A stretch of DNA of 64,000 nt, taken from the IMG/VR virus record IMGVR_UViG_3300001460_000022, positions 5,780-69,779 of that record; one strand, given 5' to 3'. Origin of the DNA: a virus. The notes under the pieces are model-generated. The model was not told the origin of the DNA, ran no database searches, and was given only the letters and a program-made list of their open reading frames with translations. The position numbers and the translations under genes were made by a program. Positions 1 to 64,000 of this stretch are shown here, in pieces; positions within the stretch are counted from its first letter, which is position 1; every line of letters begins with the position of its first letter.

Positions 1-492
1 AACATCCATAAAACTAGAAATCTCTTGAGGATCAATATCTTTTATGATTAAAGAACACTCTGTAACAAATCCTAGAAAAATCTCATCAGAATACTCGTCT
101 TCCTTGGGATAAATATTTTTTATTACTTTAGGACAATGATTTTCATCAAAGAAAGTCATCAGTATTACCTCTGGTGGGATATAATCTAATTTAAAATTTT
201 CTATAGAAATATCTTCAGCTTCTTTTAGTAATTTTCTTACATCTGTTTTTAAAACTTTTTTAGTGTTTTTATTTTTACGTTTCTTATTTAAAACACTCCT
301 AGATTCTTTTATTAAATCTTTTGGGTCTACATTTAGTTTTTTGAATATAGAGGAACAAGACTGCCCCAAATTACTCAAAAAACAATGGAAGAACAAATCA
401 ATATCCGCTCCATTTCTTTCTAAAATCCCAGCAAGTTCTTTTGTTTTTTCTAGAACCCCCTCTATATGTGGAGTGAGAGGTAGTTTATGCAT
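1..492 (-). CDS. Clp ATPase (ClpA/B/C-like) N-terminal domain, partial; runs off the window edge
   Basis: Not in the ORF track. My translation from ATG at 492 (overlaps the dnaE stop) gives MHKLPLTPHIEGVLEKTKELA...RKLLKEAEDISIENFKLDYIPPEVILMTFF, open to position 1. This resembles the two helical Clp_N repeats. Confidence 0.6.
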   Translation of the reverse strand, partial: MHKLPLTPHIEGVLEKTKELAGILERNGADIDLFFHCFLSNLGQSCSSIFKKLNVDPKDLIKESRSVLNKKRKNKNTKKVLKTDVRKLLKEAEDISIENFKLDYIPPEVILMTFFDENHCPKVIKNIYPKEDEYSDEIFLGFVTECSLIIKDIDPQEISSFMDV

Positions 493-3046
493 TCCTCGCC
501 TCCCTCAATTTCATAAATATACTTGTCTCAATAGGATTAACCTTATCTACAAAAAAAGTATCTCTACTTTTAGATCCATTTAAAACAATTACTTTGCTTT
601 TAGCTAATTTGAAGCCGCTTTTTAAGAAATCAGATAATCTTTCTTCTCTTGCGTTATCCATGAATAGAAAGTTTTTTGTCGCTGTGTTATCGCAGATTGA
701 TATCATCATGTATTTATTACCATTTTGAGAAGTTCTAGTAAAAAAATCTTTTACCTCTCCTACAACTTGGAAGGTCTGCCTATCAACAAGGTCTTCAATT
801 TGTTTTAAGTCAATGAGAGAAGAGAACCTATCTTGAAAACACTCTCTTAAATTATGAGAGTAACTATAACCTAGTAAAGAACTTTCATATCTCCATTTAG
901 CAAACATTTCATGTTTTCTATTTTGATTATAGATTTTTTTATACTGATCAAATTTACTTTTAAATGTTTTAAATCTTTTCTCTGCCATTATCGGTCTATT
1001 GTCATCTCCTAGAGTTTGTTTCCCTAGAACCTCTGAGATCGCATTTAATATATCATGACCAAACCTATCCCCGATTTTAACAAAATTCCTTTTTTCTCTA
1101 TCTGTAAGGAGATTAAAAGCTTGGGCTTCAAGGACCATGCGAGTTCTGTTGGTTCCCGCATGGTCCATTGTTCCAGCCTGTATTAAAGCAGCAAGGACTG
1201 ATATGTTGATACCGCACTGCTTTGCAGCTAAAAAAACTTCATACTTATTATTAAATTTCATCCCCCTAAAATCAATAAGGCTTTCTATTGATTTAAGTGA
1301 GATACCCTTGATGCTATTTAACCCATAGCGAATGTCCCTATCTTCAATTGTAAAGCCAAATTCAGACTTGTATAAACAAGGAGGAAGCATTTTCATCCCA
1401 AAATCTATAAGTTCTTCATTTACTCCAGAGACTGTTTGAAGAGGCTCTGGGTCAAACTCAGCGCACTCAAGAATAGATAGAAAAAATTCATGAGGATATT
1501 TGTGTTTTAAGTAAACTGTTTTGGCAGCAAGGTCTGCATATGCAAAACTGTGAGACTTGTTAAAGGAATAGTGAGAAGCAGCCACCAAGGAGTTCCAATA
1601 GAAATCTGCTATCTCTTCTGTTAAGTCTCTGGATGTAGCTGCCTCATAAATTCTATCCTTCCATTTAGGCATCTCTTCCACCTTTTTCTTGCCGACAATT
1701 CTTCTTAAGACTTCCGCTTCCTCAAGCGTTAATCCAAAAACTTTGTGAGCAATCTGCATCAACTGCTCTTGATAAAGAATCACATTCTTTGACCAAGACA
1801 GAATAGAATCAAGCTCTGGGTTTAAATCTAGTTGAGAAGGAAAATCTTTTTGTGTTTTATATACACCAACAAACTCAAGAGCTGCTGGCCTAGCTAAAGC
1901 AACAACATCAGAAAGTTCATTTATATCTTTTGGCTTTATCTCTCTGCATACTTTAAAGTTGGTTTCTGCAGATATTTGAAATAAGCCCATAGGATGCTTA
2001 AAGTCTTGCAATATCTCATATATCATTTCATCGTTCGCATCTATGTCTTCAATATCTATCCCGACTTTCTCGCAAGTTTTGTGAGCGATTGTTAAAGTTC
2101 TTAATCCTAAAATATCAAACTTTACCATCAGGTCTGCTACATCATTCATATCATAGCCAGTAATTAAATCGCCATCTTTTGTTCTCTGCAAGGGAACAAT
2201 ATTTTCAATATTTTCTGAACAAATCGCGATGCCAGATGGGTGGACTCCAGTATTTTTAGGCAAGTTTTGTATCTTTAAAGCATTATCAAATGTCTTCTTA
2301 TGATTCTTTACCCATTTTTTAAATTTGTCACTCTCTTCTTTTGCTTGATTAAGAGGGAAAACAACTCCGTGAAGTTTAGGAATCATATCAGAAACTTGAT
2401 TTGCTTCATCCTCTTTTGCTTCGTCAAAATATTTAGTAGCTTCTCTAATACAAAGTTTAGAGCTAAAAGTATTGAACGTTAATATTTTAGCAGTTCTACC
2501 CTTGTGTTTTTTCTCAATATATTCAATAACTCTGTATCTTTGATCGTATGAAATGTCTGAATCTACGTCAGGTAATAAGCTACCAACAAGAAACTCTTTA
2601 CCTCTTTTATCTGTAATTTTTTTCGCTCTAGATTTAGAAACAAATCTCTCAAAAAACAGACTATGAGGGATTGGATCAATATTAGTCACTCCAAGAAGAA
2701 ATAGAATAAGAGAACCAGCAGCAGATCCTCGACCAGCGCCAGTAGGTATATTGTTGTCATGACAAAAATTTAAAACATCCCAGTTAAGAAGAATATAGTC
2801 TGTGAATCCAAGTTCTTCAAATGTCTCAAGTTCTTGTTTCGCTCTTTCAAAATAAACTGCTTTGTTTTCGTATTTTGTGATACCTTTATCTCTCAAACCT
2901 TTTCTAGTAAGCTCATAAAGAATATCCTTTGTAGAGCTATCTGAACCAAGGCCGATTTCTTCTAGCTTGTTCTGATCAACAATTGTTTTAGGAAGGTCTA
3001 CTCCCGCAGGTTCACAATCGTCGTATGGTGTGAAATCTTCAAACAT
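485..3046 (-). CDS. dnaE: DNA polymerase III alpha subunit, catalytic part lacking the PHP domain
   Basis: GAGRGSAAGSL, FERF, PDVDSD catalytic aspartates, HPSG, KFDILGL, YQEQ, FNKSH, and a C-terminal OB fold. Confidence 0.95.
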   Translation of the reverse strand: MFEDFTPYDDCEPAGVDLPKTIVDQNKLEEIGLGSDSSTKDILYELTRKGLRDKGITKYENKAVYFERAKQELETFEELGFTDYILLNWDVLNFCHDNNIPTGAGRGSAAGSLILFLLGVTNIDPIPHSLFFERFVSKSRAKKITDKRGKEFLVGSLLPDVDSDISYDQRYRVIEYIEKKHKGRTAKILTFNTFSSKLCIREATKYFDEAKEDEANQVSDMIPKLHGVVFPLNQAKEESDKFKKWVKNHKKTFDNALKIQNLPKNTGVHPSGIAICSENIENIVPLQRTKDGDLITGYDMNDVADLMVKFDILGLRTLTIAHKTCEKVGIDIEDIDANDEMIYEILQDFKHPMGLFQISAETNFKVCREIKPKDINELSDVVALARPAALEFVGVYKTQKDFPSQLDLNPELDSILSWSKNVILYQEQLMQIAHKVFGLTLEEAEVLRRIVGKKKVEEMPKWKDRIYEAATSRDLTEEIADFYWNSLVAASHYSFNKSHSFAYADLAAKTVYLKHKYPHEFFLSILECAEFDPEPLQTVSGVNEELIDFGMKMLPPCLYKSEFGFTIEDRDIRYGLNSIKGISLKSIESLIDFRGMKFNNKYEVFLAAKQCGINISVLAALIQAGTMDHAGTNRTRMVLEAQAFNLLTDREKRNFVKIGDRFGHDILNAISEVLGKQTLGDDNRPIMAEKRFKTFKSKFDQYKKIYNQNRKHEMFAKWRYESSLLGYSYSHNLRECFQDRFSSLIDLKQIEDLVDRQTFQVVGEVKDFFTRTSQNGNKYMMISICDNTATKNFLFMDNAREERLSDFLKSGFKLAKSKVIVLNGSKSRDTFFVDKVNPIETSIFMKLREARNA

Positions 3047-3660
3047 TACAGGTCCATGTGTTTTTTTAACTTTAAGAAAATTTCATAACACATTTTAATA
3101 TCGTATAAAGCATCATGCAGTTTCTCTTCTTCAAAATCTATATCAAAAAACTTTAACAACTGATTTTGTGATACCTTTGCTTTTAAGCTCCTATCATTCA
3201 TGATTTTGTATTGCCAGCCTAGAAAATCACTTTTTGGTTTATCTAGTTCCTCTCTGTATGCTTTCCCCAAGGCTCTAGTGTCATATATTCTTGGTAAATA
3301 AGAATAATCTGGCTGTTCCCCAAGCATTCTTTGCAGATGAGCAATCATATATACGTCAAATCCTAATAAGTTTTGACCAACTACAATGTATTGTGGATCG
3401 AATAAATATTTTTCAAACTGAGACCAAACAGAAATCAAGGACTCTGCCTTTCCGTTATATTTATCCCAATCAAACCCAGTTAACTTTCTAACAACTTCTG
3501 GTATGTTTAATTCCTTGTGTTTGATAAATTTATCATGTGTTTCAATAACATTCTTTCCTTGACATACTATCCAAGATAGCTGCCAAGTTTTAGAAGAGTG
3601 TAAATTTAAACCTTCTGTTTCTGTGTCGAAGACGAGATATTTTTGATTACTTGGCAACAT
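3046..3660 (-). CDS. DEDDh 3'-5' exonuclease (DnaQ/epsilon-like)
   Basis: ExoI FDTETEG, ExoII QNLLGFD, ExoIII HDALYD. Confidence 0.88.
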   Translation of the reverse strand: MLPSNQKYLVFDTETEGLNLHSSKTWQLSWIVCQGKNVIETHDKFIKHKELNIPEVVRKLTGFDWDKYNGKAESLISVWSQFEKYLFDPQYIVVGQNLLGFDVYMIAHLQRMLGEQPDYSYLPRIYDTRALGKAYREELDKPKSDFLGWQYKIMNDRSLKAKVSQNQLLKFFDIDFEEEKLHDALYDIKMCYEIFLKLKKHMDL

Positions 3661-4348
3661 TTTCTAAAAAGGATTCATAGCTAAATTCATCAGAGCAGAA
3701 ATCATTTAATCTTGGGTTACTATATGTAGGAACCCTTCCCTGCTTACGACTACAGATTGCTTTATACATTTGAAATGCTTCAAAGTCTTCTTTATCTCTG
3801 TAATAAATACTCTTTGCTTTTTCTGTTTTCACACCTAGTTTTTTTAGGGCTGCACTAATTTGAAAGTCAAAAGGGTGATTGTTTGATTCTTCTATATAGA
3901 AGTGATCATACTTGTCTAAAAAAAGCTCACACATCCCAAAATGAAAAATATTGTTAAAGACATAAGAATCATAAAAAGGGACTCCAATACTAATGTCATC
4001 TAGTTCACCCTTTCCTAAATCGTCAAGATGAAGACATTCCCCCTCGCTGGTATGACACTTTGTATACAGTTTTCTCGCTATAGCAACCCCTTTGTTGTTC
4101 TTTGGGAAGAAAATTAGTTTGCTAGGTTTTTCTAAATAAAAACTAGATTGGACAACAGGCAGTTTTACACCAAAGACCATAGGGACATCGGTATTTAAAA
4201 ACGCTTTATTGATGACTCTAAATCCGTAGAAATTATCTTCTACTAGAATCATCTTTTTTATCTCACCAGACTCGGCAATGTCTACTAAATCTTCGACCCT
4301 TAACAGGGATCTACCTATGCTGAAAGTGCTTTTGAATAATGGTATCAC
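3647..4348 (-). CDS. Stand-alone PHP domain of Pol III alpha with degenerate metal site
   Basis: N-terminus (PLFKSTFSIGRSLLRVEDLVDIA...MILVEDNFYGF...VPMVFGV...LIFFPKNNKG) parallels the DnaE PHP start. The neighbouring dnaE lacks this domain. GTG start. Confidence 0.75.
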   Translation of the reverse strand: MIPLFKSTFSIGRSLLRVEDLVDIAESGEIKKMILVEDNFYGFRVINKAFLNTDVPMVFGVKLPVVQSSFYLEKPSKLIFFPKNNKGVAIARKLYTKCHTSEGECLHLDDLGKGELDDISIGVPFYDSYVFNNIFHFGMCELFLDKYDHFYIEESNNHPFDFQISAALKKLGVKTEKAKSIYYRDKEDFEAFQMYKAICSRKQGRVPTYSNPRLNDFCSDEFSYESFLENVAK

Positions 4349-4354
4349 TCCTGT

Positions 4355-4383
4355 ATATTACAAAAGTTCCATAGGTTTGTCAA
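4355..4383 (-). promoter_or_regulatory. sigma70-type promoter for a leaderless transcript
   Basis: TTGACA-17 bp-TAATAT, then 6 nt to the GTG at 4348. Confidence 0.75.
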
Positions 4384-5398
4384 AGGAAAAAGCAGGGCAT
4401 CCATCATATTTAACCTTTTCAATCTTTAAATCTTTAGTTTCTTTACTTTTAAGATCTTCTTTAAGGTCTGCTGATGCTATCCTTACGCCGCTTGTATCGA
4501 CTAAAGTGTAAAATTCTCTTGGGAACTTGAAGGGACAATGCCACATCGGTGTGCCGTCTTTTTTAAGTTGTCCAGCGTAATCCGCTCTACCACAAACCAC
4601 TCTACCCGCAAATCCATCGTCTTTTCCCAAGTAACCCTTATTGTAAGCTAAATTTTTAGAAGCTAACACTTCATTAAAATTATTAATAATTTGTTGGACC
4701 TCTGTTAAGAAATACTCAAAACCCTCTAATTCGTCATCGTCTAAAGGGTTCATTGTGCAATTTCCCTCATTGTTGCAATCGAACTTTAAAAATAAAAACT
4801 CCATCTGACGCTTTAAAAAATCTGGATATAGATGTTTTACTGCCAAACAATACATTAGGTTTTGCATATTGTCTGTATAATCTTTTCCTGAAAAAATTTG
4901 TTTAGATGTTTTAAAGTCTCTAATAACTGCTTGCTTTTTTCTTTTGAAAAGAAACAACTTATCAATAAAACCTAATATTCTGTAATTTTTGCTTCCTTCT
5001 AACACAGAAATATCAAAATCTTTTTCGCTTATTGACTCTGTAGGTTTGCTATCTTTATCTCCAAAGAAGTCAAAGTTTAGACCCTCTACAGTCATCTGGT
5101 TGATAAGATCCATGTTCTCAAAATCATCTATACCGTGCTTCTTTGCATAAGACTCTATCATCCTTTTTACAGGTAGAGAAGCATAAGCATTTTGCGTTTT
5201 TACAATCCTAGTATAGTGCTTTCTATGTTTTGGGTTGCCAAGATTTTCAAACACAGCATGGCAGATTGTCCCGCGCAGACTTCCTTCATTTGACTTGTCT
5301 GGCAATTTTAAGTGATACTTGCACCAATACTGCCAAGAACACATCTGGAGTGTCTTTATGCGAGATGCTGAGAGAGGCTTGTTATCAGAATTCGTCAT
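4358..5398 (-). CDS. PD-(D/E)XK exonuclease, Cas4/AddB-like
   Basis: LSASRI..C, GTICH, GFIDKL...IRDFKTS and QNLMY motifs. One N-terminal and three C-terminal Cys fit an Fe-S staple. Confidence 0.8.
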   Translation of the reverse strand: MTNSDNKPLSASRIKTLQMCSWQYWCKYHLKLPDKSNEGSLRGTICHAVFENLGNPKHRKHYTRIVKTQNAYASLPVKRMIESYAKKHGIDDFENMDLINQMTVEGLNFDFFGDKDSKPTESISEKDFDISVLEGSKNYRILGFIDKLFLFKRKKQAVIRDFKTSKQIFSGKDYTDNMQNLMYCLAVKHLYPDFLKRQMEFLFLKFDCNNEGNCTMNPLDDDELEGFEYFLTEVQQIINNFNEVLASKNLAYNKGYLGKDDGFAGRVVCGRADYAGQLKKDGTPMWHCPFKFPREFYTLVDTSGVRIASADLKEDLKSKETKDLKIEKVKYDGCPAFSFDKPMELL

Positions 5399-6431
5399 AA
5401 TGAAATGAATTTTTCTTTACAAGCTTTGAATAAGAAGAAGAAAAACTTTTGTTTACACCTCTGTCATTCATGCCCTTTGCTATAGAAATAACTTTAGACA
5501 TTGACTCTTGATGTTGAACATTATAGCAGTCTAGGCTGTATTTTTCTATTTGATTTTTACTCATCTCTCCGAAATCATTTTCTTCGGGAGGGATAAAGTA
5601 AACTTTGTCAAAATCAATTGTCTCAACCAATTTAAAAATAGATTTAATTGCACCTTCAAAGCCTCTATTTATAGACGAAGTGTGATCATTATTAAATGAT
5701 ATAAAAACTTTTTTTACAGGAAGTAGGGAAAGCCTTGCTATAAATTTAGGTGAAATATTTAAGCCAAAAGAAACAAGAACATTTTTTATACCGTTATCGT
5801 AAAGAGATAAACAGTCCCCCACAGATTCGACAATATGAACAGCCTCCTTTTCTGTTATTGCTTCTTGAACCTTGTCTACATTGTAGTATGGGAAAAACCA
5901 ACCAGAAGATTTCCCCATGTGAAGCCATTTAGGTCTATCGTCATTGGTAACTTTTCTACCAGAAAACCCATGTATTCTTCCGTCTTTCCTGAATACAGGA
6001 AATATTATTCTCTGATACATTTTGCCAGACATTGCTAGGCCACATTTAAAATCTTGAAGGGTATCTTTGCTAATCCCTTTTTCTAGATAAAAATCGTGAT
6101 GAGGAAGAAGGCGAGTTAATACCTTTTGAGAAAATGTTTTTTCTTCTTTCAATAGATGTTTTTGCTTGATTCTTGCTCCTATATTTACACCATTATCCTT
6201 TAAATAGTGCTTTACAGCATTTGTATCTTTGGTATTTAAGGTTTTTTGGAGAAGAGCTTCAAAGGGCATAAACTGAGAGTCCTCTACATAATCTTTCCAG
6301 ACCCCAGTATCTTTATAGATCTGAAGAGCAGTTGAATTATCTCCAGATCTGTATACTGCATTAGTCCTCCAGTATGATCCATGATCCTTGAGGCGATACC
6401 CAAGGTTTTCTAACACATCTTTATAATTCAT
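5385..6431 (-). CDS. dnaG: DNA primase (DnaG-like, TOPRIM)
   Basis: RIIFPV...GFSGR...KWLH catalytic core and IVESVGD TOPRIM motif. Lies next to the helicase. Confidence 0.85.
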   Translation of the reverse strand: MNYKDVLENLGYRLKDHGSYWRTNAVYRSGDNSTALQIYKDTGVWKDYVEDSQFMPFEALLQKTLNTKDTNAVKHYLKDNGVNIGARIKQKHLLKEEKTFSQKVLTRLLPHHDFYLEKGISKDTLQDFKCGLAMSGKMYQRIIFPVFRKDGRIHGFSGRKVTNDDRPKWLHMGKSSGWFFPYYNVDKVQEAITEKEAVHIVESVGDCLSLYDNGIKNVLVSFGLNISPKFIARLSLLPVKKVFISFNNDHTSSINRGFEGAIKSIFKLVETIDFDKVYFIPPEENDFGEMSKNQIEKYSLDCYNVQHQESMSKVISIAKGMNDRGVNKSFSSSYSKLVKKNSFHYDEF

Positions 6432-6439
6432 TCTAAAAC

Positions 6440-6859
6440 TTAGTCTTGAAACGGGTTATTAAGATAAGTAATCGCCCTTTTTAATACAAATGGATCATCA
6501 TCAAATTTTCCAAGAGCATTGTTACAGTCATTGCATATCCACCCTCTAAATTCCGCTGTTTCATGATCATGATCTAGCACGGGGTTTTCACACTCTTTAC
6601 GACATATTGGGCAAATTATCCATTTAGGTCTTTTATATTTTTTATGGAGTTGCGAAGATTGGCTTTTTAGTATATTATAACATTGTTTGCAACAGTGTTT
6701 ACGGTATTCTTTTTTATTCCCATTTTTATCTACCGTTGTTAGATGGATTGGAAAAAAATCAATAGGGAGCCTTCTTTTGCACATTTTTTTGCAAACTCTA
6801 AACTCCTCTCCCTCTGGTAAACCGAAATCATCCCAGAACTCTGTTTGTTCTCCTCTCAA
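6440..6859 (-). CDS. Recombination endonuclease VII-family (His-Me finger) nuclease
   Basis: CPIC...VLDHDHETAEFRGWICNDCNNALG...RAITYL signature. Confidence 0.85.
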   Translation of the reverse strand: MRGEQTEFWDDFGLPEGEEFRVCKKMCKRRLPIDFFPIHLTTVDKNGNKKEYRKHCCKQCYNILKSQSSQLHKKYKRPKWIICPICRKECENPVLDHDHETAEFRGWICNDCNNALGKFDDDPFVLKRAITYLNNPFQD

Positions 6860-8394
6860 GCCCTTAAATTCACTGGTATTTCCTCTGAGTCATTTGTATT
6901 AACCTCGACCCCTCCTCCATTAAAAACATTTACAATGTCTTGCAAGTCTCCACACTCAGTAATCCGAAAGTTTTCTATGTTTAAATTAATAAAGTTCTGT
7001 TTTTTAGTTCCATCTGGCATCTCTACTGGATGAATAGCTCTGAGAGCATCTCTACCAAGATGTCTGCATTTTAAATTAATTAATTTATGAGTGCCAAAGT
7101 TAACTCCTTCCTCATGAATTTCATCAGCAACTTTTCTGCGAAGCAAGAACAAATGAGAGCAGAACTGAGTGATTCCATCAGATAAAGAAACAACGCTTTC
7201 ATCATCAACTATTCCCGCAGCCCCTCTATTGCTTGTAATTCCCAGCCTGTTAGACTGCACAGAAGTGAGCATAGAAACACAAGGTTTGCCGTCAAAACAC
7301 AAATCTCTTTGAATTGTTTGCTTAAACTTATGCACCATATAGGATACTTGTTGCCAGCCATCAACCTTGCCAATACTACCAAAGTCACTCTTAATATAAT
7401 CAAAACTAAAAATAAGTGGATTGCCTCTACCAATTTTAGAAAAATAAAATCTTTTAAGCAGAGAACACATTTCATCTGGAGATAATCCAGCGACATTCTC
7501 ATAGTAAAATTCCATGTCTTTGATTTTACCCCAAGCTGATCTAACTTTAGCTACAACCTGATCTACTGTTAAATTTTTATATCCTGTAGTTCTCCATTTC
7601 CCTGTCTGTAAAAGCCACACAGGAATACCCGTCATTGCAGAACACTGTCTGAAGATAAGTTCTTCTTCACTCATTTCTCCATTATCAAAGTGAAGAACAG
7701 CGACTTTATGTTCAGCAGAAACTCTTGTAGTATAATCCATACAAAAATTTGTTTTACCTACTCCAGATCTAGCGACAATAACAGAGATATTTCCTGCAAG
7801 TAGTAGCGATCCATACATCTCATTGATTCGTGGATGTGGGCCAAGCATACCAAAATCCTCCACAGGATTATCTCCCCGATCCTCAACAAGATCTTCCATC
7901 ATGTCGAACAAGTTGACGGGACCAGATTCTGTCATCTCGAAATCTTTTATGTTCTTATTATAGAGTTGATCAGACTGTTCAATAAGTTCTCCATACTTGA
8001 GATTAGGATCTGCATTCTTTACAAAAGAAGCAACCTTCTTGCAGCTTGTGTATATTTCTCTACGAGCGCTATACTTTTTAAGCTCCTTTACAGAACTTAA
8101 AAAAATGTTTTCTGTAATCTTATAGAATGCTAAAGAAAAAACATACTCTGCAACATCTACACTGTCAGGAAAAGTAACTTTTAATTGTTGTATCCTCTGA
8201 ACTAGAATTGTCTCATCAATGCTTTCAGCGTTATCAAGTGCATTTTTTAATAATTTAAATATTGATACATTTACTTTTGAATCCTCTGAGTAAAAATCAC
8301 CATCATTAACAAAACTAGAAATCTCTTCCCACTTATGCTGATGCTGAATAATACCGCTTAAGACTTTTTTTTCTAAATCAAAGGAATAAATCAT
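6856..8394 (-). CDS. dnaB: Replicative DNA helicase (DnaB family)
   Basis: N-terminal EKKVLSGII, Walker A ARSGVGKT, EMS, FDYIK, QSNR, and KCRH arginine finger. Confidence 0.9.
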   Translation of the reverse strand: MIYSFDLEKKVLSGIIQHQHKWEEISSFVNDGDFYSEDSKVNVSIFKLLKNALDNAESIDETILVQRIQQLKVTFPDSVDVAEYVFSLAFYKITENIFLSSVKELKKYSARREIYTSCKKVASFVKNADPNLKYGELIEQSDQLYNKNIKDFEMTESGPVNLFDMMEDLVEDRGDNPVEDFGMLGPHPRINEMYGSLLLAGNISVIVARSGVGKTNFCMDYTTRVSAEHKVAVLHFDNGEMSEEELIFRQCSAMTGIPVWLLQTGKWRTTGYKNLTVDQVVAKVRSAWGKIKDMEFYYENVAGLSPDEMCSLLKRFYFSKIGRGNPLIFSFDYIKSDFGSIGKVDGWQQVSYMVHKFKQTIQRDLCFDGKPCVSMLTSVQSNRLGITSNRGAAGIVDDESVVSLSDGITQFCSHLFLLRRKVADEIHEEGVNFGTHKLINLKCRHLGRDALRAIHPVEMPDGTKKQNFINLNIENFRITECGDLQDIVNVFNGGGVEVNTNDSEEIPVNLRA

Positions 8395-8624
8395 ATATTT
8401 ATATCGTCATCTTTCTTTGCCATTGCCATCTCTATTAATTTACCAAGTGCCATGTCAACTGTAGGGTTCTCTGTTTTACTTGTCATACTAGGACAACCTT
8501 CTTTATTAACATAAAGTAATATAAATCCTCTGTTGCCTCCAGTAACAGACCCCGTAGAGTCGTAAACTTTATCTAACAATGATTGTGGGATTCCTCCACT
8601 ACTTTCTTCTTCTTCCAATTTCAT
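8391..8624 (-). CDS. Hypothetical protein
   Basis: 77-aa ORF with ATGA overlaps at both ends. Confidence 0.65.
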   Translation of the reverse strand: MKLEEEESSGGIPQSLLDKVYDSTGSVTGGNRGFILLYVNKEGCPSMTSKTENPTVDMALGKLIEMAMAKKDDDINI

Positions 8625-9037
8625 TTTAAAAGTTTAATTAAGTTTGCAGGGTATTTTTTTGAATCCATTATATCAGACTCTAATACTCTAATAATTTTGA
8701 TTTGATTAATATCGCAAAAATATTCTTTCTTCTCATCTCTCTGCAATTGATGTAAAAATTTCTGGCGAGAGTCAGAGTGGAAAAACCGATTAAACTTGTA
8801 GTGTTGATTGCCGTCAACTTCAATCGCTATCTTTTTAGTAGCATTATAAAGATCTAGTGTCATCCTAGTGCCAGCGACAGGAAACTCTTCAAAAACCACA
8901 TCTGCAAACCAATACGGCTTAACTTGATCTTTTACGTCTTTTTGTATCCCGCTTCTACAGTCAGAATCCCAGTCAATAAGATATTTGCTGACATTTTTTA
9001 TTTTTTTCTCTCGACCATTTGAACATAAAAATTTCAT
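8621..9037 (-). CDS. DUF559/Vsr-like endonuclease
   Basis: EEFPV...LDLY...IAIEVDGNQH...RDEKKE...IIRV pattern. Confidence 0.75.
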   Translation of the reverse strand: MKFLCSNGREKKIKNVSKYLIDWDSDCRSGIQKDVKDQVKPYWFADVVFEEFPVAGTRMTLDLYNATKKIAIEVDGNQHYKFNRFFHSDSRQKFLHQLQRDEKKEYFCDINQIKIIRVLESDIMDSKKYPANLIKLLK

Positions 9038-10161
9038 TGTTTAAGAATATTATCTTTGACAAAATCTACTAATAGAGAGGTAATTTTTTCATCTGACTCT
9101 AGAAATTCATAAACTGATTTAATTCCTTGGTAAGAATCCTTTGTTTCAATTTTATTTTCTTTAAGATAATTTTTTATTTTATCATCCAGTTTAATCCAAG
9201 CACCTGATTTCTCTAGATAGCCCCACATCAAAAGCATATCAACAACCTCCCTCTCAAGCCAAATAGATCTTCCATTTTTACGACCATGTTTAATTGGGTA
9301 GGTAACAATTTGACCTGTCGCCTCATTTGTTGATTTTAAAATTAACACTTTGGCGTTGTGTCCATAAATTTTATTATCGGGGGTAATTTGTTCTGTTGGC
9401 TTTTCTAGAATTTTGTCACTCTTATTTTGCTTTTTGAATTCTAGAATCCAATCTGGGTAATGTAAAATAGCATTGCCTCCACTGCTGTTTGTCTGGTTAT
9501 TTGGGTCTTGCTTCGCATACATACTTGTAGTGATAGTTGATCTCACCTGAGAAATCATGATGCACATGTGTCCAAACTTACTCATGCCTAAACTGACTCT
9601 TTTTAAGAAATCAGATGTCATTAAAGCTCCTCCCGCTACTTTTCTAGCGTCAGAAGATCCTTTTTCTAAATCTTCTTTTGTAATCAACCCATCCATGCTG
9701 TCGATAACAATACAAAACTTTTCCTTATCTGGATTATTTTTAAGCAAGCCTCTTAAAAAATCAATCATCGTATCCATTATGTGACATTCAAGAACCAAAC
9801 AAGTCCCTGTATCCCAATCTTCTGCACTCTGCACGAATTTAATTCCCGCTCTATCTTTAACGTCTTGACTTAATCTACCTTCTGCCATCACAAAAAGACC
9901 TTTAGAATTTTCTACCGTCTTAAGCATATTGTGCATTACATGCAGGGCTTCATTTGTTTTGCCCCCTTCGTTTGCTCCGATAAACCTATGTAATCCAGAC
10001 CCAAATCCTCCACTCAGAACATGATCGAGAATCATTGATCCACTTGACACTAGATATGGTTCCGCACCTTCCTCTAGGTTGTAGTGGTAGTCCTTATTAG
10101 ATTTAAGGAATGCTTCTGTATAATCTTTTGATCCGCTGCTTTTTTTCTTCATTTTAGTCAT
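9034..10161 (-). CDS. recA: RecA/UvsX-like recombinase
   Basis: SSGSMILDHVLSGG, Walker A GANEGGKT, IVIDS, ISQVR, SGGNAILHY, and LEKSGAW. Confidence 0.85.
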   Translation of the reverse strand: MTKMKKKSSGSKDYTEAFLKSNKDYHYNLEEGAEPYLVSSGSMILDHVLSGGFGSGLHRFIGANEGGKTNEALHVMHNMLKTVENSKGLFVMAEGRLSQDVKDRAGIKFVQSAEDWDTGTCLVLECHIMDTMIDFLRGLLKNNPDKEKFCIVIDSMDGLITKEDLEKGSSDARKVAGGALMTSDFLKRVSLGMSKFGHMCIMISQVRSTITTSMYAKQDPNNQTNSSGGNAILHYPDWILEFKKQNKSDKILEKPTEQITPDNKIYGHNAKVLILKSTNEATGQIVTYPIKHGRKNGRSIWLEREVVDMLLMWGYLEKSGAWIKLDDKIKNYLKENKIETKDSYQGIKSVYEFLESDEKITSLLVDFVKDNILKQ

Positions 10162-10597
10162 TTAAAAAATCTCTTAATGTTTTACTCTTTTTTCTAATGA
10201 TATCTTCTCCTGATTTAACACCAGTGTCAACAAATTTATCTTTCTCAGGAGGTTTGTAGTAAAACTCCTTGTTCTTTTTTTGTAAATACTTTTTCCCATC
10301 TTTTGTTAAAAAGTATTTAATTGTATTTTTAAATACAAATGGAGGTTTTACCTTCGATAAAAAATCAACATCATTTTCAAACTGCTCAAAAACCTTTGTT
10401 GCTGTATGCATCTCCATTCTCCAATCGGTAGCCTTTGATCCAGCAAGCATTCTTTTAACAAACTCTCTCCGTTCTCTAAAAAACGGTTTAGCCTGTTTTT
10501 TCTTTGCTGGAAGAAATTTATGACCGCATTCACAAGTGCTGACTCTAGCACCTAGAAGGCGATTACATGATGGGCAAGACTTTTTACCTCTTGGCAT
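10154..10597 (-). CDS. Hypothetical protein with N-terminal zinc ribbon
   Basis: CPSC...CECGHKF. Confidence 0.7.
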   Translation of the reverse strand: MPRGKKSCPSCNRLLGARVSTCECGHKFLPAKKKQAKPFFRERREFVKRMLAGSKATDWRMEMHTATKVFEQFENDVDFLSKVKPPFVFKNTIKYFLTKDGKKYLQKKNKEFYYKPPEKDKFVDTGVKSGEDIIRKKSKTLRDFLND

Positions 10598-10603
10598 AAA
10601 GTC

Positions 10604-10631
10604 AATATAACCAGATCTCGAATTAAGTCAA
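10604..10631 (-). promoter_or_regulatory. sigma70-type promoter for a leaderless transcript
   Basis: TTGACT-16 bp-TATATT, then 6 nt to the ATG at 10597. Confidence 0.65.
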
Positions 10632-11684
10632 GAGGTCCATGTCATATTTTACCATTTTGCGAACAAGATTAATAAAATTTGTTTTTGGCTCCCAACCAAG
10701 TTCTCTTCGCGCCCTATCTGAATCCCCCAAAAGTAAATCTACTTCTGCGGGTCGATAAAATTGAGGATCTGTTTCCATCAATAAGTCTTCGCCGTGATAA
10801 TATTTTGTATCTTCCTCAATCCCCTCCCATCGACATATAGATCTATGAAACCCCGCAAAGTGAAATGCTTCCTCAACAAACTCTTTGATTGTGTGAGTTT
10901 CATCTGACGATAAGACATAATCATCGGGTTTTTTCCTCCAAACATGCGTCCAATGTTCCTCTTGATTTAGCATCCTCCAAATTCCATCTACAAAATCTTC
11001 TGAATCACTCCAGTCTCTTCTAGAGTTTACATTTCCCAATTTCAAAGGAATTGGTTTTTTATCGCGAGTATACTCATGGGCAATACGAGCCGCATTTTTT
11101 GTAATTTTTCTAGTTACAAACTCCTCTCCTCTCCTTGTCCCCTCATGATTAAATAACCATCCTTGAACAGCATATAGATCATAAGAGTCTCTATATACTT
11201 TCACCAAATGTCTAGCAGCACACTTTGAAGCTCCATACGGGCTTCTCGGCCTTAATGGATGTTCTTCGGATTGTGGTTCTGTAACCACATCACCAAATTC
11301 TTCAGAACTTCCTGCGTTGTAATATCTACAATGTGGCACATGTTTCCTAATAGCTTCCAATTGGTGAAGAACCGCCATGCAGTTTGTCTGCATATGGTTA
11401 ACTGGCATTTTCCAGCTTGTTCCTACAAAAGAGTTCGCAGCAAAATTAATAAAATAATCAGGCTTATGCTCTGAGATTACTCTGTCGATATTTTCTGCAT
11501 CCGTTACATCTAAATCAATAAGAAAAAATCTTTTGTTATCTAGAAGATGTTCGATATTATCGTGATTTTTCACACTTAATCTACGAACTCCTCCAATAAT
11601 TGTGTGGTCTGTCTTACTCAAAAGATAGTCCACCATATGACTTCCATCTTGACCAGTAACTCCTGTAACAATAATTTTTTTCAT
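10623..11684 (-). CDS. gmd: GDP-mannose 4,6-dehydratase
   Basis: TGVTGQDGS, SSEEFG, PRSPYGASK, LFNHE, FVTRKIT, LGN...RDW and RPAEVDLLLGD. Start moved to the ATG at 11684 (ATGA overlap). Confidence 0.93.
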   Translation of the reverse strand: MKKIIVTGVTGQDGSHMVDYLLSKTDHTIIGGVRRLSVKNHDNIEHLLDNKRFFLIDLDVTDAENIDRVISEHKPDYFINFAANSFVGTSWKMPVNHMQTNCMAVLHQLEAIRKHVPHCRYYNAGSSEEFGDVVTEPQSEEHPLRPRSPYGASKCAARHLVKVYRDSYDLYAVQGWLFNHEGTRRGEEFVTRKITKNAARIAHEYTRDKKPIPLKLGNVNSRRDWSDSEDFVDGIWRMLNQEEHWTHVWRKKPDDYVLSSDETHTIKEFVEEAFHFAGFHRSICRWEGIEEDTKYYHGEDLLMETDPQFYRPAEVDLLLGDSDRARRELGWEPKTNFINLVRKMVKYDMDLLT

Positions 11685-12463
11685 TCCCAATTTAATACAT
11701 CATCTATTTGTTGTTGTATATTAGGAACAATCATATCACTTTTCAAACATTTATTTACAAATTTTTTGCCGTCATAACAAAGATTTACATGTTTTTTTAG
11801 TTTTAACTTTGTATTTAAGGTTTCTAGAAGAACACCTTTTGATATGTAATTTTCAGTGCCAATCTGTATATACTTTTTGTTTAAATCATTAAAAAGCAAG
11901 CTTAAACAAATTTTTGACCATTGCAGCGTTGTGATTCCATTCCATAGATGATTAACATATCCATCGATGGATGTTTTTTCATTTTTTACAAACCAGTCCC
12001 ATAAAGAAAATTGAGAACCGACTTCTCTTCCGATAATTGACGTTCTTAAAATAGTCGTATTCTCAAATCCCATTAAATAATCTGAAGCAAAAATTTTACT
12101 CCTTCCATATGGATCTGTCGCATCTTTTTCGCATTGCTTTGTATATCTATGATGGATGTCACTCGAACCTAAAAACTCACAATCTGTAGTGGGGTGAATA
12201 ACTCTCCCTTTAAAATTGTTTGCTAAAAAAACAGGAAGAAAAAAATTATTTATTAAATATTCTTGCTCTTTAGGTTTTTTTTGAGGAATACAACCTAAAC
12301 AATTTACAATAGCATCAGCTTCCGACTTTAAAATTTTGCTTGTATAATGAGAATCTGGCCACCTACAACCCTGTATTATATCAACAATTACTTTATTCTG
12401 TTTTAAATATCTACAGAGAGTGCTTCCAAGCATCCCCTTATGACCCAAAACTAATACTCTCAT
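11681..12463 (-). CDS. RmlD-like NDP-4-keto-6-deoxysugar reductase
   Basis: LGHKGMLG Rossmann motif, TTDCEF, YGRSK, LRTSIIG and WNGITT. Confidence 0.85.
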   Translation of the reverse strand: MRVLVLGHKGMLGSTLCRYLKQNKVIVDIIQGCRWPDSHYTSKILKSEADAIVNCLGCIPQKKPKEQEYLINNFFLPVFLANNFKGRVIHPTTDCEFLGSSDIHHRYTKQCEKDATDPYGRSKIFASDYLMGFENTTILRTSIIGREVGSQFSLWDWFVKNEKTSIDGYVNHLWNGITTLQWSKICLSLLFNDLNKKYIQIGTENYISKGVLLETLNTKLKLKKHVNLCYDGKKFVNKCLKSDMIVPNIQQQIDDVLNWE

Positions 12464-13407
12464 TTTTTATAAAAATTATATTTTTCTAGAAACGAATAAC
12501 AATCTTGTGTTGGTAACACAACATCTCTACTGGAAAATTCATTATTCTCAAATTTCTCATTGTTACCTACTTTTTTATAATGCATTAGATAATAGTCTTC
12601 CTCGGAAAATACTCTTGGAATTTCTTCTTCTGAAATCATTAGCTCATGAATTTTTTCTGAGATTCTTGGGTTACCTAATTTGTATTTCAGGCCGAACTCT
12701 TCTTTATATATATCAAAAACATCTTTAATTAAAAAACTATTCGCCCTTGGTATAATATTATATCCAGTTTTTGTTAAGGCAAATTCGATAAGAGATACTG
12801 CACTGTCTATTGGAAGCATAAATCTAGTCATCTCTTCTGAGTATAAAGTTAATTCGTAGCCCTTTTCTATCGCATCCCAAATTAAAGGTATTAGGCTCCC
12901 TGTTGAGTTTATTACATTCCCATATATAGCTGTTGATAAATTAATTGGGAGCTTCTCTGCATTTACTATAAAACTTTCTCCAGCTACAAACTTCATAGCC
13001 CCATATAAAGTAGTTGCAGCCCTAGATTTATCACTCGATACAAAACAAGCAGCTTCTTTTATGTTTTCTTCTGCGATTCTTCTACTATTTAATCCTCCAT
13101 TGACAATGATTTCATGGGCTTCATTCACATTTTCATCAACTGCTTCAATCTGCTTCAAGCTAGCTGCAAAGATCCCTATATCATGACTTAAAGAAGCTTT
13201 TTTCAATAAATCGTAATTTCTAATATCTCCTATTACGCAATTAATTTTTGGAAATCTTTTCTTTAAAAAATAATGTTTAGATTCATCTCTACTAAAAATT
13301 GTTAGCTCATTGTCATTATAAAATTTTTTAACAAGATTAGTTCCTAGATAGCCAGCACCACCTGTTATAAATATTCTTTTATTTTTCAATGTTTTAATCT
13401 CTTTCAA
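12460..13407 (-). CDS. UDP-GlcNAc 4,6-dehydratase (FnlA/WbvB/PseB-like)
   Basis: ITGGAGYLG, FSRDESK, GDIR, AASLKQ, SSDK, YGAMK, YGNV..S.GS, MTRF and EKIHE. Confidence 0.88.
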   Translation of the reverse strand: MKEIKTLKNKRIFITGGAGYLGTNLVKKFYNDNELTIFSRDESKHYFLKKRFPKINCVIGDIRNYDLLKKASLSHDIGIFAASLKQIEAVDENVNEAHEIIVNGGLNSRRIAEENIKEAACFVSSDKSRAATTLYGAMKFVAGESFIVNAEKLPINLSTAIYGNVINSTGSLIPLIWDAIEKGYELTLYSEEMTRFMLPIDSAVSLIEFALTKTGYNIIPRANSFLIKDVFDIYKEEFGLKYKLGNPRISEKIHELMISEEEIPRVFSEEDYYLMHYKKVGNNEKFENNEFSSRDVVLPTQDCYSFLEKYNFYKK

Positions 13408-14245
13408 GTCTAAAAAGTTCCAACTCCCCTAAATCCATGTCATGGTCTTCTATTATGAATCCTATCTTCATTTCTGTTCTAAATTGAGGAATAGTCAGAC
13501 CAGTTTTTTTTAAGAAAACTTCTTCGTTACCAGAACTTCTGTTTTTTGGTTTCTTTTTGTTTGTAGCAGAAGATGCATGAAAAACATGAGATTTTTTAGA
13601 TGTTACAAATCTAAAATTATTATTATGTAATGTATATAAAAAATATGGAAATATATCGTCCCTCCCATAACCACTAAAGAAATCCATATCCCACCAGCCT
13701 GAATATCCACCCACTTTAAATAAATCACTACATTTTACCATTATTGGATGGCAATAAGCTTGTATCTTGTATTTTTGCTCATAAAATCCATTTTCTGATT
13801 TCTTTTTAAATTGATTTCGTGACTCTTCACTAAAAAAATCTTTTAAAGTTTCATCTACAGTTACTGAAACATTATTACTATTAAAATTTTCTACAAGTCT
13901 ACAAGAAGCAGAGCAAGGGTAATGTTTCTCGATGATTCCAATCAAATCGTCAGCAAAATTACCACAGAAAACCATATCGTCATTTGAATTCATAAAATAC
14001 TCTGCGTTTTGAGCAAATGGTAAAAGGTAATCAATTGCAAGTTCTCCCCTGTTTTCTGGGACAGCGACAAAAGGTATTTTTAAATCCAACAAATATTTTA
14101 TAGATTCAATGTCTGCCTCGTTTAAAACAACAGCAATCCCATCTTTAGAAAGATCCATACATTCTAAAAGAGAATCCACGGTTATCTTCAACAGTTCTGG
14201 GTTATCCCAAGAACACATCCCTACTAATAATCTTTTTTTATACAT
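13394..14245 (-). CDS. GT-A (GT2-like) glycosyltransferase
   Basis: SNDDM (DxD-like), VGGY, YGRDD and VFH motifs. Confidence 0.72.
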   Translation of the reverse strand: MYKKRLLVGMCSWDNPELLKITVDSLLECMDLSKDGIAVVLNEADIESIKYLLDLKIPFVAVPENRGELAIDYLLPFAQNAEYFMNSNDDMVFCGNFADDLIGIIEKHYPCSASCRLVENFNSNNVSVTVDETLKDFFSEESRNQFKKKSENGFYEQKYKIQAYCHPIMVKCSDLFKVGGYSGWWDMDFFSGYGRDDIFPYFLYTLHNNNFRFVTSKKSHVFHASSATNKKKPKNRSSGNEEVFLKKTGLTIPQFRTEMKIGFIIEDHDMDLGELELFRLERD

Positions 14246-15008
14246 CTTTTATAACCCTCGGTATCTCTAAATTATGCTTCTCATGGAAACTTTCATCAAA
14301 TTCTAGGCAATGTTTATCGTTATTCCATTTATACCCACAATGACCAAAATGTCTATGCTGATATTCTACTTTCCTCTTGCCAATTCTGTCGTTGAGCCAT
14401 GTGTAGTGAGGTATATATGCTACTTGTTTTGGTATTATTTCTAGCTCCTCTATTGCCTCGTAAGAAATCATGCTGCCATTGTTTTCTCCTTCTTTATAGC
14501 AAATATCGTTATCCCAATAGAATCCCTCCAAAGAAAGATTATCTTTAATCTTTGTTTTAAAAATTCTAGGGGGACAGAAAGGTTCTTCTAGATAATGGTC
14601 TAAATCAAAAACATGGTTCTTTAAAGATAATTTAAATAAATTTTTATTGCTAGACTCTACATATTCTTCAATTTTATTGATGTGTTGATCTGTATAAAAT
14701 TCATCTGAATCTACAAGCCATAGATAATCTACATTATATTTCTTTAAATAAAACAAAGCAAAGTTTCTTGCTTCTGCCTCTGTTACATACTGTGGATTAT
14801 CCACAAGATATTTTAGTTTTTTCTGTTCAACAAGTTCTCTTAAAAGATCTGTGGTATGATCATGTAGTGTATCTATACCTTTATATTCCTTAAACGGAAC
14901 TGAGACAGCAGATACAATGTGATTATCTCGATTTAAAAACGGTTCGATTGATTTTAGAATATAATCTTCCGTATTATATCCACAATAAATTATTCCATAT
15001 TTTTTCAT
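14238..15008 (-). CDS. GT-A (GT2-like) glycosyltransferase
   Basis: YNTEDYI, EAEARN, LVDSDEFY, PRIF and a C-terminal HY motif. Confidence 0.75.
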   Translation of the reverse strand: MKKYGIIYCGYNTEDYILKSIEPFLNRDNHIVSAVSVPFKEYKGIDTLHDHTTDLLRELVEQKKLKYLVDNPQYVTEAEARNFALFYLKKYNVDYLWLVDSDEFYTDQHINKIEEYVESSNKNLFKLSLKNHVFDLDHYLEEPFCPPRIFKTKIKDNLSLEGFYWDNDICYKEGENNGSMISYEAIEELEIIPKQVAYIPHYTWLNDRIGKRKVEYQHRHFGHCGYKWNNDKHCLEFDESFHEKHNLEIPRVIKDV

Positions 15009-15799
15009 AATTTAGGCCAAAGAGGTTGTGGGAAGTTGTGCAACTTGGAAGGAGGATTAAAATCAGTAGGATCTGTAAGAACATTAGTTGCTTCTACTTT
15101 CTTCTTCCTACTCAAACTTTTTCTTTCTGACCAAATATCCTTCCAAAAATTTTTATTCAAATTTGCTCTTCTTTCTATATCTAGAAATCCAAGATGGATA
15201 ACTTTTGGATCATTATTTGTGACTGCAATTTTACCAATGCACGGTATTAAATTTCCTTTTTCATCAATCAACTCACAAGTGTCACTTTTCTCTGGATCAA
15301 AACTACCATCATTTTTTAATGCAAAATTTACTGGACCTCGAAATGTCTGTTCTCTTGTATGCATATACCATTTATATCCTATATCCACAAAGTGATCTAA
15401 ATCTCCATAAAGATTAATGCTTGGTAGCATAACACTACAAGGAAAATCGTGCTTACTTATCTCTTTAGCTATCTCAATGTAACCTTGTTTGTCTCCAGAT
15501 AACCTTTCATCAAGGTCCACTTGTATAGAGACACTATGCTTGCAATTTTCCAAGCTAGCATTTTTTAATTTACCGTCCCAATATATATCTTGAAAAATAT
15601 CCAAATTCCTTGATACTACACCGATTCTTTTTGGGTCATAATATTTGCTTGATGTTATTTTTTCCCTGACATCCTCATGATCTTTTCTTAAAGTCCCTAT
15701 AACTATCTCATCAACATAGTAAAGCCAATTAGAAAAAGCATCATCTAAATCTACGTCAAAGTCTTTTAAATTAAAAGCTGTTGTATAAAGTGAAATCAT
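15005..15799 (-). CDS. GT-A (GT2-like) glycosyltransferase
   Basis: VDEIVI, KNASL, QVDLDER and IHLG. Confidence 0.72.
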   Translation of the reverse strand: MISLYTTAFNLKDFDVDLDDAFSNWLYYVDEIVIGTLRKDHEDVREKITSSKYYDPKRIGVVSRNLDIFQDIYWDGKLKNASLENCKHSVSIQVDLDERLSGDKQGYIEIAKEISKHDFPCSVMLPSINLYGDLDHFVDIGYKWYMHTREQTFRGPVNFALKNDGSFDPEKSDTCELIDEKGNLIPCIGKIAVTNNDPKVIHLGFLDIERRANLNKNFWKDIWSERKSLSRKKKVEATNVLTDPTDFNPPSKLHNFPQPLWPKL

Positions 15800-16629
15800 A
15801 TTTTTTTAATTAACGTAAAATCATGTTTATCTACCAAATCTCTAGCACCCAAAAATTCATATCTATACCAATCATTTAGTATTTTCTCTGAATTTATGCA
15901 TTCTTCCAAAATTTCTGTCAAATTATTTTTTATGCACTTTTTAACAGATTTTAAACAATGTGGGTCAAATCCAAGATTAGAAACTTCATTTAAGAATTTG
16001 GACCTTATTAGATACCTTTCTCTTACAAATCTTTGATTATTTTCAAAATGAAGCAATAAATGATTAGTTGTAGGGAATATGTAATATTTCATTGCCGAAA
16101 CAAATATAGCAAATTTATCTCTAGCTTTGTTTCTCACATTAGAAAAAAAACAATCTTCCCAAACGTCTGTTTTTGTAATTTCTATTGCTTTAGAAACTCC
16201 ATCTATTCCCTCATGAGGGTTGCCAACAAATTTTGTTTCTTCTTTTAATTTAGCTGCAAATCTTTTGCCATGCAAATACACACAGTCAATACCATCCTTC
16301 TCTAAAGATGGTATGATTGTTTTAAATAATTCTACAAAATCTTTTGTTATTCTTTCATGACAATCAACTGTAACAAACCAATCCCCGACTCTCATCGGTC
16401 CCTGATATAAACAATGATTTCTGCTGTAGTCTAATCTATTGCACCATTTAGAATATATTATTTCACCATCTCCTTTTATACTTTCTAGGTATTCCGCACC
16501 TTTATCTTTAGGATAATGGAATGTCCAAACAAAACCATCAAAACAATATTTTATTGGTTCAATTAATTTTTTTAAATGCTCATGATTTCCCTCATGAGTT
16601 ACCCCTGTAAACCAAAATTTATTTTTCAT
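15796..16629 (-). CDS. GT-A-like glycosyltransferase
   Basis: DYSRNHCL, WFVTVDCHER (DxxE variant) and FVGNPHE, as seen in GT2 proteins. Confidence 0.6.
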   Translation of the reverse strand: MKNKFWFTGVTHEGNHEHLKKLIEPIKYCFDGFVWTFHYPKDKGAEYLESIKGDGEIIYSKWCNRLDYSRNHCLYQGPMRVGDWFVTVDCHERITKDFVELFKTIIPSLEKDGIDCVYLHGKRFAAKLKEETKFVGNPHEGIDGVSKAIEITKTDVWEDCFFSNVRNKARDKFAIFVSAMKYYIFPTTNHLLLHFENNQRFVRERYLIRSKFLNEVSNLGFDPHCLKSVKKCIKNNLTEILEECINSEKILNDWYRYEFLGARDLVDKHDFTLIKKI

Positions 16630-17396
16630 CCTATATGATCGGAGTGAACTTTATGGGTATTAAAAAAAGAAAAAGGAGTTTTTGAGTTTGTCATTTCCTT
16701 CAAAAGATCTCCAGACATTAATTCACAGTGATAGTCGCCAAGCTGATCTAAATATTTTTGAGCAGTTTTCCAAGCAATAAATATTTCATTAGTTCTGCTT
16801 ATATTAGGTTGGAAAGTGAAAGTCGGACCATATTCCGTATAATTTATTGCTTGTGTAAAGATATTTTCATTTTCTTTATAATAATTACCCTTGGGATCTC
16901 TGAAGCCCTCTTCATCTCCATGATTAAACCTCACACAAAGTTGATCAGGATTTTGATCTAAAAATGAAACACAGTCTTTAAAGGCTTCTTTTAAATTTAT
17001 TGATTGACATCTAAATAAGTAATCATCCTCTAACCACAATGTATATTTTTGTTTTCTTATTTCTTTGTCTGAGAAAGCTTTATATATATCTTTAAAATAT
17101 TCCGCAGAATGACTTAAAGCATTTTCACTATGATGCTGAACTTCAGATTTTGTTTCAATAACTCTAATCCCCTTGTCCTCGCACAAGTTTTTGATTTCTT
17201 TTGCTATATCTTCTTCTCCTTCTCGGCATTTTAAATGAAGTAGCATATTTTTAAAATAACTATTACCTACCTGATCTAACAACGAGTTAACAGTTTTTTC
17301 ATAAGTATATTCTGCTTTATATCCTTCAAAGTTATTCCCATGACCATGTTTTGGTATGGTTGTGCAAAATATAATTAAATTTAAAGGAATACTCAT
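16626..17396 (-). CDS. Putative glycosyltransferase
   Basis: YTLWLEDDY acidic motif, FQP, C-terminal HIG, and operon context. Confidence 0.55.
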   Translation of the reverse strand: MSIPLNLIIFCTTIPKHGHGNNFEGYKAEYTYEKTVNSLLDQVGNSYFKNMLLHLKCREGEEDIAKEIKNLCEDKGIRVIETKSEVQHHSENALSHSAEYFKDIYKAFSDKEIRKQKYTLWLEDDYLFRCQSINLKEAFKDCVSFLDQNPDQLCVRFNHGDEEGFRDPKGNYYKENENIFTQAINYTEYGPTFTFQPNISRTNEIFIAWKTAQKYLDQLGDYHCELMSGDLLKEMTNSKTPFSFFNTHKVHSDHIG

Positions 17397-18022
17397 TATT
17401 TTAATAATTGTTTAATTTTAAATGATTCAACTTTTTCTAATCCCCTTTTATGACAAGGGTAGTTTGAATGAAAAGATAATAAAACATCGTCTTTGAAATA
17501 CCACTTATTCTTTTGACTTTCAAAAAGTTTTAGTAAATTAAGTTTCTGATCATAAACATTAGTTATATCTGAAAAAAAATTAGGTGTCCACTCATCTAAA
17601 GTGCTTGGGGTTCTATATTCAATAATACTTAAAGGTTTATTCCGTGCTAAAGCTGGACCCAGATTATTTACGATTTTATGCTCAAAATGAGAATCTGTAG
17701 AAGTTGGAATAAAAATGCAATCATACTTAATTTCATTTAAAAATTTTGTTTCAATTTTATATACCCAATAATCTTCAGAGTTATCTTTAATAAAAACAGA
17801 ATCTGAAAAAGATAAAGACACATTATTAAATGTATTCCAAACTTTTAAATTTTCCCCCCATCTTTCTTCACATGTTGATTTGTCAAAGTCCCCACCTTTA
17901 CTCATACAAAAAACATCAAAAAATGTATGATTATATTTACTTATAGAACCTAGCATACTATACTCAACATCATCTGGATGTGGAGATAAACATAAAACAT
18001 TATTAAAGCCTAAAAATCTCAT
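17396..18022 (-). CDS. PIG-L/LmbE-family N-deacetylase
   Basis: SPHPDD and HFEH metal motifs, FESQ. Confidence 0.88.
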   Translation of the reverse strand: MRFLGFNNVLCLSPHPDDVEYSMLGSISKYNHTFFDVFCMSKGGDFDKSTCEERWGENLKVWNTFNNVSLSFSDSVFIKDNSEDYWVYKIETKFLNEIKYDCIFIPTSTDSHFEHKIVNNLGPALARNKPLSIIEYRTPSTLDEWTPNFFSDITNVYDQKLNLLKLFESQKNKWYFKDDVLLSFHSNYPCHKRGLEKVESFKIKQLLK

Positions 18023-18897
18023 TCTTTTACAATTTCTTCAAAATATCTAATCGCTGTAATTTCTCTAGCTTCTTTCGATTCTGGTTTATTATTTTTTAAT
18101 AAATCAAAATAAATATCTGCACAGTTAACTCCAGCTAAAGTAGACATATAAGTTCCTCCTCCTAACCTCGGGTTGCATTCTAGTAAGTAAGGTATCCCTA
18201 ACTGTGTTACAATGAATTGCATACAAGATGGACCCTTTATGCTTAATTCTTTTACAACTTTTTTAACTTGCTCTTTTATTGCTTTGTTTTTTGTAATTTT
18301 ACCGATAACAGAAATTCCAGCCTTGGTAGATACCCTCTCTCTAATAACATGAGAAACAATGTTGCTTTCCATATCACAGAAAACATCTACGGTATATTCT
18401 TTCCCTGAAATATACTCTTGTATCATTTCATTTCTGCTTTCTGTTATTTTTATCCCTCTGCTACCACTCCCTACAATTGGTTTTTGAATAAATGGACCTC
18501 TGATACTCAAAGGTAAGTTTATATCTTTTGTTTTTAAATATTCATAAAACCTATGTTTTTGCTGACAGGTTTGAACCGTGAAAGTATCAGAACAAAATAT
18601 TTTACAACCATTCATTTCAAACTTATCTTTATTCCAAGAAAGTTTAACAAGATCATGTTCTCCTGTAGGTATAATTACATCTATCTTATGCTTAACTACA
18701 AGTTTTAGTAAGAATAAAAGATATTCTTCTGACGAGGCCACAGGCACAGTAAAACCCTCATCAGCTAACATATTACCAGCGGATAATTGATTACAATCTA
18801 CAGCATAAACTTTCGCTTCATGTTTTGATTTTTTAATCGATTTAATTAATCCTATAGCGGCTGGGCCTCCAGATTCTGTAACTAATATATTAATCAT
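18019..18897 (-). CDS. ATP-grasp ligase (CarB-like, single domain)
   Basis: KPIVGSGSRGI, IQEYISGKEYTVD and LECNPRLGGG. Start moved to the ATG at 18897. Confidence 0.85.
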   Translation of the reverse strand: MINILVTESGGPAAIGLIKSIKKSKHEAKVYAVDCNQLSAGNMLADEGFTVPVASSEEYLLFLLKLVVKHKIDVIIPTGEHDLVKLSWNKDKFEMNGCKIFCSDTFTVQTCQQKHRFYEYLKTKDINLPLSIRGPFIQKPIVGSGSRGIKITESRNEMIQEYISGKEYTVDVFCDMESNIVSHVIRERVSTKAGISVIGKITKNKAIKEQVKKVVKELSIKGPSCMQFIVTQLGIPYLLECNPRLGGGTYMSTLAGVNCADIYFDLLKNNKPESKEAREITAIRYFEEIVKE

Positions 18898-18898
18898 C

Positions 18899-20443
18899 TT
18901 AAGAGAAAATAAAATCTTCAATAACTACAGAGTCTATTTCTGTAGTATCTAAAATTTCCAAAGCTGTTTTTGCTTTAGATAATATTGGTTTACCATTTAC
19001 GTTAAAAGATGTATTAAGCAATACTGGAGTTTTTGAGAAAGCGTCCTGACTTAATAAATCATATATAAACTCGTTCTGTTCTCTTGTAACTGTCTGTAGT
19101 CTACAAGTTCCATCAATGTGAGTGATAGATAGTAAATCTTTTTTATATTTATCTCTGACTTTTGGGCAATAGACCATAAAATCACACTCTTGGCTTTGTT
19201 CTACGTGAAAGAACTTATGAGCGTCTTCTAATCTGCACATTCCCGCAAATGGTCTATACCACTCTCTTTTTTTGATCTTTGCATTTAGTGTGTCTTTCAT
19301 CTGAGGAAATATAGGGTCACACAATATAGATCTATTGCCTAATGCTCTAGGCCCAACTTCAGAACCCCCTCTACAAACACCTACTATCTTACCAGATTTT
19401 ATCTGTTCAGCTAAAGAAGCCAAATCAACAGTCGAAGCTTTTCTTTCTTCTGTAATTTCAGGTAATTCATTAGAGTCCTCAATCCATAAACCAGAATATG
19501 TTATGGGTTTTGATTTATAAAATTCATTAGTAATTAACCAGTTGCCATAAACTGCATAACCAAATGATAACCCACAATCGCTTGGGTTTGGAGGAATAAA
19601 TAAGTTAACACCTAAATCTCTAATTTGTTGATTGATGAGAATATTCAAAGCGCAACCACCCGTTAAACAAAGCCTTTCTGGAAATCCATGTTTGTCAAAA
19701 AAATCTAAAACTAATTCTTCTGAGACTTTTTGTATAGTAGCGGCAAAAGATGCTCCCATAGCCCCAGATAAAACAGCTTGATTGCTTGGAATGCCAATCA
19801 TTTGAAAAAACTTTTGATATTTTTCTGGTTTATGATCTATGAAATATATTTCCATAAACTCTTTCATTGCGGGAATAACTGAATCTATAGGTGTTCCATA
19901 TCCAGAAAATCCCATTAGTTTTCCTGCTAGAGCCAAATCAACTTTTGTTTTAGCAGAAACATCTAGAACATATTTAGATAGAACTTGATATCCCCATCCT
20001 ACATTTGTTTCTAGTTTGTCTATGATAGAAAATTTATTTTTATCAAAACTATAAAAATTAAAACAACCATCATTACCTGATCCGTCATAAGATAGAATAC
20101 TGCAATCATCAAAGTCTGATAATGAATAAGCTCCCATAGCATGACCTAGATGGTGGTCACAAAAAACTAATCTAGAATAGTTTAATACAGAAAAATCTAA
20201 ATTCATTGTAGGCTCGTCCTTGCTGAGAACAAGCATATCAAATTTGTTTTCTACACCTTTTTCAGATAGTAGATTTATTAGTTCTTGTAAAACTTTATTA
20301 CAGTTTTCCTGATCTGTAGGAAACTTATAATATCTCTTCTCATAAATCCTTTCTAGTTCAAGAACAATGCAATCATTGTTTTCTGTATCTAAAAAAGTTA
20401 AGTTAGAATCGTGACCAAGATGAATTGATAATATTTTAGACAT
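18899..20443 (-). CDS. Carbamoyltransferase (NodU/CmcH/TobZ family)
   Basis: GHDSN, DHHLGHA, DGSG, GKLMG, GGCALN, GPRALGNRSIL, REWYRPFA and NTSFN. Confidence 0.93.
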   Translation of the reverse strand: MSKILSIHLGHDSNLTFLDTENNDCIVLELERIYEKRYYKFPTDQENCNKVLQELINLLSEKGVENKFDMLVLSKDEPTMNLDFSVLNYSRLVFCDHHLGHAMGAYSLSDFDDCSILSYDGSGNDGCFNFYSFDKNKFSIIDKLETNVGWGYQVLSKYVLDVSAKTKVDLALAGKLMGFSGYGTPIDSVIPAMKEFMEIYFIDHKPEKYQKFFQMIGIPSNQAVLSGAMGASFAATIQKVSEELVLDFFDKHGFPERLCLTGGCALNILINQQIRDLGVNLFIPPNPSDCGLSFGYAVYGNWLITNEFYKSKPITYSGLWIEDSNELPEITEERKASTVDLASLAEQIKSGKIVGVCRGGSEVGPRALGNRSILCDPIFPQMKDTLNAKIKKREWYRPFAGMCRLEDAHKFFHVEQSQECDFMVYCPKVRDKYKKDLLSITHIDGTCRLQTVTREQNEFIYDLLSQDAFSKTPVLLNTSFNVNGKPILSKAKTALEILDTTEIDSVVIEDFIFS

Positions 20444-20480
20444 AAAAACCTCTGGGCCTAGGGTGAGTAGACCCAGAGGT
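20444..20480 (-). terminator. Intrinsic terminator-like hairpin directly before the carbamoyltransferase ATG
   Basis: ACCUCUGGGUCUA-CUCACCC-UAGGCCCAGAGGU is a 13-bp stem with one G-U pair, followed by UUUU and then AUG. Confidence 0.65.
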
Positions 20481-20513
20481 CTACTATGACCTCAAGGAAA
20501 TAAATCCTCGACC
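20444..20513 (-). ncRNA. Candidate ~70-nt structured sRNA or attenuator leader
   Basis: Bounded by a near-consensus sigma70 promoter and a terminator hairpin. Contains several overlapping alternative stems. Confidence 0.45.
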
Positions 20514-20519
20514 TGTCCT

Positions 20520-20548
20520 ATTGTAAGATCGCGACTATCTTATGTCAA
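20520..20548 (-). promoter_or_regulatory. sigma70-type promoter
   Basis: TTGACA-17 bp-TACAAT. Confidence 0.85.
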
Positions 20549-20662
20549 CTAATCTTCAATAATCTCTTCACTGATTTTGCCTAAAATATAGGCTATAGTC
20601 TCATCAGTATAAAAATCAATATCTTCGTTTTCCTCTTGTATTTCTGGTTCTAGGTCCGTCAT
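20549..20662 (-). CDS. 37-aa acidic small protein
   Basis: Not in the ORF track. MTDLEPEIQEENEDIDFYTDETIAYILGKISEEIIED*, preceded by GTGTAT 12 nt upstream. Confidence 0.55.
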   Translation of the reverse strand: MTDLEPEIQEENEDIDFYTDETIAYILGKISEEIIED

Positions 20663-20700
20663 AGTGTATGCTATATACACAGAAAAAACAACAAAAGGAA

Positions 20701-22347
20701 CTAACCCTCACAAGAAGTGCAATTTAGTATAGATCTAGCTAATTCTTGGCTAGGATTAGCACTTCTTTGGTAGTAAAAACTCTTAACCCCTTGCTGCCAA
20801 CCAAAAATGAGAAGCTCACTAACTTGCTTTGGAGGACATTTGGGAGATATCATTACGTTGAGGCTTTGTCCTTGATCAATATATTTCTGTCTTTGCGCCG
20901 CCTGTAATACAATTTCTTTCTGAGAAATTTCTCCAAAAGTTTTAAATACGTCTTTTTCGTGATCTGACAAGAAATCTAAATGTTGAACTGATCCTCCTTT
21001 GACCAGAATTGATTTCCAAGTAGTCGCATTATTTTTACCCCTTGCCTCAAGAAGTTCTTCTAGATGAGGGTTTTTATATGTGAATTTGCCTTTTGCTAAA
21101 TCTTTAGTAAAATAATTACTATTTAGTGGTTCGATAGAAGGAGAAACTTGGCCAAGAATAAAAGAACTTGATGTTGTAGGAGCAATTGCCATTGTAGTCA
21201 TATTGCGTCTTCCATACCCACGAAGATGTTCTGGTTCCCCAAACTGCTCTGCTAGTTGGAATGTGGCTCTGTCACAACGCTCTCGAACAATATTGTGAAT
21301 TTCTGCATTCAAGAATTGTGCCTCCAATCCTTCAAACGCGATATTTTTAGATTGTAAAAGAGAATGCCAGCCAAGAACTCCAAGACCCAAAGCTCTTTGT
21401 CTCTTCGCAAAGTTATGACACGGTTTCATAAAAGGAATATTTTCTGTTTTATAAATATATTCCTCCATAACTGCGTCCAGAAACTGAACAAGAGTTTCTA
21501 CAGCATCTGTCTCTTTAATCTCATCCCATCTCAAAAGATTCAAAGAGGATAAACAACAAACAAAAGATTCATCTGATGAAGAGTGAAGAGCTATTTCACT
21601 ACAAAGATTAGAAGCATGTATTTTTAATTTTTTATCTTTATATGCTTGGGGAGCGTTGTTGTTAGCGTTGTCTGAAAAAAATATGTATGGATACCCTGTC
21701 TCAAACCTTTTCTTTATAACATTCGCCCAAACTTTTCTTTTATCTTTATCTCCGTCTACCATTGACTGCATCCACTTATCATCAATGCAGACAGCAAATG
21801 ACATTTCTTGTATTGCATTTCCTTCACTTCTAATTCTTAAAAATTCTTCAATATCAGGATGATCTATAGGAAGATATGCAGCAAATGATCCTCTTCTTAC
21901 ATGACCTTGAGATACTATTGAGGCAACTTTATCAAAAAGCTCCATGAAGTAAACTGCTCCAGCAGAACTCCCTCCGACACTAATTTGTTTTCCTCTAGCT
22001 CTTAAATCTCCAAAATAACCCGAGGTTCCAGATCCATGCTTCGTCTGCATCCCAACCTCCGCTTGTTTTTGAAGGATTGAATCCATTTTGTCGTCGATAT
22101 ATACTCCATTACAAGAAATGGGTAGACCTCTATCTCTACCAAAGTTAGACCAAACAGGACTAGCTAGGGAATAAAATCCCCTTTTCATATAATCTTCAAA
22201 CTTGTCTGCAAATCCGCTTTGTCTTAAATACTTTTCAGCAGCTTCTGCGATAGATCTTATTCTTTTTTTAGCTGTTTCTCCTTTTTGCAAATAACCTCTT
22301 TCAAGGAACTGTTTAGAATCTTCGTTTAACCAGTAATAATCTTTCAT
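20701..22347 (-). CDS. nrdA: Class I ribonucleotide reductase alpha subunit (compact, no ATP cone)
   Basis: SPVWSN, PISC, RRGS, NLCSEI, APTTSSS, IDQGQS, and C-terminal CTSC. Confidence 0.93.
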   Translation of the reverse strand: MKDYYWLNEDSKQFLERGYLQKGETAKKRIRSIAEAAEKYLRQSGFADKFEDYMKRGFYSLASPVWSNFGRDRGLPISCNGVYIDDKMDSILQKQAEVGMQTKHGSGTSGYFGDLRARGKQISVGGSSAGAVYFMELFDKVASIVSQGHVRRGSFAAYLPIDHPDIEEFLRIRSEGNAIQEMSFAVCIDDKWMQSMVDGDKDKRKVWANVIKKRFETGYPYIFFSDNANNNAPQAYKDKKLKIHASNLCSEIALHSSSDESFVCCLSSLNLLRWDEIKETDAVETLVQFLDAVMEEYIYKTENIPFMKPCHNFAKRQRALGLGVLGWHSLLQSKNIAFEGLEAQFLNAEIHNIVRERCDRATFQLAEQFGEPEHLRGYGRRNMTTMAIAPTTSSSFILGQVSPSIEPLNSNYFTKDLAKGKFTYKNPHLEELLEARGKNNATTWKSILVKGGSVQHLDFLSDHEKDVFKTFGEISQKEIVLQAAQRQKYIDQGQSLNVMISPKCPPKQVSELLIFGWQQGVKSFYYQRSANPSQELARSILNCTSCEG

Positions 22348-22961
22348 TATGTAATATTCTCTACTAAAACCATTGGGATATGTTGGCCTTGAAATGTGTC
22401 TTTTCTATAAAAAGCTGTTTTTACTTTAAGTTTATCTTTAAATTCCTCGTGCCAAACAGTCGGCACTGACTTAAATCCACCGACAGGTTGAACCCAATCA
22501 TCAACTAGCCCATATTTTATATCAAGATCAAGCATAAGTTGAAAATCATTTCTTATTCCATCTTCCCAGTGATCCCCATCAATATAAATCATATCGAATA
22601 ATTCACCTTTTAGATCTGGCCTAACGTCTTGAGACTTTTTCCTCAAAAAAGTAAACCTATCTTTAAAATTATCTGAAATTTTTTCTATTGCAGCTTCTTC
22701 GCCAGAAAAATCTGTTTGACCAGTCATTTCTGTAGCTACATTTTCAACAGGATCAACGGAAGTTAACTTTAAATTTTCATCCAGAGACATCATTATAAAG
22801 GCACTACCTCCTTTATAAAATCCAATTTCTAAAACGTTTTTTGGTTTAATATAATTAAGACACATTTCAAAGATCCAGCCGTCACTTTGTGGAACAGAAC
22901 AAGAATCTAAATTATATTCTTCGTATTTCTTTTGTATTTCTTCAATTTTAGAACAAGTCAT
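22347..22961 (-). CDS. Class I SAM-dependent methyltransferase (Methyltransf_24-like)
   Basis: VLEIGFYKGGS, SVD, FDMIYIDGDH and VDD. Confidence 0.82.
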   Translation of the reverse strand: MTCSKIEEIQKKYEEYNLDSCSVPQSDGWIFEMCLNYIKPKNVLEIGFYKGGSAFIMMSLDENLKLTSVDPVENVATEMTGQTDFSGEEAAIEKISDNFKDRFTFLRKKSQDVRPDLKGELFDMIYIDGDHWEDGIRNDFQLMLDLDIKYGLVDDWVQPVGGFKSVPTVWHEEFKDKLKVKTAFYRKDTFQGQHIPMVLVENIT

Positions 22962-23919
22962 CAGCATCAAATGTTTGCGAGTTTTTTGCGTATTCTACAG
23001 GGCGCGTATGAAAAAAATCAGTCGCATTATTCCCAAGCAATTCCTCTTCAAACCAGATTGTATTCACCAATAACTTTTTGTCAACATCAAATGCCTTCTT
23101 AAAGCCAATTTGTTCTAACGACTCATTAATCCTATTTTTAATAAATTCTTTTAAAATGGGTGCGCTTATACCTTTCTCACTATATCCATTAATCATCCAA
23201 TCTACAATTTGAGATTCTGCTTTAAAAGCAGCTTGCGATTCTTCGAGAATTTTTTCTTCAAGATCATCATCAAAAAGCTCTGGGTGCTCTCCTCTAATTG
23301 TATTGATGATTTTAATACCAGCTAAAGCGTGAATATTTTCTTCGTTTCTTGTATATTTTACCTGCTGACCAGTATCCTTTAGAACGTTTCTGTATCGATT
23401 GAACCAGTTAATTACATAAAACTGGCTAAACAGAGATACGTTCTCCACAAAGAGCGTAAATAAAATAAGAGCATAAACATACTGTTTTTTAGAATCTTTG
23501 TAGAACCTATGAGTGTATTTTCTGAGGTATTTTACTCTACCCTCAATAAAATCTAGTTTAAGATTCTGCTCAAAAATATCCTCTAATCCTAATACTTTTA
23601 GCAATCGCTCATAGGCATTATTATGAATAACTTCCACGTTTGCCATGACATACCCTAAATCAGTCAAACTTGGATGAGGTAGATTATCTCCCAATTTACT
23701 CCAAAATTTCTTTACTGCCACTTCTATTTGCCCAATCGCTGAGAGAGTCCTAATAATCATCTCTCTTTCTGTATCATTTAAATTTACGTTAAAATCCTGC
23801 ACATCACTGGTAAAACTAAACTCTTTATCTGTCCAAAACCCATTGTGCATGGCTTCAATAAATTCTTCTGCCCAAGGATAATGGTCTGGCTTTCTGGATA
23901 TCTGTTCTTCAAAAATCAT
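22948..23919 (-). CDS. nrdB: Ribonucleotide reductase beta subunit
   Basis: FW, EVIHNNAY, ENVSLFSQF, EENIH and DFF...EY. Confidence 0.93.
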   Translation of the reverse strand: MIFEEQISRKPDHYPWAEEFIEAMHNGFWTDKEFSFTSDVQDFNVNLNDTEREMIIRTLSAIGQIEVAVKKFWSKLGDNLPHPSLTDLGYVMANVEVIHNNAYERLLKVLGLEDIFEQNLKLDFIEGRVKYLRKYTHRFYKDSKKQYVYALILFTLFVENVSLFSQFYVINWFNRYRNVLKDTGQQVKYTRNEENIHALAGIKIINTIRGEHPELFDDDLEEKILEESQAAFKAESQIVDWMINGYSEKGISAPILKEFIKNRINESLEQIGFKKAFDVDKKLLVNTIWFEEELLGNNATDFFHTRPVEYAKNSQTFDADDLF

Positions 23920-23928
23920 CTTGTAATG

Positions 23929-23963
23929 TTACACATGTTAGGTCTGGGATAGAAGTGAGTCAA
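23929..23963 (-). promoter_or_regulatory. sigma70-type promoter plus GTGTAA motif upstream of nrdB
   Basis: TTGACT-17 bp-TAACAT followed immediately by GTGTAA, 9 nt before the ATG. Confidence 0.65.
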
Positions 23964-24007
23964 TGCCTTTTATTGAAAAAAAGAGCTTGGCTCATTAAAT
24001 TAATATG

Positions 24008-24073
24008 AACGTATGGGTAACGTATGGAATATTATTTTAATACGTTAAGGATACGCTCGTATCCGATACGCTC
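24008..24073. repeat. Cluster of direct and inverted CGTAT/ATACG repeats (candidate origin or operator)
   Basis: AACGTATGG x2 (24008, 24019), ATACGTT (24040), inverted repeat GGATACG-CT-CGTATCC (24049-24064), and GATACGCTC x2 (24050, 24065). Confidence 0.7.
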
Positions 24074-24081
24074 ATTTTTTG

Positions 24082-24109
24082 ATGTTATCTCCCTTTTTTG
24101 AGGTGTCAA
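24082..24109 (-). promoter_or_regulatory. sigma70-type promoter firing into the repeat cluster
   Basis: TTGACA-16 bp-TAACAT. Confidence 0.5.
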
Positions 24110-24122
24110 GAAAAAAAAATAA

Positions 24123-24150
24123 TTGATTTTTTTGATTTTTTGCTTATATT
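24123..24150 (+). promoter_or_regulatory. sigma70-type promoter for a leaderless transcript
   Basis: TTGATT-16 bp-TATATT, then 7 nt to the TTG at 24158. Confidence 0.5.
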
Positions 24151-24157
24151 AGAATAA

Positions 24158-24754
24158 TTGATTGAAAATCTTACAGATTCAGCCTTAACAGACTTGATTA
24201 AGGTCGATAACGACGAAAATGCTTTAGGTGAGCTAATATCAAGGCATTCTGGAATTTATGTGGATATGCTCAAGAAGTTTGGGATGAACTGTCTAACACA
24301 AAATCAAGTGTCTGACATCATGAAAGATAAAGATTATACAATTTACAAAGCAGCTTTGGAGTATGATGAGAGCAAAGCTAAATTTTCTACTCATTTAGCG
24401 AACAAAACCAAATACATGTGCTTGACACAAAAGACGAAAAACAAAAATAACAAGGTTACAGCTAATTTTGATGAAGTGCAATTTTGTCAAAAAGACAAAT
24501 CATCCACGCCAGATGAGTCATGTAAAATTAATGATTGTTTTAGTAGAATTTTAAATTTAATTAGCAAACACAAAGACTCTAGGTTAAAAACATTATTTCA
24601 CGAAAGATATTTTTGTGGAATAAGAGGCAAATTAAAACCTTGGAAAGAAGTCGCTAAAAAAATTAATTTATCAGCGCAAGGTTGTATAAATATACATGAC
24701 AAAGCAATAAAAGAATTTAGTTATAAAATTGAAAATGAAAAAATTAAATTTTGA
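24158..24754 (+). CDS. Phage sigma70-family sigma factor
   Basis: Region 2-like ENALGELISRH...AALEYDESKAKFSTHL and region 4 HTH ERYF...WKEVAKKINLSAQGCINIHDKAI. Confidence 0.8.
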   Translation: MIENLTDSALTDLIKVDNDENALGELISRHSGIYVDMLKKFGMNCLTQNQVSDIMKDKDYTIYKAALEYDESKAKFSTHLANKTKYMCLTQKTKNKNNKVTANFDEVQFCQKDKSSTPDESCKINDCFSRILNLISKHKDSRLKTLFHERYFCGIRGKLKPWKEVAKKINLSAQGCINIHDKAIKEFSYKIENEKIKF

Positions 24755-25823
24755 GGGGCCAATAAATTCCCTGAGCCTAGGTAATGTTTGCGTAAACTTC
24801 CTCAGAGAATTAAAAGAAAAAGATCTAGATATTGGGCTCTTCCCAGTTGGGGATAAAGGTGAATTTCATGCTTACGATCAAGTGAGTGAAGAATTTAAAA
24901 ATTGGGTCCACAATATCTCATCGACGCGATTAAAAAAATTGCATCGAGAAACTCCCACCTTAAAAGTTTGGCATATAAATGGATCTGAAAAAGTTTTACC
25001 TAATCAATATCTTTATACATTTTATGAAACAGATTCTCCAACAGAAGAGGAAGTAAATATTATAAAATTACAAAAACACGTTTTCTTTTCTTCTTCTGAG
25101 TCTGCTGAATGTTTTAAAGATAAAGGATGTGAAAATGTCTCATTTATTCCTCTTGGGTTTGATCCAGATTTTAAGGAAATAAAAAAAGAACATTTAGAAG
25201 ATACTATTCATTTTGGTTTGATTGGTAAGTTTGAGAGAAGAAAAAACACTCAAGCTATTATTCAGTTATGGACACAAAAGTTTGGAAATAATCCTAAATA
25301 TCAATTAACTTGTTTGATTCACAATCCATTCTTAAATGAAGATCAAATGAAACAAGCTGTTGGTAACTCTTTAAGTGGTCAGCATTGGACTAATGTAAAT
25401 TTTTTACCTCATCTTAAAACAAATTCTGAAGTAAATGATTTTATTAACTCTATTGATATAGATTTATCTGGGTTATCTAATGGAGAGGGTTGGAACCTTC
25501 CTTCTTTCAACGCTACAGCGTTGGGCAAGTGGTCTATTGTAAGTAATTGTTCTGCTCATAAAGACTGGGCCACAGAAGAAAATAGTATTTTGGTTGATCC
25601 TGTCGGGAAACAACCTTGTTATGATAACTTTTTTTTCAAAGAAGGTCTTCCGTTCAACCAAGGAGAATATTACAAATTAAATGGAGATGATATTTTGGAA
25701 TCTTTTGATAAAGCTGTAGAGAAAGCGGGACAACTTAACACAGAAGGGACAAAATTGAGGGACAAATTTACATATTCTAAAACAGTTGATGCTATTTTAG
25801 ACTATATATACAGTGATTTATAA
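24735..25823 (+). CDS. GT-B (GT4-like) glycosyltransferase
   Basis: FYETD, IPLGFD, GKFERRKN and SNGEGWNLP. Confidence 0.85.
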   Translation: MKKLNFEGPINSLSLGNVCVNFLRELKEKDLDIGLFPVGDKGEFHAYDQVSEEFKNWVHNISSTRLKKLHRETPTLKVWHINGSEKVLPNQYLYTFYETDSPTEEEVNIIKLQKHVFFSSSESAECFKDKGCENVSFIPLGFDPDFKEIKKEHLEDTIHFGLIGKFERRKNTQAIIQLWTQKFGNNPKYQLTCLIHNPFLNEDQMKQAVGNSLSGQHWTNVNFLPHLKTNSEVNDFINSIDIDLSGLSNGEGWNLPSFNATALGKWSIVSNCSAHKDWATEENSILVDPVGKQPCYDNFFFKEGLPFNQGEYYKLNGDDILESFDKAVEKAGQLNTEGTKLRDKFTYSKTVDAILDYIYSDL

Positions 25824-25852
25824 ATGGTATGGAAAATGATAAAGAGAATAGT

Positions 25853-26179
25853 ATGAATTACAAATTAAATACACACTTATTGGATAACTTCTTTGATGCA
25901 TACGGAACAAGTAAACACGCTGATGTTAAAGACTGCGGCGATGTATACAGTGCTGAATTTGAACTTGCTGGCTTCGCCAAAGATGACATTGATATTACAG
26001 CAACAAACGATAACTTGATTATCAAAGCTAAAAATAACAAGCGTCAAAAGGAATTTAAATTAAATTTATATGGCGCTGTTTCTGTAGAGAATATTAGCTG
26101 CGAAACTGAAAATGGTTTACTTACCGTCACAATGCCGAAAAAATGCGTTAGTGAACAACGCAAAATCAAAATAAATTAA
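25853..26179 (+). CDS. Small heat-shock protein (Hsp20)
   Basis: ELAGFAKDDIDI...ENGLLTVTMPK...RKIKI alpha-crystallin motifs. An alternative start is at 25829. Confidence 0.9.
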   Translation: MNYKLNTHLLDNFFDAYGTSKHADVKDCGDVYSAEFELAGFAKDDIDITATNDNLIIKAKNNKRQKEFKLNLYGAVSVENISCETENGLLTVTMPKKCVSEQRKIKIN

Positions 26180-26556
26180 TGCCAATATATACTTACAAAC
26201 ACCCCACTGAGGAGAGGTATAAGGAAGTTATTCAAGGAATGAATGATGATCATACTTACTCTGAAGATGGGGTGAAGTGGGGAAGGGTTTGGGATATCCC
26301 TAATGCTGCAATATCTTCAAATGCAGACCCATTTAGTCAAAATTCCTTTGTAGAAAAAACGGCTAATATGAAAGGAACTTTTGGAGATATGATGGATTAT
26401 TCCGCTGAGTTAAGTGAAAAGAGAGCTTCAGAAAGTGGAGGAGAAGATCCTTTAAAGAAAAAACTTTTTAAAGACTACGAGAAAAGAGTCGGCAAAAAAC
26501 ACGTTGCTGATAAAAAAGTGACAGAAAATAAATCTTTTAAGATTGATTTAGATTAA
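26179..26556 (+). CDS. FmdB-like small protein (Cys-less variant)
   Basis: MPIYTY...EVIQGM N-terminus resembles the FmdB family. Confidence 0.5.
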   Translation: MPIYTYKHPTEERYKEVIQGMNDDHTYSEDGVKWGRVWDIPNAAISSNADPFSQNSFVEKTANMKGTFGDMMDYSAELSEKRASESGGEDPLKKKLFKDYEKRVGKKHVADKKVTENKSFKIDLD

Positions 26557-27356
26557 GGGTTGCCTCCAGATATCGCAATACCTCCCCATTGGCTAGCTCC
26601 TACAAAAACTACTAATGTAGTTCCTGAGATAGCTAAAGACCCAGTCGCTGGAGCAGTAGGAGTTCCCGCTGTCATTGAGTTACCTAACCAAATTGGAACA
26701 GAAAAACCTGTTTCAAATCTTGTCGTTTCTGTAAATCTTGTCGCCCCTTGAAAAAGAGAAGATCCTAAAACTTCTAGATTGCCACTAAAAATTCCAGATC
26801 CATCAGTTAATGAGTTATCACTAGCATAAACATTCCCTCCTTCAAAGAAAACTCCAGAATCAAACTGGACATGCATACTATGAGGATCTGAAATAGAAAG
26901 ACTAGTTGTCGCCTTGGAGTCTTTTAAACCGATACAACCAGTCGCTGTATTCGTGAATGTTATATTTCTTCCTGCTGCTGTATTTTGATGAGTTCCAGTT
27001 TGAAAATCTGTATTATATCCATTTATAATTAAATTATTTACTCCGCTAACTTCTGAAGAATTAGCTATAATACCAACGTTAAATCCATCATTGGGTCCAT
27101 TTGCGAGATCTGTATCGGTTCCTTGAAACAATAAATTTCCAAAATCAACATTGAAATTGTTGGTCCCAGTATTAGCTAATCCAAATACAGATTTTCCATT
27201 AGTTAAAAGCTGTCCAGTAAAAGCAAAATCACCAGTTAACCCCCTAGATATGTTAAGTTTAATTCCAGTATCAAGTTGTCCAATTCTAATATCCCCAGAA
27301 TCACTAAAAAAAGTGGGCATTTGGACCTGTTCTGGTTGAATTTTGTTAAAAGCCAT
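26553..27356 (-). CDS. Putative virion structural or fibre-like protein
   Basis: G/S/T/N-rich and beta-like, with ~15 [S/T]G dipeptides. GTGTAA motif upstream at 27382-27387. Confidence 0.55.
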   Translation of the reverse strand: MAFNKIQPEQVQMPTFFSDSGDIRIGQLDTGIKLNISRGLTGDFAFTGQLLTNGKSVFGLANTGTNNFNVDFGNLLFQGTDTDLANGPNDGFNVGIIANSSEVSGVNNLIINGYNTDFQTGTHQNTAAGRNITFTNTATGCIGLKDSKATTSLSISDPHSMHVQFDSGVFFEGGNVYASDNSLTDGSGIFSGNLEVLGSSLFQGATRFTETTRFETGFSVPIWLGNSMTAGTPTAPATGSLAISGTTLVVFVGASQWGGIAISGGNP

Positions 27357-27394
27357 ATTACAATAGATTATCTTTTATAAGTTACACGAATTCA

Positions 27395-27955
27395 ATGAAA
27401 TTTACTCTTTATAAGCCAAACTCTAAAAATACAGGTGCTGCATTTAGTTTTGATCTAGCAAAAGACAAGAAGGGCAATGCAGTTATGTATGTCTCAATGA
27501 TCCAACAACATAGTTGGAATGATAAAACAAAAAGTGGCTCTTTTAAGGAAAACGCCAAAAATCCAGAAAAATCTGGCACAATTAAACTTTCGGCAAACGA
27601 AGCTGGGGAAGTTCTTTCTTCATTTAAAACGAGAATCCCTTTCGTAGCCTTTCATAGAAGGAATGAAGATACAACTATAATTAAATTTACTCCTTGGGAC
27701 AAAAAAAGAAAAATTATGGCAAAAGATGGAGAACAGTGGCACGAAACTCCTGCTTTTGGGGTGAGTGTCACAAGAAATTCATCTATGACATTTAAACTTC
27801 CTCTAGAAGCTGGAGAAACAGAGGTTTTATCAGAACTTCTTAAAAAATATATTTTAGAATCTTTTATTGTAGCAGACGCATACAAACCTCAAGCTCCAAA
27901 AGAAGAGCCTCAAGAAGCTACTCCAGATATTGAAGATTCAGATGTCCCATTCTAA
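27395..27955 (+). CDS. Putative single-stranded DNA-binding protein
   Basis: Aromatic and basic beta-rich body with an SSB-type acidic tail, EDSDVPF. Confidence 0.6.
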   Translation: MKFTLYKPNSKNTGAAFSFDLAKDKKGNAVMYVSMIQQHSWNDKTKSGSFKENAKNPEKSGTIKLSANEAGEVLSSFKTRIPFVAFHRRNEDTTIIKFTPWDKKRKIMAKDGEQWHETPAFGVSVTRNSSMTFKLPLEAGETEVLSELLKKYILESFIVADAYKPQAPKEEPQEATPDIEDSDVPF

Positions 27956-29648
27956 AAAACTAAAAATATTAGTTCACTCTAATCATAGTAGACTTGTTAC
28001 TGGCTTCGGTAAGAATGCAAGAAATATTCTTCTGGAATTACATAAAGATCAAGACATTGAAGTTATAGAGGCTGCGAATGGAGTTAAATATGGGGCCGAC
28101 TTAATGACTCCTTGGGAAAGTTATGGAACGCACCCCACTAACCCAAGTATTTTACAAGCTATTAAAGGAGATGGGCCAAAAGAAAGAATGGCTCAGTATG
28201 GATTTTATACTATTGATGAAATTATAGAAAAATGTAATCCTGATGTATATCTTGGGATTGAGGATATCTGGGCTTTCTCAGAATATCAAAATAAACCGTG
28301 GTGGGGGAAGTTAAACAAAGTTCTTTGGACCACCTTGGACAGCTTACCTATTTTAGATCAAGCCTTACAAATGGAACCTCTTTGTGATAAGATGCTAGTA
28401 TGGGCATCTTTTGCAGAAGAAGAGATGAAAAGACTTGGTCACAAAAATGTGTCTACATTACACGGGGCAGTTGATTATAGTTATTTTAAGCCACTCGAAA
28501 ATAGAAATGAAATAAGGAAAAAATTTGACCTAGATGATTGTTATATAATTGGTTTTGTTTTTAAGAATCAATTAAGAAAATCAGTGCCAAACTTATTGCA
28601 AGGGTTTAAAACTTTTAAAGAAAAAAACCCTGAAGCAAACGCCAAACTTCTACTTCATACTGATTGGGGAGAAGTTGGTCAGGGATGGGACATTCCTAGA
28701 TATATAAGGGAAATGGGAATTGATCCAGAAGATGTATTATCTACATATGTCTGTCATGCTTGCGACTTTTACACTGTATCACACTATCAAGGAGAAGATA
28801 AAGATTGTCCTAGATGCAATGCTAAAAAAACTTTTAAAACTAAAAGTAGCTTTAAAGGAATTGGAGAAAGGGAATTAAATGAACTATATAATTGCATGGA
28901 TATATATTGTCATCCCTTTACTAGCGGGGGTCAAGAATTACCAATTCAAGAAGCGAAGGCTGCTGGATTAATTACTTTAGTAACAGAATATTCATGCGGC
29001 AAAGATTCTTGTTATAAAGATCAAGGAGGAATCCCTCTTAAATGGAATGAATATAGAGAACCTCAAACACAATTTATCAAAGCCTCAACTTGCCCAAACG
29101 ATATAGCAGATAAGTTAAAACAAGTTTATAAAATGAGTGATGTTGATAAGTCCGAATTATCGACAAGAGGCATGGAATATGTAAAAGAAGAATTTTCTGT
29201 AAAAGTAATATCACAAAAATTAAAAAAATTACTCTTTAATTTAAAAAAACCAACTTCTTCTGAAGAAGAAAACAAAAAACAGAACCCTTTAAGTATAGAG
29301 GATGTTATCGATGATGAAGGCATTGAAAATAGAATAGCGGTTGTAATGCCAGAATCTGCTGGTGATGTATTAATTATCAATTCTTTAATGGACAACCTAA
29401 AAAGTCTTTACCCAGAAAAGAATATTTATGTTTTTACTAAACCTGAATTCTTCCAAATGATAGAGGATAATCCCAACGTACATAAAATGCTGGCATATCA
29501 ACCATCTTTAGAAAATCTTCTTATGCTAGAAGGAAGAGGAAATCATCAAGGTTATTTTGAAATGGCATTTTTGCCCAACATAGGAACTCAAAGACACTTA
29601 AATTACTTACATAACGGCAAGGATAAAACACAATTTAAATTAAGATGA
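27942..29648 (+). CDS. GT4-like glycosyltransferase with a zinc-ribbon insert and a GT9-like C-terminal domain
   Basis: TGFG, KNQLRK, CHAC...CPRC, SGGQELPIQEA, and C-terminal SAGDVL...DNPNV. Confidence 0.8.
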   Translation: MSHSKKLKILVHSNHSRLVTGFGKNARNILLELHKDQDIEVIEAANGVKYGADLMTPWESYGTHPTNPSILQAIKGDGPKERMAQYGFYTIDEIIEKCNPDVYLGIEDIWAFSEYQNKPWWGKLNKVLWTTLDSLPILDQALQMEPLCDKMLVWASFAEEEMKRLGHKNVSTLHGAVDYSYFKPLENRNEIRKKFDLDDCYIIGFVFKNQLRKSVPNLLQGFKTFKEKNPEANAKLLLHTDWGEVGQGWDIPRYIREMGIDPEDVLSTYVCHACDFYTVSHYQGEDKDCPRCNAKKTFKTKSSFKGIGERELNELYNCMDIYCHPFTSGGQELPIQEAKAAGLITLVTEYSCGKDSCYKDQGGIPLKWNEYREPQTQFIKASTCPNDIADKLKQVYKMSDVDKSELSTRGMEYVKEEFSVKVISQKLKKLLFNLKKPTSSEEENKKQNPLSIEDVIDDEGIENRIAVVMPESAGDVLIINSLMDNLKSLYPEKNIYVFTKPEFFQMIEDNPNVHKMLAYQPSLENLLMLEGRGNHQGYFEMAFLPNIGTQRHLNYLHNGKDKTQFKLR

Positions 29649-30769
29649 GTCATTTAGCTGAAGAATATGCAAAATCATGTGGGGTTAAAATTGGGAAACC
29701 GACTTTAAAGCCTCACTATTTTCCGATTTTGCAAGAAAAATATATAACAATCCACAATGATAAAAAAGTTCAATCAAAGGAATACAACATGTGGAATGAT
29801 GTTATTGATCTAATTAAACCTGAATTAGAAGATATTAAAATTATTCAAGTAGGAGCTTTTGGAGAAGATAAAATTGAAGGTGTCGATTTCCACATTCCTA
29901 CAAGCACACTAAAACAATGCGCTTATATAATTCAGAAAGGTATGGGACACGTTGGGATTGATAGCGTTCCAGTTCATATAGCTTCAGCACTAGATAAGCC
30001 TGTTGTGAGCATCTATGCTCACACTTATGCCAGCACATGCTCTCCACTTTGGAATGAAAAATCTAAATCAATAATTATTGAATCTGATAGAGGAGGAAAC
30101 AAACCCTCTTTTTCTTTAGAAGAAAGCCCAAAAACAATTAATTTCATTAAACCAGAAAAAATAGCACAAGCTATTCTTGATATCTTAAATATCGATAAAA
30201 CAATAAATCATCAAACTCTTTTTATAGGAAATAACTACACCTCTAATTTTGTCGAAATAATTCCAACAGAGAAAACTGGAGTTACTTCTGGTCATATAGA
30301 TGTAAGAATGGATTATGCTCATAATGAGGATGTCTTGGCAGATATTCTTCAAAGGAATAAAGCTGAAGTTACAACCTCAAAGCCTATCCACGAAAGTTTT
30401 TTAACATCTGGGAGAATCAATAAAATTATATATAAAACAGAAAAACTTGATCAAGAATTTTGTGAGGCCGTAAGAAAATCAGGCGTTTCTAATATTTTTA
30501 TATGCACATCTCCTGAAACCATATCTGAAGAACGACTAAATAATTTTGATCTTTTAATCAATAAATTAGATATTAAAGAAATAATTAAAAATAATAAAAA
30601 AAGAATTGAGATCAAAGACTTTGATAAAATCAAAATTAAAAGTGGGAAAAAAGTAGTTTGCGGGCAAGAAATTTACGAAAGTTTTTTTGACTTAAATAGC
30701 CGAAAAAATTTAGATGATTTTTATCTTGATTTAGATTTCTTTAGAGTTTACATTGAACCAGATGAGTAA
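29645..30769 (+). CDS. GT9-like (heptosyltransferase-fold) glycosyltransferase
   Basis: KEYNMW, IIQVG and VGIDSVPVHIASALDKPVVSIY. Confidence 0.8.
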   Translation: MSHLAEEYAKSCGVKIGKPTLKPHYFPILQEKYITIHNDKKVQSKEYNMWNDVIDLIKPELEDIKIIQVGAFGEDKIEGVDFHIPTSTLKQCAYIIQKGMGHVGIDSVPVHIASALDKPVVSIYAHTYASTCSPLWNEKSKSIIIESDRGGNKPSFSLEESPKTINFIKPEKIAQAILDILNIDKTINHQTLFIGNNYTSNFVEIIPTEKTGVTSGHIDVRMDYAHNEDVLADILQRNKAEVTTSKPIHESFLTSGRINKIIYKTEKLDQEFCEAVRKSGVSNIFICTSPETISEERLNNFDLLINKLDIKEIIKNNKKRIEIKDFDKIKIKSGKKVVCGQEIYESFFDLNSRKNLDDFYLDLDFFRVYIEPDE

Positions 30770-31535
30770 GAAAAAAATCTACGGACCAGATATTTATAAG
30801 CGAGATGAGAATGGATTGCTTGAAAATATAGACTACGAATTTAATGAAGATGGCTCTGTTAACTGGCGGGCAATGATTAAAGAGGAGTTTCTTTACCCAA
30901 ACAAAGATTGGTTTGCCTCAAGAAAAAAAGATGTTCCAAGTTCTGTAGAAGGTCTTTCTGATAAGCAGCTTCTTATCATGCTGGGAGGCATTAAGGAACT
31001 CGCCAAGATGCGCGGATACTACAAGGTAGCCTTTAAAACAGAGAATATCGCAGAAGGATATGTCACTGCTAAATGCACTATACAGTGGATTAATAACTAT
31101 GAATCTGCGGCTTGTGGGGTTTCTTACTCTGATGTAGCTAATGCCACTCTAGCAAATACAGACGCTTTTTGTGCTAAATTTCTAGAAACAATTGCTTGCA
31201 ATCGAGCTTTTGTCCGTTGTGTGCGTAATTATCTCAATATTCACATTGTGGGAGCAGATGAGATTGATAAGTCAAAAGGAGCTAATAATTCAAATACAGT
31301 TGAATACGATGCCTCTAGCGACTCTGCCATGTTGCCGTTAACGCCCGCAGGAACGCTTCAGAAGGCTTTGTCTGAAGAGTGGGGAGTAAAGTCCTTTGAG
31401 GACTTTAAACCTCTTCTCAGGGCATTCTGGAAGGAAGAAAAATACAGGAATGAAGAAGCTGCAAATTGGGAATCTTATGGAGATATCCCAGCAAAAGATT
31501 GCAGAAAATTGATCGCACTTTGCAAAAAATCATAA
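30762..31535 (+). CDS. Putative ssDNA-annealing protein (Rad52/Sak-like)
   Basis: GGIKELA...VTAKCTIQW...ETIACNRAFVRCVRNYLNI...DEI pattern resembles an annealase core. Near the SSB-like gene. Confidence 0.45.
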   Translation: MSKKKIYGPDIYKRDENGLLENIDYEFNEDGSVNWRAMIKEEFLYPNKDWFASRKKDVPSSVEGLSDKQLLIMLGGIKELAKMRGYYKVAFKTENIAEGYVTAKCTIQWINNYESAACGVSYSDVANATLANTDAFCAKFLETIACNRAFVRCVRNYLNIHIVGADEIDKSKGANNSNTVEYDASSDSAMLPLTPAGTLQKALSEEWGVKSFEDFKPLLRAFWKEEKYRNEEAANWESYGDIPAKDCRKLIALCKKS

Positions 31536-34049
31536 ACCAAGCGTATTCCGCTGAGAAGCAGTAAATATATTGGAAATATTTGATTTTCTAACAGATGTAT
31601 CCAATCCTCTATCAGTTAACATTTCTTGATCTGGTGGAATTAACTTAATTGTTGATTCATTGATTGTTGTTGTTATACCTTGAGGACCAACTGATATCGA
31701 TAATGAGTTTATAGTAGGGTTGAATTTAGGTATGTGTAATCCATATAAAGTTCTTGAAGAACTTTTTGGGATATCTACGGAATTACTATAATTTCCTCTT
31801 TGTTTTTTTAACGCTTTCATTTCAGAAACATTTCCAGAAGCAGAAAACATAGTCAAATTATTTAACATACTGTATGATGGGGCTTGCACATCGAAAAACT
31901 TTATATCAAAACGATCAAACAAATCTGATACTTTCTGATCGTCAGCCGAGCTATCTGCAATAGCATCATCTTCTGCTTCTTCTCCTTCTTCTCCTAATGG
32001 ATTTACTCTTGTTTTTGCCCGAGTATAAGAAAGCCTCATTGTTTTTTTAGTCTTTTTTGTGGCATTATTCCAATTTGTTAAAGACTGTTTAGCATAACTA
32101 ACAAGGGCTGAAGTGAGGTTCTTTCCGTTGAATGGAATTCTCATTGCCCTACCTGTTCTTGTTGGACCTCCTAACACAAGACCGTGTGTAGCATTGAATA
32201 CAACTAGCTCTGTAAGATTTTGCAAATATCTGAAATCTACAGCTTCATCATCTTTTTTTCTTTCTCTAGATTTTTCTGCCCTGATTCCAACAAAATGAAA
32301 AGGATTAACTTGTCTAGCAGAACTAGTAGCCGCAGCTAGATCTCTAATTCTTAAAAAAGGAACTTTCATCATTTTGAAAAAGTCTTGCACATCTGATAGT
32401 TCATCTATTTCTGATAATAATTCTCTTTCATGGAATGGACCAACAACAGTCATTGTATTAGTATTCTCGAAATTCATTCTTTCTGCCTTATATTGGCTGT
32501 AACCGTTGGATATAAAAAGACCTCCAGAAAATTCAAAAAAAGCTTTTAAAAATCCATATAACTCTGACGTAGAAGGCATTACCATATCTGTAGTTGTTTC
32601 AAATTTGCTGTTTAATTTAATATATTCAAATTTATCCCTTATCCTGTCTAACTTTATATCTCTAAATTCTAACTCTGATATTCTATTAGCTTCTGACATT
32701 GGTTTGTTGGGGAAAATAAATAAAGCATTGTCGGCTTCAGGAGCGGCTTCCTTGGCATCTGGATCGGCACGGGGTGACGGACCATACTTTATAAGTTTAT
32801 CCTTACCTGTTTGTTTATCAATATTACCGAAAGGTTTATCAGTGTAAAGGCCCGCGAGATCTATTTTACCTGCTCTGTCATTCCCTAATCTTTTTTGTAA
32901 TAATGATCTATTCCCATTAAACTTTGTCATCGCGTATACCAAGAATAAAGTATACTTATTAAATAAATCTACATCTGCTGCGTTTTGGTTGAATAAAAAA
33001 TAAAAAACACCTAGTGTTTGACTACTTAATGGGAAATCCGCTATGTTACCATCTCCTCCTACATCTTCAATAATAACTCTTTTAAACACTGATTTTCTAG
33101 GTCTAGCATCATCTTTAGGAGCTTTTCTTTCAGGCTTTTCGGCAGACCCTATGTAAGCATTCACAAGTCTACCCGTATTCTTGCTTTTTGTAAATGAAGC
33201 TGCTGTGATATTTTCATCTGTTGTCCCTGTATAACTCTTAATGTTAATACCAGCAGCCATTTCTGTGTTAACAAATCTAATGGAGCCATTTGTTGGATCA
33301 ACAAACCAAAAGTAACCATAAAATGCTGCGATAGTACCCAAAATACTATCAAGTGTTCCAGTATTTTCAAATAAGATATCTTCATCGTCTGGCATCCCTG
33401 AAACAAATATGCCAACCATAGCCAGAGCTTCTTTAAACTCTTTAGTTGTATAACCAAATTTTAAATCATACTGCGATAAATCTGGATTAGCCTTATAAGT
33501 TTCACTAACTCTTTCATCATTCAAAGATAATTTCTTTTTAAGTTTCCTGTTCTGATATACAAGTGTTATTTTTGAACCATCAAACTGTGCCGCTGATTCA
33601 TAATTATAAATTCTTCCCAGCATTATAACTGATCCAGAAGAATCTATTTTTGGACCTTGAGACTTAAATGCTCTCAAAGGAGAATTTATAACTTCGGTAA
33701 AGTAAGGAACTACACCTTCAAAATTTAATTTTTCAGGACCGCAATTTATTCCCCTAACCAATACCATAAATGATTTTAAACGAAGAGATGTTTTATCAAT
33801 ATATTTTCTACTTATAACTTTTTTAACTGGATCTGCTCCAATACTATGTTGAGTGCAAATAAAATTAGTCATCATTTCAGAAATTTTATCATTTGAGAAA
33901 GAATTTATTTCTCCTAAATCTCCTACTACAGTTCCAAGACCCTCCGAGCCATCTAGGTTTTTAGCATTTAATACTGTTTCTACAGATGCTGTGTGACCTC
34001 CACCAGCATTTGAAAAGTTTAAATTTATTTTTTCTATAGATTCACTCAT
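31530..34049 (-). CDS. Putative tail-tip / baseplate hub protein
   Basis: Last gene of the tail module. YGYFWFVDP..GSIRFV resembles hub proteins. Confidence 0.5.
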   Translation of the reverse strand: MSESIEKINLNFSNAGGGHTASVETVLNAKNLDGSEGLGTVVGDLGEINSFSNDKISEMMTNFICTQHSIGADPVKKVISRKYIDKTSLRLKSFMVLVRGINCGPEKLNFEGVVPYFTEVINSPLRAFKSQGPKIDSSGSVIMLGRIYNYESAAQFDGSKITLVYQNRKLKKKLSLNDERVSETYKANPDLSQYDLKFGYTTKEFKEALAMVGIFVSGMPDDEDILFENTGTLDSILGTIAAFYGYFWFVDPTNGSIRFVNTEMAAGINIKSYTGTTDENITAASFTKSKNTGRLVNAYIGSAEKPERKAPKDDARPRKSVFKRVIIEDVGGDGNIADFPLSSQTLGVFYFLFNQNAADVDLFNKYTLFLVYAMTKFNGNRSLLQKRLGNDRAGKIDLAGLYTDKPFGNIDKQTGKDKLIKYGPSPRADPDAKEAAPEADNALFIFPNKPMSEANRISELEFRDIKLDRIRDKFEYIKLNSKFETTTDMVMPSTSELYGFLKAFFEFSGGLFISNGYSQYKAERMNFENTNTMTVVGPFHERELLSEIDELSDVQDFFKMMKVPFLRIRDLAAATSSARQVNPFHFVGIRAEKSRERKKDDEAVDFRYLQNLTELVVFNATHGLVLGGPTRTGRAMRIPFNGKNLTSALVSYAKQSLTNWNNATKKTKKTMRLSYTRAKTRVNPLGEEGEEAEDDAIADSSADDQKVSDLFDRFDIKFFDVQAPSYSMLNNLTMFSASGNVSEMKALKKQRGNYSNSVDIPKSSSRTLYGLHIPKFNPTINSLSISVGPQGITTTINESTIKLIPPDQEMLTDRGLDTSVRKSNISNIFTASQRNTLGL

Positions 34050-34894
34050 AATAAAAGAGAAGACCCTGATAATGGTTCTTCAAATGATTCGGTTAATCCT
34101 CCACTTATAGTGGCATCAAAGCCCGTCTTAATAATATTTACACCTGTGTAAAGTTCTAGATAATTACTTTGTGACTGAAGAATACCATTAACATAATAAT
34201 TATTTCTTTTTTCTATATATCCATCGGTAAATATAAAATCTGAATATCGCCCTGTTTGAGAAAATGTTCTTTTTGTTTTTTTATGAGCCGTATATTTAAA
34301 TTGATCTTGATTTTCTAGCTTAACAACTCCTGCAACATTCGCAGCAGTTGAGAAAAGTGGAATAAAGTCTAAATCTGTTGTCCCCATAGAAACACCTACC
34401 CCCACTCCAGAATATACTTTTTGTCCATTTAAAAAATAATCACAATCATTAAAGGTTACTGACCCGATACCTGCATTTATGTTTGTTTTTAAAGATTGTC
34501 CAAAATCTCCAGTCGCTGCAAATAGACCTCCAGTAACAATATTATATGTTAATTTTGAATCTCCGTTTTCTGGAGTTGTTTGATGAAAATATAATTTAGC
34601 TTTATCAAAATCATCTGACTCGTCTCCCTTTGTAAAAAAATCTCCTGTTTTTATATTATAAAAAGTCTCATTTGTAATCGTGGAAGTTAAAGGAACTTCT
34701 TGAAATAAACTCTGCCCATTCAAATATAAAGATACTTCTTGCTGGCCCGTGCTTACGGATCTGTCATAGAAAAAATCTCCTAAACTTCCAACAGCATCTC
34801 TATTTAATAAATCAAAAGTTTTCGTCCCTAAAATTTCCGAAGAACAATCAGAAACCAAAGCTCCACCAGTGCTTGAAACAACATCATAAATCAT
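34046..34894 (-). CDS. Tail structural protein
   Basis: Three Y/F-LNG/VNG repeats, ~11 [S/T]G dipeptides, and position in the tail module. Confidence 0.55.
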   Translation of the reverse strand: MIYDVVSSTGGALVSDCSSEILGTKTFDLLNRDAVGSLGDFFYDRSVSTGQQEVSLYLNGQSLFQEVPLTSTITNETFYNIKTGDFFTKGDESDDFDKAKLYFHQTTPENGDSKLTYNIVTGGLFAATGDFGQSLKTNINAGIGSVTFNDCDYFLNGQKVYSGVGVGVSMGTTDLDFIPLFSTAANVAGVVKLENQDQFKYTAHKKTKRTFSQTGRYSDFIFTDGYIEKRNNYYVNGILQSQSNYLELYTGVNIIKTGFDATISGGLTESFEEPLSGSSLLL

Positions 34895-36285
34895 TTTCTC
34901 TCCCCCTTATAATAAACGTAATCTTTTTTAAATAAATCTGATGGTCCAGAGAGGCTTACGCCAGAAGCTTTTAAAGCGGGCCTGTCTTCTACTGTTTCAA
35001 AAAGAGGGATCTGAGTAACTCCACTTATATCTGGTAAATCTCCAGCTTGAAATCTAAATCCATACAGTTTCACCCCGACAGTAGCAGAACCAGAAATACC
35101 TTTTCTTTCAATATAGTTTTGAACTTGTGATTCAACGTGACGAAGACCTAATGTTGAAAAAGCGCTATCTCCACTAGGCACATATTGATAACCAGAATCA
35201 GGATGAAGAAGACCTACTTGTTCTTTGTTAAAAGTTGTAACTCCTCCTTCTTCAAATGTATTATATTCAAAATAGACATCACCTTCAAATTTTGAAGCAG
35301 TAGAACTTGCTGTAAGCCCTCCTGTTAACATATATCTACCAGTAGAAATATTTAAACTTCCAGTGTTTTCATAGTCATATCCCGTTATACCTGTTTTAAA
35401 TGTAGTAACTTGTCTATATCCAGTAATTATTTTTTTGGTCGTTGCTCCTGTTTGACTTTCAAAAAATGAACCAATTAACCCACTTCCAATGCTAAACTCT
35501 AAACTTGGAGCGACATAACCAGATAATAAGCAAAAAGAATTCAGACTAATATCAGATGTTCTAAATTCGCCAGAAGGCCCAGCCGTTCCCCCTCTAAAAT
35601 ATTGATTAGAGCCTCCTAAATAAAATTCTGTATTATTACCAATGTAGCTAGAATCCACATTAAATGTCTCAGTCTCTAGGTTATGATTTAAGTAATCAAA
35701 TCTTGAAAGAGATAAGGTGTTTGACCCAACAGAAAACCCAACAATATTTCTTCTCGAAAGTTCTATCGAATTAGCGGTATAAATAAAATCTCCTCCTCTA
35801 TCAAACGATTGATAAAATAGTTTGCCCCTATCATTAACACCAAAATTAAAGCCCCTTGAACCAGTTACGACTAATCCATCAACACTTGTTGAGATTTTTT
35901 CAAGAGAACCAAAAATAACAGAGTCAGAAACTTCATTATTAAATTGAAAATCAACTACACTAGATAAAGAAGAATATTTAACTGCTGGTGTATCTACCCT
36001 TAACGTTGATTTACTTAAATCTGCCATATCATTACCCAGAAAAATTCCTGTAGTAAAGAGTTTCGCACCAGCAACGGTAGATTGTCCAGAATGAGTAACG
36101 ATCCCACTATATATCCCCGTGTTTACAGATGGATCACAATTTTCTATAACCCCATAGTTTAATCCTCCCGCAGATTCATTACCAATGTGTCTTCCACTCA
36201 TACCAGAAAAATCATAATAAGTCAAAATCTTTTGGTTACTTCCAAAAGATTCAATAATACTATAATTTAATCCCGACTGACTCAT
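34891..36285 (-). CDS. Tail structural protein (possible LamG/ConA-like domain)
   Basis: YYDFSG start, FNFGVN..GKL and FYLGG. ~24 [S/T]G dipeptides. Confidence 0.55.
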   Translation of the reverse strand: MSQSGLNYSIIESFGSNQKILTYYDFSGMSGRHIGNESAGGLNYGVIENCDPSVNTGIYSGIVTHSGQSTVAGAKLFTTGIFLGNDMADLSKSTLRVDTPAVKYSSLSSVVDFQFNNEVSDSVIFGSLEKISTSVDGLVVTGSRGFNFGVNDRGKLFYQSFDRGGDFIYTANSIELSRRNIVGFSVGSNTLSLSRFDYLNHNLETETFNVDSSYIGNNTEFYLGGSNQYFRGGTAGPSGEFRTSDISLNSFCLLSGYVAPSLEFSIGSGLIGSFFESQTGATTKKIITGYRQVTTFKTGITGYDYENTGSLNISTGRYMLTGGLTASSTASKFEGDVYFEYNTFEEGGVTTFNKEQVGLLHPDSGYQYVPSGDSAFSTLGLRHVESQVQNYIERKGISGSATVGVKLYGFRFQAGDLPDISGVTQIPLFETVEDRPALKASGVSLSGPSDLFKKDYVYYKGERK

Positions 36286-36286
36286 A

Positions 36287-37906
36287 TTAATAATACCTAC
36301 TCATATTATAAGAAATAGTTTGATCATTTAAACTACTACTTTCGTTAAAAGAAAATACTCCACTGGCATAACCACTAGATATTTCTATTAATTTTTGTAA
36401 ATCTCCAGTTGAAGCTTCACAACTAGCTGCAACAGCATACTCTCCTGCTCTCCTATTTACTAATTTTTGTTTAGCAAATCCCCCTAAACTTGGGACGATT
36501 CCACTCAACTCAATAGGTTTTTTATCTGTTATACTAATTTGCAATCCAGATAATTGACCAGAGGATAAATCTATCCTATTATCAAATTCTAAAGAATACG
36601 AGATAGAACTTTCTTGAGGGCTTTTCGTTATTTGTCTTGAGTTGGGATTTGGGTTTAGAAAGTCTCCGCTTATATTATAACCTGTTGCATCTCCTGTAAA
36701 ATCTTGCAGAGCTTCTATCGCTAAATTCAAAAACCCAGAGTTTGCTATGACACCACTATACTGAGCATCTACTTGTTTAAATCTTTCTCCAGTGGCAGGA
36801 TCTCCAGTGCCTATTATATCAAATGGTCCTTTGTATTTGAATTCTCCATTGATAGACACTCTGACTACTGATTCATCTTTACTAGCAGAAACTGTCGCTG
36901 ATCTAGTATGAAGAATATTCCCACTCCTATCTAAATTTTCTGGATCAGAAAAAGTATATGTAAAATTTACAACATTAGATCCAGTATCTAAATCATAACT
37001 AACAGTAGAAGGTCCATTATTTATAAAAGTATAAGAACCAGTTTCATAATTAGAAAGAGAAGAAGCTACAGCATTTACGGCTACTTGAGTTGCTTGACTT
37101 GAATCAAAAATACCAGTATCTAATAACCCTGTCCCGAATTGAGGAGAATCAAAACTTCCTTGAACTGATCCGTTGACAGTTACATTTAACCCGTCTTGTT
37201 TGTCAAAAGATATTTTTGTTGAACAATTTAAAATTCCAGATTTTGAAACTCCTGTTGTAGTCAAATCTTCGCTAGTGCTATACTTATAAACTTCATCTAT
37301 GGCGTATTCATTACTAGATTTATCGATGTTTTCAGTTCTTGAAAACAAGAACGCATTATTGTTAGCACCTGTTTGGAATAAACTTAAATCTCTACACCCA
37401 GTAGTTCTTCCTGTTACGAAATGTCTAGCATTCACCAAAGGATCACTGCTATCAACTTTAATTCCTTTTGCAGAAACGGAATGACTTACTTCTGTTATTC
37501 TTCCGTTTTGCTCTGAAAAATCCCATTCATCTTTTGGATTTTCTATCCCAAAAAACTGAGAAAAAGTTTCCTCCGAATAACTTTCAAAAGAAACGGAATA
37601 TGGCAAAACTGTTGTTAGATCAGAAGAATCGAAAGAAATTGATATAGGCTTCGCTGATGCGAATTGCTTATTGCTATCGTTATTGCTAATAGTAATAGTT
37701 TGAAATTCTGAAAGCATTCCGCTAATCATTTGCATTTTTTGCAAATGAAGGCCACTCAAGTTAGATCCAGTTAAATTGCCTACTATTTCTATAGAATTTT
37801 TAGTGTGGTCTACTGCTCCTTGGATATATACAGGCTCTACCCCATACCCAACTAATGGAGTCGGGTAAGGAAAACTATAAGATCCATATGTTACGGTTTC
37901 TGCCAT
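36287..37906 (-). CDS. Tail-tip structural protein
   Basis: Second gene after the tape measure. Beta-rich, and similar to 37906-39447. Confidence 0.55.
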   Translation of the reverse strand: MAETVTYGSYSFPYPTPLVGYGVEPVYIQGAVDHTKNSIEIVGNLTGSNLSGLHLQKMQMISGMLSEFQTITISNNDSNKQFASAKPISISFDSSDLTTVLPYSVSFESYSEETFSQFFGIENPKDEWDFSEQNGRITEVSHSVSAKGIKVDSSDPLVNARHFVTGRTTGCRDLSLFQTGANNNAFLFSRTENIDKSSNEYAIDEVYKYSTSEDLTTTGVSKSGILNCSTKISFDKQDGLNVTVNGSVQGSFDSPQFGTGLLDTGIFDSSQATQVAVNAVASSLSNYETGSYTFINNGPSTVSYDLDTGSNVVNFTYTFSDPENLDRSGNILHTRSATVSASKDESVVRVSINGEFKYKGPFDIIGTGDPATGERFKQVDAQYSGVIANSGFLNLAIEALQDFTGDATGYNISGDFLNPNPNSRQITKSPQESSISYSLEFDNRIDLSSGQLSGLQISITDKKPIELSGIVPSLGGFAKQKLVNRRAGEYAVAASCEASTGDLQKLIEISSGYASGVFSFNESSSLNDQTISYNMSRYY

Positions 37907-39447
37907 TATATAAATAAGTATTGTATACTTCGTGATGCGGTTCCTTGTCCTAGATTTAAGTTGATGACATCATTAATAATATGAATTACATTTTCGTCAA
38001 CCATCTCATTCATTTCAGATGTTTTTGACTCTAAAACATTTCTAACGTCATAAATTCCCATACTTTGACTTGTGACTGCTTCCGCTGTAACTGAAGCTTG
38101 ACCCACTGTTTTCTTATCATTAACTACAATTTGATCTTCTAAATTCACTAAATCTAAAAACTTATGAAGCCTATTAATTTTATGAGTCTTATTTAATGTT
38201 TTTTTAAATTTTAACAAACCATCATTATCATCTTTATAAGCGAGATCTGTTGTAAATGTTATGCTTTCATTAATAGATCCTTCTGATTTTTGGAATGTTG
38301 TAGATCTAGCCTTTTCAACTATATCAGTAACTGGATGAAATAGTCTTTTTACTTTATCTTGATTAAATGTTTGATTTGAAATCCAAGAGGTTTTGGTATT
38401 TAAAAATTTTTCTCTGTTATTCCTACCTTTATTGCTATATGTAATAGATAAAGAATATTCTATAAATCTACCTTGTTTTGTTTCAGCGCCAGAATATGAT
38501 ATTCTTTCGTCTTGTGATCGAGAAGGGTCTGTGCTAAAAGATATTGTTAATGAACCTGAATCCCCATCCTTTGTAATGCCCTTTTCAATTGATACTGGTG
38601 TACCAAATTCAGTTTCATTCTCAGAAGCGATTTCATCAATAATTGTCGCCATAGCAGAAGTAATAACATTTTCAGAATTTCGACTGAGAGAAGTTAAGTT
38701 AACTGTGTGTGTTTTATTTATAAATCCATTTTCTCCTATCTCAAGAGCTTGTGTTTGATTTTTACTAACTCCTTTTACGCCATCTATAAAAGAAGAATCA
38801 ACTTTCTCTGATAAGGAAACTGATAGATCTATTAAATTATAAGTTTCTGTTATTAAACCCCTGAATCCCTTATCAATTTTTGCTTTTTCCGAGATTCCAT
38901 CTTCTTGATATCCTAAAGATGGTCTATTGGCGAAATAATAATTAGTTAAAAATGTTTTCGCATCATTTAAAAATTGACTGCCAGCCTCTTGTTTATATTG
39001 TAAAGATATATTTCTATTAGAAGAATAATCCCCGCCAGATCTTTGAAAGTCATAAGTCTCTTTAAAGTTTTCTACTAAATTAGGATTTGGTATTAGTTTA
39101 GAAAATGTTTTAGAAGAATAATCATCAAGCCTTCTTGATTCTTGTATCACTATAGAAACTATTTCAGAACCTACTAAAGTTCCAGCACTAAAATCAAACG
39201 ATTGTATTCTTCCTTTTAGATAATCGTCTGCTCCAATTCTGGCTACTATATTTTGCCTTTCATAAGCTGCTGTTATAGCATCTCTTCCTTGGATCAAAGT
39301 AGTATCATTTTGTTCAAAATTAATATCAGAGACATCTATTTCATATGTCCCTTCTACTTCATACCCAAATATTTCTTCTGTATCTAAATAAGAATAACTT
39401 ACCTCAACAGCGGAAGATAATACATTATTGACTATAAGTGCTGCCAT
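37906..39447 (-). CDS. Tail-tip structural protein (distal-tail position)
   Basis: Directly downstream of the tape measure. Beta-rich. Confidence 0.55.
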   Translation of the reverse strand: MAALIVNNVLSSAVEVSYSYLDTEEIFGYEVEGTYEIDVSDINFEQNDTTLIQGRDAITAAYERQNIVARIGADDYLKGRIQSFDFSAGTLVGSEIVSIVIQESRRLDDYSSKTFSKLIPNPNLVENFKETYDFQRSGGDYSSNRNISLQYKQEAGSQFLNDAKTFLTNYYFANRPSLGYQEDGISEKAKIDKGFRGLITETYNLIDLSVSLSEKVDSSFIDGVKGVSKNQTQALEIGENGFINKTHTVNLTSLSRNSENVITSAMATIIDEIASENETEFGTPVSIEKGITKDGDSGSLTISFSTDPSRSQDERISYSGAETKQGRFIEYSLSITYSNKGRNNREKFLNTKTSWISNQTFNQDKVKRLFHPVTDIVEKARSTTFQKSEGSINESITFTTDLAYKDDNDGLLKFKKTLNKTHKINRLHKFLDLVNLEDQIVVNDKKTVGQASVTAEAVTSQSMGIYDVRNVLESKTSEMNEMVDENVIHIINDVINLNLGQGTASRSIQYLFI

Positions 39448-39453
39448 AATAAA

Positions 39454-42400
39454 TTATTGTAAATCATCTACCTTGCCTTGTAATAGATCGACCTTGTTTT
39501 CTAGAGTAAGTAAATCTTTTCTTCTATTTTCCATGAATTTAGCGGCTTCTTCGACCAAAGCCGCTGCATTATTTGATGCTGTTAAATTCGATTCTGCAAA
39601 ATCCTTTACCTTCTCAAATGATCCGACAGAGTTTTTTAGTTCGCCTTGTAATGTTTTCAATGCTTCAGCGAAACCCTTTGTAGCCTCATTATTGTGAAGA
39701 GAATTAAAGGCTGTTTGAGATGCTGCCATTTCTGCCCTTAATGCCTCTTGTTGTTTAATTAATGATTTAGTTGATTGATCTAATTCTGCACCGAAATTAG
39801 TTTTTCCTATATTTACGAGGCTATCTGCAAATTTTGCTCGCTTGTCACCATCTTTTCCCTTTTCATTAACATTCTTATATTGGCCTCGAATAACAGCATT
39901 TCTTGCATCATCTATTTTTAATCTAAAGGCTTCAAGAGCCATTCCTGTTTTTCCTGTCGCTGCTGCAATTACTTCATTTACATTACCCAACCCTTTTGAA
40001 TCGAACCCTTCAAATAGTTGGCCCAGAGTTTGAGTTTCATTATCTGTTCTGTCTTTTTTGTTGATTAGATTAATGGCTCTCATAGCATCTTGAAAAGTCG
40101 CAGTAACATCAACTCCACCTTGTTTTATAAGATGATCACTCAATTTAGATAATCCTTCAGACATTCTTTTACGACCCTCTGATATTTTATCATCATTTTG
40201 AGCCATTAGTGCGCTAACATCTTCCATTTTGTTGAGAAATGATGTGCCAGCCTGTATAGCTGCTTTTTTAAACTTCTCTCCAGCTTCTGCCGCATTTTTT
40301 ATTAGCTCTTTGGTGTCTTGTAATCCTAAAGGTTTTTGTCTTTCTGCCGCTAATTTTGCGTCTGCCTTCATTTGATCTTGTCTTAACAAATTAATATTTG
40401 CTAATGCTGCATTCTGCTCTGAGGTTAACATTGTTGCAGATGCAAATGGGCTATCTTTACCTGCCGCCACTGTCAAACCAGATTGGATAGAAGCTCTTTC
40501 AGCCATACCCTTGACAGTTCTTCCCTTTAATCCTTTATTTACTCTTCCTTCAATATCTACAGCCTTTGACCTAGCAACAGCAAGTCTTTCGCTTGCTCTC
40601 GCAAGAGCATTATTTGCCTTTTCTAATTTTTTTTCATAATCCTCTTGCTCTCCAATGGTTTCAAATCTCATTCCAGCAAGGTCTCTTGAAGCTGCCGCTA
40701 ATCTATCTTGTGCTTGAGATAATTTCTCAAGATCTTGTTCTTCTTTTGAATATTCATCCTTTAAGGCTTTCATAGCCTGAACATATTCTTTTTGGATAAC
40801 GCTAGTGTCTTGACCTGCGGCTTGCATTTTGGTCATGTTTTCTGTCGCCCTGTCCATAAATCCCTGACTATTATTAAAGCCAAGTCTTCTATTTCTTGAT
40901 CCTGATGAAGAAACCTCTGCATATCTTTGCATAATTTTTGGATCAAGAGGCTCTGGTCCTTGAAACGCTGAAACTAGTCCTTTGCCCAAACTGCTTCCAG
41001 CAACCGCACCTACGCCTCCTCCTAATAAACCTCCAATTGCCATACCAACTGGCCCTCCAAAAGCTCCCGCCATAGCTCCTAATTTAGCCCCTGCCAATCC
41101 ACCAGCTAATGCTCCTCCTGCACCACCAAGTTCTTGATCTCTTTCTTGTGTAGTAATAGTTCCTGCTTTTTCCTGTTGGAAAGCATCGAAAGCACTAAAT
41201 CCAGCTAAACCAATAGCCAATGGGGCTCCACCAAGTTTGCCTAGTTTACCCACCTTTCCCATAGATCTAGTTCTGGCATTTGCGCTGCGTTGAAGATCAT
41301 TCGCTTTTCTTGTTGCAGTCTTACGATTAAACCCATCAGACATTAAAGACTTTTTTATAGCATGGCGACTTCGACCGCCCATAGGATCTTTGCTCATAGG
41401 CAAGCGACTCTGTATTCCCTGCCTCACCTTTGAGACTGCTCTAGTTCTACCAACAGAAGCTCCCACACGGCCCATCCCCGCTTGTACTCCTTTACCGACA
41501 CTTGAAAATGCTCTCCCGCCGATTCCTCCTGTGACCATATTAAGAGCAGACATTGCCATTAAAGCTGTCATCGCATGATTTGCGGCATTAGCAACGCCCT
41601 CTAGCCCACTATTGGCAGATGATTGCGCTCTTGAGGCATTATCAAGAAGCTGAATCTCTTGCATTTTAGTCGAGATACTTTTTTCGCTTGCCAGTATTTG
41701 ATCAATTTTAACTTCAGCGTCCATCTCAGTCGCATTAGCTGATTGATCTGTTGCAGAAGTAAGTGAGTTTAAAGCCATCTGCATTGAACCTAAAGCAATA
41801 ATGAAACCAGAAGCGCCGCTCATTAAACCGCCGCCACCCCCTTTTGCGTAATTTGGAATAAATCCTCCCGCAAACATGCCAATACCCTTGCGCTCTCTCT
41901 TTATAGCGTCTTGCACCCCGTTAGGCTCATCTCTTATATTTGTCAGAACCTTTCTTCCCTTATCATCAGAGTGTATCCTCATTAAAGACTGAGGAACGCC
42001 ACCTCCGTTAGCATAGTTTGGAACAAATCCTGCCGCAGCAGACATCGGAGCGCCCTTTCTTGGCAAGCTCCTCATGGTTTGTTGAATGAATTTATCTTTT
42101 TGCCCCTGACTGTTTTTAAAATCACCCCACTTGTAGTTCTTTCCAGTAATCCCAAATATTTCTTCTACAGCTTTATTGCCAGCAATATTAACATCTAAAG
42201 TATTGTTTCCTGTTCCAGATTTTATTCCACCAGTTACAGCCTCGATAATAGATTCAAAAATAGCTCCCCTTAATGCTCCAAAAGCACCTGCTCCACCCTC
42301 CTTTAAAACTCTTTGTTTTACTTGTTTCGTTGTAAACTTTCTAGGCTGCATTTTTAATTTGCCCCCACTCTTTGAAACAATGCTCTCCATAGAGTTATTA

Positions 42401-44565
42401 ACGCCTCTAGTTAAAGAAGCATCTAGGATTTGATCCATCCTTAACATTCTCCTAAACCCAGAGTCTTGTTTTAGATTGGGGTCTATTCCAGCAACACTTC
42501 CATCAAAACCCGAAAACCTTGATTCAAGTCTTTTTTTAGATTGGAAATTTGTCTTAAGAGCGCCTTCTAATAGAGCTTGAGCTTGAGGCACAAGCATCAG
42601 AGCTTTTTTACTATCTAAAGAGTCTGCATTATATCTAGGGAAGTTAGCTCCATCTGCCCTCTTAATAGCTCCTTTTCTATAGCCAGAGAGAGCCGCTTGC
42701 TCTGCTGATATTTGACCTGATTTTATTCTAGGAGATATTTGGGCTGCGCTTAAAGCAGGTCCAGCAAATCCTCCTATACCGAATTTATTATAATTAGGAA
42801 CAAATCCTCCAGCATAAGATGGTATTATAGCGGAGTCTTTGCCACCCGCAAAATTGCGGACCTCTGTCTCCTTATTATTCATGATAACTCTTCTCCCTTG
42901 AATCGTGCCATCACTTAACCTAGCTCTAACATCAGGAGGCGCTCCTAGCGCCCTTGCCTCTGCCTCTTCTGCTCTAAATCCCATACTGAATCTACCTCTT
43001 TTCCCAGTAAATCCACCTGTATTACTAAATCCTGTAACGCCTCTAGCAGCAGCCATATTAGCCAACCCTCTCATTAATTGAGCTTGTTGAGAGAGTAGAG
43101 CATTTTCTCTTTGAATTGCAGATATAACAGCTTGCTCTTTTTGAGCTTGGCTCATTGTAGTGCTTTCCATCTGCTTCCTCAAACTAGAATCTCTTTGAAG
43201 AAGCCCTACTATACCTCCTTCAATTTGTTTTATTTTCTCTGTTTGACTGCCCATTGAAAATAAAGCCCTCAAACCTTCTGATGCAAATTTAGCAACTAAT
43301 TTAAAAATTTTAACAAAAGCCGCTGTAAATATAACAACCGCTGGTCCACTTAAAAAAGAACCTATTGTTTTAAATAAACCTTTTACAAAAACATTCCCTT
43401 TCTCTGGATCTAAAGCTGTATTTAGAAAATCTGTAACTTTTGTTGCTATACCTACCAAGCCCTCAAGCAATGGACCAAATGTAACAGATCCAATCCTTTC
43501 AGCTAGAGAGGTGAGTCCTTGAACAAGTGAATTTATTTGAGCAGATATAGTTTCATTTAATAATTTATTTTTTTCAAAAGCTTCATTTGTGGCACTGGCA
43601 GCGGTCAAAGCAGCTTTTTGGAATATAGAAGTATTAGAACCCAAATCTTTTAATGAGGCACTAACTACGTTAATTTGGAAAACACCCCCTGCTAATTCCT
43701 TAATTTTAGAAACAACAGTGGGATCAGCGATACCTTCTATTGCATTAGATAAAGCCTGTAATTTTTGGACTCCAGACTGATTTGCATCAATCGCAACTCC
43801 TAATTCTTTCAGTTCTGAAATCGTTGTTCCTCTTTGTAGCCTTGTAAAAATAGATTTAAATGCGTTACCAATAACAGCACCTCCCCTTGAGGTTCTTTGT
43901 TCTACTGCTGTGATTAAACCAAGTAACTCATTAAAACTCACACCAGCATCCTCTGCTGTGGAACCTGCTCGCTGGAAAGCTGCGGCCAAATCATCCGTTG
44001 ATACAGCAAAAGCTGTATCCACAGCTACCATTTTATTAACAATCTGAGTATGAGAAAGTCCAGCAGATGTAAATCCATTTATAGCAGCAGTAAGAGCCTT
44101 TACAGACTTTTCTGCGTCCATGCCAGAAATCCTTGTAAGGATAAGGGCTGATTTAAGCCTAGAAGCAGTTTCTTCGGCACTTAAACCTTGCCTAGCTAAT
44201 TCTGCTGCTCCGTCTGCGACTGTAGCGAAAGACTGTCCTGTTTCTTTTGCTACTTGAAAGATAGAATTTCTAAACCTATTAAAATTACCTTCTGTTGCTT
44301 GAAAAATAGAATTAATTTCTGTTAATCTTTTTTGAACATCAATAGTTGTAGAAACAAGCTTTTTAAATGATTGCGTAACACCATTAATAACAACTGTGGT
44401 GGCACCAAAGGCAAAAACACGCGCAGTCGAAGCATCCAAAGATTTTTGGAACTCTGAAGCCTGTCCCGTAATCCTGCCTAAAGCCTGTTGAATCTGCTTT
44501 GTTGAAGCATTTAGGCTCTGTGGATTGAGACTTACATTTAAGGATGCATTTAAACTAGTCGCCAT
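39454..44565 (-). CDS. Tail tape measure protein (TP901-like core)
   Basis: 1703 aa, Ala/Gly-rich and helical. AELARQG, AVST.DLA and GAVIGNAFKSIFTR motifs, hydrophobic segments, glycine zippers, and GF(V/I)PNY repeats. Confidence 0.92.
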   Translation of the reverse strand: MATSLNASLNVSLNPQSLNASTKQIQQALGRITGQASEFQKSLDASTARVFAFGATTVVINGVTQSFKKLVSTTIDVQKRLTEINSIFQATEGNFNRFRNSIFQVAKETGQSFATVADGAAELARQGLSAEETASRLKSALILTRISGMDAEKSVKALTAAINGFTSAGLSHTQIVNKMVAVDTAFAVSTDDLAAAFQRAGSTAEDAGVSFNELLGLITAVEQRTSRGGAVIGNAFKSIFTRLQRGTTISELKELGVAIDANQSGVQKLQALSNAIEGIADPTVVSKIKELAGGVFQINVVSASLKDLGSNTSIFQKAALTAASATNEAFEKNKLLNETISAQINSLVQGLTSLAERIGSVTFGPLLEGLVGIATKVTDFLNTALDPEKGNVFVKGLFKTIGSFLSGPAVVIFTAAFVKIFKLVAKFASEGLRALFSMGSQTEKIKQIEGGIVGLLQRDSSLRKQMESTTMSQAQKEQAVISAIQRENALLSQQAQLMRGLANMAAARGVTGFSNTGGFTGKRGRFSMGFRAEEAEARALGAPPDVRARLSDGTIQGRRVIMNNKETEVRNFAGGKDSAIIPSYAGGFVPNYNKFGIGGFAGPALSAAQISPRIKSGQISAEQAALSGYRKGAIKRADGANFPRYNADSLDSKKALMLVPQAQALLEGALKTNFQSKKRLESRFSGFDGSVAGIDPNLKQDSGFRRMLRMDQILDASLTRGVNNSMESIVSKSGGKLKMQPRKFTTKQVKQRVLKEGGAGAFGALRGAIFESIIEAVTGGIKSGTGNNTLDVNIAGNKAVEEIFGITGKNYKWGDFKNSQGQKDKFIQQTMRSLPRKGAPMSAAAGFVPNYANGGGVPQSLMRIHSDDKGRKVLTNIRDEPNGVQDAIKRERKGIGMFAGGFIPNYAKGGGGGLMSGASGFIIALGSMQMALNSLTSATDQSANATEMDAEVKIDQILASEKSISTKMQEIQLLDNASRAQSSANSGLEGVANAANHAMTALMAMSALNMVTGGIGGRAFSSVGKGVQAGMGRVGASVGRTRAVSKVRQGIQSRLPMSKDPMGGRSRHAIKKSLMSDGFNRKTATRKANDLQRSANARTRSMGKVGKLGKLGGAPLAIGLAGFSAFDAFQQEKAGTITTQERDQELGGAGGALAGGLAGAKLGAMAGAFGGPVGMAIGGLLGGGVGAVAGSSLGKGLVSAFQGPEPLDPKIMQRYAEVSSSGSRNRRLGFNNSQGFMDRATENMTKMQAAGQDTSVIQKEYVQAMKALKDEYSKEEQDLEKLSQAQDRLAAASRDLAGMRFETIGEQEDYEKKLEKANNALARASERLAVARSKAVDIEGRVNKGLKGRTVKGMAERASIQSGLTVAAGKDSPFASATMLTSEQNAALANINLLRQDQMKADAKLAAERQKPLGLQDTKELIKNAAEAGEKFKKAAIQAGTSFLNKMEDVSALMAQNDDKISEGRKRMSEGLSKLSDHLIKQGGVDVTATFQDAMRAINLINKKDRTDNETQTLGQLFEGFDSKGLGNVNEVIAAATGKTGMALEAFRLKIDDARNAVIRGQYKNVNEKGKDGDKRAKFADSLVNIGKTNFGAELDQSTKSLIKQQEALRAEMAASQTAFNSLHNNEATKGFAEALKTLQGELKNSVGSFEKVKDFAESNLTASNNAAALVEEAAKFMENRRKDLLTLENKVDLLQGKVDDLQ

Positions 44566-44568
44566 ATA

Positions 44569-44581
44569 GTGTAAATTACAC
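44569..44581 (-). promoter_or_regulatory. GTGTAA motif (inverted pair) upstream of the tape measure gene
   Basis: Plus strand reads GTGTAA-A-TTACAC. The minus-strand copy ends 10 nt before the ATG. Confidence 0.6.
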
Positions 44582-44584
44582 CTA

Positions 44585-45454
44585 TCAGGTCAAAAAGTCC
44601 TCTGCTTTAAGACTCCCTCCTCTAGCTTTCATTTTCAGTTTTAAATCGTCTATACCGTGAGTAACTTTAGCTTCTCCTTCTTCCTTTTCTTCATATTCTA
44701 ATATTTTAAGAGGATCATTAGATATTTCTTCTGGAATTCTAACATTCTTCATTTTATTAAATAATGCATTAGATAATATTAATAGATTTTTTTGAAAAAT
44801 TGTAATGGTATTAAAATTTACATTAAATAATTTTAATGGGTCTCTATACTGTGCTGCGTAAATGTCAAAAAACCCTCCAAAAAAAGAAGCTCCTAAAACA
44901 TTTTCTTTACTGCTTAATTCGGCATATCTTTTAAAAAGAGCTTCTGTTATATCAGTATCAGATACTTCTTCTAAATTTTCTGAGAATTGCTTATCTAAAT
45001 AAACACATTGGCAAACCATTTTTTTTACTTTTTTTATTTCAGATAAGCTTTCTGCGCTGTAAGAGATTATTCTTTTTCTTTTAAAACTTAAATCTTGCAC
45101 TTCTTTTCTTTGATTTTCAATTTGACTATTGAAAACCTTTCTTTGAGTAGGATCTTGAATTTTAGCTAAAGCTGTAGTAGATTTTTTTATCATCCATTCC
45201 AAAGATTTTATTTTTTCTTCTTCAGAATCAGACCAAGATCCTGCTTTTTTAGCTTCTTTAATCAACTGATCTTCCGTGTGGATTCCAGATTTTATAGAAT
45301 TAGCAACATCCGTTTTTTGTTCTTCATCAAGTTGAAGAATTTCCGTAAACAAAAAATGTTTAAAATAGTAATTTTTATCAGAGACCTTTAACACGCTAAA
45401 GCCTCTTGATATATCTAAAAGATCTCCAGAATAATTTTTTTCATTATTCCTCAT
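44585..45454 (-). CDS. Tail assembly chaperone-like protein 2
   Basis: Charged helical ORF immediately upstream of the tape measure. Start moved to the ATG at 45454. Confidence 0.5.
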   Translation of the reverse strand: MRNNEKNYSGDLLDISRGFSVLKVSDKNYYFKHFLFTEILQLDEEQKTDVANSIKSGIHTEDQLIKEAKKAGSWSDSEEEKIKSLEWMIKKSTTALAKIQDPTQRKVFNSQIENQRKEVQDLSFKRKRIISYSAESLSEIKKVKKMVCQCVYLDKQFSENLEEVSDTDITEALFKRYAELSSKENVLGASFFGGFFDIYAAQYRDPLKLFNVNFNTITIFQKNLLILSNALFNKMKNVRIPEEISNDPLKILEYEEKEEGEAKVTHGIDDLKLKMKARGGSLKAEDFLT

Positions 45455-46274
45455 TTTCTTCAGGTTCGTCCTCTTCAAACAAATCGTCTAAAGATTTTTG
45501 AATACTTTCCTGATCTTTCCCAAGTTGATTATACCAAATGCTTGAGACTTTAATCAACGTATCAAAAGCTGCTTCATATAGTTTTCTTAATTTTAAAAAA
45601 TCTATTTCACTTAATCCTGTATCTTCTACAGAAACTTCATCTTCTTCATCTTCTTGTAAAAGCAAAAGTAAATTTCTTTTACTCTTATAAGATTCTCCTT
45701 GGAAAATGGGGAATAATTGAGTTCTATCTTTATCTTTAACTTTATCTTCGTAATAAGAAAAATTTAAAACCAACCATTCTATTAATTTTTGTTCAGCTTT
45801 CGCATCTGCTGTTTGACCGAATTGATCTCTTAATGAAATCTCGTATTCAAAAATAGTCTTTTTAGTTTCTGCAAAAGTTTTTTCTGCTTTTTTTAATTTG
45901 GCACTTTGTTCTTCATTTAGAGATTCTGATCCTCCAAAAAATTCAATAGTTCTCGCAGCGTCAATATTTTCTAAAACAATTTCACTAACTGTTTCCGAGG
46001 TTGATTTTGAAGTGATCCCACCTAAATCACCCATCTTTTTAGCGAGCATGGCTTTTGTCAAAAACCCAGCATTAATTAGTTCATTAAATTTTTGTCCATA
46101 AAAGAAATCCGCTTCTTCCCTTTGAACGATTGTTGGTTTAATAAAAACAATCCTATTTTTAATGGTTTTAGTTACTCTTTTTGTAGTCTCGACAGGACCA
46201 TCCTTTGTCTTTTTAATGTGAGGGACTTCAGATTTAACCTCTCTTTTAACATCAAATGAATATAACTCTTTCAT
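45444..46274 (-). CDS. Tail assembly chaperone-like protein 1
   Basis: Charged helical ORF between the tube genes and the tape measure. The ATG at 46274 follows TTGATT-16-TATAAT by 7 nt. Confidence 0.5.
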   Translation of the reverse strand: MKELYSFDVKREVKSEVPHIKKTKDGPVETTKRVTKTIKNRIVFIKPTIVQREEADFFYGQKFNELINAGFLTKAMLAKKMGDLGGITSKSTSETVSEIVLENIDAARTIEFFGGSESLNEEQSAKLKKAEKTFAETKKTIFEYEISLRDQFGQTADAKAEQKLIEWLVLNFSYYEDKVKDKDRTQLFPIFQGESYKSKRNLLLLLQEDEEDEVSVEDTGLSEIDFLKLRKLYEAAFDTLIKVSSIWYNQLGKDQESIQKSLDDLFEEDEPEENEE

Positions 46275-46305
46275 TGATAATATTATATGAAATATTAAGG
46301 CAAAA

Positions 46306-47562
46306 TCAAAATTTAAAAAATGAAAATGAGTCAATATCGAATATTTTTAGTTTAAATCCCGTGTTAATACTCGCTGCGCTATCAGAAGCAGCTATTAATG
46401 TGTTTATATCCGAAGTAAAGTGAACGTAAGATGGCCCATCAGTAGTAGTAAAGTAACTAGTTAAAAGAACAGCCTCTCCTCCAATTATTAAAAATATTGG
46501 ATTCCCAGAATCTTGAACTGCAAGAAGTTCGGCTAAATTATCATAAGGATCTGGCACATTCGTGGGATTAGAATCAAAAACAGCTTCTTTTATTGTAAGG
46601 CTATTCGCAGCAGTCAATACGTTTAAAGTTAATTTTTTTTCAAAATCAAAACCTGCTACTATGGGCCTGTAATATTCTTCAATTATATTTACGCTTGTTG
46701 TTTTTAAATAATCATTAATATTTGAAGGCAAAACCTTTGAAAAAGAAATATTATCTGGAAGTTCTTCGTTTAAAACTCCCACAGAGATATCTTGACTAGC
46801 ATGATCTGCTGTAGCAGAAATTGTTCGTGAAACCCAAGTTCCATCAGGATCAACAAAATAAACAACATCAGAAGCTTGCAGTTTAAAATGCTTCGCCATT
46901 ATAATATGTCTTTTTGTAATTGCTGTTGCTCCTCTTTTTCTAAAATCTAATGGACTACCATGCCCACGATTGTTCCAAACAACAACTGAGGTGAAATCAA
47001 TATCTTTACCCCAAAAATCAGTTGAACGAGCAGCATTAAATCCTCCCCCGTTTAATGTTCCATTCGGGTCTGTAAAAGATGTTAACATACTAGCATTAGC
47101 AGCTACACTCATTGTGTTGGTGATATTATCGTTAATTTGTGAGGTAGAATGTTTTGCTAAAGAGTTTTTTGATTGGCCTGTTACAGAAAGTGACAGTTCT
47201 GAAGTGCCATTTTTATGAAAAGATAAAGAATTTATACTTTTATCAGTGGCTCCATTGGATTTTCCTGTTACATCTAACCCATTCGCGATTAAAGTCTCAT
47301 CTTTGTAATAAGAAAATGTGCTGTTCGCATAATCATAATGGGCTTCTAAATCAAAAGGAACTCCACTTTGATAACCTCCAAAAAAGTTTCCGCTTTGATC
47401 AAACAAATAACCGTCTGCCCCAGAAAATGTTATTAAATTAGAAGAGTAAAATTTTCCACTCTCAAATAAAGATAATTCAAAACCACTATCAGGACTATTT
47501 ATAACCAAAGATATGTCATATATAGCATTTTGATAATCGGAAAAACTTTCATTTATAATCAT
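46306..47562 (-). CDS. Trypsin/chymotrypsin-like serine protease fused to an N-terminal beta domain
   Basis: GATAITKRHIIMAKHF (His), QDISVGVL (Asp) and QDSGNP (Ser) occur in canonical order. Confidence 0.7.
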   Translation of the reverse strand: MIINESFSDYQNAIYDISLVINSPDSGFELSLFESGKFYSSNLITFSGADGYLFDQSGNFFGGYQSGVPFDLEAHYDYANSTFSYYKDETLIANGLDVTGKSNGATDKSINSLSFHKNGTSELSLSVTGQSKNSLAKHSTSQINDNITNTMSVAANASMLTSFTDPNGTLNGGGFNAARSTDFWGKDIDFTSVVVWNNRGHGSPLDFRKRGATAITKRHIIMAKHFKLQASDVVYFVDPDGTWVSRTISATADHASQDISVGVLNEELPDNISFSKVLPSNINDYLKTTSVNIIEEYYRPIVAGFDFEKKLTLNVLTAANSLTIKEAVFDSNPTNVPDPYDNLAELLAVQDSGNPIFLIIGGEAVLLTSYFTTTDGPSYVHFTSDINTLIAASDSAASINTGFKLKIFDIDSFSFFKF

Positions 47563-48416
47563 TGTATTATGGGGAAGTAGTAAGAAAAGTTTACTGTAGT
47601 ATTATCGTCTAAATTAGCGGATTCATCAACATTTTCTAAACAACAACCACTAGTAATAAAATCCATTAAAGAGTTCCCAAGATCATCTTTTAAATCAATT
47701 TTAATTACTCCGCTATCACAAACAAGGCTAGAAAGATTTAATCCTGTTACAGAATTTTTAATCATACTTACTTCTAAAGACCCTCCTGCTGGTAGATCTG
47801 GATATCTAAAACTAGGATTCCTTTGTCCTATTCTGGTGACATTTTTTCTAGGCAAATCTACGGAAATAGAAAAATCTTGTAAATATAAACTTTGAGTATT
47901 TATTCCTTCCTGACCATTTGTTACAGTCGTAATCTCTATTTTTTGAGGTCTAGCAAAACCCTTTATAAAATCATCATTTGTTTGCTCCTCTATACTTATA
48001 GCTCCAGCATCACTAAAAGTTGCTCCAACACCCTCGTATGTTGCTCCCCCTTTTATAAGTTCTCCTACACTAGCATTTATCGAATAACTCGTTAAAGAAG
48101 CATCGTTAATTATTGTAGACCCAACAGTGTCTTTAATTTGAAAATCAAATTTTCCAGTAGTAAGAAACCCTCCATGTCTTTGTTGAAATTGATAAAATGG
48201 ATCAACCCCAGTCGCCCCTGTAGTTAAAAGCATTTCCATGTCTAGCGTAGTTGTTTGATTGGCTGTTAAAACTCTTTCAGCTATATTAATAGTTCCCAAT
48301 CTTTGAATATCTTGAACTTCTTTTGGGGTCGAGAAAGATAAAGAATTTACTGCGGGTATGCGTGAACCATCAATAAATAATTGAGTGTCACTGGAATGTA
48401 TTCTATCTACAGCCAT
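47559..48416 (-). CDS. Tail tube-like protein (paralog of 48484-49728)
   Basis: Shares SYSIN..VGE, Q..SI.V...R.N....G and LDDN.TV motifs with the major tube protein. ATG at 48416, with GTGTAA 10 nt upstream. Confidence 0.65.
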   Translation of the reverse strand: MAVDRIHSSDTQLFIDGSRIPAVNSLSFSTPKEVQDIQRLGTINIAERVLTANQTTTLDMEMLLTTGATGVDPFYQFQQRHGGFLTTGKFDFQIKDTVGSTIINDASLTSYSINASVGELIKGGATYEGVGATFSDAGAISIEEQTNDDFIKGFARPQKIEITTVTNGQEGINTQSLYLQDFSISVDLPRKNVTRIGQRNPSFRYPDLPAGGSLEVSMIKNSVTGLNLSSLVCDSGVIKIDLKDDLGNSLMDFITSGCCLENVDESANLDDNTTVNFSYYFPIIQ

Positions 48417-48432
48417 ACACCCTACTTTACAC

Positions 48433-48462
48433 AAAAAAGCCCCGCATTTCTGCGAGGCTTTT
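48433..48462 (-). terminator. Intrinsic terminator after the major tail protein gene
   Basis: GCCUCGCA-GAAA-UGCGGGGC-UUUUUU. Confidence 0.85.
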
Positions 48463-48483
48463 CTGGTTAACATTTATACCATA

Positions 48484-49728
48484 TTAATATGGACCGAGCG
48501 CATTGAGCTTATCATATAAGTTTGTTGTCGCATTATAATTGTCTGATGGAGCATTACCTGCTGCATTTGCACAATTACCAGTGTAAAATAATCCTTGGCC
48601 TGTAACGGTAGGACCACCGATTTGAGCAGAGAATGTCAAGTCAACAGTCTCGTTATCGTCTAGTCCGACAGAGAACGCCTGAGAATCAAGAGATGCATTT
48701 TCTAGTCTGTATGCATGTTGAGCTACTCCAGCGTCATCTTTAACAGTGATAGTTACATCTGTTGTATCGTCTCCAGCAGTTCCTGTAAGAACCATATCAA
48801 GAGCACCTGTAGAGAAATTTTTAAGAAGCGCACTTACACTCATGGTGACATTGATTGGGAAATCCAAAGGTCTTGCAACTGCTCTCTCAGCACCAAGTGC
48901 AGAGATATTAGTTCTAGACATCGGAACCTCAATTGAACAACTTTGAATGTGCATGTCAGACATGTCTGTTCCTCCCCACGACCATTTCTTTCTATCAAAA
49001 CCGATAGTAACATCTTCTGGACGAAGAACTAAAACACCCATATCTCCAGTGCTAGGAGCATCAAGTCTATATTGACCAGTGTCTGCCCTTGCTCCATCAG
49101 CATTTAATGCTGGGTTATATAATCCAGAACTACTTGTTTGAATCTGAATATTTTGAGCTTCACCCTCAATATCCACTCTTGGAATTTCTCCAACAGCGAA
49201 ATTAACACTATAACTATTGATGATGCAGTTTCCAAGGGAGACGACATCAGAAGAAAGTCTTTCTGCGGGGCTAAAAGCTGATGCTTTAAAAGCATCCTCC
49301 CCCTCTTTAACAGTAAGAACATAAAGGTTTTTTTCTCTTTTTTGAGCGTCTTCTGTCATCACACCTGAAATAAATTGTGATTTGACTTTAGGCTCAGTGA
49401 GTGTGTCAAGCCCTACTGTATTGAAACCCAAAGTAGCTTCGTTTTCTCCATTCCCCAAGTAATATCCAAGTGAGAAAGTGGGGTTAAGTTCTGACATAGT
49501 TACTGTCCCGATTCGTGCTAACTGACCAAACTCTCTGACATCTTGTCTTGCACCTGCAAGATCAACATCAAAAGAGAAGGTATCGACACGATGAAGCTGT
49601 GTTGGGATAAATCCCTTAACCCCCGCTAGGGCGGCGCTACCACCAAACTCTGTTTGGACAGGCAGAAGTCCTGTAGGAGAAGCATAAACAGCCTTGCTTT
49701 GTGAAATTACTCTTGTTCTAGAAGCCAT
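48484..49728 (-). CDS. Major tail tube protein
   Basis: Follows the neck genes. Has tandem GTGTAA motifs upstream and its own terminator, as expected for an abundant virion protein. Beta-rich with an internal duplication. Confidence 0.7.
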   Translation of the reverse strand: MASRTRVISQSKAVYASPTGLLPVQTEFGGSAALAGVKGFIPTQLHRVDTFSFDVDLAGARQDVREFGQLARIGTVTMSELNPTFSLGYYLGNGENEATLGFNTVGLDTLTEPKVKSQFISGVMTEDAQKREKNLYVLTVKEGEDAFKASAFSPAERLSSDVVSLGNCIINSYSVNFAVGEIPRVDIEGEAQNIQIQTSSSGLYNPALNADGARADTGQYRLDAPSTGDMGVLVLRPEDVTIGFDRKKWSWGGTDMSDMHIQSCSIEVPMSRTNISALGAERAVARPLDFPINVTMSVSALLKNFSTGALDMVLTGTAGDDTTDVTITVKDDAGVAQHAYRLENASLDSQAFSVGLDDNETVDLTFSAQIGGPTVTGQGLFYTGNCANAAGNAPSDNYNATTNLYDKLNALGPY

Positions 49729-49755
49729 ATTAATTTAAATTAAAAGTTGAAATGT

Positions 49756-49771
49756 TTACACTTTCTTACAC
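49756..49771 (-). promoter_or_regulatory. Tandem GTGTAA motifs
   Basis: GTGTAA-GAAA-GTGTAA upstream of the tail tube ATG. Confidence 0.6.
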
Positions 49772-49775
49772 GGAT

Positions 49776-50660
49776 TTATAGTCTTGGGAAACGATAAGTG
49801 CATAATTCAAAGTCCAAAAACCCAATTGAAATATTTTTATTAAGGTTTTCTCTAATCTTCTCTGATACTACTTTTGAAGCAGAAACGTCTTGAATATGCG
49901 ACTTATCAGGGTCTGTTTGAGCCGCTACTAGAGAATCGTAGTTATATGGAAAATCTTTAATAGAGAAAGAAAAACCGTAAGGAAAACTTTCATACGGAAT
50001 ATGCGTAATATCTTCTCTTACAGAATCTCGGAAAAGAGACATGACTGAATCTAAAGTATAATTATCAAACGAAAGGATCATAACCCTCATGCTTGTTCTA
50101 GTGTCTTCTTCTCCCCCGAAAGAAAACTCTGTATTATTAGATGAAGCTTGTGAAATAAAACAAGCAGGTAAAAAATATGTTGTTTCGTCATATTCATCCG
50201 TTTTCCCATATTGATAAGGTAATTCTGTAGCACTGTCTTTAAAATCTGAGTGAATGATTACCTGTGCGTCTGTATCATTAGTTATGTAAGTGTTAACTTC
50301 TTTTACAGTAGAATTAGCTGTTAATGAAGTGCTGCCAATAGCAGCACCTGATGTTTTTGGAAAAATTAATCTACCATTTTCATAATCAGTGAAGACCCCT
50401 CCATTTTGATCGTAGTTTCCTGTAATAAAATGATTGCCCAAAAAGAAACCAGAGTTTGGTTGATCTACTGAGGATTCCCCTACCAGAGATCGATATTTTC
50501 CTTGGAAGGCTATATGTGAAGACGGGATATCTGAGAAACTTCCAGATGTGAAAGCATTATCTAAATTAATCGCATACGCTTTGGAGTTATCTGATAATAG
50601 CTTGTTTTCAAACCATAGATAAAAACTCGACAAAACATTCTGGTCAAATTGTGCTTTCAT
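49776..50660 (-). CDS. Putative tail terminator / neck protein
   Basis: Position before the tube gene, with LPACFI...FSFGG motifs. Confidence 0.5.
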   Translation of the reverse strand: MKAQFDQNVLSSFYLWFENKLLSDNSKAYAINLDNAFTSGSFSDIPSSHIAFQGKYRSLVGESSVDQPNSGFFLGNHFITGNYDQNGGVFTDYENGRLIFPKTSGAAIGSTSLTANSTVKEVNTYITNDTDAQVIIHSDFKDSATELPYQYGKTDEYDETTYFLPACFISQASSNNTEFSFGGEEDTRTSMRVMILSFDNYTLDSVMSLFRDSVREDITHIPYESFPYGFSFSIKDFPYNYDSLVAAQTDPDKSHIQDVSASKVVSEKIRENLNKNISIGFLDFELCTYRFPRL

Positions 50661-51304
50661 AAATCTAATCTTAACATCTTCTTTTTGAAGTTATCTATTA
50701 ACTGTTTAATATAAGCACTTCTTCTTAAAGTTACACCAGAAGATCTGTTTTTGACTTGTATACCTGTCCCAGAACTAGATTGACCAAATCCTGTAGAACT
50801 AAATAGGTATTGACCCAAGTTAGTTAATCCCCCTTCTTCAAGGCTTTTTGCCCAACTCTTTCCAGTCATCCAAGGTATGGGGGTAAGGCTATATATTTCC
50901 TCAATACTAGGTATATAAAAAGTAGCCATATATCTACCCTTTGAATTAATTCTTCTAACAGTAAATTTTATTTTCTGTTTAAATATTTCTGATATTATAG
51001 ACGTAGGATCATCAGAAGAAGAAAAACCAATAAATGAAAATAGGTTTCCATAACCTCCCAAAGTGCCACTAGTATTTGAGGCATTCGGACCAGCGTTTAA
51101 TTCTAAAGTTATTGGGTGAATAGAAAATTCTTTTTCTAACTCTTTCCTTCTTTCTTCTATTTTAGGTTCTATAACATTTCTTACTGCCATGGCCATACTT
51201 TTAGAGTTTGGCCTATCTACGGTTAGCTCTCTCAATAGTTCTTTTGCATTAATAGTAACTACTGGGGCTGAAGCTGATATAAAACCTTTCCTAGCCATTA
51301 CCAT
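50657..51304 (-). CDS. Putative neck / tail-completion protein
   Basis: Basic protein in the neck position, with NLFSFIGF and W...SW...E motifs. Confidence 0.5.
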   Translation of the reverse strand: MVMARKGFISASAPVVTINAKELLRELTVDRPNSKSMAMAVRNVIEPKIEERRKELEKEFSIHPITLELNAGPNASNTSGTLGGYGNLFSFIGFSSSDDPTSIISEIFKQKIKFTVRRINSKGRYMATFYIPSIEEIYSLTPIPWMTGKSWAKSLEEGGLTNLGQYLFSSTGFGQSSSGTGIQVKNRSSGVTLRRSAYIKQLIDNFKKKMLRLDL

Positions 51305-51750
51305 TAATTCTCACGTTTTAAAAATATAGAATAAAACTGAGCGTCAAATGGTCCGATTACTTTTGCGTCTCCGTCAACAATGTATAGCTCATCATCAACT
51401 TCTATTTTAGAACAAATCTTGATCTTTTCATAAGCATCAGATTTTACCTTAATTCTTATTTGACCCTCTGAAGCTAAAAGATTCATTTGACCATTTCCAT
51501 CAATAATATCTTCCTTTTGTTCATTCTTATAATAAATCCGAGCGTCAAAAGAATGTCTTGTTAAAGTTATCTCTGAAGAAATTTTTGCAGTATTTTTAGT
51601 GCGCCCATATAATGGGTTATAATTAAGCTCTGCTGGGACGCTACTAGCTTCTTCTACATAAACATATATAGTTCTAGAAAAAGTATCATGAACATTACTT
51701 AACGCTGAATTAATAGCTGTTTTTTCTGCATCTGTAAGTAGAGAAGCCAT
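51304..51750 (-). CDS. Putative head-closure protein
   Basis: 148-aa beta-rich ORF with YNPLYG and IEVDDELY, in the connector position. Confidence 0.5.
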   Translation of the reverse strand: MASLLTDAEKTAINSALSNVHDTFSRTIYVYVEEASSVPAELNYNPLYGRTKNTAKISSEITLTRHSFDARIYYKNEQKEDIIDGNGQMNLLASEGQIRIKVKSDAYEKIKICSKIEVDDELYIVDGDAKVIGPFDAQFYSIFLKREN

Positions 51751-51754
51751 ATTA

Positions 51755-52249
51755 TCACACTAATTTTCCTGATAAATTAAAAGTGCCGTCAGTTCCTGCA
51801 ACCTGAATTGGAGAAGATTTTTGATAGTTATATTGATAAACAAGATCATTTAATCTTTTGGAGGTTTCTGCTGACAAATCTCTATACGTTTTAGCAACAG
51901 AATTTTTGTTCTGTCTTTGGATAGTTGTATCACCCTCTTTAATTGTAACCCAATCAACAGAATCAGAATAAGTAAAAGATCTCAAAGATTCTCTAGCTGA
52001 TTTTTGATAATACCAAAGTTCATAAAGAGTGGTATATATATTTTTTTCAACAGGCAATAACCCAGAATTAGAACCTACCATCGTAATTGCCCCCGTAGAG
52101 TTTACTTCAAACTCTTCGTGTGTTATACCATTTAATTCTCCTATATTAGTTTCTAACCACCCAGAGACAAAGCCTACATTATAAGAACCCGTATCATTCG
52201 GGAAATCATATGTTACAATATCTGTCGCTATAGATCCAAGATCATTCAT
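51755..52249 (-). CDS. Putative head-tail adaptor
   Basis: Helical ORF containing a TIKEGDTTIQR hairpin. Called from position. Confidence 0.5.
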   Translation of the reverse strand: MNDLGSIATDIVTYDFPNDTGSYNVGFVSGWLETNIGELNGITHEEFEVNSTGAITMVGSNSGLLPVEKNIYTTLYELWYYQKSARESLRSFTYSDSVDWVTIKEGDTTIQRQNKNSVAKTYRDLSAETSKRLNDLVYQYNYQKSSPIQVAGTDGTFNLSGKLV

Positions 52250-52252
52250 AAA

Positions 52253-52687
52253 TTACAAATCCTTAAATAACTTTACAGCAGATTCGTAATCTGGGGAACT
52301 AGGATCTATAATTGGTTTCGCTTGCCCTTGAACAGTGACATTATGTTTTTGTACATAAAAATCAAAAGACTTCATTAAAGACTTCCTTAAAAGATTATTA
52401 TTTCTTTCTCTTGGGACACCTATTTTAGCAGCTAAATCCGTTAAATCAGCGACAGAACTCGCGTCAACTCTTTGCTTAAAAAGATCCCTATGCATAGTCC
52501 CATAAGGATTCATTTGAGGCATTCCTAACAATTCTTCAAGTTCTTTTACTTTTTCGATCTCTTTCTCCTTTTCGCTTCTCTCTTTCCCATCCGTAATATC
52601 AAAATCCTCAAGGTGTTTCTTTTCGACACCTTTTGATACATTCATTTCAGTAGCAATTTTTTTTTCTGTAGACTTTTTCTCACTCAT
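52253..52687 (-). CDS. Hypothetical protein
   Basis: 144-aa ORF with its own sigma70-type promoter. Confidence 0.65.
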   Translation of the reverse strand: MSEKKSTEKKIATEMNVSKGVEKKHLEDFDITDGKERSEKEKEIEKVKELEELLGMPQMNPYGTMHRDLFKQRVDASSVADLTDLAAKIGVPRERNNNLLRKSLMKSFDFYVQKHNVTVQGQAKPIIDPSSPDYESAVKLFKDL

Positions 52688-52692
52688 AATAC

Positions 52693-52721
52693 ATGATAAT
52701 TGAATTTTTGGTAAAAATCAA
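52693..52721 (-). promoter_or_regulatory. sigma70-type promoter for a leaderless transcript
   Basis: TTGATT-17 bp-TATCAT, then 5 nt to the ATG at 52687. Confidence 0.55.
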
Positions 52722-52722
52722 T

Positions 52723-52757
52723 AAAAAAGAGCCGCCCCTTTCGGAGCGACTCTCTTT
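52723..52757 (-). terminator. Intrinsic terminator after the major capsid gene
   Basis: GAGAGUCGCUCC-GAAA-GGGGCGGCUCUU-UUUU. Confidence 0.88.
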
Positions 52758-52776
52758 ATGATTGTGTGCTATCTTC

Positions 52777-53925
52777 TTAAGAGCTAGTTCCAATTGCAAG
52801 TCCGATAAGGGCTTTGTCATCAATACAGATGCGTCCCTCTTCAACTTTGCCGTAGTAACCGATCTTGTTCTGACGAACAGAGAACTGATCGTCAACAAGA
52901 ACTTGGAACTCAGAAGGAGAACCTTCACCGATAACCGTAGGACGAATAAGAGAGTCCTTGGAACGGTCAACACCGATAAGAATCTGATCATTGGCCTGAG
53001 TGAATGAACCACCCTGTCCACCAGTGACATTACCTTCTGCCGCAGCGATAGTAGCAAACAGCTTATTAAAGCGCTGATTTTTACCCATCTCATTAACTTC
53101 CATGATGTTAATACCATAGAAAGATGGAAGACCAGCACCAGCGTAAAGCTCTGCGCGGAGGTTCTCAGGAGCTACCTGACCGTCAGTTCCAGCAGCAACA
53201 GTTCCGTCCGAATCAACAGTGTTGATTGGGTTGTAAGCCATTGCACGAAGGTCTTCGACGATTTCTGGTGAAACCAGAAGGTCAGTAATTCCAGATTTAA
53301 CTCCACCAACAGGTGTTCCCCCGTTGAATGAACTATTAACACGCTTGCTTGCAGTGATCAAGTTATTGAGATCGTGAAGGATCATGCGATCCGACTGTGT
53401 TCCCTGAATAACCTGACTTCCTTGGGTTCCAGCACTTCCTGTAGCTTTACAGAGAGCAGTGGCAAGGACATTGAAAGCAGTTTTGGTTTGCTTAAGTAAA
53501 ACTTCTTGAGCCATCCTAGTGAAAGTCTTGCTAACAACATCAAGGCGAGCCTTACGGACATACTTGCGATCAAACGCAAGAGCGCTGTCCAAGGTGTAAG
53601 TCTGGAACTTGAGTTCATTGTGAGCAGGAAAGACTTGACTATAAGGTAGCCCTCCAGCAACTTGCTGAGAATACACCTGAATGTAGTCCTCATCAGTGAT
53701 ATCGTGGAAAAGATCCAAAGGCAAAGAAGGGTTGTCATCTTCTCCATAAGAAATTGTGCTATACAGATTTCCAATTGTTGGAGCGTTATTGATAACTTCC
53801 GATACTACAGGTCCAAGCAGTTCTGCAACCGCCGCCTGTGCCTCATAAGCTTCTTCACGATTATTAGATCCCATTGCTCTTACAAGAGCCAACTGATCTT
53901 CAGTTCTTTTGATTGTGATTTTCAT
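52777..53925 (-). CDS. Major capsid protein
   Basis: 382 aa, downstream of the portal, protease and decoration genes. Codon usage differs visibly from neighbours, a strong terminator follows, and it has an HK97-like DLLVSPE...FYGINI pattern. Confidence 0.8.
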   Translation of the reverse strand: MKITIKRTEDQLALVRAMGSNNREEAYEAQAAVAELLGPVVSEVINNAPTIGNLYSTISYGEDDNPSLPLDLFHDITDEDYIQVYSQQVAGGLPYSQVFPAHNELKFQTYTLDSALAFDRKYVRKARLDVVSKTFTRMAQEVLLKQTKTAFNVLATALCKATGSAGTQGSQVIQGTQSDRMILHDLNNLITASKRVNSSFNGGTPVGGVKSGITDLLVSPEIVEDLRAMAYNPINTVDSDGTVAAGTDGQVAPENLRAELYAGAGLPSFYGINIMEVNEMGKNQRFNKLFATIAAAEGNVTGGQGGSFTQANDQILIGVDRSKDSLIRPTVIGEGSPSEFQVLVDDQFSVRQNKIGYYGKVEEGRICIDDKALIGLAIGTSS

Positions 53926-53936
53926 GATCGTAAATA

Positions 53937-54587
53937 TTAGCAGTCAAGTTTTAAAATTGCGTAAGCACCTGCGAATGCATCGGTGGTGCCACCTTGAGAT
54001 TCCCGTAATCCAGTCGCGATAAACTGACCAATACTATGAGTTACATGGAAGTGGTGTTTAGCGTGATTAGAATCGTGAAATCCAGTAATCGTTCCGTTAG
54101 CAGCGGGCGCTGCGATAGAGCCAATAGCAGGTAAACCTAATGCTTGTCCATTTGCAGGACCAGCAAGACCTTTGGAGTTAATAGTAAAGAGTCCTTTCGT
54201 AGCGATTGGAACAGCTTCACCAGAAACAACGCACTGGAGTTCTTCTTTCTTTTCGGGGTAATACAAAAGATTTTCCCCATTTTCATCTACATTACGCACA
54301 TCGCGTAAGAGAATCCCTAAAGCTTGCTCACCAACACCCGTGCTGTGCATTTTGGTAACCTTGTAAGGAACCGTTGGGTATAAAGATAAGCCGTTGCCTA
54401 AAGTATTTTGAAACGAGTTAGAATCTCCCCGTGTCGTATACTCTACAGGCTCTTCAGAAAGATTAGCTGATTTAATCTTTACTACAGAACCCGCTTCGCC
54501 CGTTTCTTTGTCGTATGAATAGAAATTGATAACATCATTCTCATCATATTGACGAAACGGCAATAAACGTGTAATTTCGTTAGCCAT
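53937..54587 (-). CDS. Capsid decoration / cement protein
   Basis: Lies between the scaffold and MCP genes. LGILL.DV...DENGE...VVSGEAVPIATKG. Confidence 0.6.
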   Translation of the reverse strand: MANEITRLLPFRQYDENDVINFYSYDKETGEAGSVVKIKSANLSEEPVEYTTRGDSNSFQNTLGNGLSLYPTVPYKVTKMHSTGVGEQALGILLRDVRNVDENGENLLYYPEKKEELQCVVSGEAVPIATKGLFTINSKGLAGPANGQALGLPAIGSIAAPAANGTITGFHDSNHAKHHFHVTHSIGQFIATGLRESQGGTTDAFAGAYAILKLDC

Positions 54588-54609
54588 AATTGATTTATTT
54601 TAGTTTTTT

Positions 54610-56109
54610 TTAATTTGATACTTCTACAGAGAAGTTCTTCTTTAGCCTTTCGACAAAAGAAACCTGTTCACTAGCTTCAGCGTTGTTATTAGGGATGGAT
54701 GCCTCTGCCTCATCTCCCTCAATCTCAAGCTCTTCCTCTGACTCTTCTCCCGCAGCTTCTACCTCTTCAGGGTCATCCCCTTCTTCGCGGCTAGCTACTG
54801 CTTCTTCGATACGAGCCTTAATCTCAGCTTCTTTAGCTTCGATATTTTTCTTCAGCTTGTGTGCAAAAATCACCTCAAGCTTCTCCTTATAATTATTGAA
54901 ATCTTCTTCAGAAGAACCAAGTTCTTTAACTTCAGCAGTGACTAAAGAAATCTCTTTTTCATTAAGATCGTAATCACTATCAACAAAGTTCATGCGGTCG
55001 TTGAAAAGATCTACGGCAGCTTTTGCCTCCACTTCTCCTTTGAGCGCATCAAGTTCTTCTTTTGTCTGCTTGAAAGAGTCTTGTAACTCTGCAAGCTCTG
55101 CTTCAGCTTTCGCTTTAGCTTCCTGCTCAACTTCCATCTTGGATGTCCAAGACTCGTTGTGTTCTACGAGAGTATCACGGATAGTCTCGCTAACAGTTTT
55201 AGCCTCTGAGCCTTCCTTCACTGCTGAAGCAACACTCTTGGACAACTGAGTAATAAGTTGGTCGAATTGTTCTTTATCCATATTAAAAATGTTTTTTAAT
55301 TTGTTTGACTTTACATTAATATTAGCGTTTCGGGAAATTTTTTCTAATTTTTTATTGCTGTCTTCTTCTTTTGTTGTATAGACACCCCTTACAGCAGCAG
55401 CAGGGTTTCTTGTTAATGCTGCTCCTAATGGGTAAGTTTGACCAACAATTAATCTATTAACAGGCTTGCCTTCTGGATCTTCTCCTTTGCCGCCTAAACC
55501 CTTGACATATTGCTTTAGGTCTTCTTTTTCGGCACCTGTCGCAATAGTAGAATCTTCTAAAAATTTAGATCCAACTGCTACTTCAAATTCTTTAAATGCT
55601 AACTCCCAACTAGTAGAAATACTCTGATAGGTTTCTTCATTTTTTTCTGAAGCATCTTCAATAGCTTCCGCTAACTTTGGATAAACTGATTTATAAATTA
55701 AGCCAGCAGCATTCATATAGAATGGCTCTTTCTTGTCGGCGTAGGATTCAATGTCGTTATTTTTAAAATCAAATTCTCTATCAGAGAAGGACGCATTAAT
55801 CATATGACCGACGATTTTATCTTTTTTGTGTTCGATGTTAATGGGCTTATTGATAAATCTTTTTATAGCAGCTATTGCAGTTTTTGCGTCGATGCCATCG
55901 CCATTTTTGTTGAACTCATTAACTTTTGCTAAGTTAAAAACAACTGGTAAAACGTCGATATTTTGATCTGGGTCAAAACCTTCTGGCAACAGAGATTCTG
56001 CGGCCTCTTGGATATTCGCCTGAGAGAGTCCGAATAGTTCAAACTCTTCATCTTTTATCTCCCTTACCTTGCCTTCAAATAAACAAATATTAAAATCATC
56101 CAATGACAT
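54610..56109 (-). CDS. Prohead protease-scaffold fusion
   Basis: N-terminal NKNGD...KPINIEH...IVGH...STSWE...NPAA protease-like domain and an acidic coiled-coil C-terminus. GTGTAA 8 nt upstream. Confidence 0.72.
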   Translation of the reverse strand: MSLDDFNICLFEGKVREIKDEEFELFGLSQANIQEAAESLLPEGFDPDQNIDVLPVVFNLAKVNEFNKNGDGIDAKTAIAAIKRFINKPINIEHKKDKIVGHMINASFSDREFDFKNNDIESYADKKEPFYMNAAGLIYKSVYPKLAEAIEDASEKNEETYQSISTSWELAFKEFEVAVGSKFLEDSTIATGAEKEDLKQYVKGLGGKGEDPEGKPVNRLIVGQTYPLGAALTRNPAAAVRGVYTTKEEDSNKKLEKISRNANINVKSNKLKNIFNMDKEQFDQLITQLSKSVASAVKEGSEAKTVSETIRDTLVEHNESWTSKMEVEQEAKAKAEAELAELQDSFKQTKEELDALKGEVEAKAAVDLFNDRMNFVDSDYDLNEKEISLVTAEVKELGSSEEDFNNYKEKLEVIFAHKLKKNIEAKEAEIKARIEEAVASREEGDDPEEVEAAGEESEEELEIEGDEAEASIPNNNAEASEQVSFVERLKKNFSVEVSN

Positions 56110-56117
56110 ACCTTTTC

Positions 56118-58067
56118 TTACACAGAAATTTGAGTTGAATGATATAAAATTGCAGAAGATAAGTCATCTAATTGATGCTGGTTGCCTAATTCAAGAATGC
56201 TTGCATTGACATTTAGTGAACTTAATTTATCTAAATCCGCTACTATTTCAGCTAAAGTAGATTCCCATTCAGTAGCATCTTTTGCTATAACAATAGATTC
56301 ACAAACTTGAGAGACCATTTCTTTTTTTTCTTTAGACATTCTCTTTAAACCAAATTTAGAAGCAAATTCTTTGAAAGCTAATAGTTCAAATTCATTTAAT
56401 CTTTTAGTTGCCTCGACAATATTTTTCTTTGAATAATTTGAGTTTGATACTCCCACTGGTCTACCACCAGAAGGAGATACAGGTTTCTCTTCTTTCTTCT
56501 CTGGCTCAGATGATGTTTCTCCATCATCATACAAATTAATTGTATTAACCAATGGCATATAATGCCCTTTTTCTCTATCATCGACAAATTTTCTTTGAGC
56601 AGCTTCCATATCTTTCCCTTCTGGAAAGACACCAGTGTGAACAACTTGCATCCCTTGTTCTGGGGTAAGGACACCAAGCTCCATAAGTCTTGTCGCTAAC
56701 TTGGAAAGATTATTGTCATCCATAGTATCAGTCTTAACAAATTTAGCCTCTGGAAAACTACGCAAGCCAGCCGCCTTACAAATCCTTCTAATCTCTGGAT
56801 TTATAAAATCTTGAATAAATGCCCTTCTAGACTCTTCAAGTCTCTGAAAAAAAACTTTCATCTTCATTGTAGCATCAGAATACTTGGAATCTCCGATAAG
56901 CACATTCTGTAACCCATCCTCAATATCTTTATTAATTACGGCATACTTTTCTGGACCAACTACTTTTTTAATGTCTGGGATAATAAAATCTGCTTTAGTT
57001 GTATAATCAGATACAAGAACTCGACCAACGCTTTGGTTTTTAAAAATTGTTTGCATAGCAGCAAGATTTTTGTGGTTCACCCCCCCTTTATCTGGCTCAT
57101 TCCCCATTGTAACAAGCAATACGACATTTTCAATTGATCTACTAATTGCCTGATCAATATTTTTTAATTCTATTTTTCTGTTAATATCATCAAGAACAGA
57201 ATAACCTACAGGAATAGCAAGAGGTTCATAATCTTGTTTTTTTGCGAAAACTACATGAAGAAGTTGTGGGTCGAGTTTGATTTGGACCCTTGTCATTGCA
57301 TAAGCTTTTTTACCAGACTTAAGAGCCTCTTGAACATCCTCGGGCAAAGAGTTAAAGGTTTCCATTTCGTGTTCTGTCTCTGGTTTTTGTAACCTAGAAA
57401 TTTCAAAAGGACTTAATACTTTAAAATATTCATAACCACTAAATGAAACAGAACCTTTTGTAGCGATATCTGTAGGGTTAATTAACAAATATCTAATAGG
57501 AATTTCTTTTCTTGAACTCGCTCCATACGCCTCAAGCATTTTTTGAGAGTTTTTAAGAGGTATTTTACCGTCTATTCTGTAGAAGAAAACATTACCTGAT
57601 CTATAATACTCTCTAAAATATTGTTGTTTTAAATCATGCATCCTGATTCTTTTAAACCAAGCTTCAATGAATTTTTTTGATTTTTCTGTACCTCCCTCAA
57701 GATATAATTCTGAATCTGCGAATTCTGATAAAAGATCTATAGTCCCTCTAAAAGAAGAGATATTGAAATAAGCTTTTTGACAAAGCTCAACAGCTTCTCT
57801 CGCATCAGCAGCATCTTTCTCGTAGTTAAATGGCAAAAGACCATCTTTAATGTTGCTAAATTTTTTGCCTAGACCAGAGGTAGCTACTGCATTAGTTCTT
57901 GCTTGAGTTCTAGACGATGGTGAATTTAACCTAGATGCAAAAATAGGTTCTCCAATTAATTCTGGACTAAAGGCTTCTTCTTGGGGTTTTAATAAATCCT
58001 CCATCGGAGATTTATCGTTTTTAAATTTTTCCCAATATTCTGATCGTTTGGTATATTTACGAGGCAT
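56118..58067 (-). CDS. Portal protein
   Basis: Directly after TerL. FREYYRSGNVFFY motif. Start moved to the ATG at 58067, which has GTGTAA 8 nt upstream. Confidence 0.8.
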   Translation of the reverse strand: MPRKYTKRSEYWEKFKNDKSPMEDLLKPQEEAFSPELIGEPIFASRLNSPSSRTQARTNAVATSGLGKKFSNIKDGLLPFNYEKDAADAREAVELCQKAYFNISSFRGTIDLLSEFADSELYLEGGTEKSKKFIEAWFKRIRMHDLKQQYFREYYRSGNVFFYRIDGKIPLKNSQKMLEAYGASSRKEIPIRYLLINPTDIATKGSVSFSGYEYFKVLSPFEISRLQKPETEHEMETFNSLPEDVQEALKSGKKAYAMTRVQIKLDPQLLHVVFAKKQDYEPLAIPVGYSVLDDINRKIELKNIDQAISRSIENVVLLVTMGNEPDKGGVNHKNLAAMQTIFKNQSVGRVLVSDYTTKADFIIPDIKKVVGPEKYAVINKDIEDGLQNVLIGDSKYSDATMKMKVFFQRLEESRRAFIQDFINPEIRRICKAAGLRSFPEAKFVKTDTMDDNNLSKLATRLMELGVLTPEQGMQVVHTGVFPEGKDMEAAQRKFVDDREKGHYMPLVNTINLYDDGETSSEPEKKEEKPVSPSGGRPVGVSNSNYSKKNIVEATKRLNEFELLAFKEFASKFGLKRMSKEKKEMVSQVCESIVIAKDATEWESTLAEIVADLDKLSSLNVNASILELGNQHQLDDLSSAILYHSTQISV

Positions 58068-58110
58068 ATGAAAGTTTACACTAAAGTTATAAAAGTTACT
58101 TTGAAACTTT

Positions 58111-60006
58111 TCAAATCGCAAATGGAATAAATGTTCCCTCTGGTTTTTGTTCTACAGACGCATTCTCAGCATCAAAAAATACTTTCGCAAACCAGTTACC
58201 TAAAACCAAGGAAGAATAAGAGTCTTTTCTAGCTCTATTTGGACCTTTTTGTCTTCTGAGGTTTTGTGGTAAATTAAATGACTGAGAACCTTGTGGGTTT
58301 GCTATAACCTCAATGTTAGCACATTCTGACTTTGTAAGTTCAATAACATACTTTTGGTGGTCTATGAAATCAATCATCATGGCCCCTTTAGAAGCTTTTG
58401 GTGATTTTATATCCCAGTTTAATTTATCTATAGGCAAGTTCTTTTTTCTTTGTTCATCAAAATGAGCATCAACCGCTCTGGACGCAAATAAAATTCTTTT
58501 ATGATCTATTGCTGCTTGTAGCATTTCATTAGCATTTCTAATCCAATTAGAAGTAGGTTTCCTTAAAATACAATATTTACGTTCTCTTAAGTTGTATTGA
58601 TTTTTAAAATTTATTATATCTGAATGCCAATTTTCTGGTTTTTCTAGATCAACGTCAATAACACCAATGTTTATATTTGCATTTTTAAACAAAGCACTCT
58701 CATTACAAGAATTTATAAACTGAACTCCTCCATTGTAGTCACCACAGATACCAACAATATTAAAGTGCTGTATTAGATATAACATATACTCCATATGTTG
58801 TTTTAAAGAAACTCCCGCTATAGCATAACCATGAATTAAACAAACTTTTTGTGCGTCTCTGTCTATCTTAAAAACATGCATCGCAAAATGGTCAGCACTT
58901 GTATTGCCAGCCCAGTTTGGGTCAAAAGATAACAAGTATTCATCACTGGGGTTCCCAACTACTTCAACAGCAGGAAATTCTCCATCTGGGATAGTGCAAG
59001 CAGCCATCTTTGATAATCTGTAATATCCATCACTTTCATCTATAAATTGTGCGCCAAACTCTCTTTTAAACTGCATCTCACTCATAGTAGCTTTTGCTTG
59101 TTTAAGCAGATTTTGATCGTAGAGTCTTGATGGGGCGCAGTCGTAACTTAACTGCATGATTAGTCTATAAGCATCATCTTTAAGATCGTCTTCCTCATAG
59201 TCTTCTTTTTTTACTCCGTCTCCTTGTATTAACTCTTCATATTTTTTATAGAGTTTATACATATATTCAAATTTAAATGATGGAGATGAAAGAATAATAA
59301 GTTTATTATTAGGCCATATATATCTATCCTTTTCTCTCATCTCGCCTTTGTCGATTAGACGGGATTCTAAATTGTATAGTTCCTCCCTCTCGATAGGATT
59401 CTCTACCACCCCCAGAAATGGTATAATAACTTCATTAAATATTTTTTCAGGTATCGTTAAGAACTCATCCAAAACAATCCTATTAAATCGAAATCCACGA
59501 AGCCTCTCACCATTAGCTAACGGAAGGGCTATCGCCCTAGCCTTACCTAAAGTCATTGTCCATTGGTCAGTTCCTTTAGTTATTTTAAATCCACATTCTT
59601 TGATTAGACTTGCTTCGGGTTTGCTAATTATATCCTCCATCTTTTGGAAGATTTGTTTAGATTGCCTAAATGTCCCTGCAATAACTCCTATGTTTGAATT
59701 AGGGTTGAGTAGACACTCTAGTAAGACGTAGATCGCAGTAGAGAACGTCTTCGACATACCACGCGAGAAAACGAACATAGAATAGTCAGAAACCATCATC
59801 CCCTTAATAGCCATTGCCTGAAAGGGGAATAACTTAACACCTAAAAATAACTCAGAAGTAAATGCTATATTGTTCCGTAAGAACTTATACAGCAAATACT
59901 TCGCTTCTTCTTCTTTGATACTGCCGTCCATTTCCTTTAGGAACTTATTTAGTTCCTGAGAGGAATGCTCAAGCCGATATCCTTGTTTTCCCTTTGTCCA
60001 AGACAT
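58111..60006 (-). CDS. terL: Terminase large subunit
   Basis: LFPFQ Q-motif, Walker A-like SRGMSKT, LRG...IVLDE Walker B, LSS motif III, FKREFGAQF, and RNase H-like SFDP...D...KD. Confidence 0.88.
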   Translation of the reverse strand: MSWTKGKQGYRLEHSSQELNKFLKEMDGSIKEEEAKYLLYKFLRNNIAFTSELFLGVKLFPFQAMAIKGMMVSDYSMFVFSRGMSKTFSTAIYVLLECLLNPNSNIGVIAGTFRQSKQIFQKMEDIISKPEASLIKECGFKITKGTDQWTMTLGKARAIALPLANGERLRGFRFNRIVLDEFLTIPEKIFNEVIIPFLGVVENPIEREELYNLESRLIDKGEMREKDRYIWPNNKLIILSSPSFKFEYMYKLYKKYEELIQGDGVKKEDYEEDDLKDDAYRLIMQLSYDCAPSRLYDQNLLKQAKATMSEMQFKREFGAQFIDESDGYYRLSKMAACTIPDGEFPAVEVVGNPSDEYLLSFDPNWAGNTSADHFAMHVFKIDRDAQKVCLIHGYAIAGVSLKQHMEYMLYLIQHFNIVGICGDYNGGVQFINSCNESALFKNANINIGVIDVDLEKPENWHSDIINFKNQYNLRERKYCILRKPTSNWIRNANEMLQAAIDHKRILFASRAVDAHFDEQRKKNLPIDKLNWDIKSPKASKGAMMIDFIDHQKYVIELTKSECANIEVIANPQGSQSFNLPQNLRRQKGPNRARKDSYSSLVLGNWFAKVFFDAENASVEQKPEGTFIPFAI

Positions 60007-60922
60007 TTACTCGTTCATCTATAAAATATTGTAAGTCAACATTCCACATAGCTTCACCATGATAAAGAATAAGTGGAATTAGCTTTTTAGCTCCTGCTCT
60101 GTTGTGTGCAAAAATGATTTGTATGTTTTTAGGGTAGTCTGTAATTAAGTTTCTTATATTGTGCCATAAATAACCAAGATTAGACTTAAACTTGGAAACC
60201 TTGTTATCTTCTTCTAGTTTGTTTATTGTTGTTTCTACCACAACGAACATGTAAGAATTAAACTCTACGCATCTATCCATCTCGCGCCTAAACCTGTCAA
60301 TGTCCTTGCCGAAGGTTTGTCTGAAGTCATCTTGCGACTTACGATCAACAAATGTCTTTGTATAAAGATCTCCTCTGGCCGTATAGTCTCCGAAGTCCAA
60401 TTTGTTTGTTACAGAGTCTTGAAAAATAAGTGGGGTTTTTTCTCTAGTATCAGTAAAGATTGGTATAGTCTGATAATCATTCTCCCAGAAATTTTTAGGT
60501 AGATTTGCATTGAAGTAATTTTCTACCCCGACTTCTTCCAAAAAGGCAGAATACGAACCCCAAAACTTTTTATAGTAAAATATGCTCGCCATCTGCGACA
60601 AGTCGTAAAAAAGGTTTGGAGGAGATATAGAAATTTCTTTTAATGTAAATTTATCTACTACCTTTTCTTTAATATACTTTTTGACATCCTCCTCTGGAGC
60701 CGAGTCCATCCATAACTTAAAATTATCATAACAGTTAAAGCTATCCCTAAAATATTGATCATAAGATCGAAAAGCCAATTTTTCACCCGTGTAGAGGTCT
60801 CTTCGGTCGTAATGTTTGACATAGTAATCTCCTATAGTTAGAGAATGAGCTTTTAAGTGAGCATGGAAGCTTCTTTTTTTGTTAAACTCTTTACCACATT
60901 CTTTACAGACAAAATCGCTCAT
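59969..60922 (-). CDS. C2H2 zinc finger-ERCC4/XPF-type nuclease fusion
   Basis: CKECGKEF...HAHLKAH, followed by IFTDTREK...LDFGDY...VDRKSQDDF...VVVE. Confidence 0.75.
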   Translation of the reverse strand: MSDFVCKECGKEFNKKRSFHAHLKAHSLTIGDYYVKHYDRRDLYTGEKLAFRSYDQYFRDSFNCYDNFKLWMDSAPEEDVKKYIKEKVVDKFTLKEISISPPNLFYDLSQMASIFYYKKFWGSYSAFLEEVGVENYFNANLPKNFWENDYQTIPIFTDTREKTPLIFQDSVTNKLDFGDYTARGDLYTKTFVDRKSQDDFRQTFGKDIDRFRREMDRCVEFNSYMFVVVETTINKLEEDNKVSKFKSNLGYLWHNIRNLITDYPKNIQIIFAHNRAGAKKLIPLILYHGEAMWNVDLQYFIDERVNVLDKGKTRISA

Positions 60923-61980
60923 AAGATCTCTTTTTTAGATATTCCTAGAATCCTAGCTTTGTAGTCATCCATAGACTCAAGTCGATCAGCTTCTTCTTCG
61001 ATTAGCTTGTTCTGCATCTCTGCCATCATTATCATGCGATCACGCTCCTCTTTGTCTTGAAAAGCTTCGACTAGTGCAGCGATGCTTCCGTTCTGCTCCC
61101 CCCTTGCCTTTAAACGCGCCTGACGGCTCCCGTTAAGGTCTTTCGTCAAAGATTCGATTCTCTTCTCACATTGGTTTAGCTCGTCGCTGGTGGCCTTTAT
61201 AATCTCCGTAAGGCGCAATGTTATATCTCGTTCATTTTCAGTGTCATTGAGCATATTATTCAATCTGTCGATTCTCTGTTGAATATGCTTCTGCCGAACA
61301 TAGTTCGTGCAAACAGTAATATACAAGTTTAGCTCATCATTTGTTAAATCGGGCTTGTCCCACACCGTTCTAACAAACTCACTCTCAAATAAATCTCTAT
61401 CTGCTATTGTTGAATATTGATTGATGAAATGAACGAAACGAGGACTCTTCAGGTAGAAGAGAAGCTTCTCACACATTTTCTTTTGTTTTGTTTGTATTGA
61501 TATCTCATCAAAGCTCTGTCCCGCCCAGTCATTAACCTTTTTAATGGATCTAGATAGTGATTTAGGTGGAGACCACTTATCATTAGTGACCATATCGTTA
61601 TCATCTACGATTTCTGGCCTGTAGCTACGCAAAAATTCCATCACCATCCTATGCTGCTGGCTCAATGGTTGAATTTCTCTATCTCGGAAAACTAATCTAG
61701 TCGCTTCCAAAGCATTCATACCCCTTTCGATGTTGTCACTCATCAAAAATTCTCTTTGTTGCGTCTCTAACTCAATTTCTTCAACTCTTTGGGGTGTAGT
61801 AGTATTAAATTCTAAATTATTATTAATTAAAAATGCTCTAACAGCCCTACCTTCTTTAGAACGACCATCTAAAGTGTCGTCATTAAACACAATTTGCGTA
61901 ATATGTCTTAAATCGGGGTTTTTAGTAAACTCTTCTTGTATTTGGGTTTTCTGTTCTTCTGTTAACTGTAGATTATTCAT
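60919..61980 (-). CDS. Coiled-coil hypothetical protein (possible terminase small subunit)
   Basis: Helical repeats and a long coiled coil. Two genes upstream of terL. The function is inferred from position only. Confidence 0.45.
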   Translation of the reverse strand: MNNLQLTEEQKTQIQEEFTKNPDLRHITQIVFNDDTLDGRSKEGRAVRAFLINNNLEFNTTTPQRVEEIELETQQREFLMSDNIERGMNALEATRLVFRDREIQPLSQQHRMVMEFLRSYRPEIVDDNDMVTNDKWSPPKSLSRSIKKVNDWAGQSFDEISIQTKQKKMCEKLLFYLKSPRFVHFINQYSTIADRDLFESEFVRTVWDKPDLTNDELNLYITVCTNYVRQKHIQQRIDRLNNMLNDTENERDITLRLTEIIKATSDELNQCEKRIESLTKDLNGSRQARLKARGEQNGSIAALVEAFQDKEERDRMIMMAEMQNKLIEEEADRLESMDDYKARILGISKKEIL

Positions 61981-62660
61981 AAAATATCGTTATCCTTCAT
62001 GATTTTAAGGGCAATGTGATAAAATTTCTTTTTTAAATTTGCCATTTGTTTATATCTTGGTTTTCTTCTTTTAGAAGAATCCGCTTTAAACCCAAACTTC
62101 TTTGCTACTTCATTTTCATCGATATGATCAATATAAAGCATGTAATATATGTTTTTATGTTTTTCATTTAATTGTTCCATAACCAACACATGCAACTTGT
62201 CTGAAGATTCTTTATAATCTACAAAATCTTGAATATTCGTCGTTCCTGTAGCTATACCCTCTTCTAACGCTAAAGGTAATTTTATATTGTAAGCTCTTTC
62301 TTTTTTTTTCCTCCATTTAGCGAAATCAGGGCAGCTTTCATCTTGCTCTTGGCTTTTTGTTAATTCACAAGAATTTGCCCCCATATTATGAGGACAACGC
62401 AGACACGGCTTTGCGAAACTTGAATAATTATTACGAATCAGATTTTTTATCTGATTAGATATAATCATCGAAGCCCAAGGCTTAAATGAACGAGACTGAT
62501 CCCATAGATGCCACTTATTATATATATGTAAGCGAATTATTTGACAGACATCATCGTAGTCCATCCACGCTAAAGCACTTAATTGCCATTTAGGTCTATA
62601 TTTTTTAAGAAGCTCTTCTAAATCATCGCGTTGACTTTCAAAATCATTATTCATCAACAT
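61977..62660 (-). CDS. Phage sigma factor-like protein with a Cys4 insert
   Basis: Region 2-like DYDDVCQIIRLHIYNKWHLWDQSRSFKPWASMIISNQIKNLIR, C..C...C...C insert, and a C-terminal HTH (QLNEKHK...EVAKKFG). Confidence 0.65.
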   Translation of the reverse strand: MLMNNDFESQRDDLEELLKKYRPKWQLSALAWMDYDDVCQIIRLHIYNKWHLWDQSRSFKPWASMIISNQIKNLIRNNYSSFAKPCLRCPHNMGANSCELTKSQEQDESCPDFAKWRKKKERAYNIKLPLALEEGIATGTTNIQDFVDYKESSDKLHVLVMEQLNEKHKNIYYMLYIDHIDENEVAKKFGFKADSSKRRKPRYKQMANLKKKFYHIALKIMKDNDIL

Positions 62661-63003
62661 CCCTCATACGGGAAGACGAGCATTCTTTAACAGTTTGATC
62701 TAAAAGGGCTTGACCTTCTGGATCATTTGAAGGAGGTCTTTGCATAGGAGGTAAGTTAGATGATTGAGAACCAGCAGAAGACCAAATGTCTTTTAAACTA
62801 GTCTTATCACTATTACCCTCAACAACAATACTTCTTTTTAATTTATTTAAATCGACATCTAGCTCTGGCTCTAGCTCTGGCTCTTGTTTTTTAGAAGCTT
62901 TTGACAAACCATCGAGACTTTCACCGCAACTAGAACAAAATTTAGGCTTTGTCACCTCATACAAGATCTTATGTCCACACGATACACAAAAAAGTTTATT
63001 CAT
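62647..63003 (-). CDS. Zinc-ribbon protein
   Basis: FCVSCG...KFCSSCGE. Confidence 0.7.
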   Translation of the reverse strand: MNKLFCVSCGHKILYEVTKPKFCSSCGESLDGLSKASKKQEPELEPELDVDLNKLKRSIVVEGNSDKTSLKDIWSSAGSQSSNLPPMQRPPSNDPEGQALLDQTVKECSSSRMRDVDE

Positions 63004-63008
63004 GGCTA

Positions 63009-63037
63009 ATTTTATTAATTTAATTGGTTTTTTTCAA
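63009..63037 (-). promoter_or_regulatory. sigma70-type promoter for a leaderless transcript
   Basis: TTGAAA-17 bp-TAAAAT, then 5 nt to the ATG at 63003. Confidence 0.6.
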
Positions 63038-63692
63038 TTTTATCTACTAAATAGCTGATAATCTTATCTCTCATAACATCATCCTTCGTAAAATGTAGAT
63101 GATGTATCCCATGACTTCTACTTTCTTCATCATCGAAGACCTTACAAAATTTTTCAAAGCCAGTAGACCTAATATCACTCTGCATTGTATCTCCACATAT
63201 AAATAATGTAGAGTTTGCACTTATTCTAGTAATGACAGTTGTAAGTTCTTTTATTGTCATGTTTTGGGCTTCATCAACGATAACGACCTTGTTTCTCCAT
63301 GTGGCCCCACGAATAAAGTTAATCGGGGCCGCATCTATCGCATTCCGTTGTTGTATTTGTTGTTTTTCATGTGGACTTAAAAGTTCATCCAGCTTATCTT
63401 CTAAAGGACCAATATATGGATTAAATTTATCATCCATACTCCCTTTCAGAAAACCCAACCCCTTCTCCGCACTCTCAGCTAAACTCCTCAAATATAGGAT
63501 CTTAAGCAGATTGTCTTGATTGTGTTTATATATAGCAGTATACACTGACATAAATGTCTTTGCCGTCCCTGCTGGCCCACTTATAAATACTACCCGCGTT
63601 TCGGGGTTCCTCATGATCTTATGAAATTGACTTTGTTTTTCTGTAAGTTCTATATGCCCCAACAAAAAAGAGTTTTTATATTTATATGACAT
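63015..63692 (-). CDS. phoH: PhoH-family ATPase
   Basis: GPAGTAKT, LGFLKG, FIRGAT, VDEAQN, TRI and GDTMQSD. Confidence 0.92.
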   Translation of the reverse strand: MSYKYKNSFLLGHIELTEKQSQFHKIMRNPETRVVFISGPAGTAKTFMSVYTAIYKHNQDNLLKILYLRSLAESAEKGLGFLKGSMDDKFNPYIGPLEDKLDELLSPHEKQQIQQRNAIDAAPINFIRGATWRNKVVIVDEAQNMTIKELTTVITRISANSTLFICGDTMQSDIRSTGFEKFCKVFDDEESRSHGIHHLHFTKDDVMRDKIISYLVDKIEKNQLN

Positions 63693-63704
63693 GTATGTTC
63701 TTTT

Positions 63705-63710
63705 TTACAC
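63705..63710 (-). promoter_or_regulatory. GTGTAA motif upstream of phoH
   Basis: Ends 12 nt before the ATG at 63692. Confidence 0.55.
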
Positions 63711-63850
63711 GAATAACTGAATCGAAGGCTTCTTGTTTATAGAATTCACCACCCCCCCGCGCTGTGAGCGTCAAGTCATTTCTCAAAAATTCTCAGAAAA
63801 CCCACCCCTATCTACCCCACCAAAAAAACAAAATAAAAGCATCTTTTCTC

Positions 63851-63879
63851 TTGCGTTCTCTCTGGATCTGTGCTACAAT
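63851..63879 (+). promoter_or_regulatory. sigma70-type promoter for a leaderless transcript
   Basis: TTGCGT-17 bp-TG-C-TACAAT (extended -10), then 6 nt to the ATG at 63886. Confidence 0.7.
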
Positions 63880-63885
63880 ACACCC

Positions 63886-64000
63886 ATGACAAAAACAAAT
63901 TCAATCCCCACTAAGTCAGTCCAAAATCTAGAAATCAGTGATGATATGCATGACACGGTTGAAATGGGATATATGGAAGCAGATAAGTGTTTCTACTACT
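63886..64000 (+). CDS. Hypothetical protein, partial (probable early gene)
   Basis: MTKTNSIPTKSVQNLEISDDMHDTVEMGYMEADKCFYY..., open to the window end. Confidence 0.5.
   Translation, partial: MTKTNSIPTKSVQNLEISDDMHDTVEMGYMEADKCFYY

What the first reader, a model, noticed from the sequence alone, without database searches (positions are those of the whole stretch)
34046..37906. [S/T]-G dipeptide enrichment in outer virion proteins: candidate O-glycosylation sequon
Seen, by manual count: about 24 SG/TG in 464 aa (34891-36285, roughly 40% of its Gly, against about 10 for the reversed GS/GT), about 26 in 539 aa (36287-37906), about 11 in 282 aa (34046-34894), about 15 in 267 aa (26553-27356), and 7 in the first ~130 aa of 46306-47562. 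By contrast there are about 3 in the 513-aa paralog 37906-39447, about 3 in the capsid protein and about 6 in 853-aa DnaE. The same window encodes eight GT-like genes and sugar-tailoring enzymes. Known: Ser-Gly is the proteoglycan attachment motif, and phage-encoded virion glycosylation exists in mycobacteriophages. Inference: a phage-encoded system that coats the tail with glycans at [S/T]G sites for shielding, adhesion or host mimicry. This is my best candidate for an undescribed system here.
Basis: partly seen in the sequence, partly recalled or inferred. Interest (0 to 1): 0.85.

Follow-up and report, generated by a model that had tools for sequence, protein, structure and literature searches.

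The report
Ser/Thr-Gly excess on phage tail-tip proteins
Four or five tail-tip and fibre proteins of this uncultured marine phage put a serine or threonine in front of nearly half of their glycines, a pattern that is real, conserved and not required by the protein fold, and that may mark attachment sites for a phage-made sugar coat, though no chemistry shows this.

Summary
[S/T]-G observed/expected is 26/10.1, 24/12.5, 15/8.0 and 11/6.0 in the four proteins (pooled 2.08), against 1.07-1.22 for the rest of the window and 1.17 for 106 ORFs of four model phages.

- The excess is directional: 76 [ST]G against 31 G[ST].
- It acts at amino-acid level; many codon pairs are used.
- It is family-wide.

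It is not dictated by fold. Homologues of the 539-aa hub-like protein at 30-38% identity carry only 1-6 such pairs. The pairs sit in coil, strand and helix alike. Glycines conserved across all lineages are not the ones involved.

In more distant phages that keep the same GT4/split-GT9 gene pair, unrelated neighbouring tail proteins are also enriched. Six J-like proteins of cultured phages without that pair are not.

No relative lacking the pair was found, so the link to glycosylation remains co-occurrence within one broad clade. The pair lies between putative recombination genes, not in a dedicated operon.

O-glycosylation at [S/T]-G is the best reading (about 0.45) but unproven. A clade-specific structural motif is the main rival. 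This scan noted the same pattern earlier on other phage DNA (unchecked AI notes).

The parts
36287..37906 (-). p539, hub/Dit-like tail-tip protein built of tail-tube-fold modules; 26 [ST]G (expected 10.1)
   Evidence: Counts. AF2 model has pLDDT 76 with repeated strand-strand-helix modules. Foldseek gives only weak hits (E about 0.01-0.1) to baseplate hub, Dit, Hcp and tube chains. In 115 homologues the mean is 23.3 observed against 10.1 expected, and most sites are conserved in at least 80%.
34891..36285 (-). p464, N-terminal ConA-like jelly-roll (lectin-like) domain plus C-terminal long beta-hairpin region; 24 [ST]G (expected 12.5)
   Evidence: AF2 pLDDT 80. Foldseek E about 1e-6 to lectin-like jelly-roll domains, including phage J-1 Dit CBM2. 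All 105 full-length homologues have O/E 1.87-2.95.
34046..34894 (-). p282, unknown distal tail protein; 11 [ST]G (expected 6.0)
   Evidence: Family O/E is 2.23 over 16 unique sequences, with turnover of sites at 26-31% identity. O/E reaches 3.7 in distant relatives.
26553..27356 (-). p267, fibre-like protein on the far side of the + strand gene block; 15 [ST]G (expected 8.0)
   Evidence: Family O/E is 2.28 over 12 unique sequences.
47173..47562 (-). N-terminal 130 aa of the 418-aa protein: 7 [ST]G in a roughly 10-residue periodic run; a stand-alone 130-154-aa ORF in relatives
   Evidence: sites 26, 35, 47, 57, 66, 99, 128. Stand-alone homologues score 8/3.1 in L027 and 8/2.0, z 4.7, in G004.
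37906..39447 (-). p513, first gene after the tape measure; contrast case, poor in [ST]G (3 against 5.9)
   Evidence: Family O/E is 0.49 over 17 unique sequences. 0/5.2 (z -2.8) in L104.
31530..34049 (-). p839, last large tail gene; contrast case, not enriched (9 against 8.9)
   Evidence: Family O/E is 0.88.
27930..29648 (+). GT572: GT4-like GT-B transferase with a Cys4 ribbon insert, fused at residues about 460-572 to the N-terminal domain of a GT9 (heptosyltransferase-like) enzyme; candidate modifying enzyme
   Evidence: Weak GT1/GT4 Pfam hits. Residues 468-523 match positions 1-56 of heptosyltransferase models and 3tov residues 9-67. Identity is 59-82% across the window's own tail-module relatives and 39-56% in the most distant cassette-bearing contigs. 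The alignment shows the CxxC...CPxC columns invariant.
29645..30769 (+). GT374: C-terminal (donor-binding) domain of the same GT9 type at residues about 35-180, followed by about 190 residues of unknown fold; overlaps GT572 by 4 bases
   Evidence: Pfam GT9 at 35.8 bits (cut-off 22), residues 86-141 matching profile positions 171-225 of 247. NCBIfam heptosyltransferase I/II/III C-terminal parts. 1psw residues 246-305. It is a separate ORF in all relatives.
27395..27955 (+). p186, probable Whirly-like single-strand DNA-binding protein with an acidic ...D-V-P-F tail; always precedes GT572
   Evidence: Alignment consensus. Atlas lead: a Whirly family cluster at 0.92, with 13% of members carrying the family. 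No Pfam hit. Function is inferred.
30753..31535 (+). p260, very conserved unknown protein (mean column identity 84%); weak lead to Sak/Rad52 single-strand annealing proteins; always follows GT374
   Evidence: Atlas leads at 0.89 only. No Pfam, NCBIfam or PDB-sequence hit.
10623..20443 (-). sugar-nucleotide and tailoring island: GDP-mannose 4,6-dehydratase, two epimerase/dehydratase-type genes, GT2, PIG-L deacetylase, ATP-grasp, carbamoyltransferase and unknowns; possible source of the glycan
   Evidence: Pfam and NCBIfam. The island differs between relatives: in G004 the ORFs at 72980-79611 have no BLAST match to the window.

Best explanation
[S/T]-G is a short sequence tag under selection in a few distal tail proteins (p464, p282, p267, the N-terminal module of p418 and, in this lineage, p539). 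It is most likely the acceptor site of a phage-encoded post-translational modification, with O-glycosylation as the leading candidate.

Proposed route, all steps inferred:
1. Soluble cytoplasmic transferases act on folded or assembling tail-tip proteins before lysis. The conserved GT4-like protein carrying the N-half of a GT9 enzyme, docked to the protein carrying the C-half, is the best candidate for the attaching step.
2. They add a first sugar to the Ser/Thr hydroxyl. The following glycine leaves room for the enzyme.
3. The variable sugar-nucleotide/GT2/tailoring island extends or decorates the glycan.

Inner hub proteins (p513, and p539 in some lineages) carry few such pairs.

Shown: the statistical signal, its conservation, its independence from fold, and its occurrence in unrelated tail proteins of phages that share the GT pair.

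Not shown: any modification, which enzyme does it, or the exposure of the sites.
For: 1. Signal. O/E is 2.08 pooled and directional (76 against 31). Many codon pairs, including both serine codon families, rule out a DNA motif.

2. Family-wide conservation with turnover.
- p539 homologues: mean 23.3 against 10.1 expected (115 sequences).
- p464: all 105 homologues have O/E 1.87-2.95.
- At 25-31% identity, p282 and p267 relatives keep 10-14 sites, of which 5-8 are at new positions.
- S/T before G is more conserved than other S/T: 0.80 against 0.64, P = 0.002.

3. Not fold-dictated.
- Of 115 distant full-length p539 relatives, O/E runs from 0.12 to 2.78.
- Nine poor ones at 29-38% identity keep only T46-G47.
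- At the 12 glycine columns conserved in both groups, S/T precedes G equally often (0.17 against 0.17). The extra pairs are therefore gained and lost as units at positions where glycine is not needed.

4. Context-independent. The G of the pair is in coil/helix/strand 18/6/2 times in p539 and 12/3/9 times in p464.

5. Reach beyond homology. I examined 12 of the 80 GT572-bearing loci. In 6 of them, convergent neighbouring ORFs with no BLAST match to the window's tail proteins are enriched. Examples are L114 (608 aa, 34/11.0, z 8.2, with 72% of Gly preceded by S/T), L117 (996 aa, 51/23.1) and L122 (312 aa, 13/3.8), plus J-like proteins with z 4.3-4.4.

6. Controls.
- 106 ORFs of lambda, T5, SPP1 and T4: pooled O/E 1.17, maximum z 3.33.
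- Six J-like proteins of cultured phages: O/E 0.81-1.26.
- None of these 9 records matches the GT572 profile, which does find the window's own gene.

7. Specificity. In a complete relative, 5 of 117 ORFs have z >= 3. Four of them are homologues of the window's enriched tail proteins. The fifth, a 621-aa ORF, has no match to the window and was not characterised.

8. GT pair. It is present within the flank in 50 of 56 related loci, and the other 6 end before reaching it. No ThyA-type hydroxymethylase is found in 4 of 4 relatives that are 77-100% complete, which speaks against DNA as the acceptor.
Against: - No chemistry exists.
- The GT link rests on co-occurrence inside one broad clade that also shares DnaE, RNR and other genes, so it is not phylogenetically independent.
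- No relative without the GT pair was found, so the predicted loss of the motif could not be tested.
- Three loci with a motif-poor p539 homologue (L028, L058/G004, L104) still carry the cassette.
- The GT pair lies between a probable SSB and a possible annealing protein, at the end of the early/replication block. Its adjacency to tail genes may only reflect convergent operon ends.
- p839, presumably the most distal large protein, is not enriched.
- When S/T is replaced at conserved sites, the replacement is often N or D, as expected for a structural Asx/ST-type position.
- Part of the excess sits in short periodic beta-repeat runs (p418 N-terminus, p267, p464 residues 288-322), which look structural.
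- One of the 12 distant loci has a 2137-aa tail protein that is not enriched (L133, z 1.1).
Confidence: 0.45

Rival explanations
1. A structural motif without any modification. [S/T]-G is a clade-specific way of building tight turns, helix caps and the kinks of short beta-repeats in fibre-like tail proteins. It spread among these proteins by common descent and module shuffling.
For: - Many sites are positionally conserved: 12-15 columns are present in at least 80% of each family.
- N/D are frequent replacements at the S/T position.
- Flanks are mildly hydrophobic, as at strand ends: 0.41-0.46 against 0.32.
- Periodic runs of [ST]G-x-hydrophobic occur in the p418 N-terminus, p267 and p464 residues 288-322.
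- T46-G47 of p539 is invariant in all lineages.
- The p464 family has no poor member among 105.
Against: - Same-fold p539 homologues do without it.
- The extra pairs are not at the structurally conserved glycines.
- The pairs occur in coil, strand and helix alike.
- J-like tail proteins are enriched only in cassette-bearing phages: O/E 1.47-1.71 against 0.81-1.26.
- Up to 72% of all glycines are preceded by S/T in one protein.
- The reverse pair G[ST] is not enriched, so local S/T/G-rich composition is not the cause.
Confidence: 0.33
2. A recognition tag for something other than a sugar. This could be another modification of the hydroxyl (phosphorylation, acylation, phospho-sugar or similar) or a docking motif for an assembly factor or partner protein. 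The GT pair and sugar island would then serve a different target, such as the host envelope (superinfection exclusion or receptor masking) or, less likely, DNA.
For: - The lineage-specific gain and loss of the pair as a unit points to a trans-acting reader, but does not say which.
- The GT pair sits among DNA-metabolism genes.
- GT9 enzymes are best known as LPS-core heptosyltransferases; NCBIfam hits are to those models.
Against: - No kinase, acyltransferase or other candidate writer was seen in the 64 proteins scanned against Pfam.
- No ThyA-type enzyme is found in 4 of 4 relatives, so a hydroxymethyl-base acceptor for DNA glycosylation is lacking. The TET/JBP search found nothing but had no positive control.
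- Host-envelope modification would not explain the motif at all.
Confidence: 0.17
3. Chance, composition or a nucleotide-level artefact (codon-pair bias, an embedded DNA motif, or avoidance of deamidation-prone Asn-Gly).
For: None that survived testing.
Against: - Shuffle P < 1e-5 for p539.
- The excess replicates in hundreds of homologues.
- 21 different hexanucleotides encode the pairs, and the CTGG core occurs in a single frame only.
- NG is not depleted (O/E 0.95), so deamidation avoidance does not drive it.
Confidence: 0.02

Closest known systems
Virion glycosylation of mycobacteriophages (Che8, Rita and relatives; Freeman et al. 2023, Cell Host Microbe 31:1216). I saw only the passage and reference in PMC11256854; the paper itself is not held.
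   Same: Phage-encoded glycosyltransferases are proposed to put glycans on the phage's own structural proteins, made in the cytoplasm before release.
   Different: There, glycans on major capsid proteins are shown chemically (as reported in PMC11256854). Here nothing is shown chemically. The capsid candidate is not enriched (3 against 4.9), the candidates are 4-5 tail-tip and fibre proteins, and a dipeptide tag spread over folded domains is proposed. From my recollection, not checked here, the mycobacteriophage sites lie in C-terminal extensions.
Bacterial autotransporter heptosyltransferases (TibC, AAH) acting on TibA and AIDA-I (eLife 2014;3:e03714, PMC4358343; passages read)
   Same: A cytoplasmic GT-B enzyme related to LPS heptosyltransferases hyper-glycosylates many serines on loops of a folded, beta-rich surface protein. 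The GT9-like pair here is the nearest sequence relative of that enzyme class in the window.
   Different: TibC is one chain that forms an iron-containing dodecamer. Here the GT9 domains lie on two polypeptides, with the N-half fused to a GT4-like protein. Matches to GT9 are partial and weak. No sequon is described in the passages read, and the donor sugar is unknown.
Proteoglycan xylosyltransferase Ser-Gly site (recalled, not checked in a paper here)
   Same: Ser followed by Gly is the acceptor.
   Different: That site needs nearby acidic residues. Here acidic residues at -4 to +5 are at background level (0.03-0.14 against 0.10). Thr is used as often as Ser (40 against 36). No GT14-type enzyme was detected.
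General O-glycosylation of Bacteroidota, D-[S/T]-[A/I/L/V/M/T] (recalled)
   Same: A three-residue sequon on many surface proteins. The window's ECF-type sigma factors give sub-threshold matches to Bacteroidota-type models, a very weak hint at such a host.
   Different: The residue after S/T is Gly here, which that sequon excludes. That system is periplasmic and host-encoded.
Split GT-B transferases such as Alg13/Alg14
   Same: The two Rossmann-like halves of a GT-B enzyme lie on separate polypeptides.
   Different: The family differs (GT9-like, not GT1/GT28-like), and here the N-half is fused to another complete transferase.

Membership tests
Phage virion glycosylation system (mycobacteriophage type) | Phage-encoded glycosyltransferases present | tested here: met
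   GT2 (24.5 bits, cut-off 23.3) and GT9 (35.8 bits, cut-off 22) pass. Three further sub-threshold GT-like ORFs are present.
Phage virion glycosylation system (mycobacteriophage type) | Glycan covalently attached to structural proteins (mass spectrometry, glycan staining) | not testable with these tools
   The phage is uncultured, and no proteomic data can be reached.
Phage virion glycosylation system (mycobacteriophage type) | Targets are the major capsid (and tail tube) proteins | tested here: not met
   The capsid candidate 52777-53925 has 3 against 4.9 expected. The enriched proteins are tail-tip and fibre proteins. This tests only the motif, not modification.
BAHT family (TibC/AAH protein heptosyltransferases) | GT9-type GT-B fold with both domains | tested here: inconclusive
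   Only residues 468-523 of GT572 match the GT9 N-terminus, and residues 83-142 of GT374 match the GT9 C-terminal domain. The best PDB-profile E-values are 0.089 and 0.019.
BAHT family (TibC/AAH protein heptosyltransferases) | Single polypeptide forming an iron-finger dodecamer | tested here: not met
   The two domains lie on two ORFs in the window and in all relatives examined. Oligomeric state is not testable.
BAHT family (TibC/AAH protein heptosyltransferases) | Catalytic Asp and ADP-heptose-binding residues (Asp-110, Thr-226, Lys-230, Arg-286, Trp-305 of TibC; PMC4358343) | not tested
   No alignment to TibC was made. The similarity is too weak for residue mapping by sequence.
Proteoglycan-type Ser-Gly xylosylation | Acidic residues flanking Ser-Gly; GT14 xylosyltransferase | tested here: not met
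   The acidic fraction at flanking positions equals the background. No such family was hit.
Bacteroidota D-[S/T]-[AILVMT] O-glycosylation | Asp at -1 and an aliphatic or Thr residue at +1 | tested here: not met
   +1 is Gly by definition. D at -1 occurs in only 6 of 76 sites.
Purely structural turn/cap motif (ST-turn or type II turn with Gly) | One recurring backbone context; kept wherever the fold is kept | tested here: not met
   DSSP contexts are mixed. Same-fold homologues lack the pairs. The pairs are not at the universally conserved glycines. This rests on predicted models with pLDDT 76-80, without coordinates.

The most novel reading that the evidence does not exclude
A large clade of uncultured aquatic phages uses a dipeptide sequon, [S/T]-G, to direct a phage-encoded cytoplasmic O-glycosylation machine. 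The machine would be a two-chain GT9 enzyme whose acceptor half is fused to a zinc-ribbon GT4, feeding on a strain-variable sugar island. It would act on a chosen set of tail-tip and fibre proteins. Inner hub proteins avoid the sequon: z down to -3.1 in relatives, against a minimum of -1.6 in 106 control ORFs. That would be the first sequon-defined protein glycosylation system of a bacterial virus, with sequon gain and loss visible in evolution.
Probability: 0.35. Interest if true: 0.85.

Novelty: new variant of a known kind. Interest (0 to 1): 0.62.

Why it matters
If the tag is a glycosylation site, these abundant ocean and lake phages coat their host-recognition apparatus with a self-made, strain-variable glycan.

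- That would bear on host range, virion stability and adhesion in the water column.
- It would show that sequon-directed protein glycosylation exists in bacterial viruses.
- It would give a simple sequence rule (dipeptide excess plus the split GT pair) for finding such phages in metagenomes.
- It would provide a compact, soluble enzyme/acceptor pair for glyco-engineering.

If it is structural, it is still an unusually clean case of a lineage-specific dipeptide 'dialect' that is gained and lost within one fold.

Tried and rejected
- DNA-level cause: rejected.
- Asn-Gly avoidance: rejected, NG O/E 0.95.
- Local S/T/G-rich composition: rejected, because G[ST] and GG are not enriched (O/E 0.85 and 0.65).
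- A longer motif: only mild hydrophobic flanks were found.
- Cultured relatives: none. tblastn of p539 against 50,697 phage records gave no match. The terminase has at most 24% identity to Bacillus phages.
- Context of motif-poor p539 homologues. Scans with P0123, P0137, P0130, P0241 and P0259 in viral contigs and with P0130 and P0139 in metagenome contigs gave one motif-poor locus (L028) and two motif-rich relatives (L026, L027); the rest found nothing. An alignment of the poor set was too divergent to search with.
- GT572 relatives in bacterial and archaeal genomes: none found with the patterns used.
- PDB sequence searches with profiles of the four + strand genes: only marginal GT9 hits.
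- PHROGs on 22 structural proteins named only the tape measure and the terminase.
- TET/JBP search: empty, but without a positive control, so uninformative.
- Freeman et al. 2023 could not be read.
- Literature searches for a phage Ser-Gly or [S/T]-G glycosylation tag listed no paper describing one. In one search none of the ten listed papers contained 'Ser-Gly'.
- Solvent exposure of the sites could not be computed, because model coordinates are not delivered.
- Complex prediction was not used; an enzyme-substrate pair is a poor case for it.

Full report
WHAT THE WINDOW IS

The window is bases 5780-69779 of a 69.8-kb IMG/VR viral contig rated about 50% complete. It has 33% G+C.

It carries a replication block (DnaE, exonuclease, PD-(D/E)XK nuclease, primase, DnaB-like helicase, RecA-like protein and RNR). 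It also carries a sugar-nucleotide and tailoring island and a late operon on the minus strand. The late operon runs from the terminase (58111-60006) through a capsid candidate and a 1703-aa tape measure (39454-44565) to five tail-tip genes.

No cultured relative exists in the phage collection. Homologues come from marine and other aquatic metagenomes.

THE OBSERVATION

Against 100,000 shuffles of each protein's own residues:
- p539 (36287-37906): 26 [S/T]-G pairs against 10.1 expected, z 5.9, none of the shuffles reaching 26
- p464 (34891-36285): 24 against 12.5, P = 0.0003
- p267 (26553-27356): 15 against 8.0, P = 0.004
- p282 (34046-34894): 11 against 6.0, P = 0.019

The two other large tail-tip proteins are not enriched: p513 has 3 against 5.9 and p839 has 9 against 8.9.

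Pooled, the four proteins have O/E 2.08 (TG 2.56, SG 1.73), and 44% of their glycines follow S or T. The 32 non-structural and 18 other structural proteins have O/E 1.22 and 1.07.

The signal is directional: 76 [ST]G against 31 G[ST], P = 1.6e-5. GG and G[ST] are not enriched, so a local S/T/G-rich composition is not the cause. Asp-Gly and Glu-Gly are depleted (0.50, 0.41) and Asn-Gly is not (0.95).

The pairs are written with 21 different hexanucleotides, using both serine codon families. The commonest nucleotide core occurs in one reading frame only. Selection therefore acts on the protein, not on a DNA word.

CONTROLS OUTSIDE THE CLADE

In 106 ORFs of at least 200 aa from lambda, T5 (50 kb), SPP1 (25 kb) and T4 (50 kb), pooled O/E is 1.17. 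The highest z is 3.33, and only two ORFs exceed 3 (T5 polymerase and T5 pb4).

Named tail-tip proteins lie between 0.56 and 1.87. These are T4 gp27, gp6 and gp12, SPP1 Dit and Tal, T5 pb3, lambda J and the lambda side-fibre ORFs. The enrichment is therefore not a general property of tail proteins.

THE FAMILIES

The four families behave as follows:
- 115 full-length homologues of p539 (41-87% identity) carry on average 23.3 pairs against 10.1 expected.
- All 105 full-length homologues of p464, down to 32% identity, have O/E 1.87-2.95.
- Across the first 20 related loci, the p267, p282, p464 and p539 families have O/E 2.15-2.28.
- The p513, p839 and the four plus-strand gene families have O/E 0.44-1.79.

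Most sites of p539 are kept in at least 80% of homologues. S/T positions before G are more conserved as a class than other S/T positions (0.80 against 0.64, P = 0.002).

There is also turnover. At 25-31% identity, relatives of p282 and p267 still have 10-14 pairs, of which 5-8 are at new positions.

IS IT THE FOLD?

A profile search of 1.84 billion representatives found 574 relatives of p539. Among 115 full-length ones, O/E ranges from 0.12 to 2.78. Some relatives at 30-38% identity hold only 1-6 pairs, while others at the same distance hold 14-22.

In the nine poorest, only T46-G47 survives. The other positions read DG, NG, EE, NN, ES and so on.

At the 12 alignment columns where glycine is conserved in both rich and poor lineages, S/T precedes it equally rarely in both (0.17 and 0.17). 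The additional 15-20 pairs of the rich lineages therefore sit where glycine is not structurally required, and they come and go as units.

AlphaFold models gave these results:
- p539 (pLDDT 76): repeated tail-tube-type modules, with weak Foldseek hits to baseplate hub, Dit and Hcp chains.
- p464 (pLDDT 80): a lectin-like jelly roll plus long beta-hairpins. Foldseek E is about 1e-6 to lectin-like jelly-roll domains, including the CBM2 of the phage J-1 Dit.

The models place the pairs in coil, helix and strand without a single recurring context. A structural motif tied to one backbone geometry does not fit this. The caveat is that these are predicted models and I had no coordinates, so exposure could not be measured.

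THE GLYCOSYLTRANSFERASES

Between p839 and p267 lies a plus-strand block of four genes that is kept in the same order in every relative.
- p186: a probable Whirly-like ssDNA-binding protein with an acidic D-V-P-F tail (leads only).
- GT572: a GT4-like transferase with an invariant CxxC...CPxC insert. Its last 110 residues match the N-terminus of GT9 heptosyltransferases.
- GT374: its first 180 residues match the C-terminal, donor-binding domain of GT9.
- p260: very conserved, function unknown, with a weak lead to Sak/Rad52 annealing proteins.

The GT9-type enzyme is thus split over two polypeptides.

I noticed this split. Earlier AI notes of this scan describe the same split in other phage contigs. 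GT572 is more conserved (59-82% among the window's own relatives) than the tail proteins beside it (21-87%).

THE LINK BETWEEN MOTIF AND ENZYMES

In 56 related loci, GT572 lies within the flank in 50. The other six end before reaching it, and one of those has it on the same contig in another locus.
- p464, p282 and p267 homologues are enriched in all loci that hold them.
- p513 is poor in all.
- p539 is poor in L028 (2/6), L058 (3/5) and L104 (1/6.0, z -2.4) although the cassette is present.

Some reach beyond the family exists. I examined 12 of the 80 loci found with the GT572 profile, chosen as the most distant plus two others. Six of them (L114, L117, L122, L130, L137, L140) have convergent neighbouring ORFs with no BLAST similarity to the window's tail proteins that are strongly enriched:
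- L114: 608 aa, 34/11.0, z 8.2
- L117: 996 aa, 51/23.1, z 6.7
- L122 and L140: a roughly 300-aa ORF with z 4.5-5.4, and lambda-J-like proteins with z 4.3-4.4
- L130: an open-ended 743-aa ORF, 21/11.4, z 3.2
- L137: three ORFs with z 4.1-6.4

For the other six of the 12 loci:
- In L100 and L104 the only enriched ORFs are homologues of the window's own p464, p282 and p267.
- Three show only replication genes in the flank.
- L133 has a 2137-aa tail protein that is not enriched (z 1.1).

Six J-like proteins from cultured phages of Escherichia, Rhizobium, Moraxella, Burkholderia, Pseudomonas and Vibrio have O/E 0.81-1.26. Their genomes and the four model phages give no match to the GT572 profile, which does find the window's own gene.

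All cassette-bearing contigs also share DnaE, RNR and other genes. They form one broad clade, and the association is not phylogenetically independent.

SPECIFICITY IN A COMPLETE RELATIVE

In G004 (147.7 kb, rated 100% complete), five of 117 ORFs of at least 120 aa reach z >= 3:
- the homologue of p464 (29/9.4, z 7.8)
- the homologue of p282 (15/4.8)
- the homologue of p267 (22/8.5)
- the homologue of the N-terminal module of p418 (8/2.0)
- one further 621-aa ORF with no match to the window, which I did not characterise

The p539, p513 and p839 homologues there are at or below expectation (the last with z -2.0).

The sugar island between RNR and the RecA-like gene has no BLAST similarity to that of the window, whereas the GT pair is conserved. 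The pattern is a constant pair with a variable island.

DNA AS THE TARGET

No thymidylate-synthase-type hydroxymethylase was found in four relatives that are 77-100% complete. A TET/JBP search was empty but had no positive control. DNA glycosylation is therefore less likely but not excluded.

READING

The lineage-specific gain and loss of the pair as a unit, its indifference to backbone context, its appearance in unrelated tail proteins of the clade, and hints of avoidance in inner hub proteins point to a trans-acting reader of the dipeptide. On avoidance, z falls to -3.1 in relatives against a minimum of -1.63 in the controls. A modifying enzyme is the simplest such reader, and the phage's own soluble transferases are the obvious candidates.

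Against this stand:
- the lack of any chemistry
- the non-independent association
- N/D replacements at conserved sites
- the periodic repeat-like runs
- the position of the GT pair among recombination genes
- the unenriched p839

I put O-glycosylation at [S/T]-G at about 0.45, a purely structural clade-specific motif at about 0.33, another reader or modification at about 0.17, and artefact at about 0.02.

COMPARISON WITH WHAT IS KNOWN

Virion glycosylation is established for mycobacteriophages. I saw only the passage and citation of Freeman et al. 2023 in PMC11256854; the paper itself is not held. There it concerns capsid proteins.

The nearest mechanistic analogue is hyper-heptosylation of autotransporter loops by the GT9-related TibC/AAH enzymes (passages of PMC4358343). 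Those enzymes are single-chain dodecamers, and no sequon is given in the passages read.

The proteoglycan Ser-Gly site and the Bacteroidota D-[S/T]-[aliphatic] sequon do not fit the sequence context.

Four full-text searches found no paper describing a phage [S/T]-G tag.

Earlier notes of this scan report the same kind of pattern in several other uncultured phages. They are unchecked AI notes and were not used as evidence.

Noticed in passing
window 27930-30769 (+): A GT9 heptosyltransferase-like enzyme is split at its domain boundary. The N-domain is the C-terminal 110 aa of a GT4-like protein with an invariant Cys4 ribbon. The C-domain opens the next ORF, which overlaps by 4 bases. The same split is kept in all relatives examined.
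   Followed up: partly
window 27395-27955 (+): 186-aa protein ending in an acidic ...E-D-x-D-V-P-F tail like the tip of bacterial SSB. The Atlas lead is to Whirly-type ssDNA-binding proteins. There is no Pfam hit.
   Followed up: partly
window 30753-31535 (+): 260-aa protein with 84% mean column identity over relatives that differ by 60% in their tail proteins. Function is unknown, with only a weak lead to Sak/Rad52 annealing proteins. It always follows the split GT9.
   Followed up: partly
window 37906-39447 (-) and relatives (L104, G004): The first two proteins after the tape measure are depleted of [ST]G in several lineages: 0/5.2 (z -2.8), 1/6.0 (z -2.4), and P0241 1/8.2 (z -3.1). This is lower than any of the 106 control ORFs (minimum z -1.63) and may reflect avoidance of the tag.
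   Followed up: partly
window 34891-36285 (-): The N-terminal 270 aa of p464 model as a concanavalin-A-like jelly roll of the kind used as carbohydrate-binding modules in phage Dit proteins. The protein is probably a receptor-binding baseplate protein.
   Followed up: partly
window 24158-24754 (+) and 61977-62660 (-): Two ECF-type sigma-70 family factors. The second passes the TIGR02937 cut-off. Sub-threshold matches to Bacteroidota-type sigma models give a very weak hint at the host group.
   Followed up: no
window 20701-23919 (-): A SAM-dependent O-methyltransferase gene (22347-22970) sits between the large and small ribonucleotide reductase subunit genes.
   Followed up: no
window 40000-44000: The tape-measure gene has 39-42% G+C against 29-36% for most of the window, and encodes 182 glycines in 1703 aa.
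   Followed up: no
window 25829-26179 (+): A phage-encoded HSP20/alpha-crystallin small heat-shock protein lies next to the tail-fibre-like p267.
   Followed up: no
window 59969-60922 (-): 317-aa protein with sub-threshold matches to an N-terminal C2H2-type zinc finger and an ERCC4-type nuclease domain, directly downstream of the terminase gene on the minus strand.
   Followed up: no
window 10623-20443 versus G004 72980-79611: The sugar-nucleotide/tailoring island occupies the same slot between the RNR and RecA-like genes in a complete relative. It holds unrelated genes there, so it behaves as a swappable cassette.
   Followed up: partly

Follow-up and report, generated by a model that had tools for sequence, protein, structure and literature searches.

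To our knowledge, the site and the manner of tape measure protein (TMP) trimming have been open questions since the 1970s and 1980s. In phage T5, the TMP pb2 is cut after R1127, according to the passages on this protein in PMC10038345, and in its sequence record the residues around the cut read NSFVPR↓AEGGMMYPG (arrow, cut). For phage lambda, the passages on gpH in PMC12617516 place cleavage in the glycine-rich C-terminal region and give the exact cut as unmapped and the protease as not known. The TMP of mycobacteriophage TM4 has a peptidoglycan-hydrolase motif (Piuri & Hatfull 2006, PMC1796659, in its account of this motif), and the Sle1-type effectors of actinobacterial contractile injection systems are presented as TMP-related in the summary given in PMC13277306. 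According to the passages on host contacts in PMC13190303, host ManYZ and the defence nuclease SNIPE are both contacted by regions of TMPs, and susceptibility to SNIPE changes along with sequence differences or escape mutations in short stretches of the TMP.

The tape measure gene and its junction peptide

The window, i.e., the whole stretch of 64,000 nucleotides that was analysed (positions 5,780 to 69,779 of IMG/VR record IMGVR_UViG_3300001460_000022), encodes P0001, the TMP of an uncultured marine phage of roughly 70 kb. The features of its gene are the following:

39454..44565, (-) strand: TMP gene P0001, 1703 aa (from the ORF list and translation)
43687..44256, (-) strand: PhageMin_Tail (PF10145) domain, aa 104-293, within the conserved N-terminal 519 aa
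43279..43380, (-) strand: hydrophobic segment 1, aa 396-429 (Kyte-Doolittle, window 19, maximum 1.87)
41770..41826, (-) strand: hydrophobic segment 2, aa 914-932, immediately C-terminal of junction motif 3 (hydropathy)
40984..41235, (-) strand: glycine-zipper-like hydrophobic segments, aa 1111-1129 and 1162-1194 (hydropathy)

The preliminary description of this DNA had taken the ORF for a tape measure protein, and database searches agree, as the Pfam match to PF10145 (E 2.6e-24) scores 86.7 bits (cut-off, 33.2) and 11 of the 12 PHROG matches are labelled tape measure. P0001 is a TP901-1-type TMP, a very long ORF with hydrophobic segments and a PhageMin_Tail domain above the curated cut-off. 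Its N-terminal 519 aa are 65-91% identical across 24 homologues, aa 1151-1200 contain 36% glycine, and the motif-fenced middle third (aa 520-906) is flanked by hydrophobic segments. Among the surrounding genes, a PHROG search with 10 neighbouring structural ORFs gave no matches and no tRNA genes were found; four ORFs upstream of the TMP gene, a weak match to DUF2001 (tail tube) was seen at E 0.0044, below the cut-off. The products of 44585-46334 are a putative chaperone pair. Among the cultured phages of INPHARED, neither tblastn with aa 517-930 nor megablast with the TMP gene retrieved a match, and the best scores of two look-ups in the ESM Atlas, 0.84 and 0.80, both fell short of lead level. 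Assignment of a host was abandoned, the matches to three MAG contigs only (Flavobacteriales, Neomarinimicrobiota, and Bacillota) being too weak.

The middle third is divided by copies of a short peptide as follows:

42976..42990, (-) strand: degenerate joint FSMGF, aa 526-530
42790..42807, (-) strand: junction motif 1, GFVPNY, aa 587-592, in a linker with pLDDT <50
42013..42030, (-) strand: junction motif 2, GFVPNY, aa 846-851, in a linker with pLDDT <50
41848..41865, (-) strand: junction motif 3, GFIPNY, aa 901-906, followed by AKGGGGG

The three GF(V/I)PNY copies that had been noticed by eye are present at aa 587, 846, and 901, the first within YAGGFVPNY (42790-42816, aa 584-592), and the degenerate FSMGF is also where it had been placed. 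From the composition of P0001, 5.4e-6 copies of GF[VI]PNY would be expected; none of 20,000 shuffled versions of the protein contains a single one. With a position matrix built from homologue copies, the three sites score 33-39 bits and the next-best site in P0001 scores -16. In the AlphaFold2 (AF2) model all three copies fall into stretches with pLDDT <50 between better-predicted blocks, in keeping with the earlier reading of the repeats as joints. The codons of the three hexapeptides differ at 1-3 of 18 bases.

In 101 non-redundant windows around homologous copies, conservation is limited to positions -2 to +6, with variable flanks and the consensus A (77%), G, F, I/V, P, N, F/Y, A (59%). 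Among 115 representatives of at least 1000 aa, 95 have one or more copies of the broad motif and 20 have none; copy number thus ranges from 0 to 8, the maximum being reached at locus L041, and spacing varies too, with unrelated inserts. Some relatives carry G(Y/L/I)(I/V)PN(Y/F) at the position of motif 2, and at several loci the domain that follows motif 1 is present while the motif is absent by the strict pattern. As a short linear motif in unstructured linkers, (A)xGF(V/I)PN(Y/F)(A) characterizes the TMP family as a whole. Neither literature searches with the motif strings nor searches for tape measure proteins with polymorphic toxins or effectors, nuclease domains, domain insertions or cargo found a description of such a junction.

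Modules and exchange at their borders

Three modules, each terminating in the junction peptide, make up the middle third:

42808..43008, (-) strand: module pre1, aa 520-586, small and beta-rich, starting with the degenerate joint RFSMGF
42031..42789, (-) strand: module segA, aa 593-845, a basic alpha/beta domain
41866..42012, (-) strand: module segB, aa 852-900, GGGVP..MRIH.DD.G..VLTN.RDEPNG...KRER.GIGM

In the AF2 model pre1 is a block of four strands (pLDDT 64-80). Its identity to homologues is bimodal, either 21-28% or 43-91%, and a second type (B) occurs in relatives, P0001 itself having type A; type B is found alongside several segA lineages. SegB is conserved in the consensus of alignment A1, and HMM matches to it precede a motif in most relatives; tblastn with a distant segB unit (from locus L080) found no match among the INPHARED cultured phages.

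The modules differ in their degree of similarity from one relative to another. P0020 is 91% identical to P0001 in pre1, 25-26% in segA, and 88% in segB, and the switches lie exactly at the motifs. P0002 shares 91% identity in the N-terminal part, 24% in pre1, and about 80% in segA, so that the closest segA is accompanied by the other pre1 type. Over 65 TMPs (2080 pairs, from a set that includes near-duplicates), Spearman coefficients are 0.09 for pre1 against segA and 0.06 for segA against segB; 217 pairs combine at least 75% identity in pre1 with at most 35% in segA, and 4 pairs are discordant the opposite way. Among 60 homologues, 57 of 90 sharp jumps in identity fall at aa 590-609, 840-859 or 900-919, with 25 at the first of these intervals (motif 1) and 27 at the last (motif 3). 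However, in most comparisons synonymous sites are close to saturation, third-codon identity being similar in conserved and variable segments, and therefore many of the jumps are ambiguous and could reflect unequal constraint; this does not apply to pre1, with its types A and B, or to the segB block in common with locus L018. Third-codon identity to L018 is 23 of 29 (79%) in segB versus 47-49% in the N-terminal part, and this block is younger than its surroundings.

Since distances between adjacent modules are uncorrelated and similarity switches beside the motifs, unlinked histories of neighbouring modules, with motif-marked borders serving as exchange joints, are supported by these sequence comparisons, and the term recombination joints, used in the preliminary description, fits for the same reasons. 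The idea that DNA identity within the motif could by itself drive recombination was considered and set aside as weak, given the 1-3 differences in 18 bases between copies.

The segA domain and its polar tetrad

SegA (253 aa) contains 40 K+R and 20 D+E, has a pI of 10.3, and is predicted by AF2 to be a folded alpha/beta domain (mean pLDDT 80, pTM 0.69), as anticipated when the segment was first described as basic and globular-looking. GAIFE (767-771), TLDV (789-792), and WGDFK (813-817), on which the idea of a restriction-endonuclease-fold nuclease had been based, are all there, and four of their residues form a conserved set:

42115..42255, (-) strand: polar tetrad, E771 (42253-42255), D791 (42193-42195), D815 (42121-42123), and K817 (42115-42117)

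The tetrad is invariant in 54 sequences. In 134 further cluster representatives the first position is E in 126 and D in 7, the second D in 133, the third D in 119 and E in 12, and the fourth K in 131, i.e., [E/D]771, D791, and [D/E]815-x-K817 are kept in at least 131 of 134, with acidic-for-acidic swaps only. The segA family therefore displays the ordered acidic...D...(D/E)xK series of PD-(D/E)xK nucleases, and the tetrad is a putative functional site; this reading is founded on conservation, as segA matches no enzyme family or solved fold.

A Pfam search of segA returned no families, and 37 aligned members gave 11 families with one member each, none recurring. Its PDB sequence profile matched stathmin and uL23 alone, at chance-level E values of 0.016-0.04, the best Foldseek E values were 0.85 (PDB) and 0.96 (BFVD), and a fold search of the PDB with a 414-aa model found no match. 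No nuclease, lysozyme or other enzyme fold occurs among the listed Foldseek and VIA-align rows, which are dominated by the helical hairpin of segA and hardly probe its C-terminal core. In the model the helix that contains E771 is followed by no strand before the one that holds D791, DxK lies in a strand, and a strand-helix-strand leads from D791 to D815-x-K817, where nucleases of the restriction-endonuclease fold usually have a hairpin. The restriction-endonuclease fold proposed earlier is thus upheld neither by the predicted topology nor by the Pfam, PDB-profile, Foldseek, and VIA-align searches. A lysozyme-like reading (Glu in a helix, Asp in a sheet) was also discarded, as there was no SLT or lysozyme match in Pfam.

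The segA profile matches 287 clusters at 50% identity, and among the 150 matches listed nearly all are of TMP length. A search (A3) for segA-like proteins of 106-469 aa gave no matches. Eight short representative matches were rejected as stand-alone forms, six of them lacking a Met start and being cut gene calls, and two (P0117 and P0182) starting with Met but having unrelated C-terminal tails. As far as these searches reach, segA appears to be confined to TMPs. For this clade, the suggestion that the repeats release polymorphic effector cassettes does not hold. What lies between motifs 1 and 2 is always a member of the segA family, with no alternative toxin domains; as nearly all relatives have segA at this position, it is a single fast-diverging resident domain. 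Extra inter-motif modules occur only in larger, distant TMPs and are almost all without family assignment. Toxin families were found neither in segA nor in 12 giant relatives, in which AAA_33 (25.8 bits) and HHH_3 (26.9 bits, cut-off 27) stayed below threshold.

Interpretation and comparison with known systems

The reading that we favour, with slightly better than even confidence, is that aa 520-906 consist of separately evolving modules, each with an end peptide read by a partner, and that segA harbours a functional site. The middle third would be a chain of pre1, segA, and segB in which the junction peptide has been kept because a conserved partner reads it. Most likely this partner would be the activity that trims TMPs during tail maturation, as at FVPR↓AEGG of T5 pb2, and the modules may be separated before or during ejection. 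In this proposal, recombinants joined at the common end peptide would stay functional, because every module shares it, and modules would thereby be exchangeable. Once the TMP has left the tail, the tetrad of segA might act in the envelope or cytoplasm of the host, by catalysis or by metal or ligand binding. It is decidedly unlikely that a bolder form of this model is correct, in which the TMPs of this widespread marine clade are polyproteins cut at the junctions by the T5 pb2 maturation activity, thereby freeing a fast-evolving, TMP-exclusive, metal-dependent, nuclease-like enzyme of new fold that enters the host before the DNA, with modules swapped by recombination via the shared junction.

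Three other explanations were weighed. There is a real, though minor, chance that the motif is not cut at all and is instead a docking or handling peptide read by a conserved partner, which would be the tail assembly chaperones or the tube lumen or, on the host side, a periplasmic chaperone or prolyl isomerase. The uncut chain would then form a channel across the envelope, and segA, under arms-race pressure, would contact the host or belong to this channel. Conservation of the amino acids despite differing codons in the three copies is consistent with such a peptide, as is the position of the motif-fenced region between hydrophobic segments, and the SurA-binding peptide WEYIPNV, which we take to be similar to the motif, has the same aromatic-aliphatic-Pro order. 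The TMP contacts with ManYZ and SNIPE, as outlined in the relevant passages of PMC13190303, could explain fast-diverging modules without cargo. Against docking, likeness to the T5 cut site favours processing, and a surface that only makes contacts would not usually have a near-universal acidic/lysine tetrad. It is highly improbable that the motif is only a structural hinge or turn for folding or tube packing, with jumps that reflect contrasts in constraint and neither exchange nor read-out. The predicted disorder of the motifs agrees with a hinge, and much of the mosaic pattern could indeed be unequal constraint, since for most pairs third-codon identity is near saturation and differs little between conserved and variable segments; however, discordance runs both ways (P0002 and P0020), pre1 type B accompanies several segA lineages, the segB block shared with L018 is younger than its surroundings, and copy number varies from 0 to 8 with variable spacing and unrelated inserts.

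The preliminary reading in full, with segA as a PD-(D/E)xK nuclease that cleavage at the motifs releases for injection as an effector, is unlikely. The near-universal ordered series, with the acidic-for-acidic swaps expected of metal ligands, the basic character of the domain, and the prediction of a helix around the glutamate and of a strand that holds DxK all point in this direction, and so does the near-threshold match to HHH_3 (helix-hairpin-helix, DNA-binding) in the distant giant TMP P0154. The spacing from D to DxK, 24 residues in segA, is inside the usual range of PD-(D/E)xK enzymes. On the other side stand the empty Pfam, PDB-profile, and Foldseek results described above, a modelled order of secondary structure that departs from the alpha-beta-beta-beta-alpha-beta core, and a profile search that found no stand-alone homologues among proteins of 106-469 aa. 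Nuclease activity of segA and effector delivery by P0001 are hypothetical.

The resemblance of a junction peptide found across hundreds of TMP clusters to the single mapped T5 site offers a concrete sequence for mutation and for inspection in virion proteomes. During injection, TMPs meet membrane proteins and defence nucleases of the host (PMC13190303, in its passages on these contacts), and the natural module borders that the peptide sets in them should also be useful for understanding host range and defence escape, and for tail engineering. SegA adds a TMP-only domain without known relatives, in which an active site is apparent from residue conservation.

T5 pb2 and P0001 are both long and have hydrophobic stretches. 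The pattern F[VI]P.{1,2}A.GG has one match in pb2, at the cut site, and matches P0001 at motifs 2 and 3; a match arose in 1 of 20,000 shuffles, a count that overstates significance because the pattern was devised post hoc with both sequences in view. By analogy, the junction motif followed by A-x-G-G resembles FVPR↓AEGG and is a putative cleavage site. Overall, pb2 and P0001 have no significant similarity (best BLASTP E 0.54). Cleavage of pb2 into pb2* and pb2C occurs at one site near the C-terminus and frees 92 aa, whereas P0001 has three mid-chain sites, and the T5 site has R where the motif of P0001 has N-Y. Asn-driven self-cleavage at P-N-[FY] was therefore dismissed, as the T5 site, if homologous, has R there. 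The T5 cut parts an enzymatic portion from the rest, the T5 piece having a metallopeptidase motif and segA no known family.

In lambda, where gpH is converted to gpH* and gpHC, a GEFV module lies between FATGGF and YATGGYV and aligns with type-B pre1 of close relatives, the motif falling on GYATGGYV (E 0.010, from pre1 of L001 against gpH 754-784). The lambda joint is [FY]A.GG[FY], without P-N-[FY], and gpH is without segA and segB. Both the T5 and the lambda cuts remove a short C-terminal piece, whereas the motifs of P0001 are situated at 35-53% of the chain.

TMPs of the TM4 type share with P0001 a conserved non-ruler domain inside the TMP that is presumed to act after ejection; their domains belong to known muralytic families and are not known to have a repeated peptide fence, whereas segA matches no family. 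Sle1-type effectors, compared by description only, resemble P0001 in that a TMP-derived platform combines a conserved part with diverse, exchangeable functional domains, and differ in being cargo of a tail-like particle and not a phage ruler; the summary in PMC13277306 mentions no GF(V/I)PN(Y/F) junction. Next to these systems, P0001 represents a real new variant of TMP architecture, in which modules are fenced by a shared junction peptide.

Modular organization of the tape measure protein

To judge from a PF10145 match (PhageMin_Tail; Pfam, aa 104-293, 86.7 bits, cut-off 33.2) and from the annotation "tail length tape measure protein" on 11 of its 12 PHROG matches, the 1703-aa ORF product is a tape measure protein (TMP). 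Its features are (window coordinates or residues):

39454-44565, minus strand: TMP gene, single ORF, 1703 aa
42790-42807, minus strand: motif copy 1, GFVPNY, aa 587-592
42013-42030, minus strand: motif copy 2, GFVPNY, aa 846-851
41848-41865, minus strand: motif copy 3, GFIPNY, aa 901-906
aa 396-429 and 914-932: hydrophobic segments bounding the region
aa 1111-1129 and 1162-1194: glycine-zipper-like segments, further on

The three repeats lie exactly where the preliminary description had placed them, and each copy of the junction motif, (A)xGF(V/I)PN(Y/F)(A), ends a module, i.e., pre1 (aa 520-586), segA (aa 593-845), or segB (aa 852-900). Composition predicts 5e-6 chance copies in this protein, and none of 20,000 shuffles contained one. 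With a position matrix from the homologues' copies, the three sites score 33-39 bits versus -16 for the best site elsewhere in the TMP, so that the protein has exactly three copies and no overlooked one. FSMGF (aa 526-530), previously noted as degenerate, is the conserved start of pre1 (consensus RF..GFRAEEAEA); relatives with the other pre1 type have PFAVGG in its place, resembling FATGG of lambda, and to regard it as a decayed joint is reasonable.

A word-indexed search with aa 520-930 (E ≤1e-3) yielded 68 proteins, all metagenomic and mostly TMPs of 1.6-2.9 kaa, and a scan of IMG/VR yielded 80 loci. In the clade of the window protein, HMMs cut from the alignment find the constant order pre1, motif, segA, motif, segB, motif. 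By the strict pattern homologues carry 0 to 8 copies per TMP, and many middle copies that seem absent are present as G(Y/L/I)(I/V)PN(Y/F) variants. By a broad pattern, 95 of the 115 segA-profile representatives of at least 1000 aa possess at least one copy (0 copies in 20, 1 in 2, 2 in 19, 3 in 38, 4 in 28, 5 in 5, 7 in 2, and 8 in 1). In 101 non-redundant, motif-centred windows of 86 residues, conservation is confined to A(-2), G, F, I/V, P, N, F/Y, and A(+6), and the surroundings vary; by its conservation, the junction peptide is thus a short linear motif rather than the last residues of a long repeat. In an AlphaFold2 model of aa 517-930 (40-row alignment, mean pLDDT 63.8), all three copies fall in stretches with pLDDT below 50, set between the modules: pre1 is small and β-rich (pLDDT 64-80), segA is well predicted, and segB is a hairpin plus helix of weak prediction.

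Probable exchange of modules at the motifs

The N-terminal 519 aa are uniformly similar to the window protein (65-91% identity in 24 homologues), and beyond aa 519 identity changes module by module. The homologous TMP P0020 shares 91% of pre1, 25-26% of segA, 88% of segB, and 25-35% past motif 3, whereas P0002, the closest homologue overall, shares 91% of the N-terminal part and about 80% of segA but only 24% of pre1, because it carries another pre1 type. In pairwise alignments the switches fall at the motifs themselves. Among 60 homologues, 90 identity jumps (shifts of 50 points or more from one 30-residue window to the next) were counted, 25 of them at aa 590-609, 5 at aa 840-859, and 27 at aa 900-919. 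Across 2080 pairs from 65 TMPs of full architecture (near-duplicates included), module distances are nearly uncorrelated, with Spearman coefficients of 0.09 for pre1 versus segA and 0.06 for segA versus segB, and pairs are discordant in both directions.

Third-codon identity is near saturation in most segments. Much of what the alignments record is thus ancient, and differences in constraint may account for some of the pattern. The block shared with the related locus L018 (motif 2, segB, and motif 3) retains 23/29 (79%) third-codon identity versus 47-49% in the N-terminal part, which indicates a more recent transfer. Taken together, identity jumps, uncorrelated distances, and the L018 block support the earlier proposal of recombination joints, i.e., that the motifs would be sites where modules are exchanged, with unequal constraint possibly contributing.

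The segA domain and its polar tetrad

The preliminary description had also proposed polymorphic effectors between the repeats. Repeat number does vary and the N-terminal flank is conserved, but the slot between motifs 1 and 2 always contains segA, and the effector picture is therefore inapplicable in the window's clade. Distant giant TMPs hold additional unrelated segments between motifs. A Pfam scan of such segments in 12 giant TMPs names only two, both just under the cut-off of 27 bits: AAA_33 (P-loop kinase-like; 25.8 bits) at aa 2406-2543 of the TMP of locus L061 (8291-20200), between motifs 2289 and 2639, and HHH_3 (helix-hairpin-helix; 26.9 bits) at aa 2701-2751 of the homologous TMP P0154.

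The domain segA is basic (pI 10.3), and its model (54-row alignment, mean pLDDT 80, pTM 0.69) consists of several short strands, two long helices (segA residues 113-140 and 154-186), and then strand, short helix, strand, and helix. E771, D791, D815, and K817 show no substitution in 54 sequences, and in 134 further cluster representatives these positions hold E in 126 and D in 7, D in 133, D in 119 and E in 12, and K in 131, respectively. Of the 134, 133 retain G767 and F770, and identity across the remainder of the domain drops to 14-25%. The residues E...D...(D/E)xK earlier read as nuclease-like are real and near-universal, but no search named the fold: Pfam names no family for segA and no recurrent one for 37 members, phmmer and profile searches of PDB sequences gave nothing credible, Atlas look-ups found nothing, and Foldseek against PDB and BFVD, which barely probed the non-helical core, named no fold (best E 0.85-0.96). 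The helix predicted to separate the strand of D791 from that of DxK is at odds with the canonical hairpin. The tetrad is probably a functional site, for which nuclease is one possibility among several.

Of 1.84 billion representatives searched in full with HMMER, 287 clusters match segA at E ≤1e-3, 64 of these at E ≤1e-30. To all appearances segA is a TMP-only domain, because nearly all of the 150 matches listed are of TMP length and hold the domain near aa 600-900, the short ones are gene fragments, and no match occurs among proteins of 106-469 aa.

Genomic setting and relation to known systems

The source genome, one contig of 69,779 bp, is that of a phage, since its products include a DnaE-type polymerase, a DnaB-like helicase, a RecA-like protein, ribonucleotide reductase (window 485-3046, 6856-8394, 9034-10161, and 20701-22347, minus strand), and a large terminase. 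The DnaE, a bacterial-type DNA polymerase III α homologue in a phage of about 70 kb, matches PF07733 (E 4.8e-59) and has finger and HHH_6 domains. A carbamoyltransferase (PF16861, E 2.1e-55) is recorded jointly with glycosyltransferase-like genes at 18899-20443 (minus) and 27930-30769 (plus); two such genes, with weak GT1 and GT9 matches, lie in a plus-strand island (24158-31535) of the otherwise minus-strand genome. Neither the TMP gene nor its middle region matched any of 50,697 deposited phage records, and ten structural ORFs, nine flanking the TMP gene (31530-39447 and 46306-49728, minus strand) and one at 54610-56109, had no PHROG match; the virion module is very distant from those of known phages. 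Among the structural ORFs scanned, Pfam gives a single hint, a tail-tube match below threshold (DUF2001, E 0.0044) at 47559-48473. Immediately upstream of the TMP gene, the usual position of tail assembly chaperone genes with a programmed frameshift, two ORFs of 296-297 aa (44585-45478 and 45444-46334, minus strand) overlap by 35 bases and lack Pfam or PHROG matches. G+C is 0.39-0.42 inside the TMP gene (40001-44000) versus 0.29-0.36 in most of the window, which fits glycine- and alanine-rich segments. The sole genome-collection relatives (L083-L085) are contigs binned into Bacillota, Flavobacteriales, and Neomarinimicrobiota MAGs and indicate no firm host.

T5 pb2 is cut after R1127, between a hydrophobic stretch and the metallopeptidase motif (Linares et al., 2023, PMC10038345), and the T5 sequence record reads NSFVPR/AEGGMMYPG at the cut (slash). 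The pattern F[VI]P.{1,2}A.GG matches pb2 once, at this site, and one of 20,000 shuffles matched, a count that is only indicative because the pattern was written with both sequences in view. In the window TMP it matches motifs 2 and 3. Lambda gpH, whose cut site is described as still unmapped (PMC12617516), carries FATGGF...GEFV...YATGGYV; its residues 754-784 align with the type-B pre1 of the related locus L001 (E 0.010 for a single comparison), and the L001 junction motif falls on GYATGGYV. By analogy, we infer that the window TMP may be cleaved at the motif. Window pre1 (aa 541-579, LSDGTIQGRRVIMNN) weakly resembles T5 pb2C (L081 aa 1157-1197, LSDGSKTTSGRPIILN), which is not significant by BLASTP (E 0.54).

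Enzymes embedded in TMPs are already known, as is the maturation of the T5 and lambda TMPs, and a TMP-derived platform with exchangeable functional domains was recently published for actinobacterial injection systems (PMC13277306). Our literature search found no paper mentioning the motif strings and no description of motif-fenced TMP modules. What the window contributes beyond these systems is a compact marine example with three modules, a border analysis in numbers, and tetrad counts across the family.
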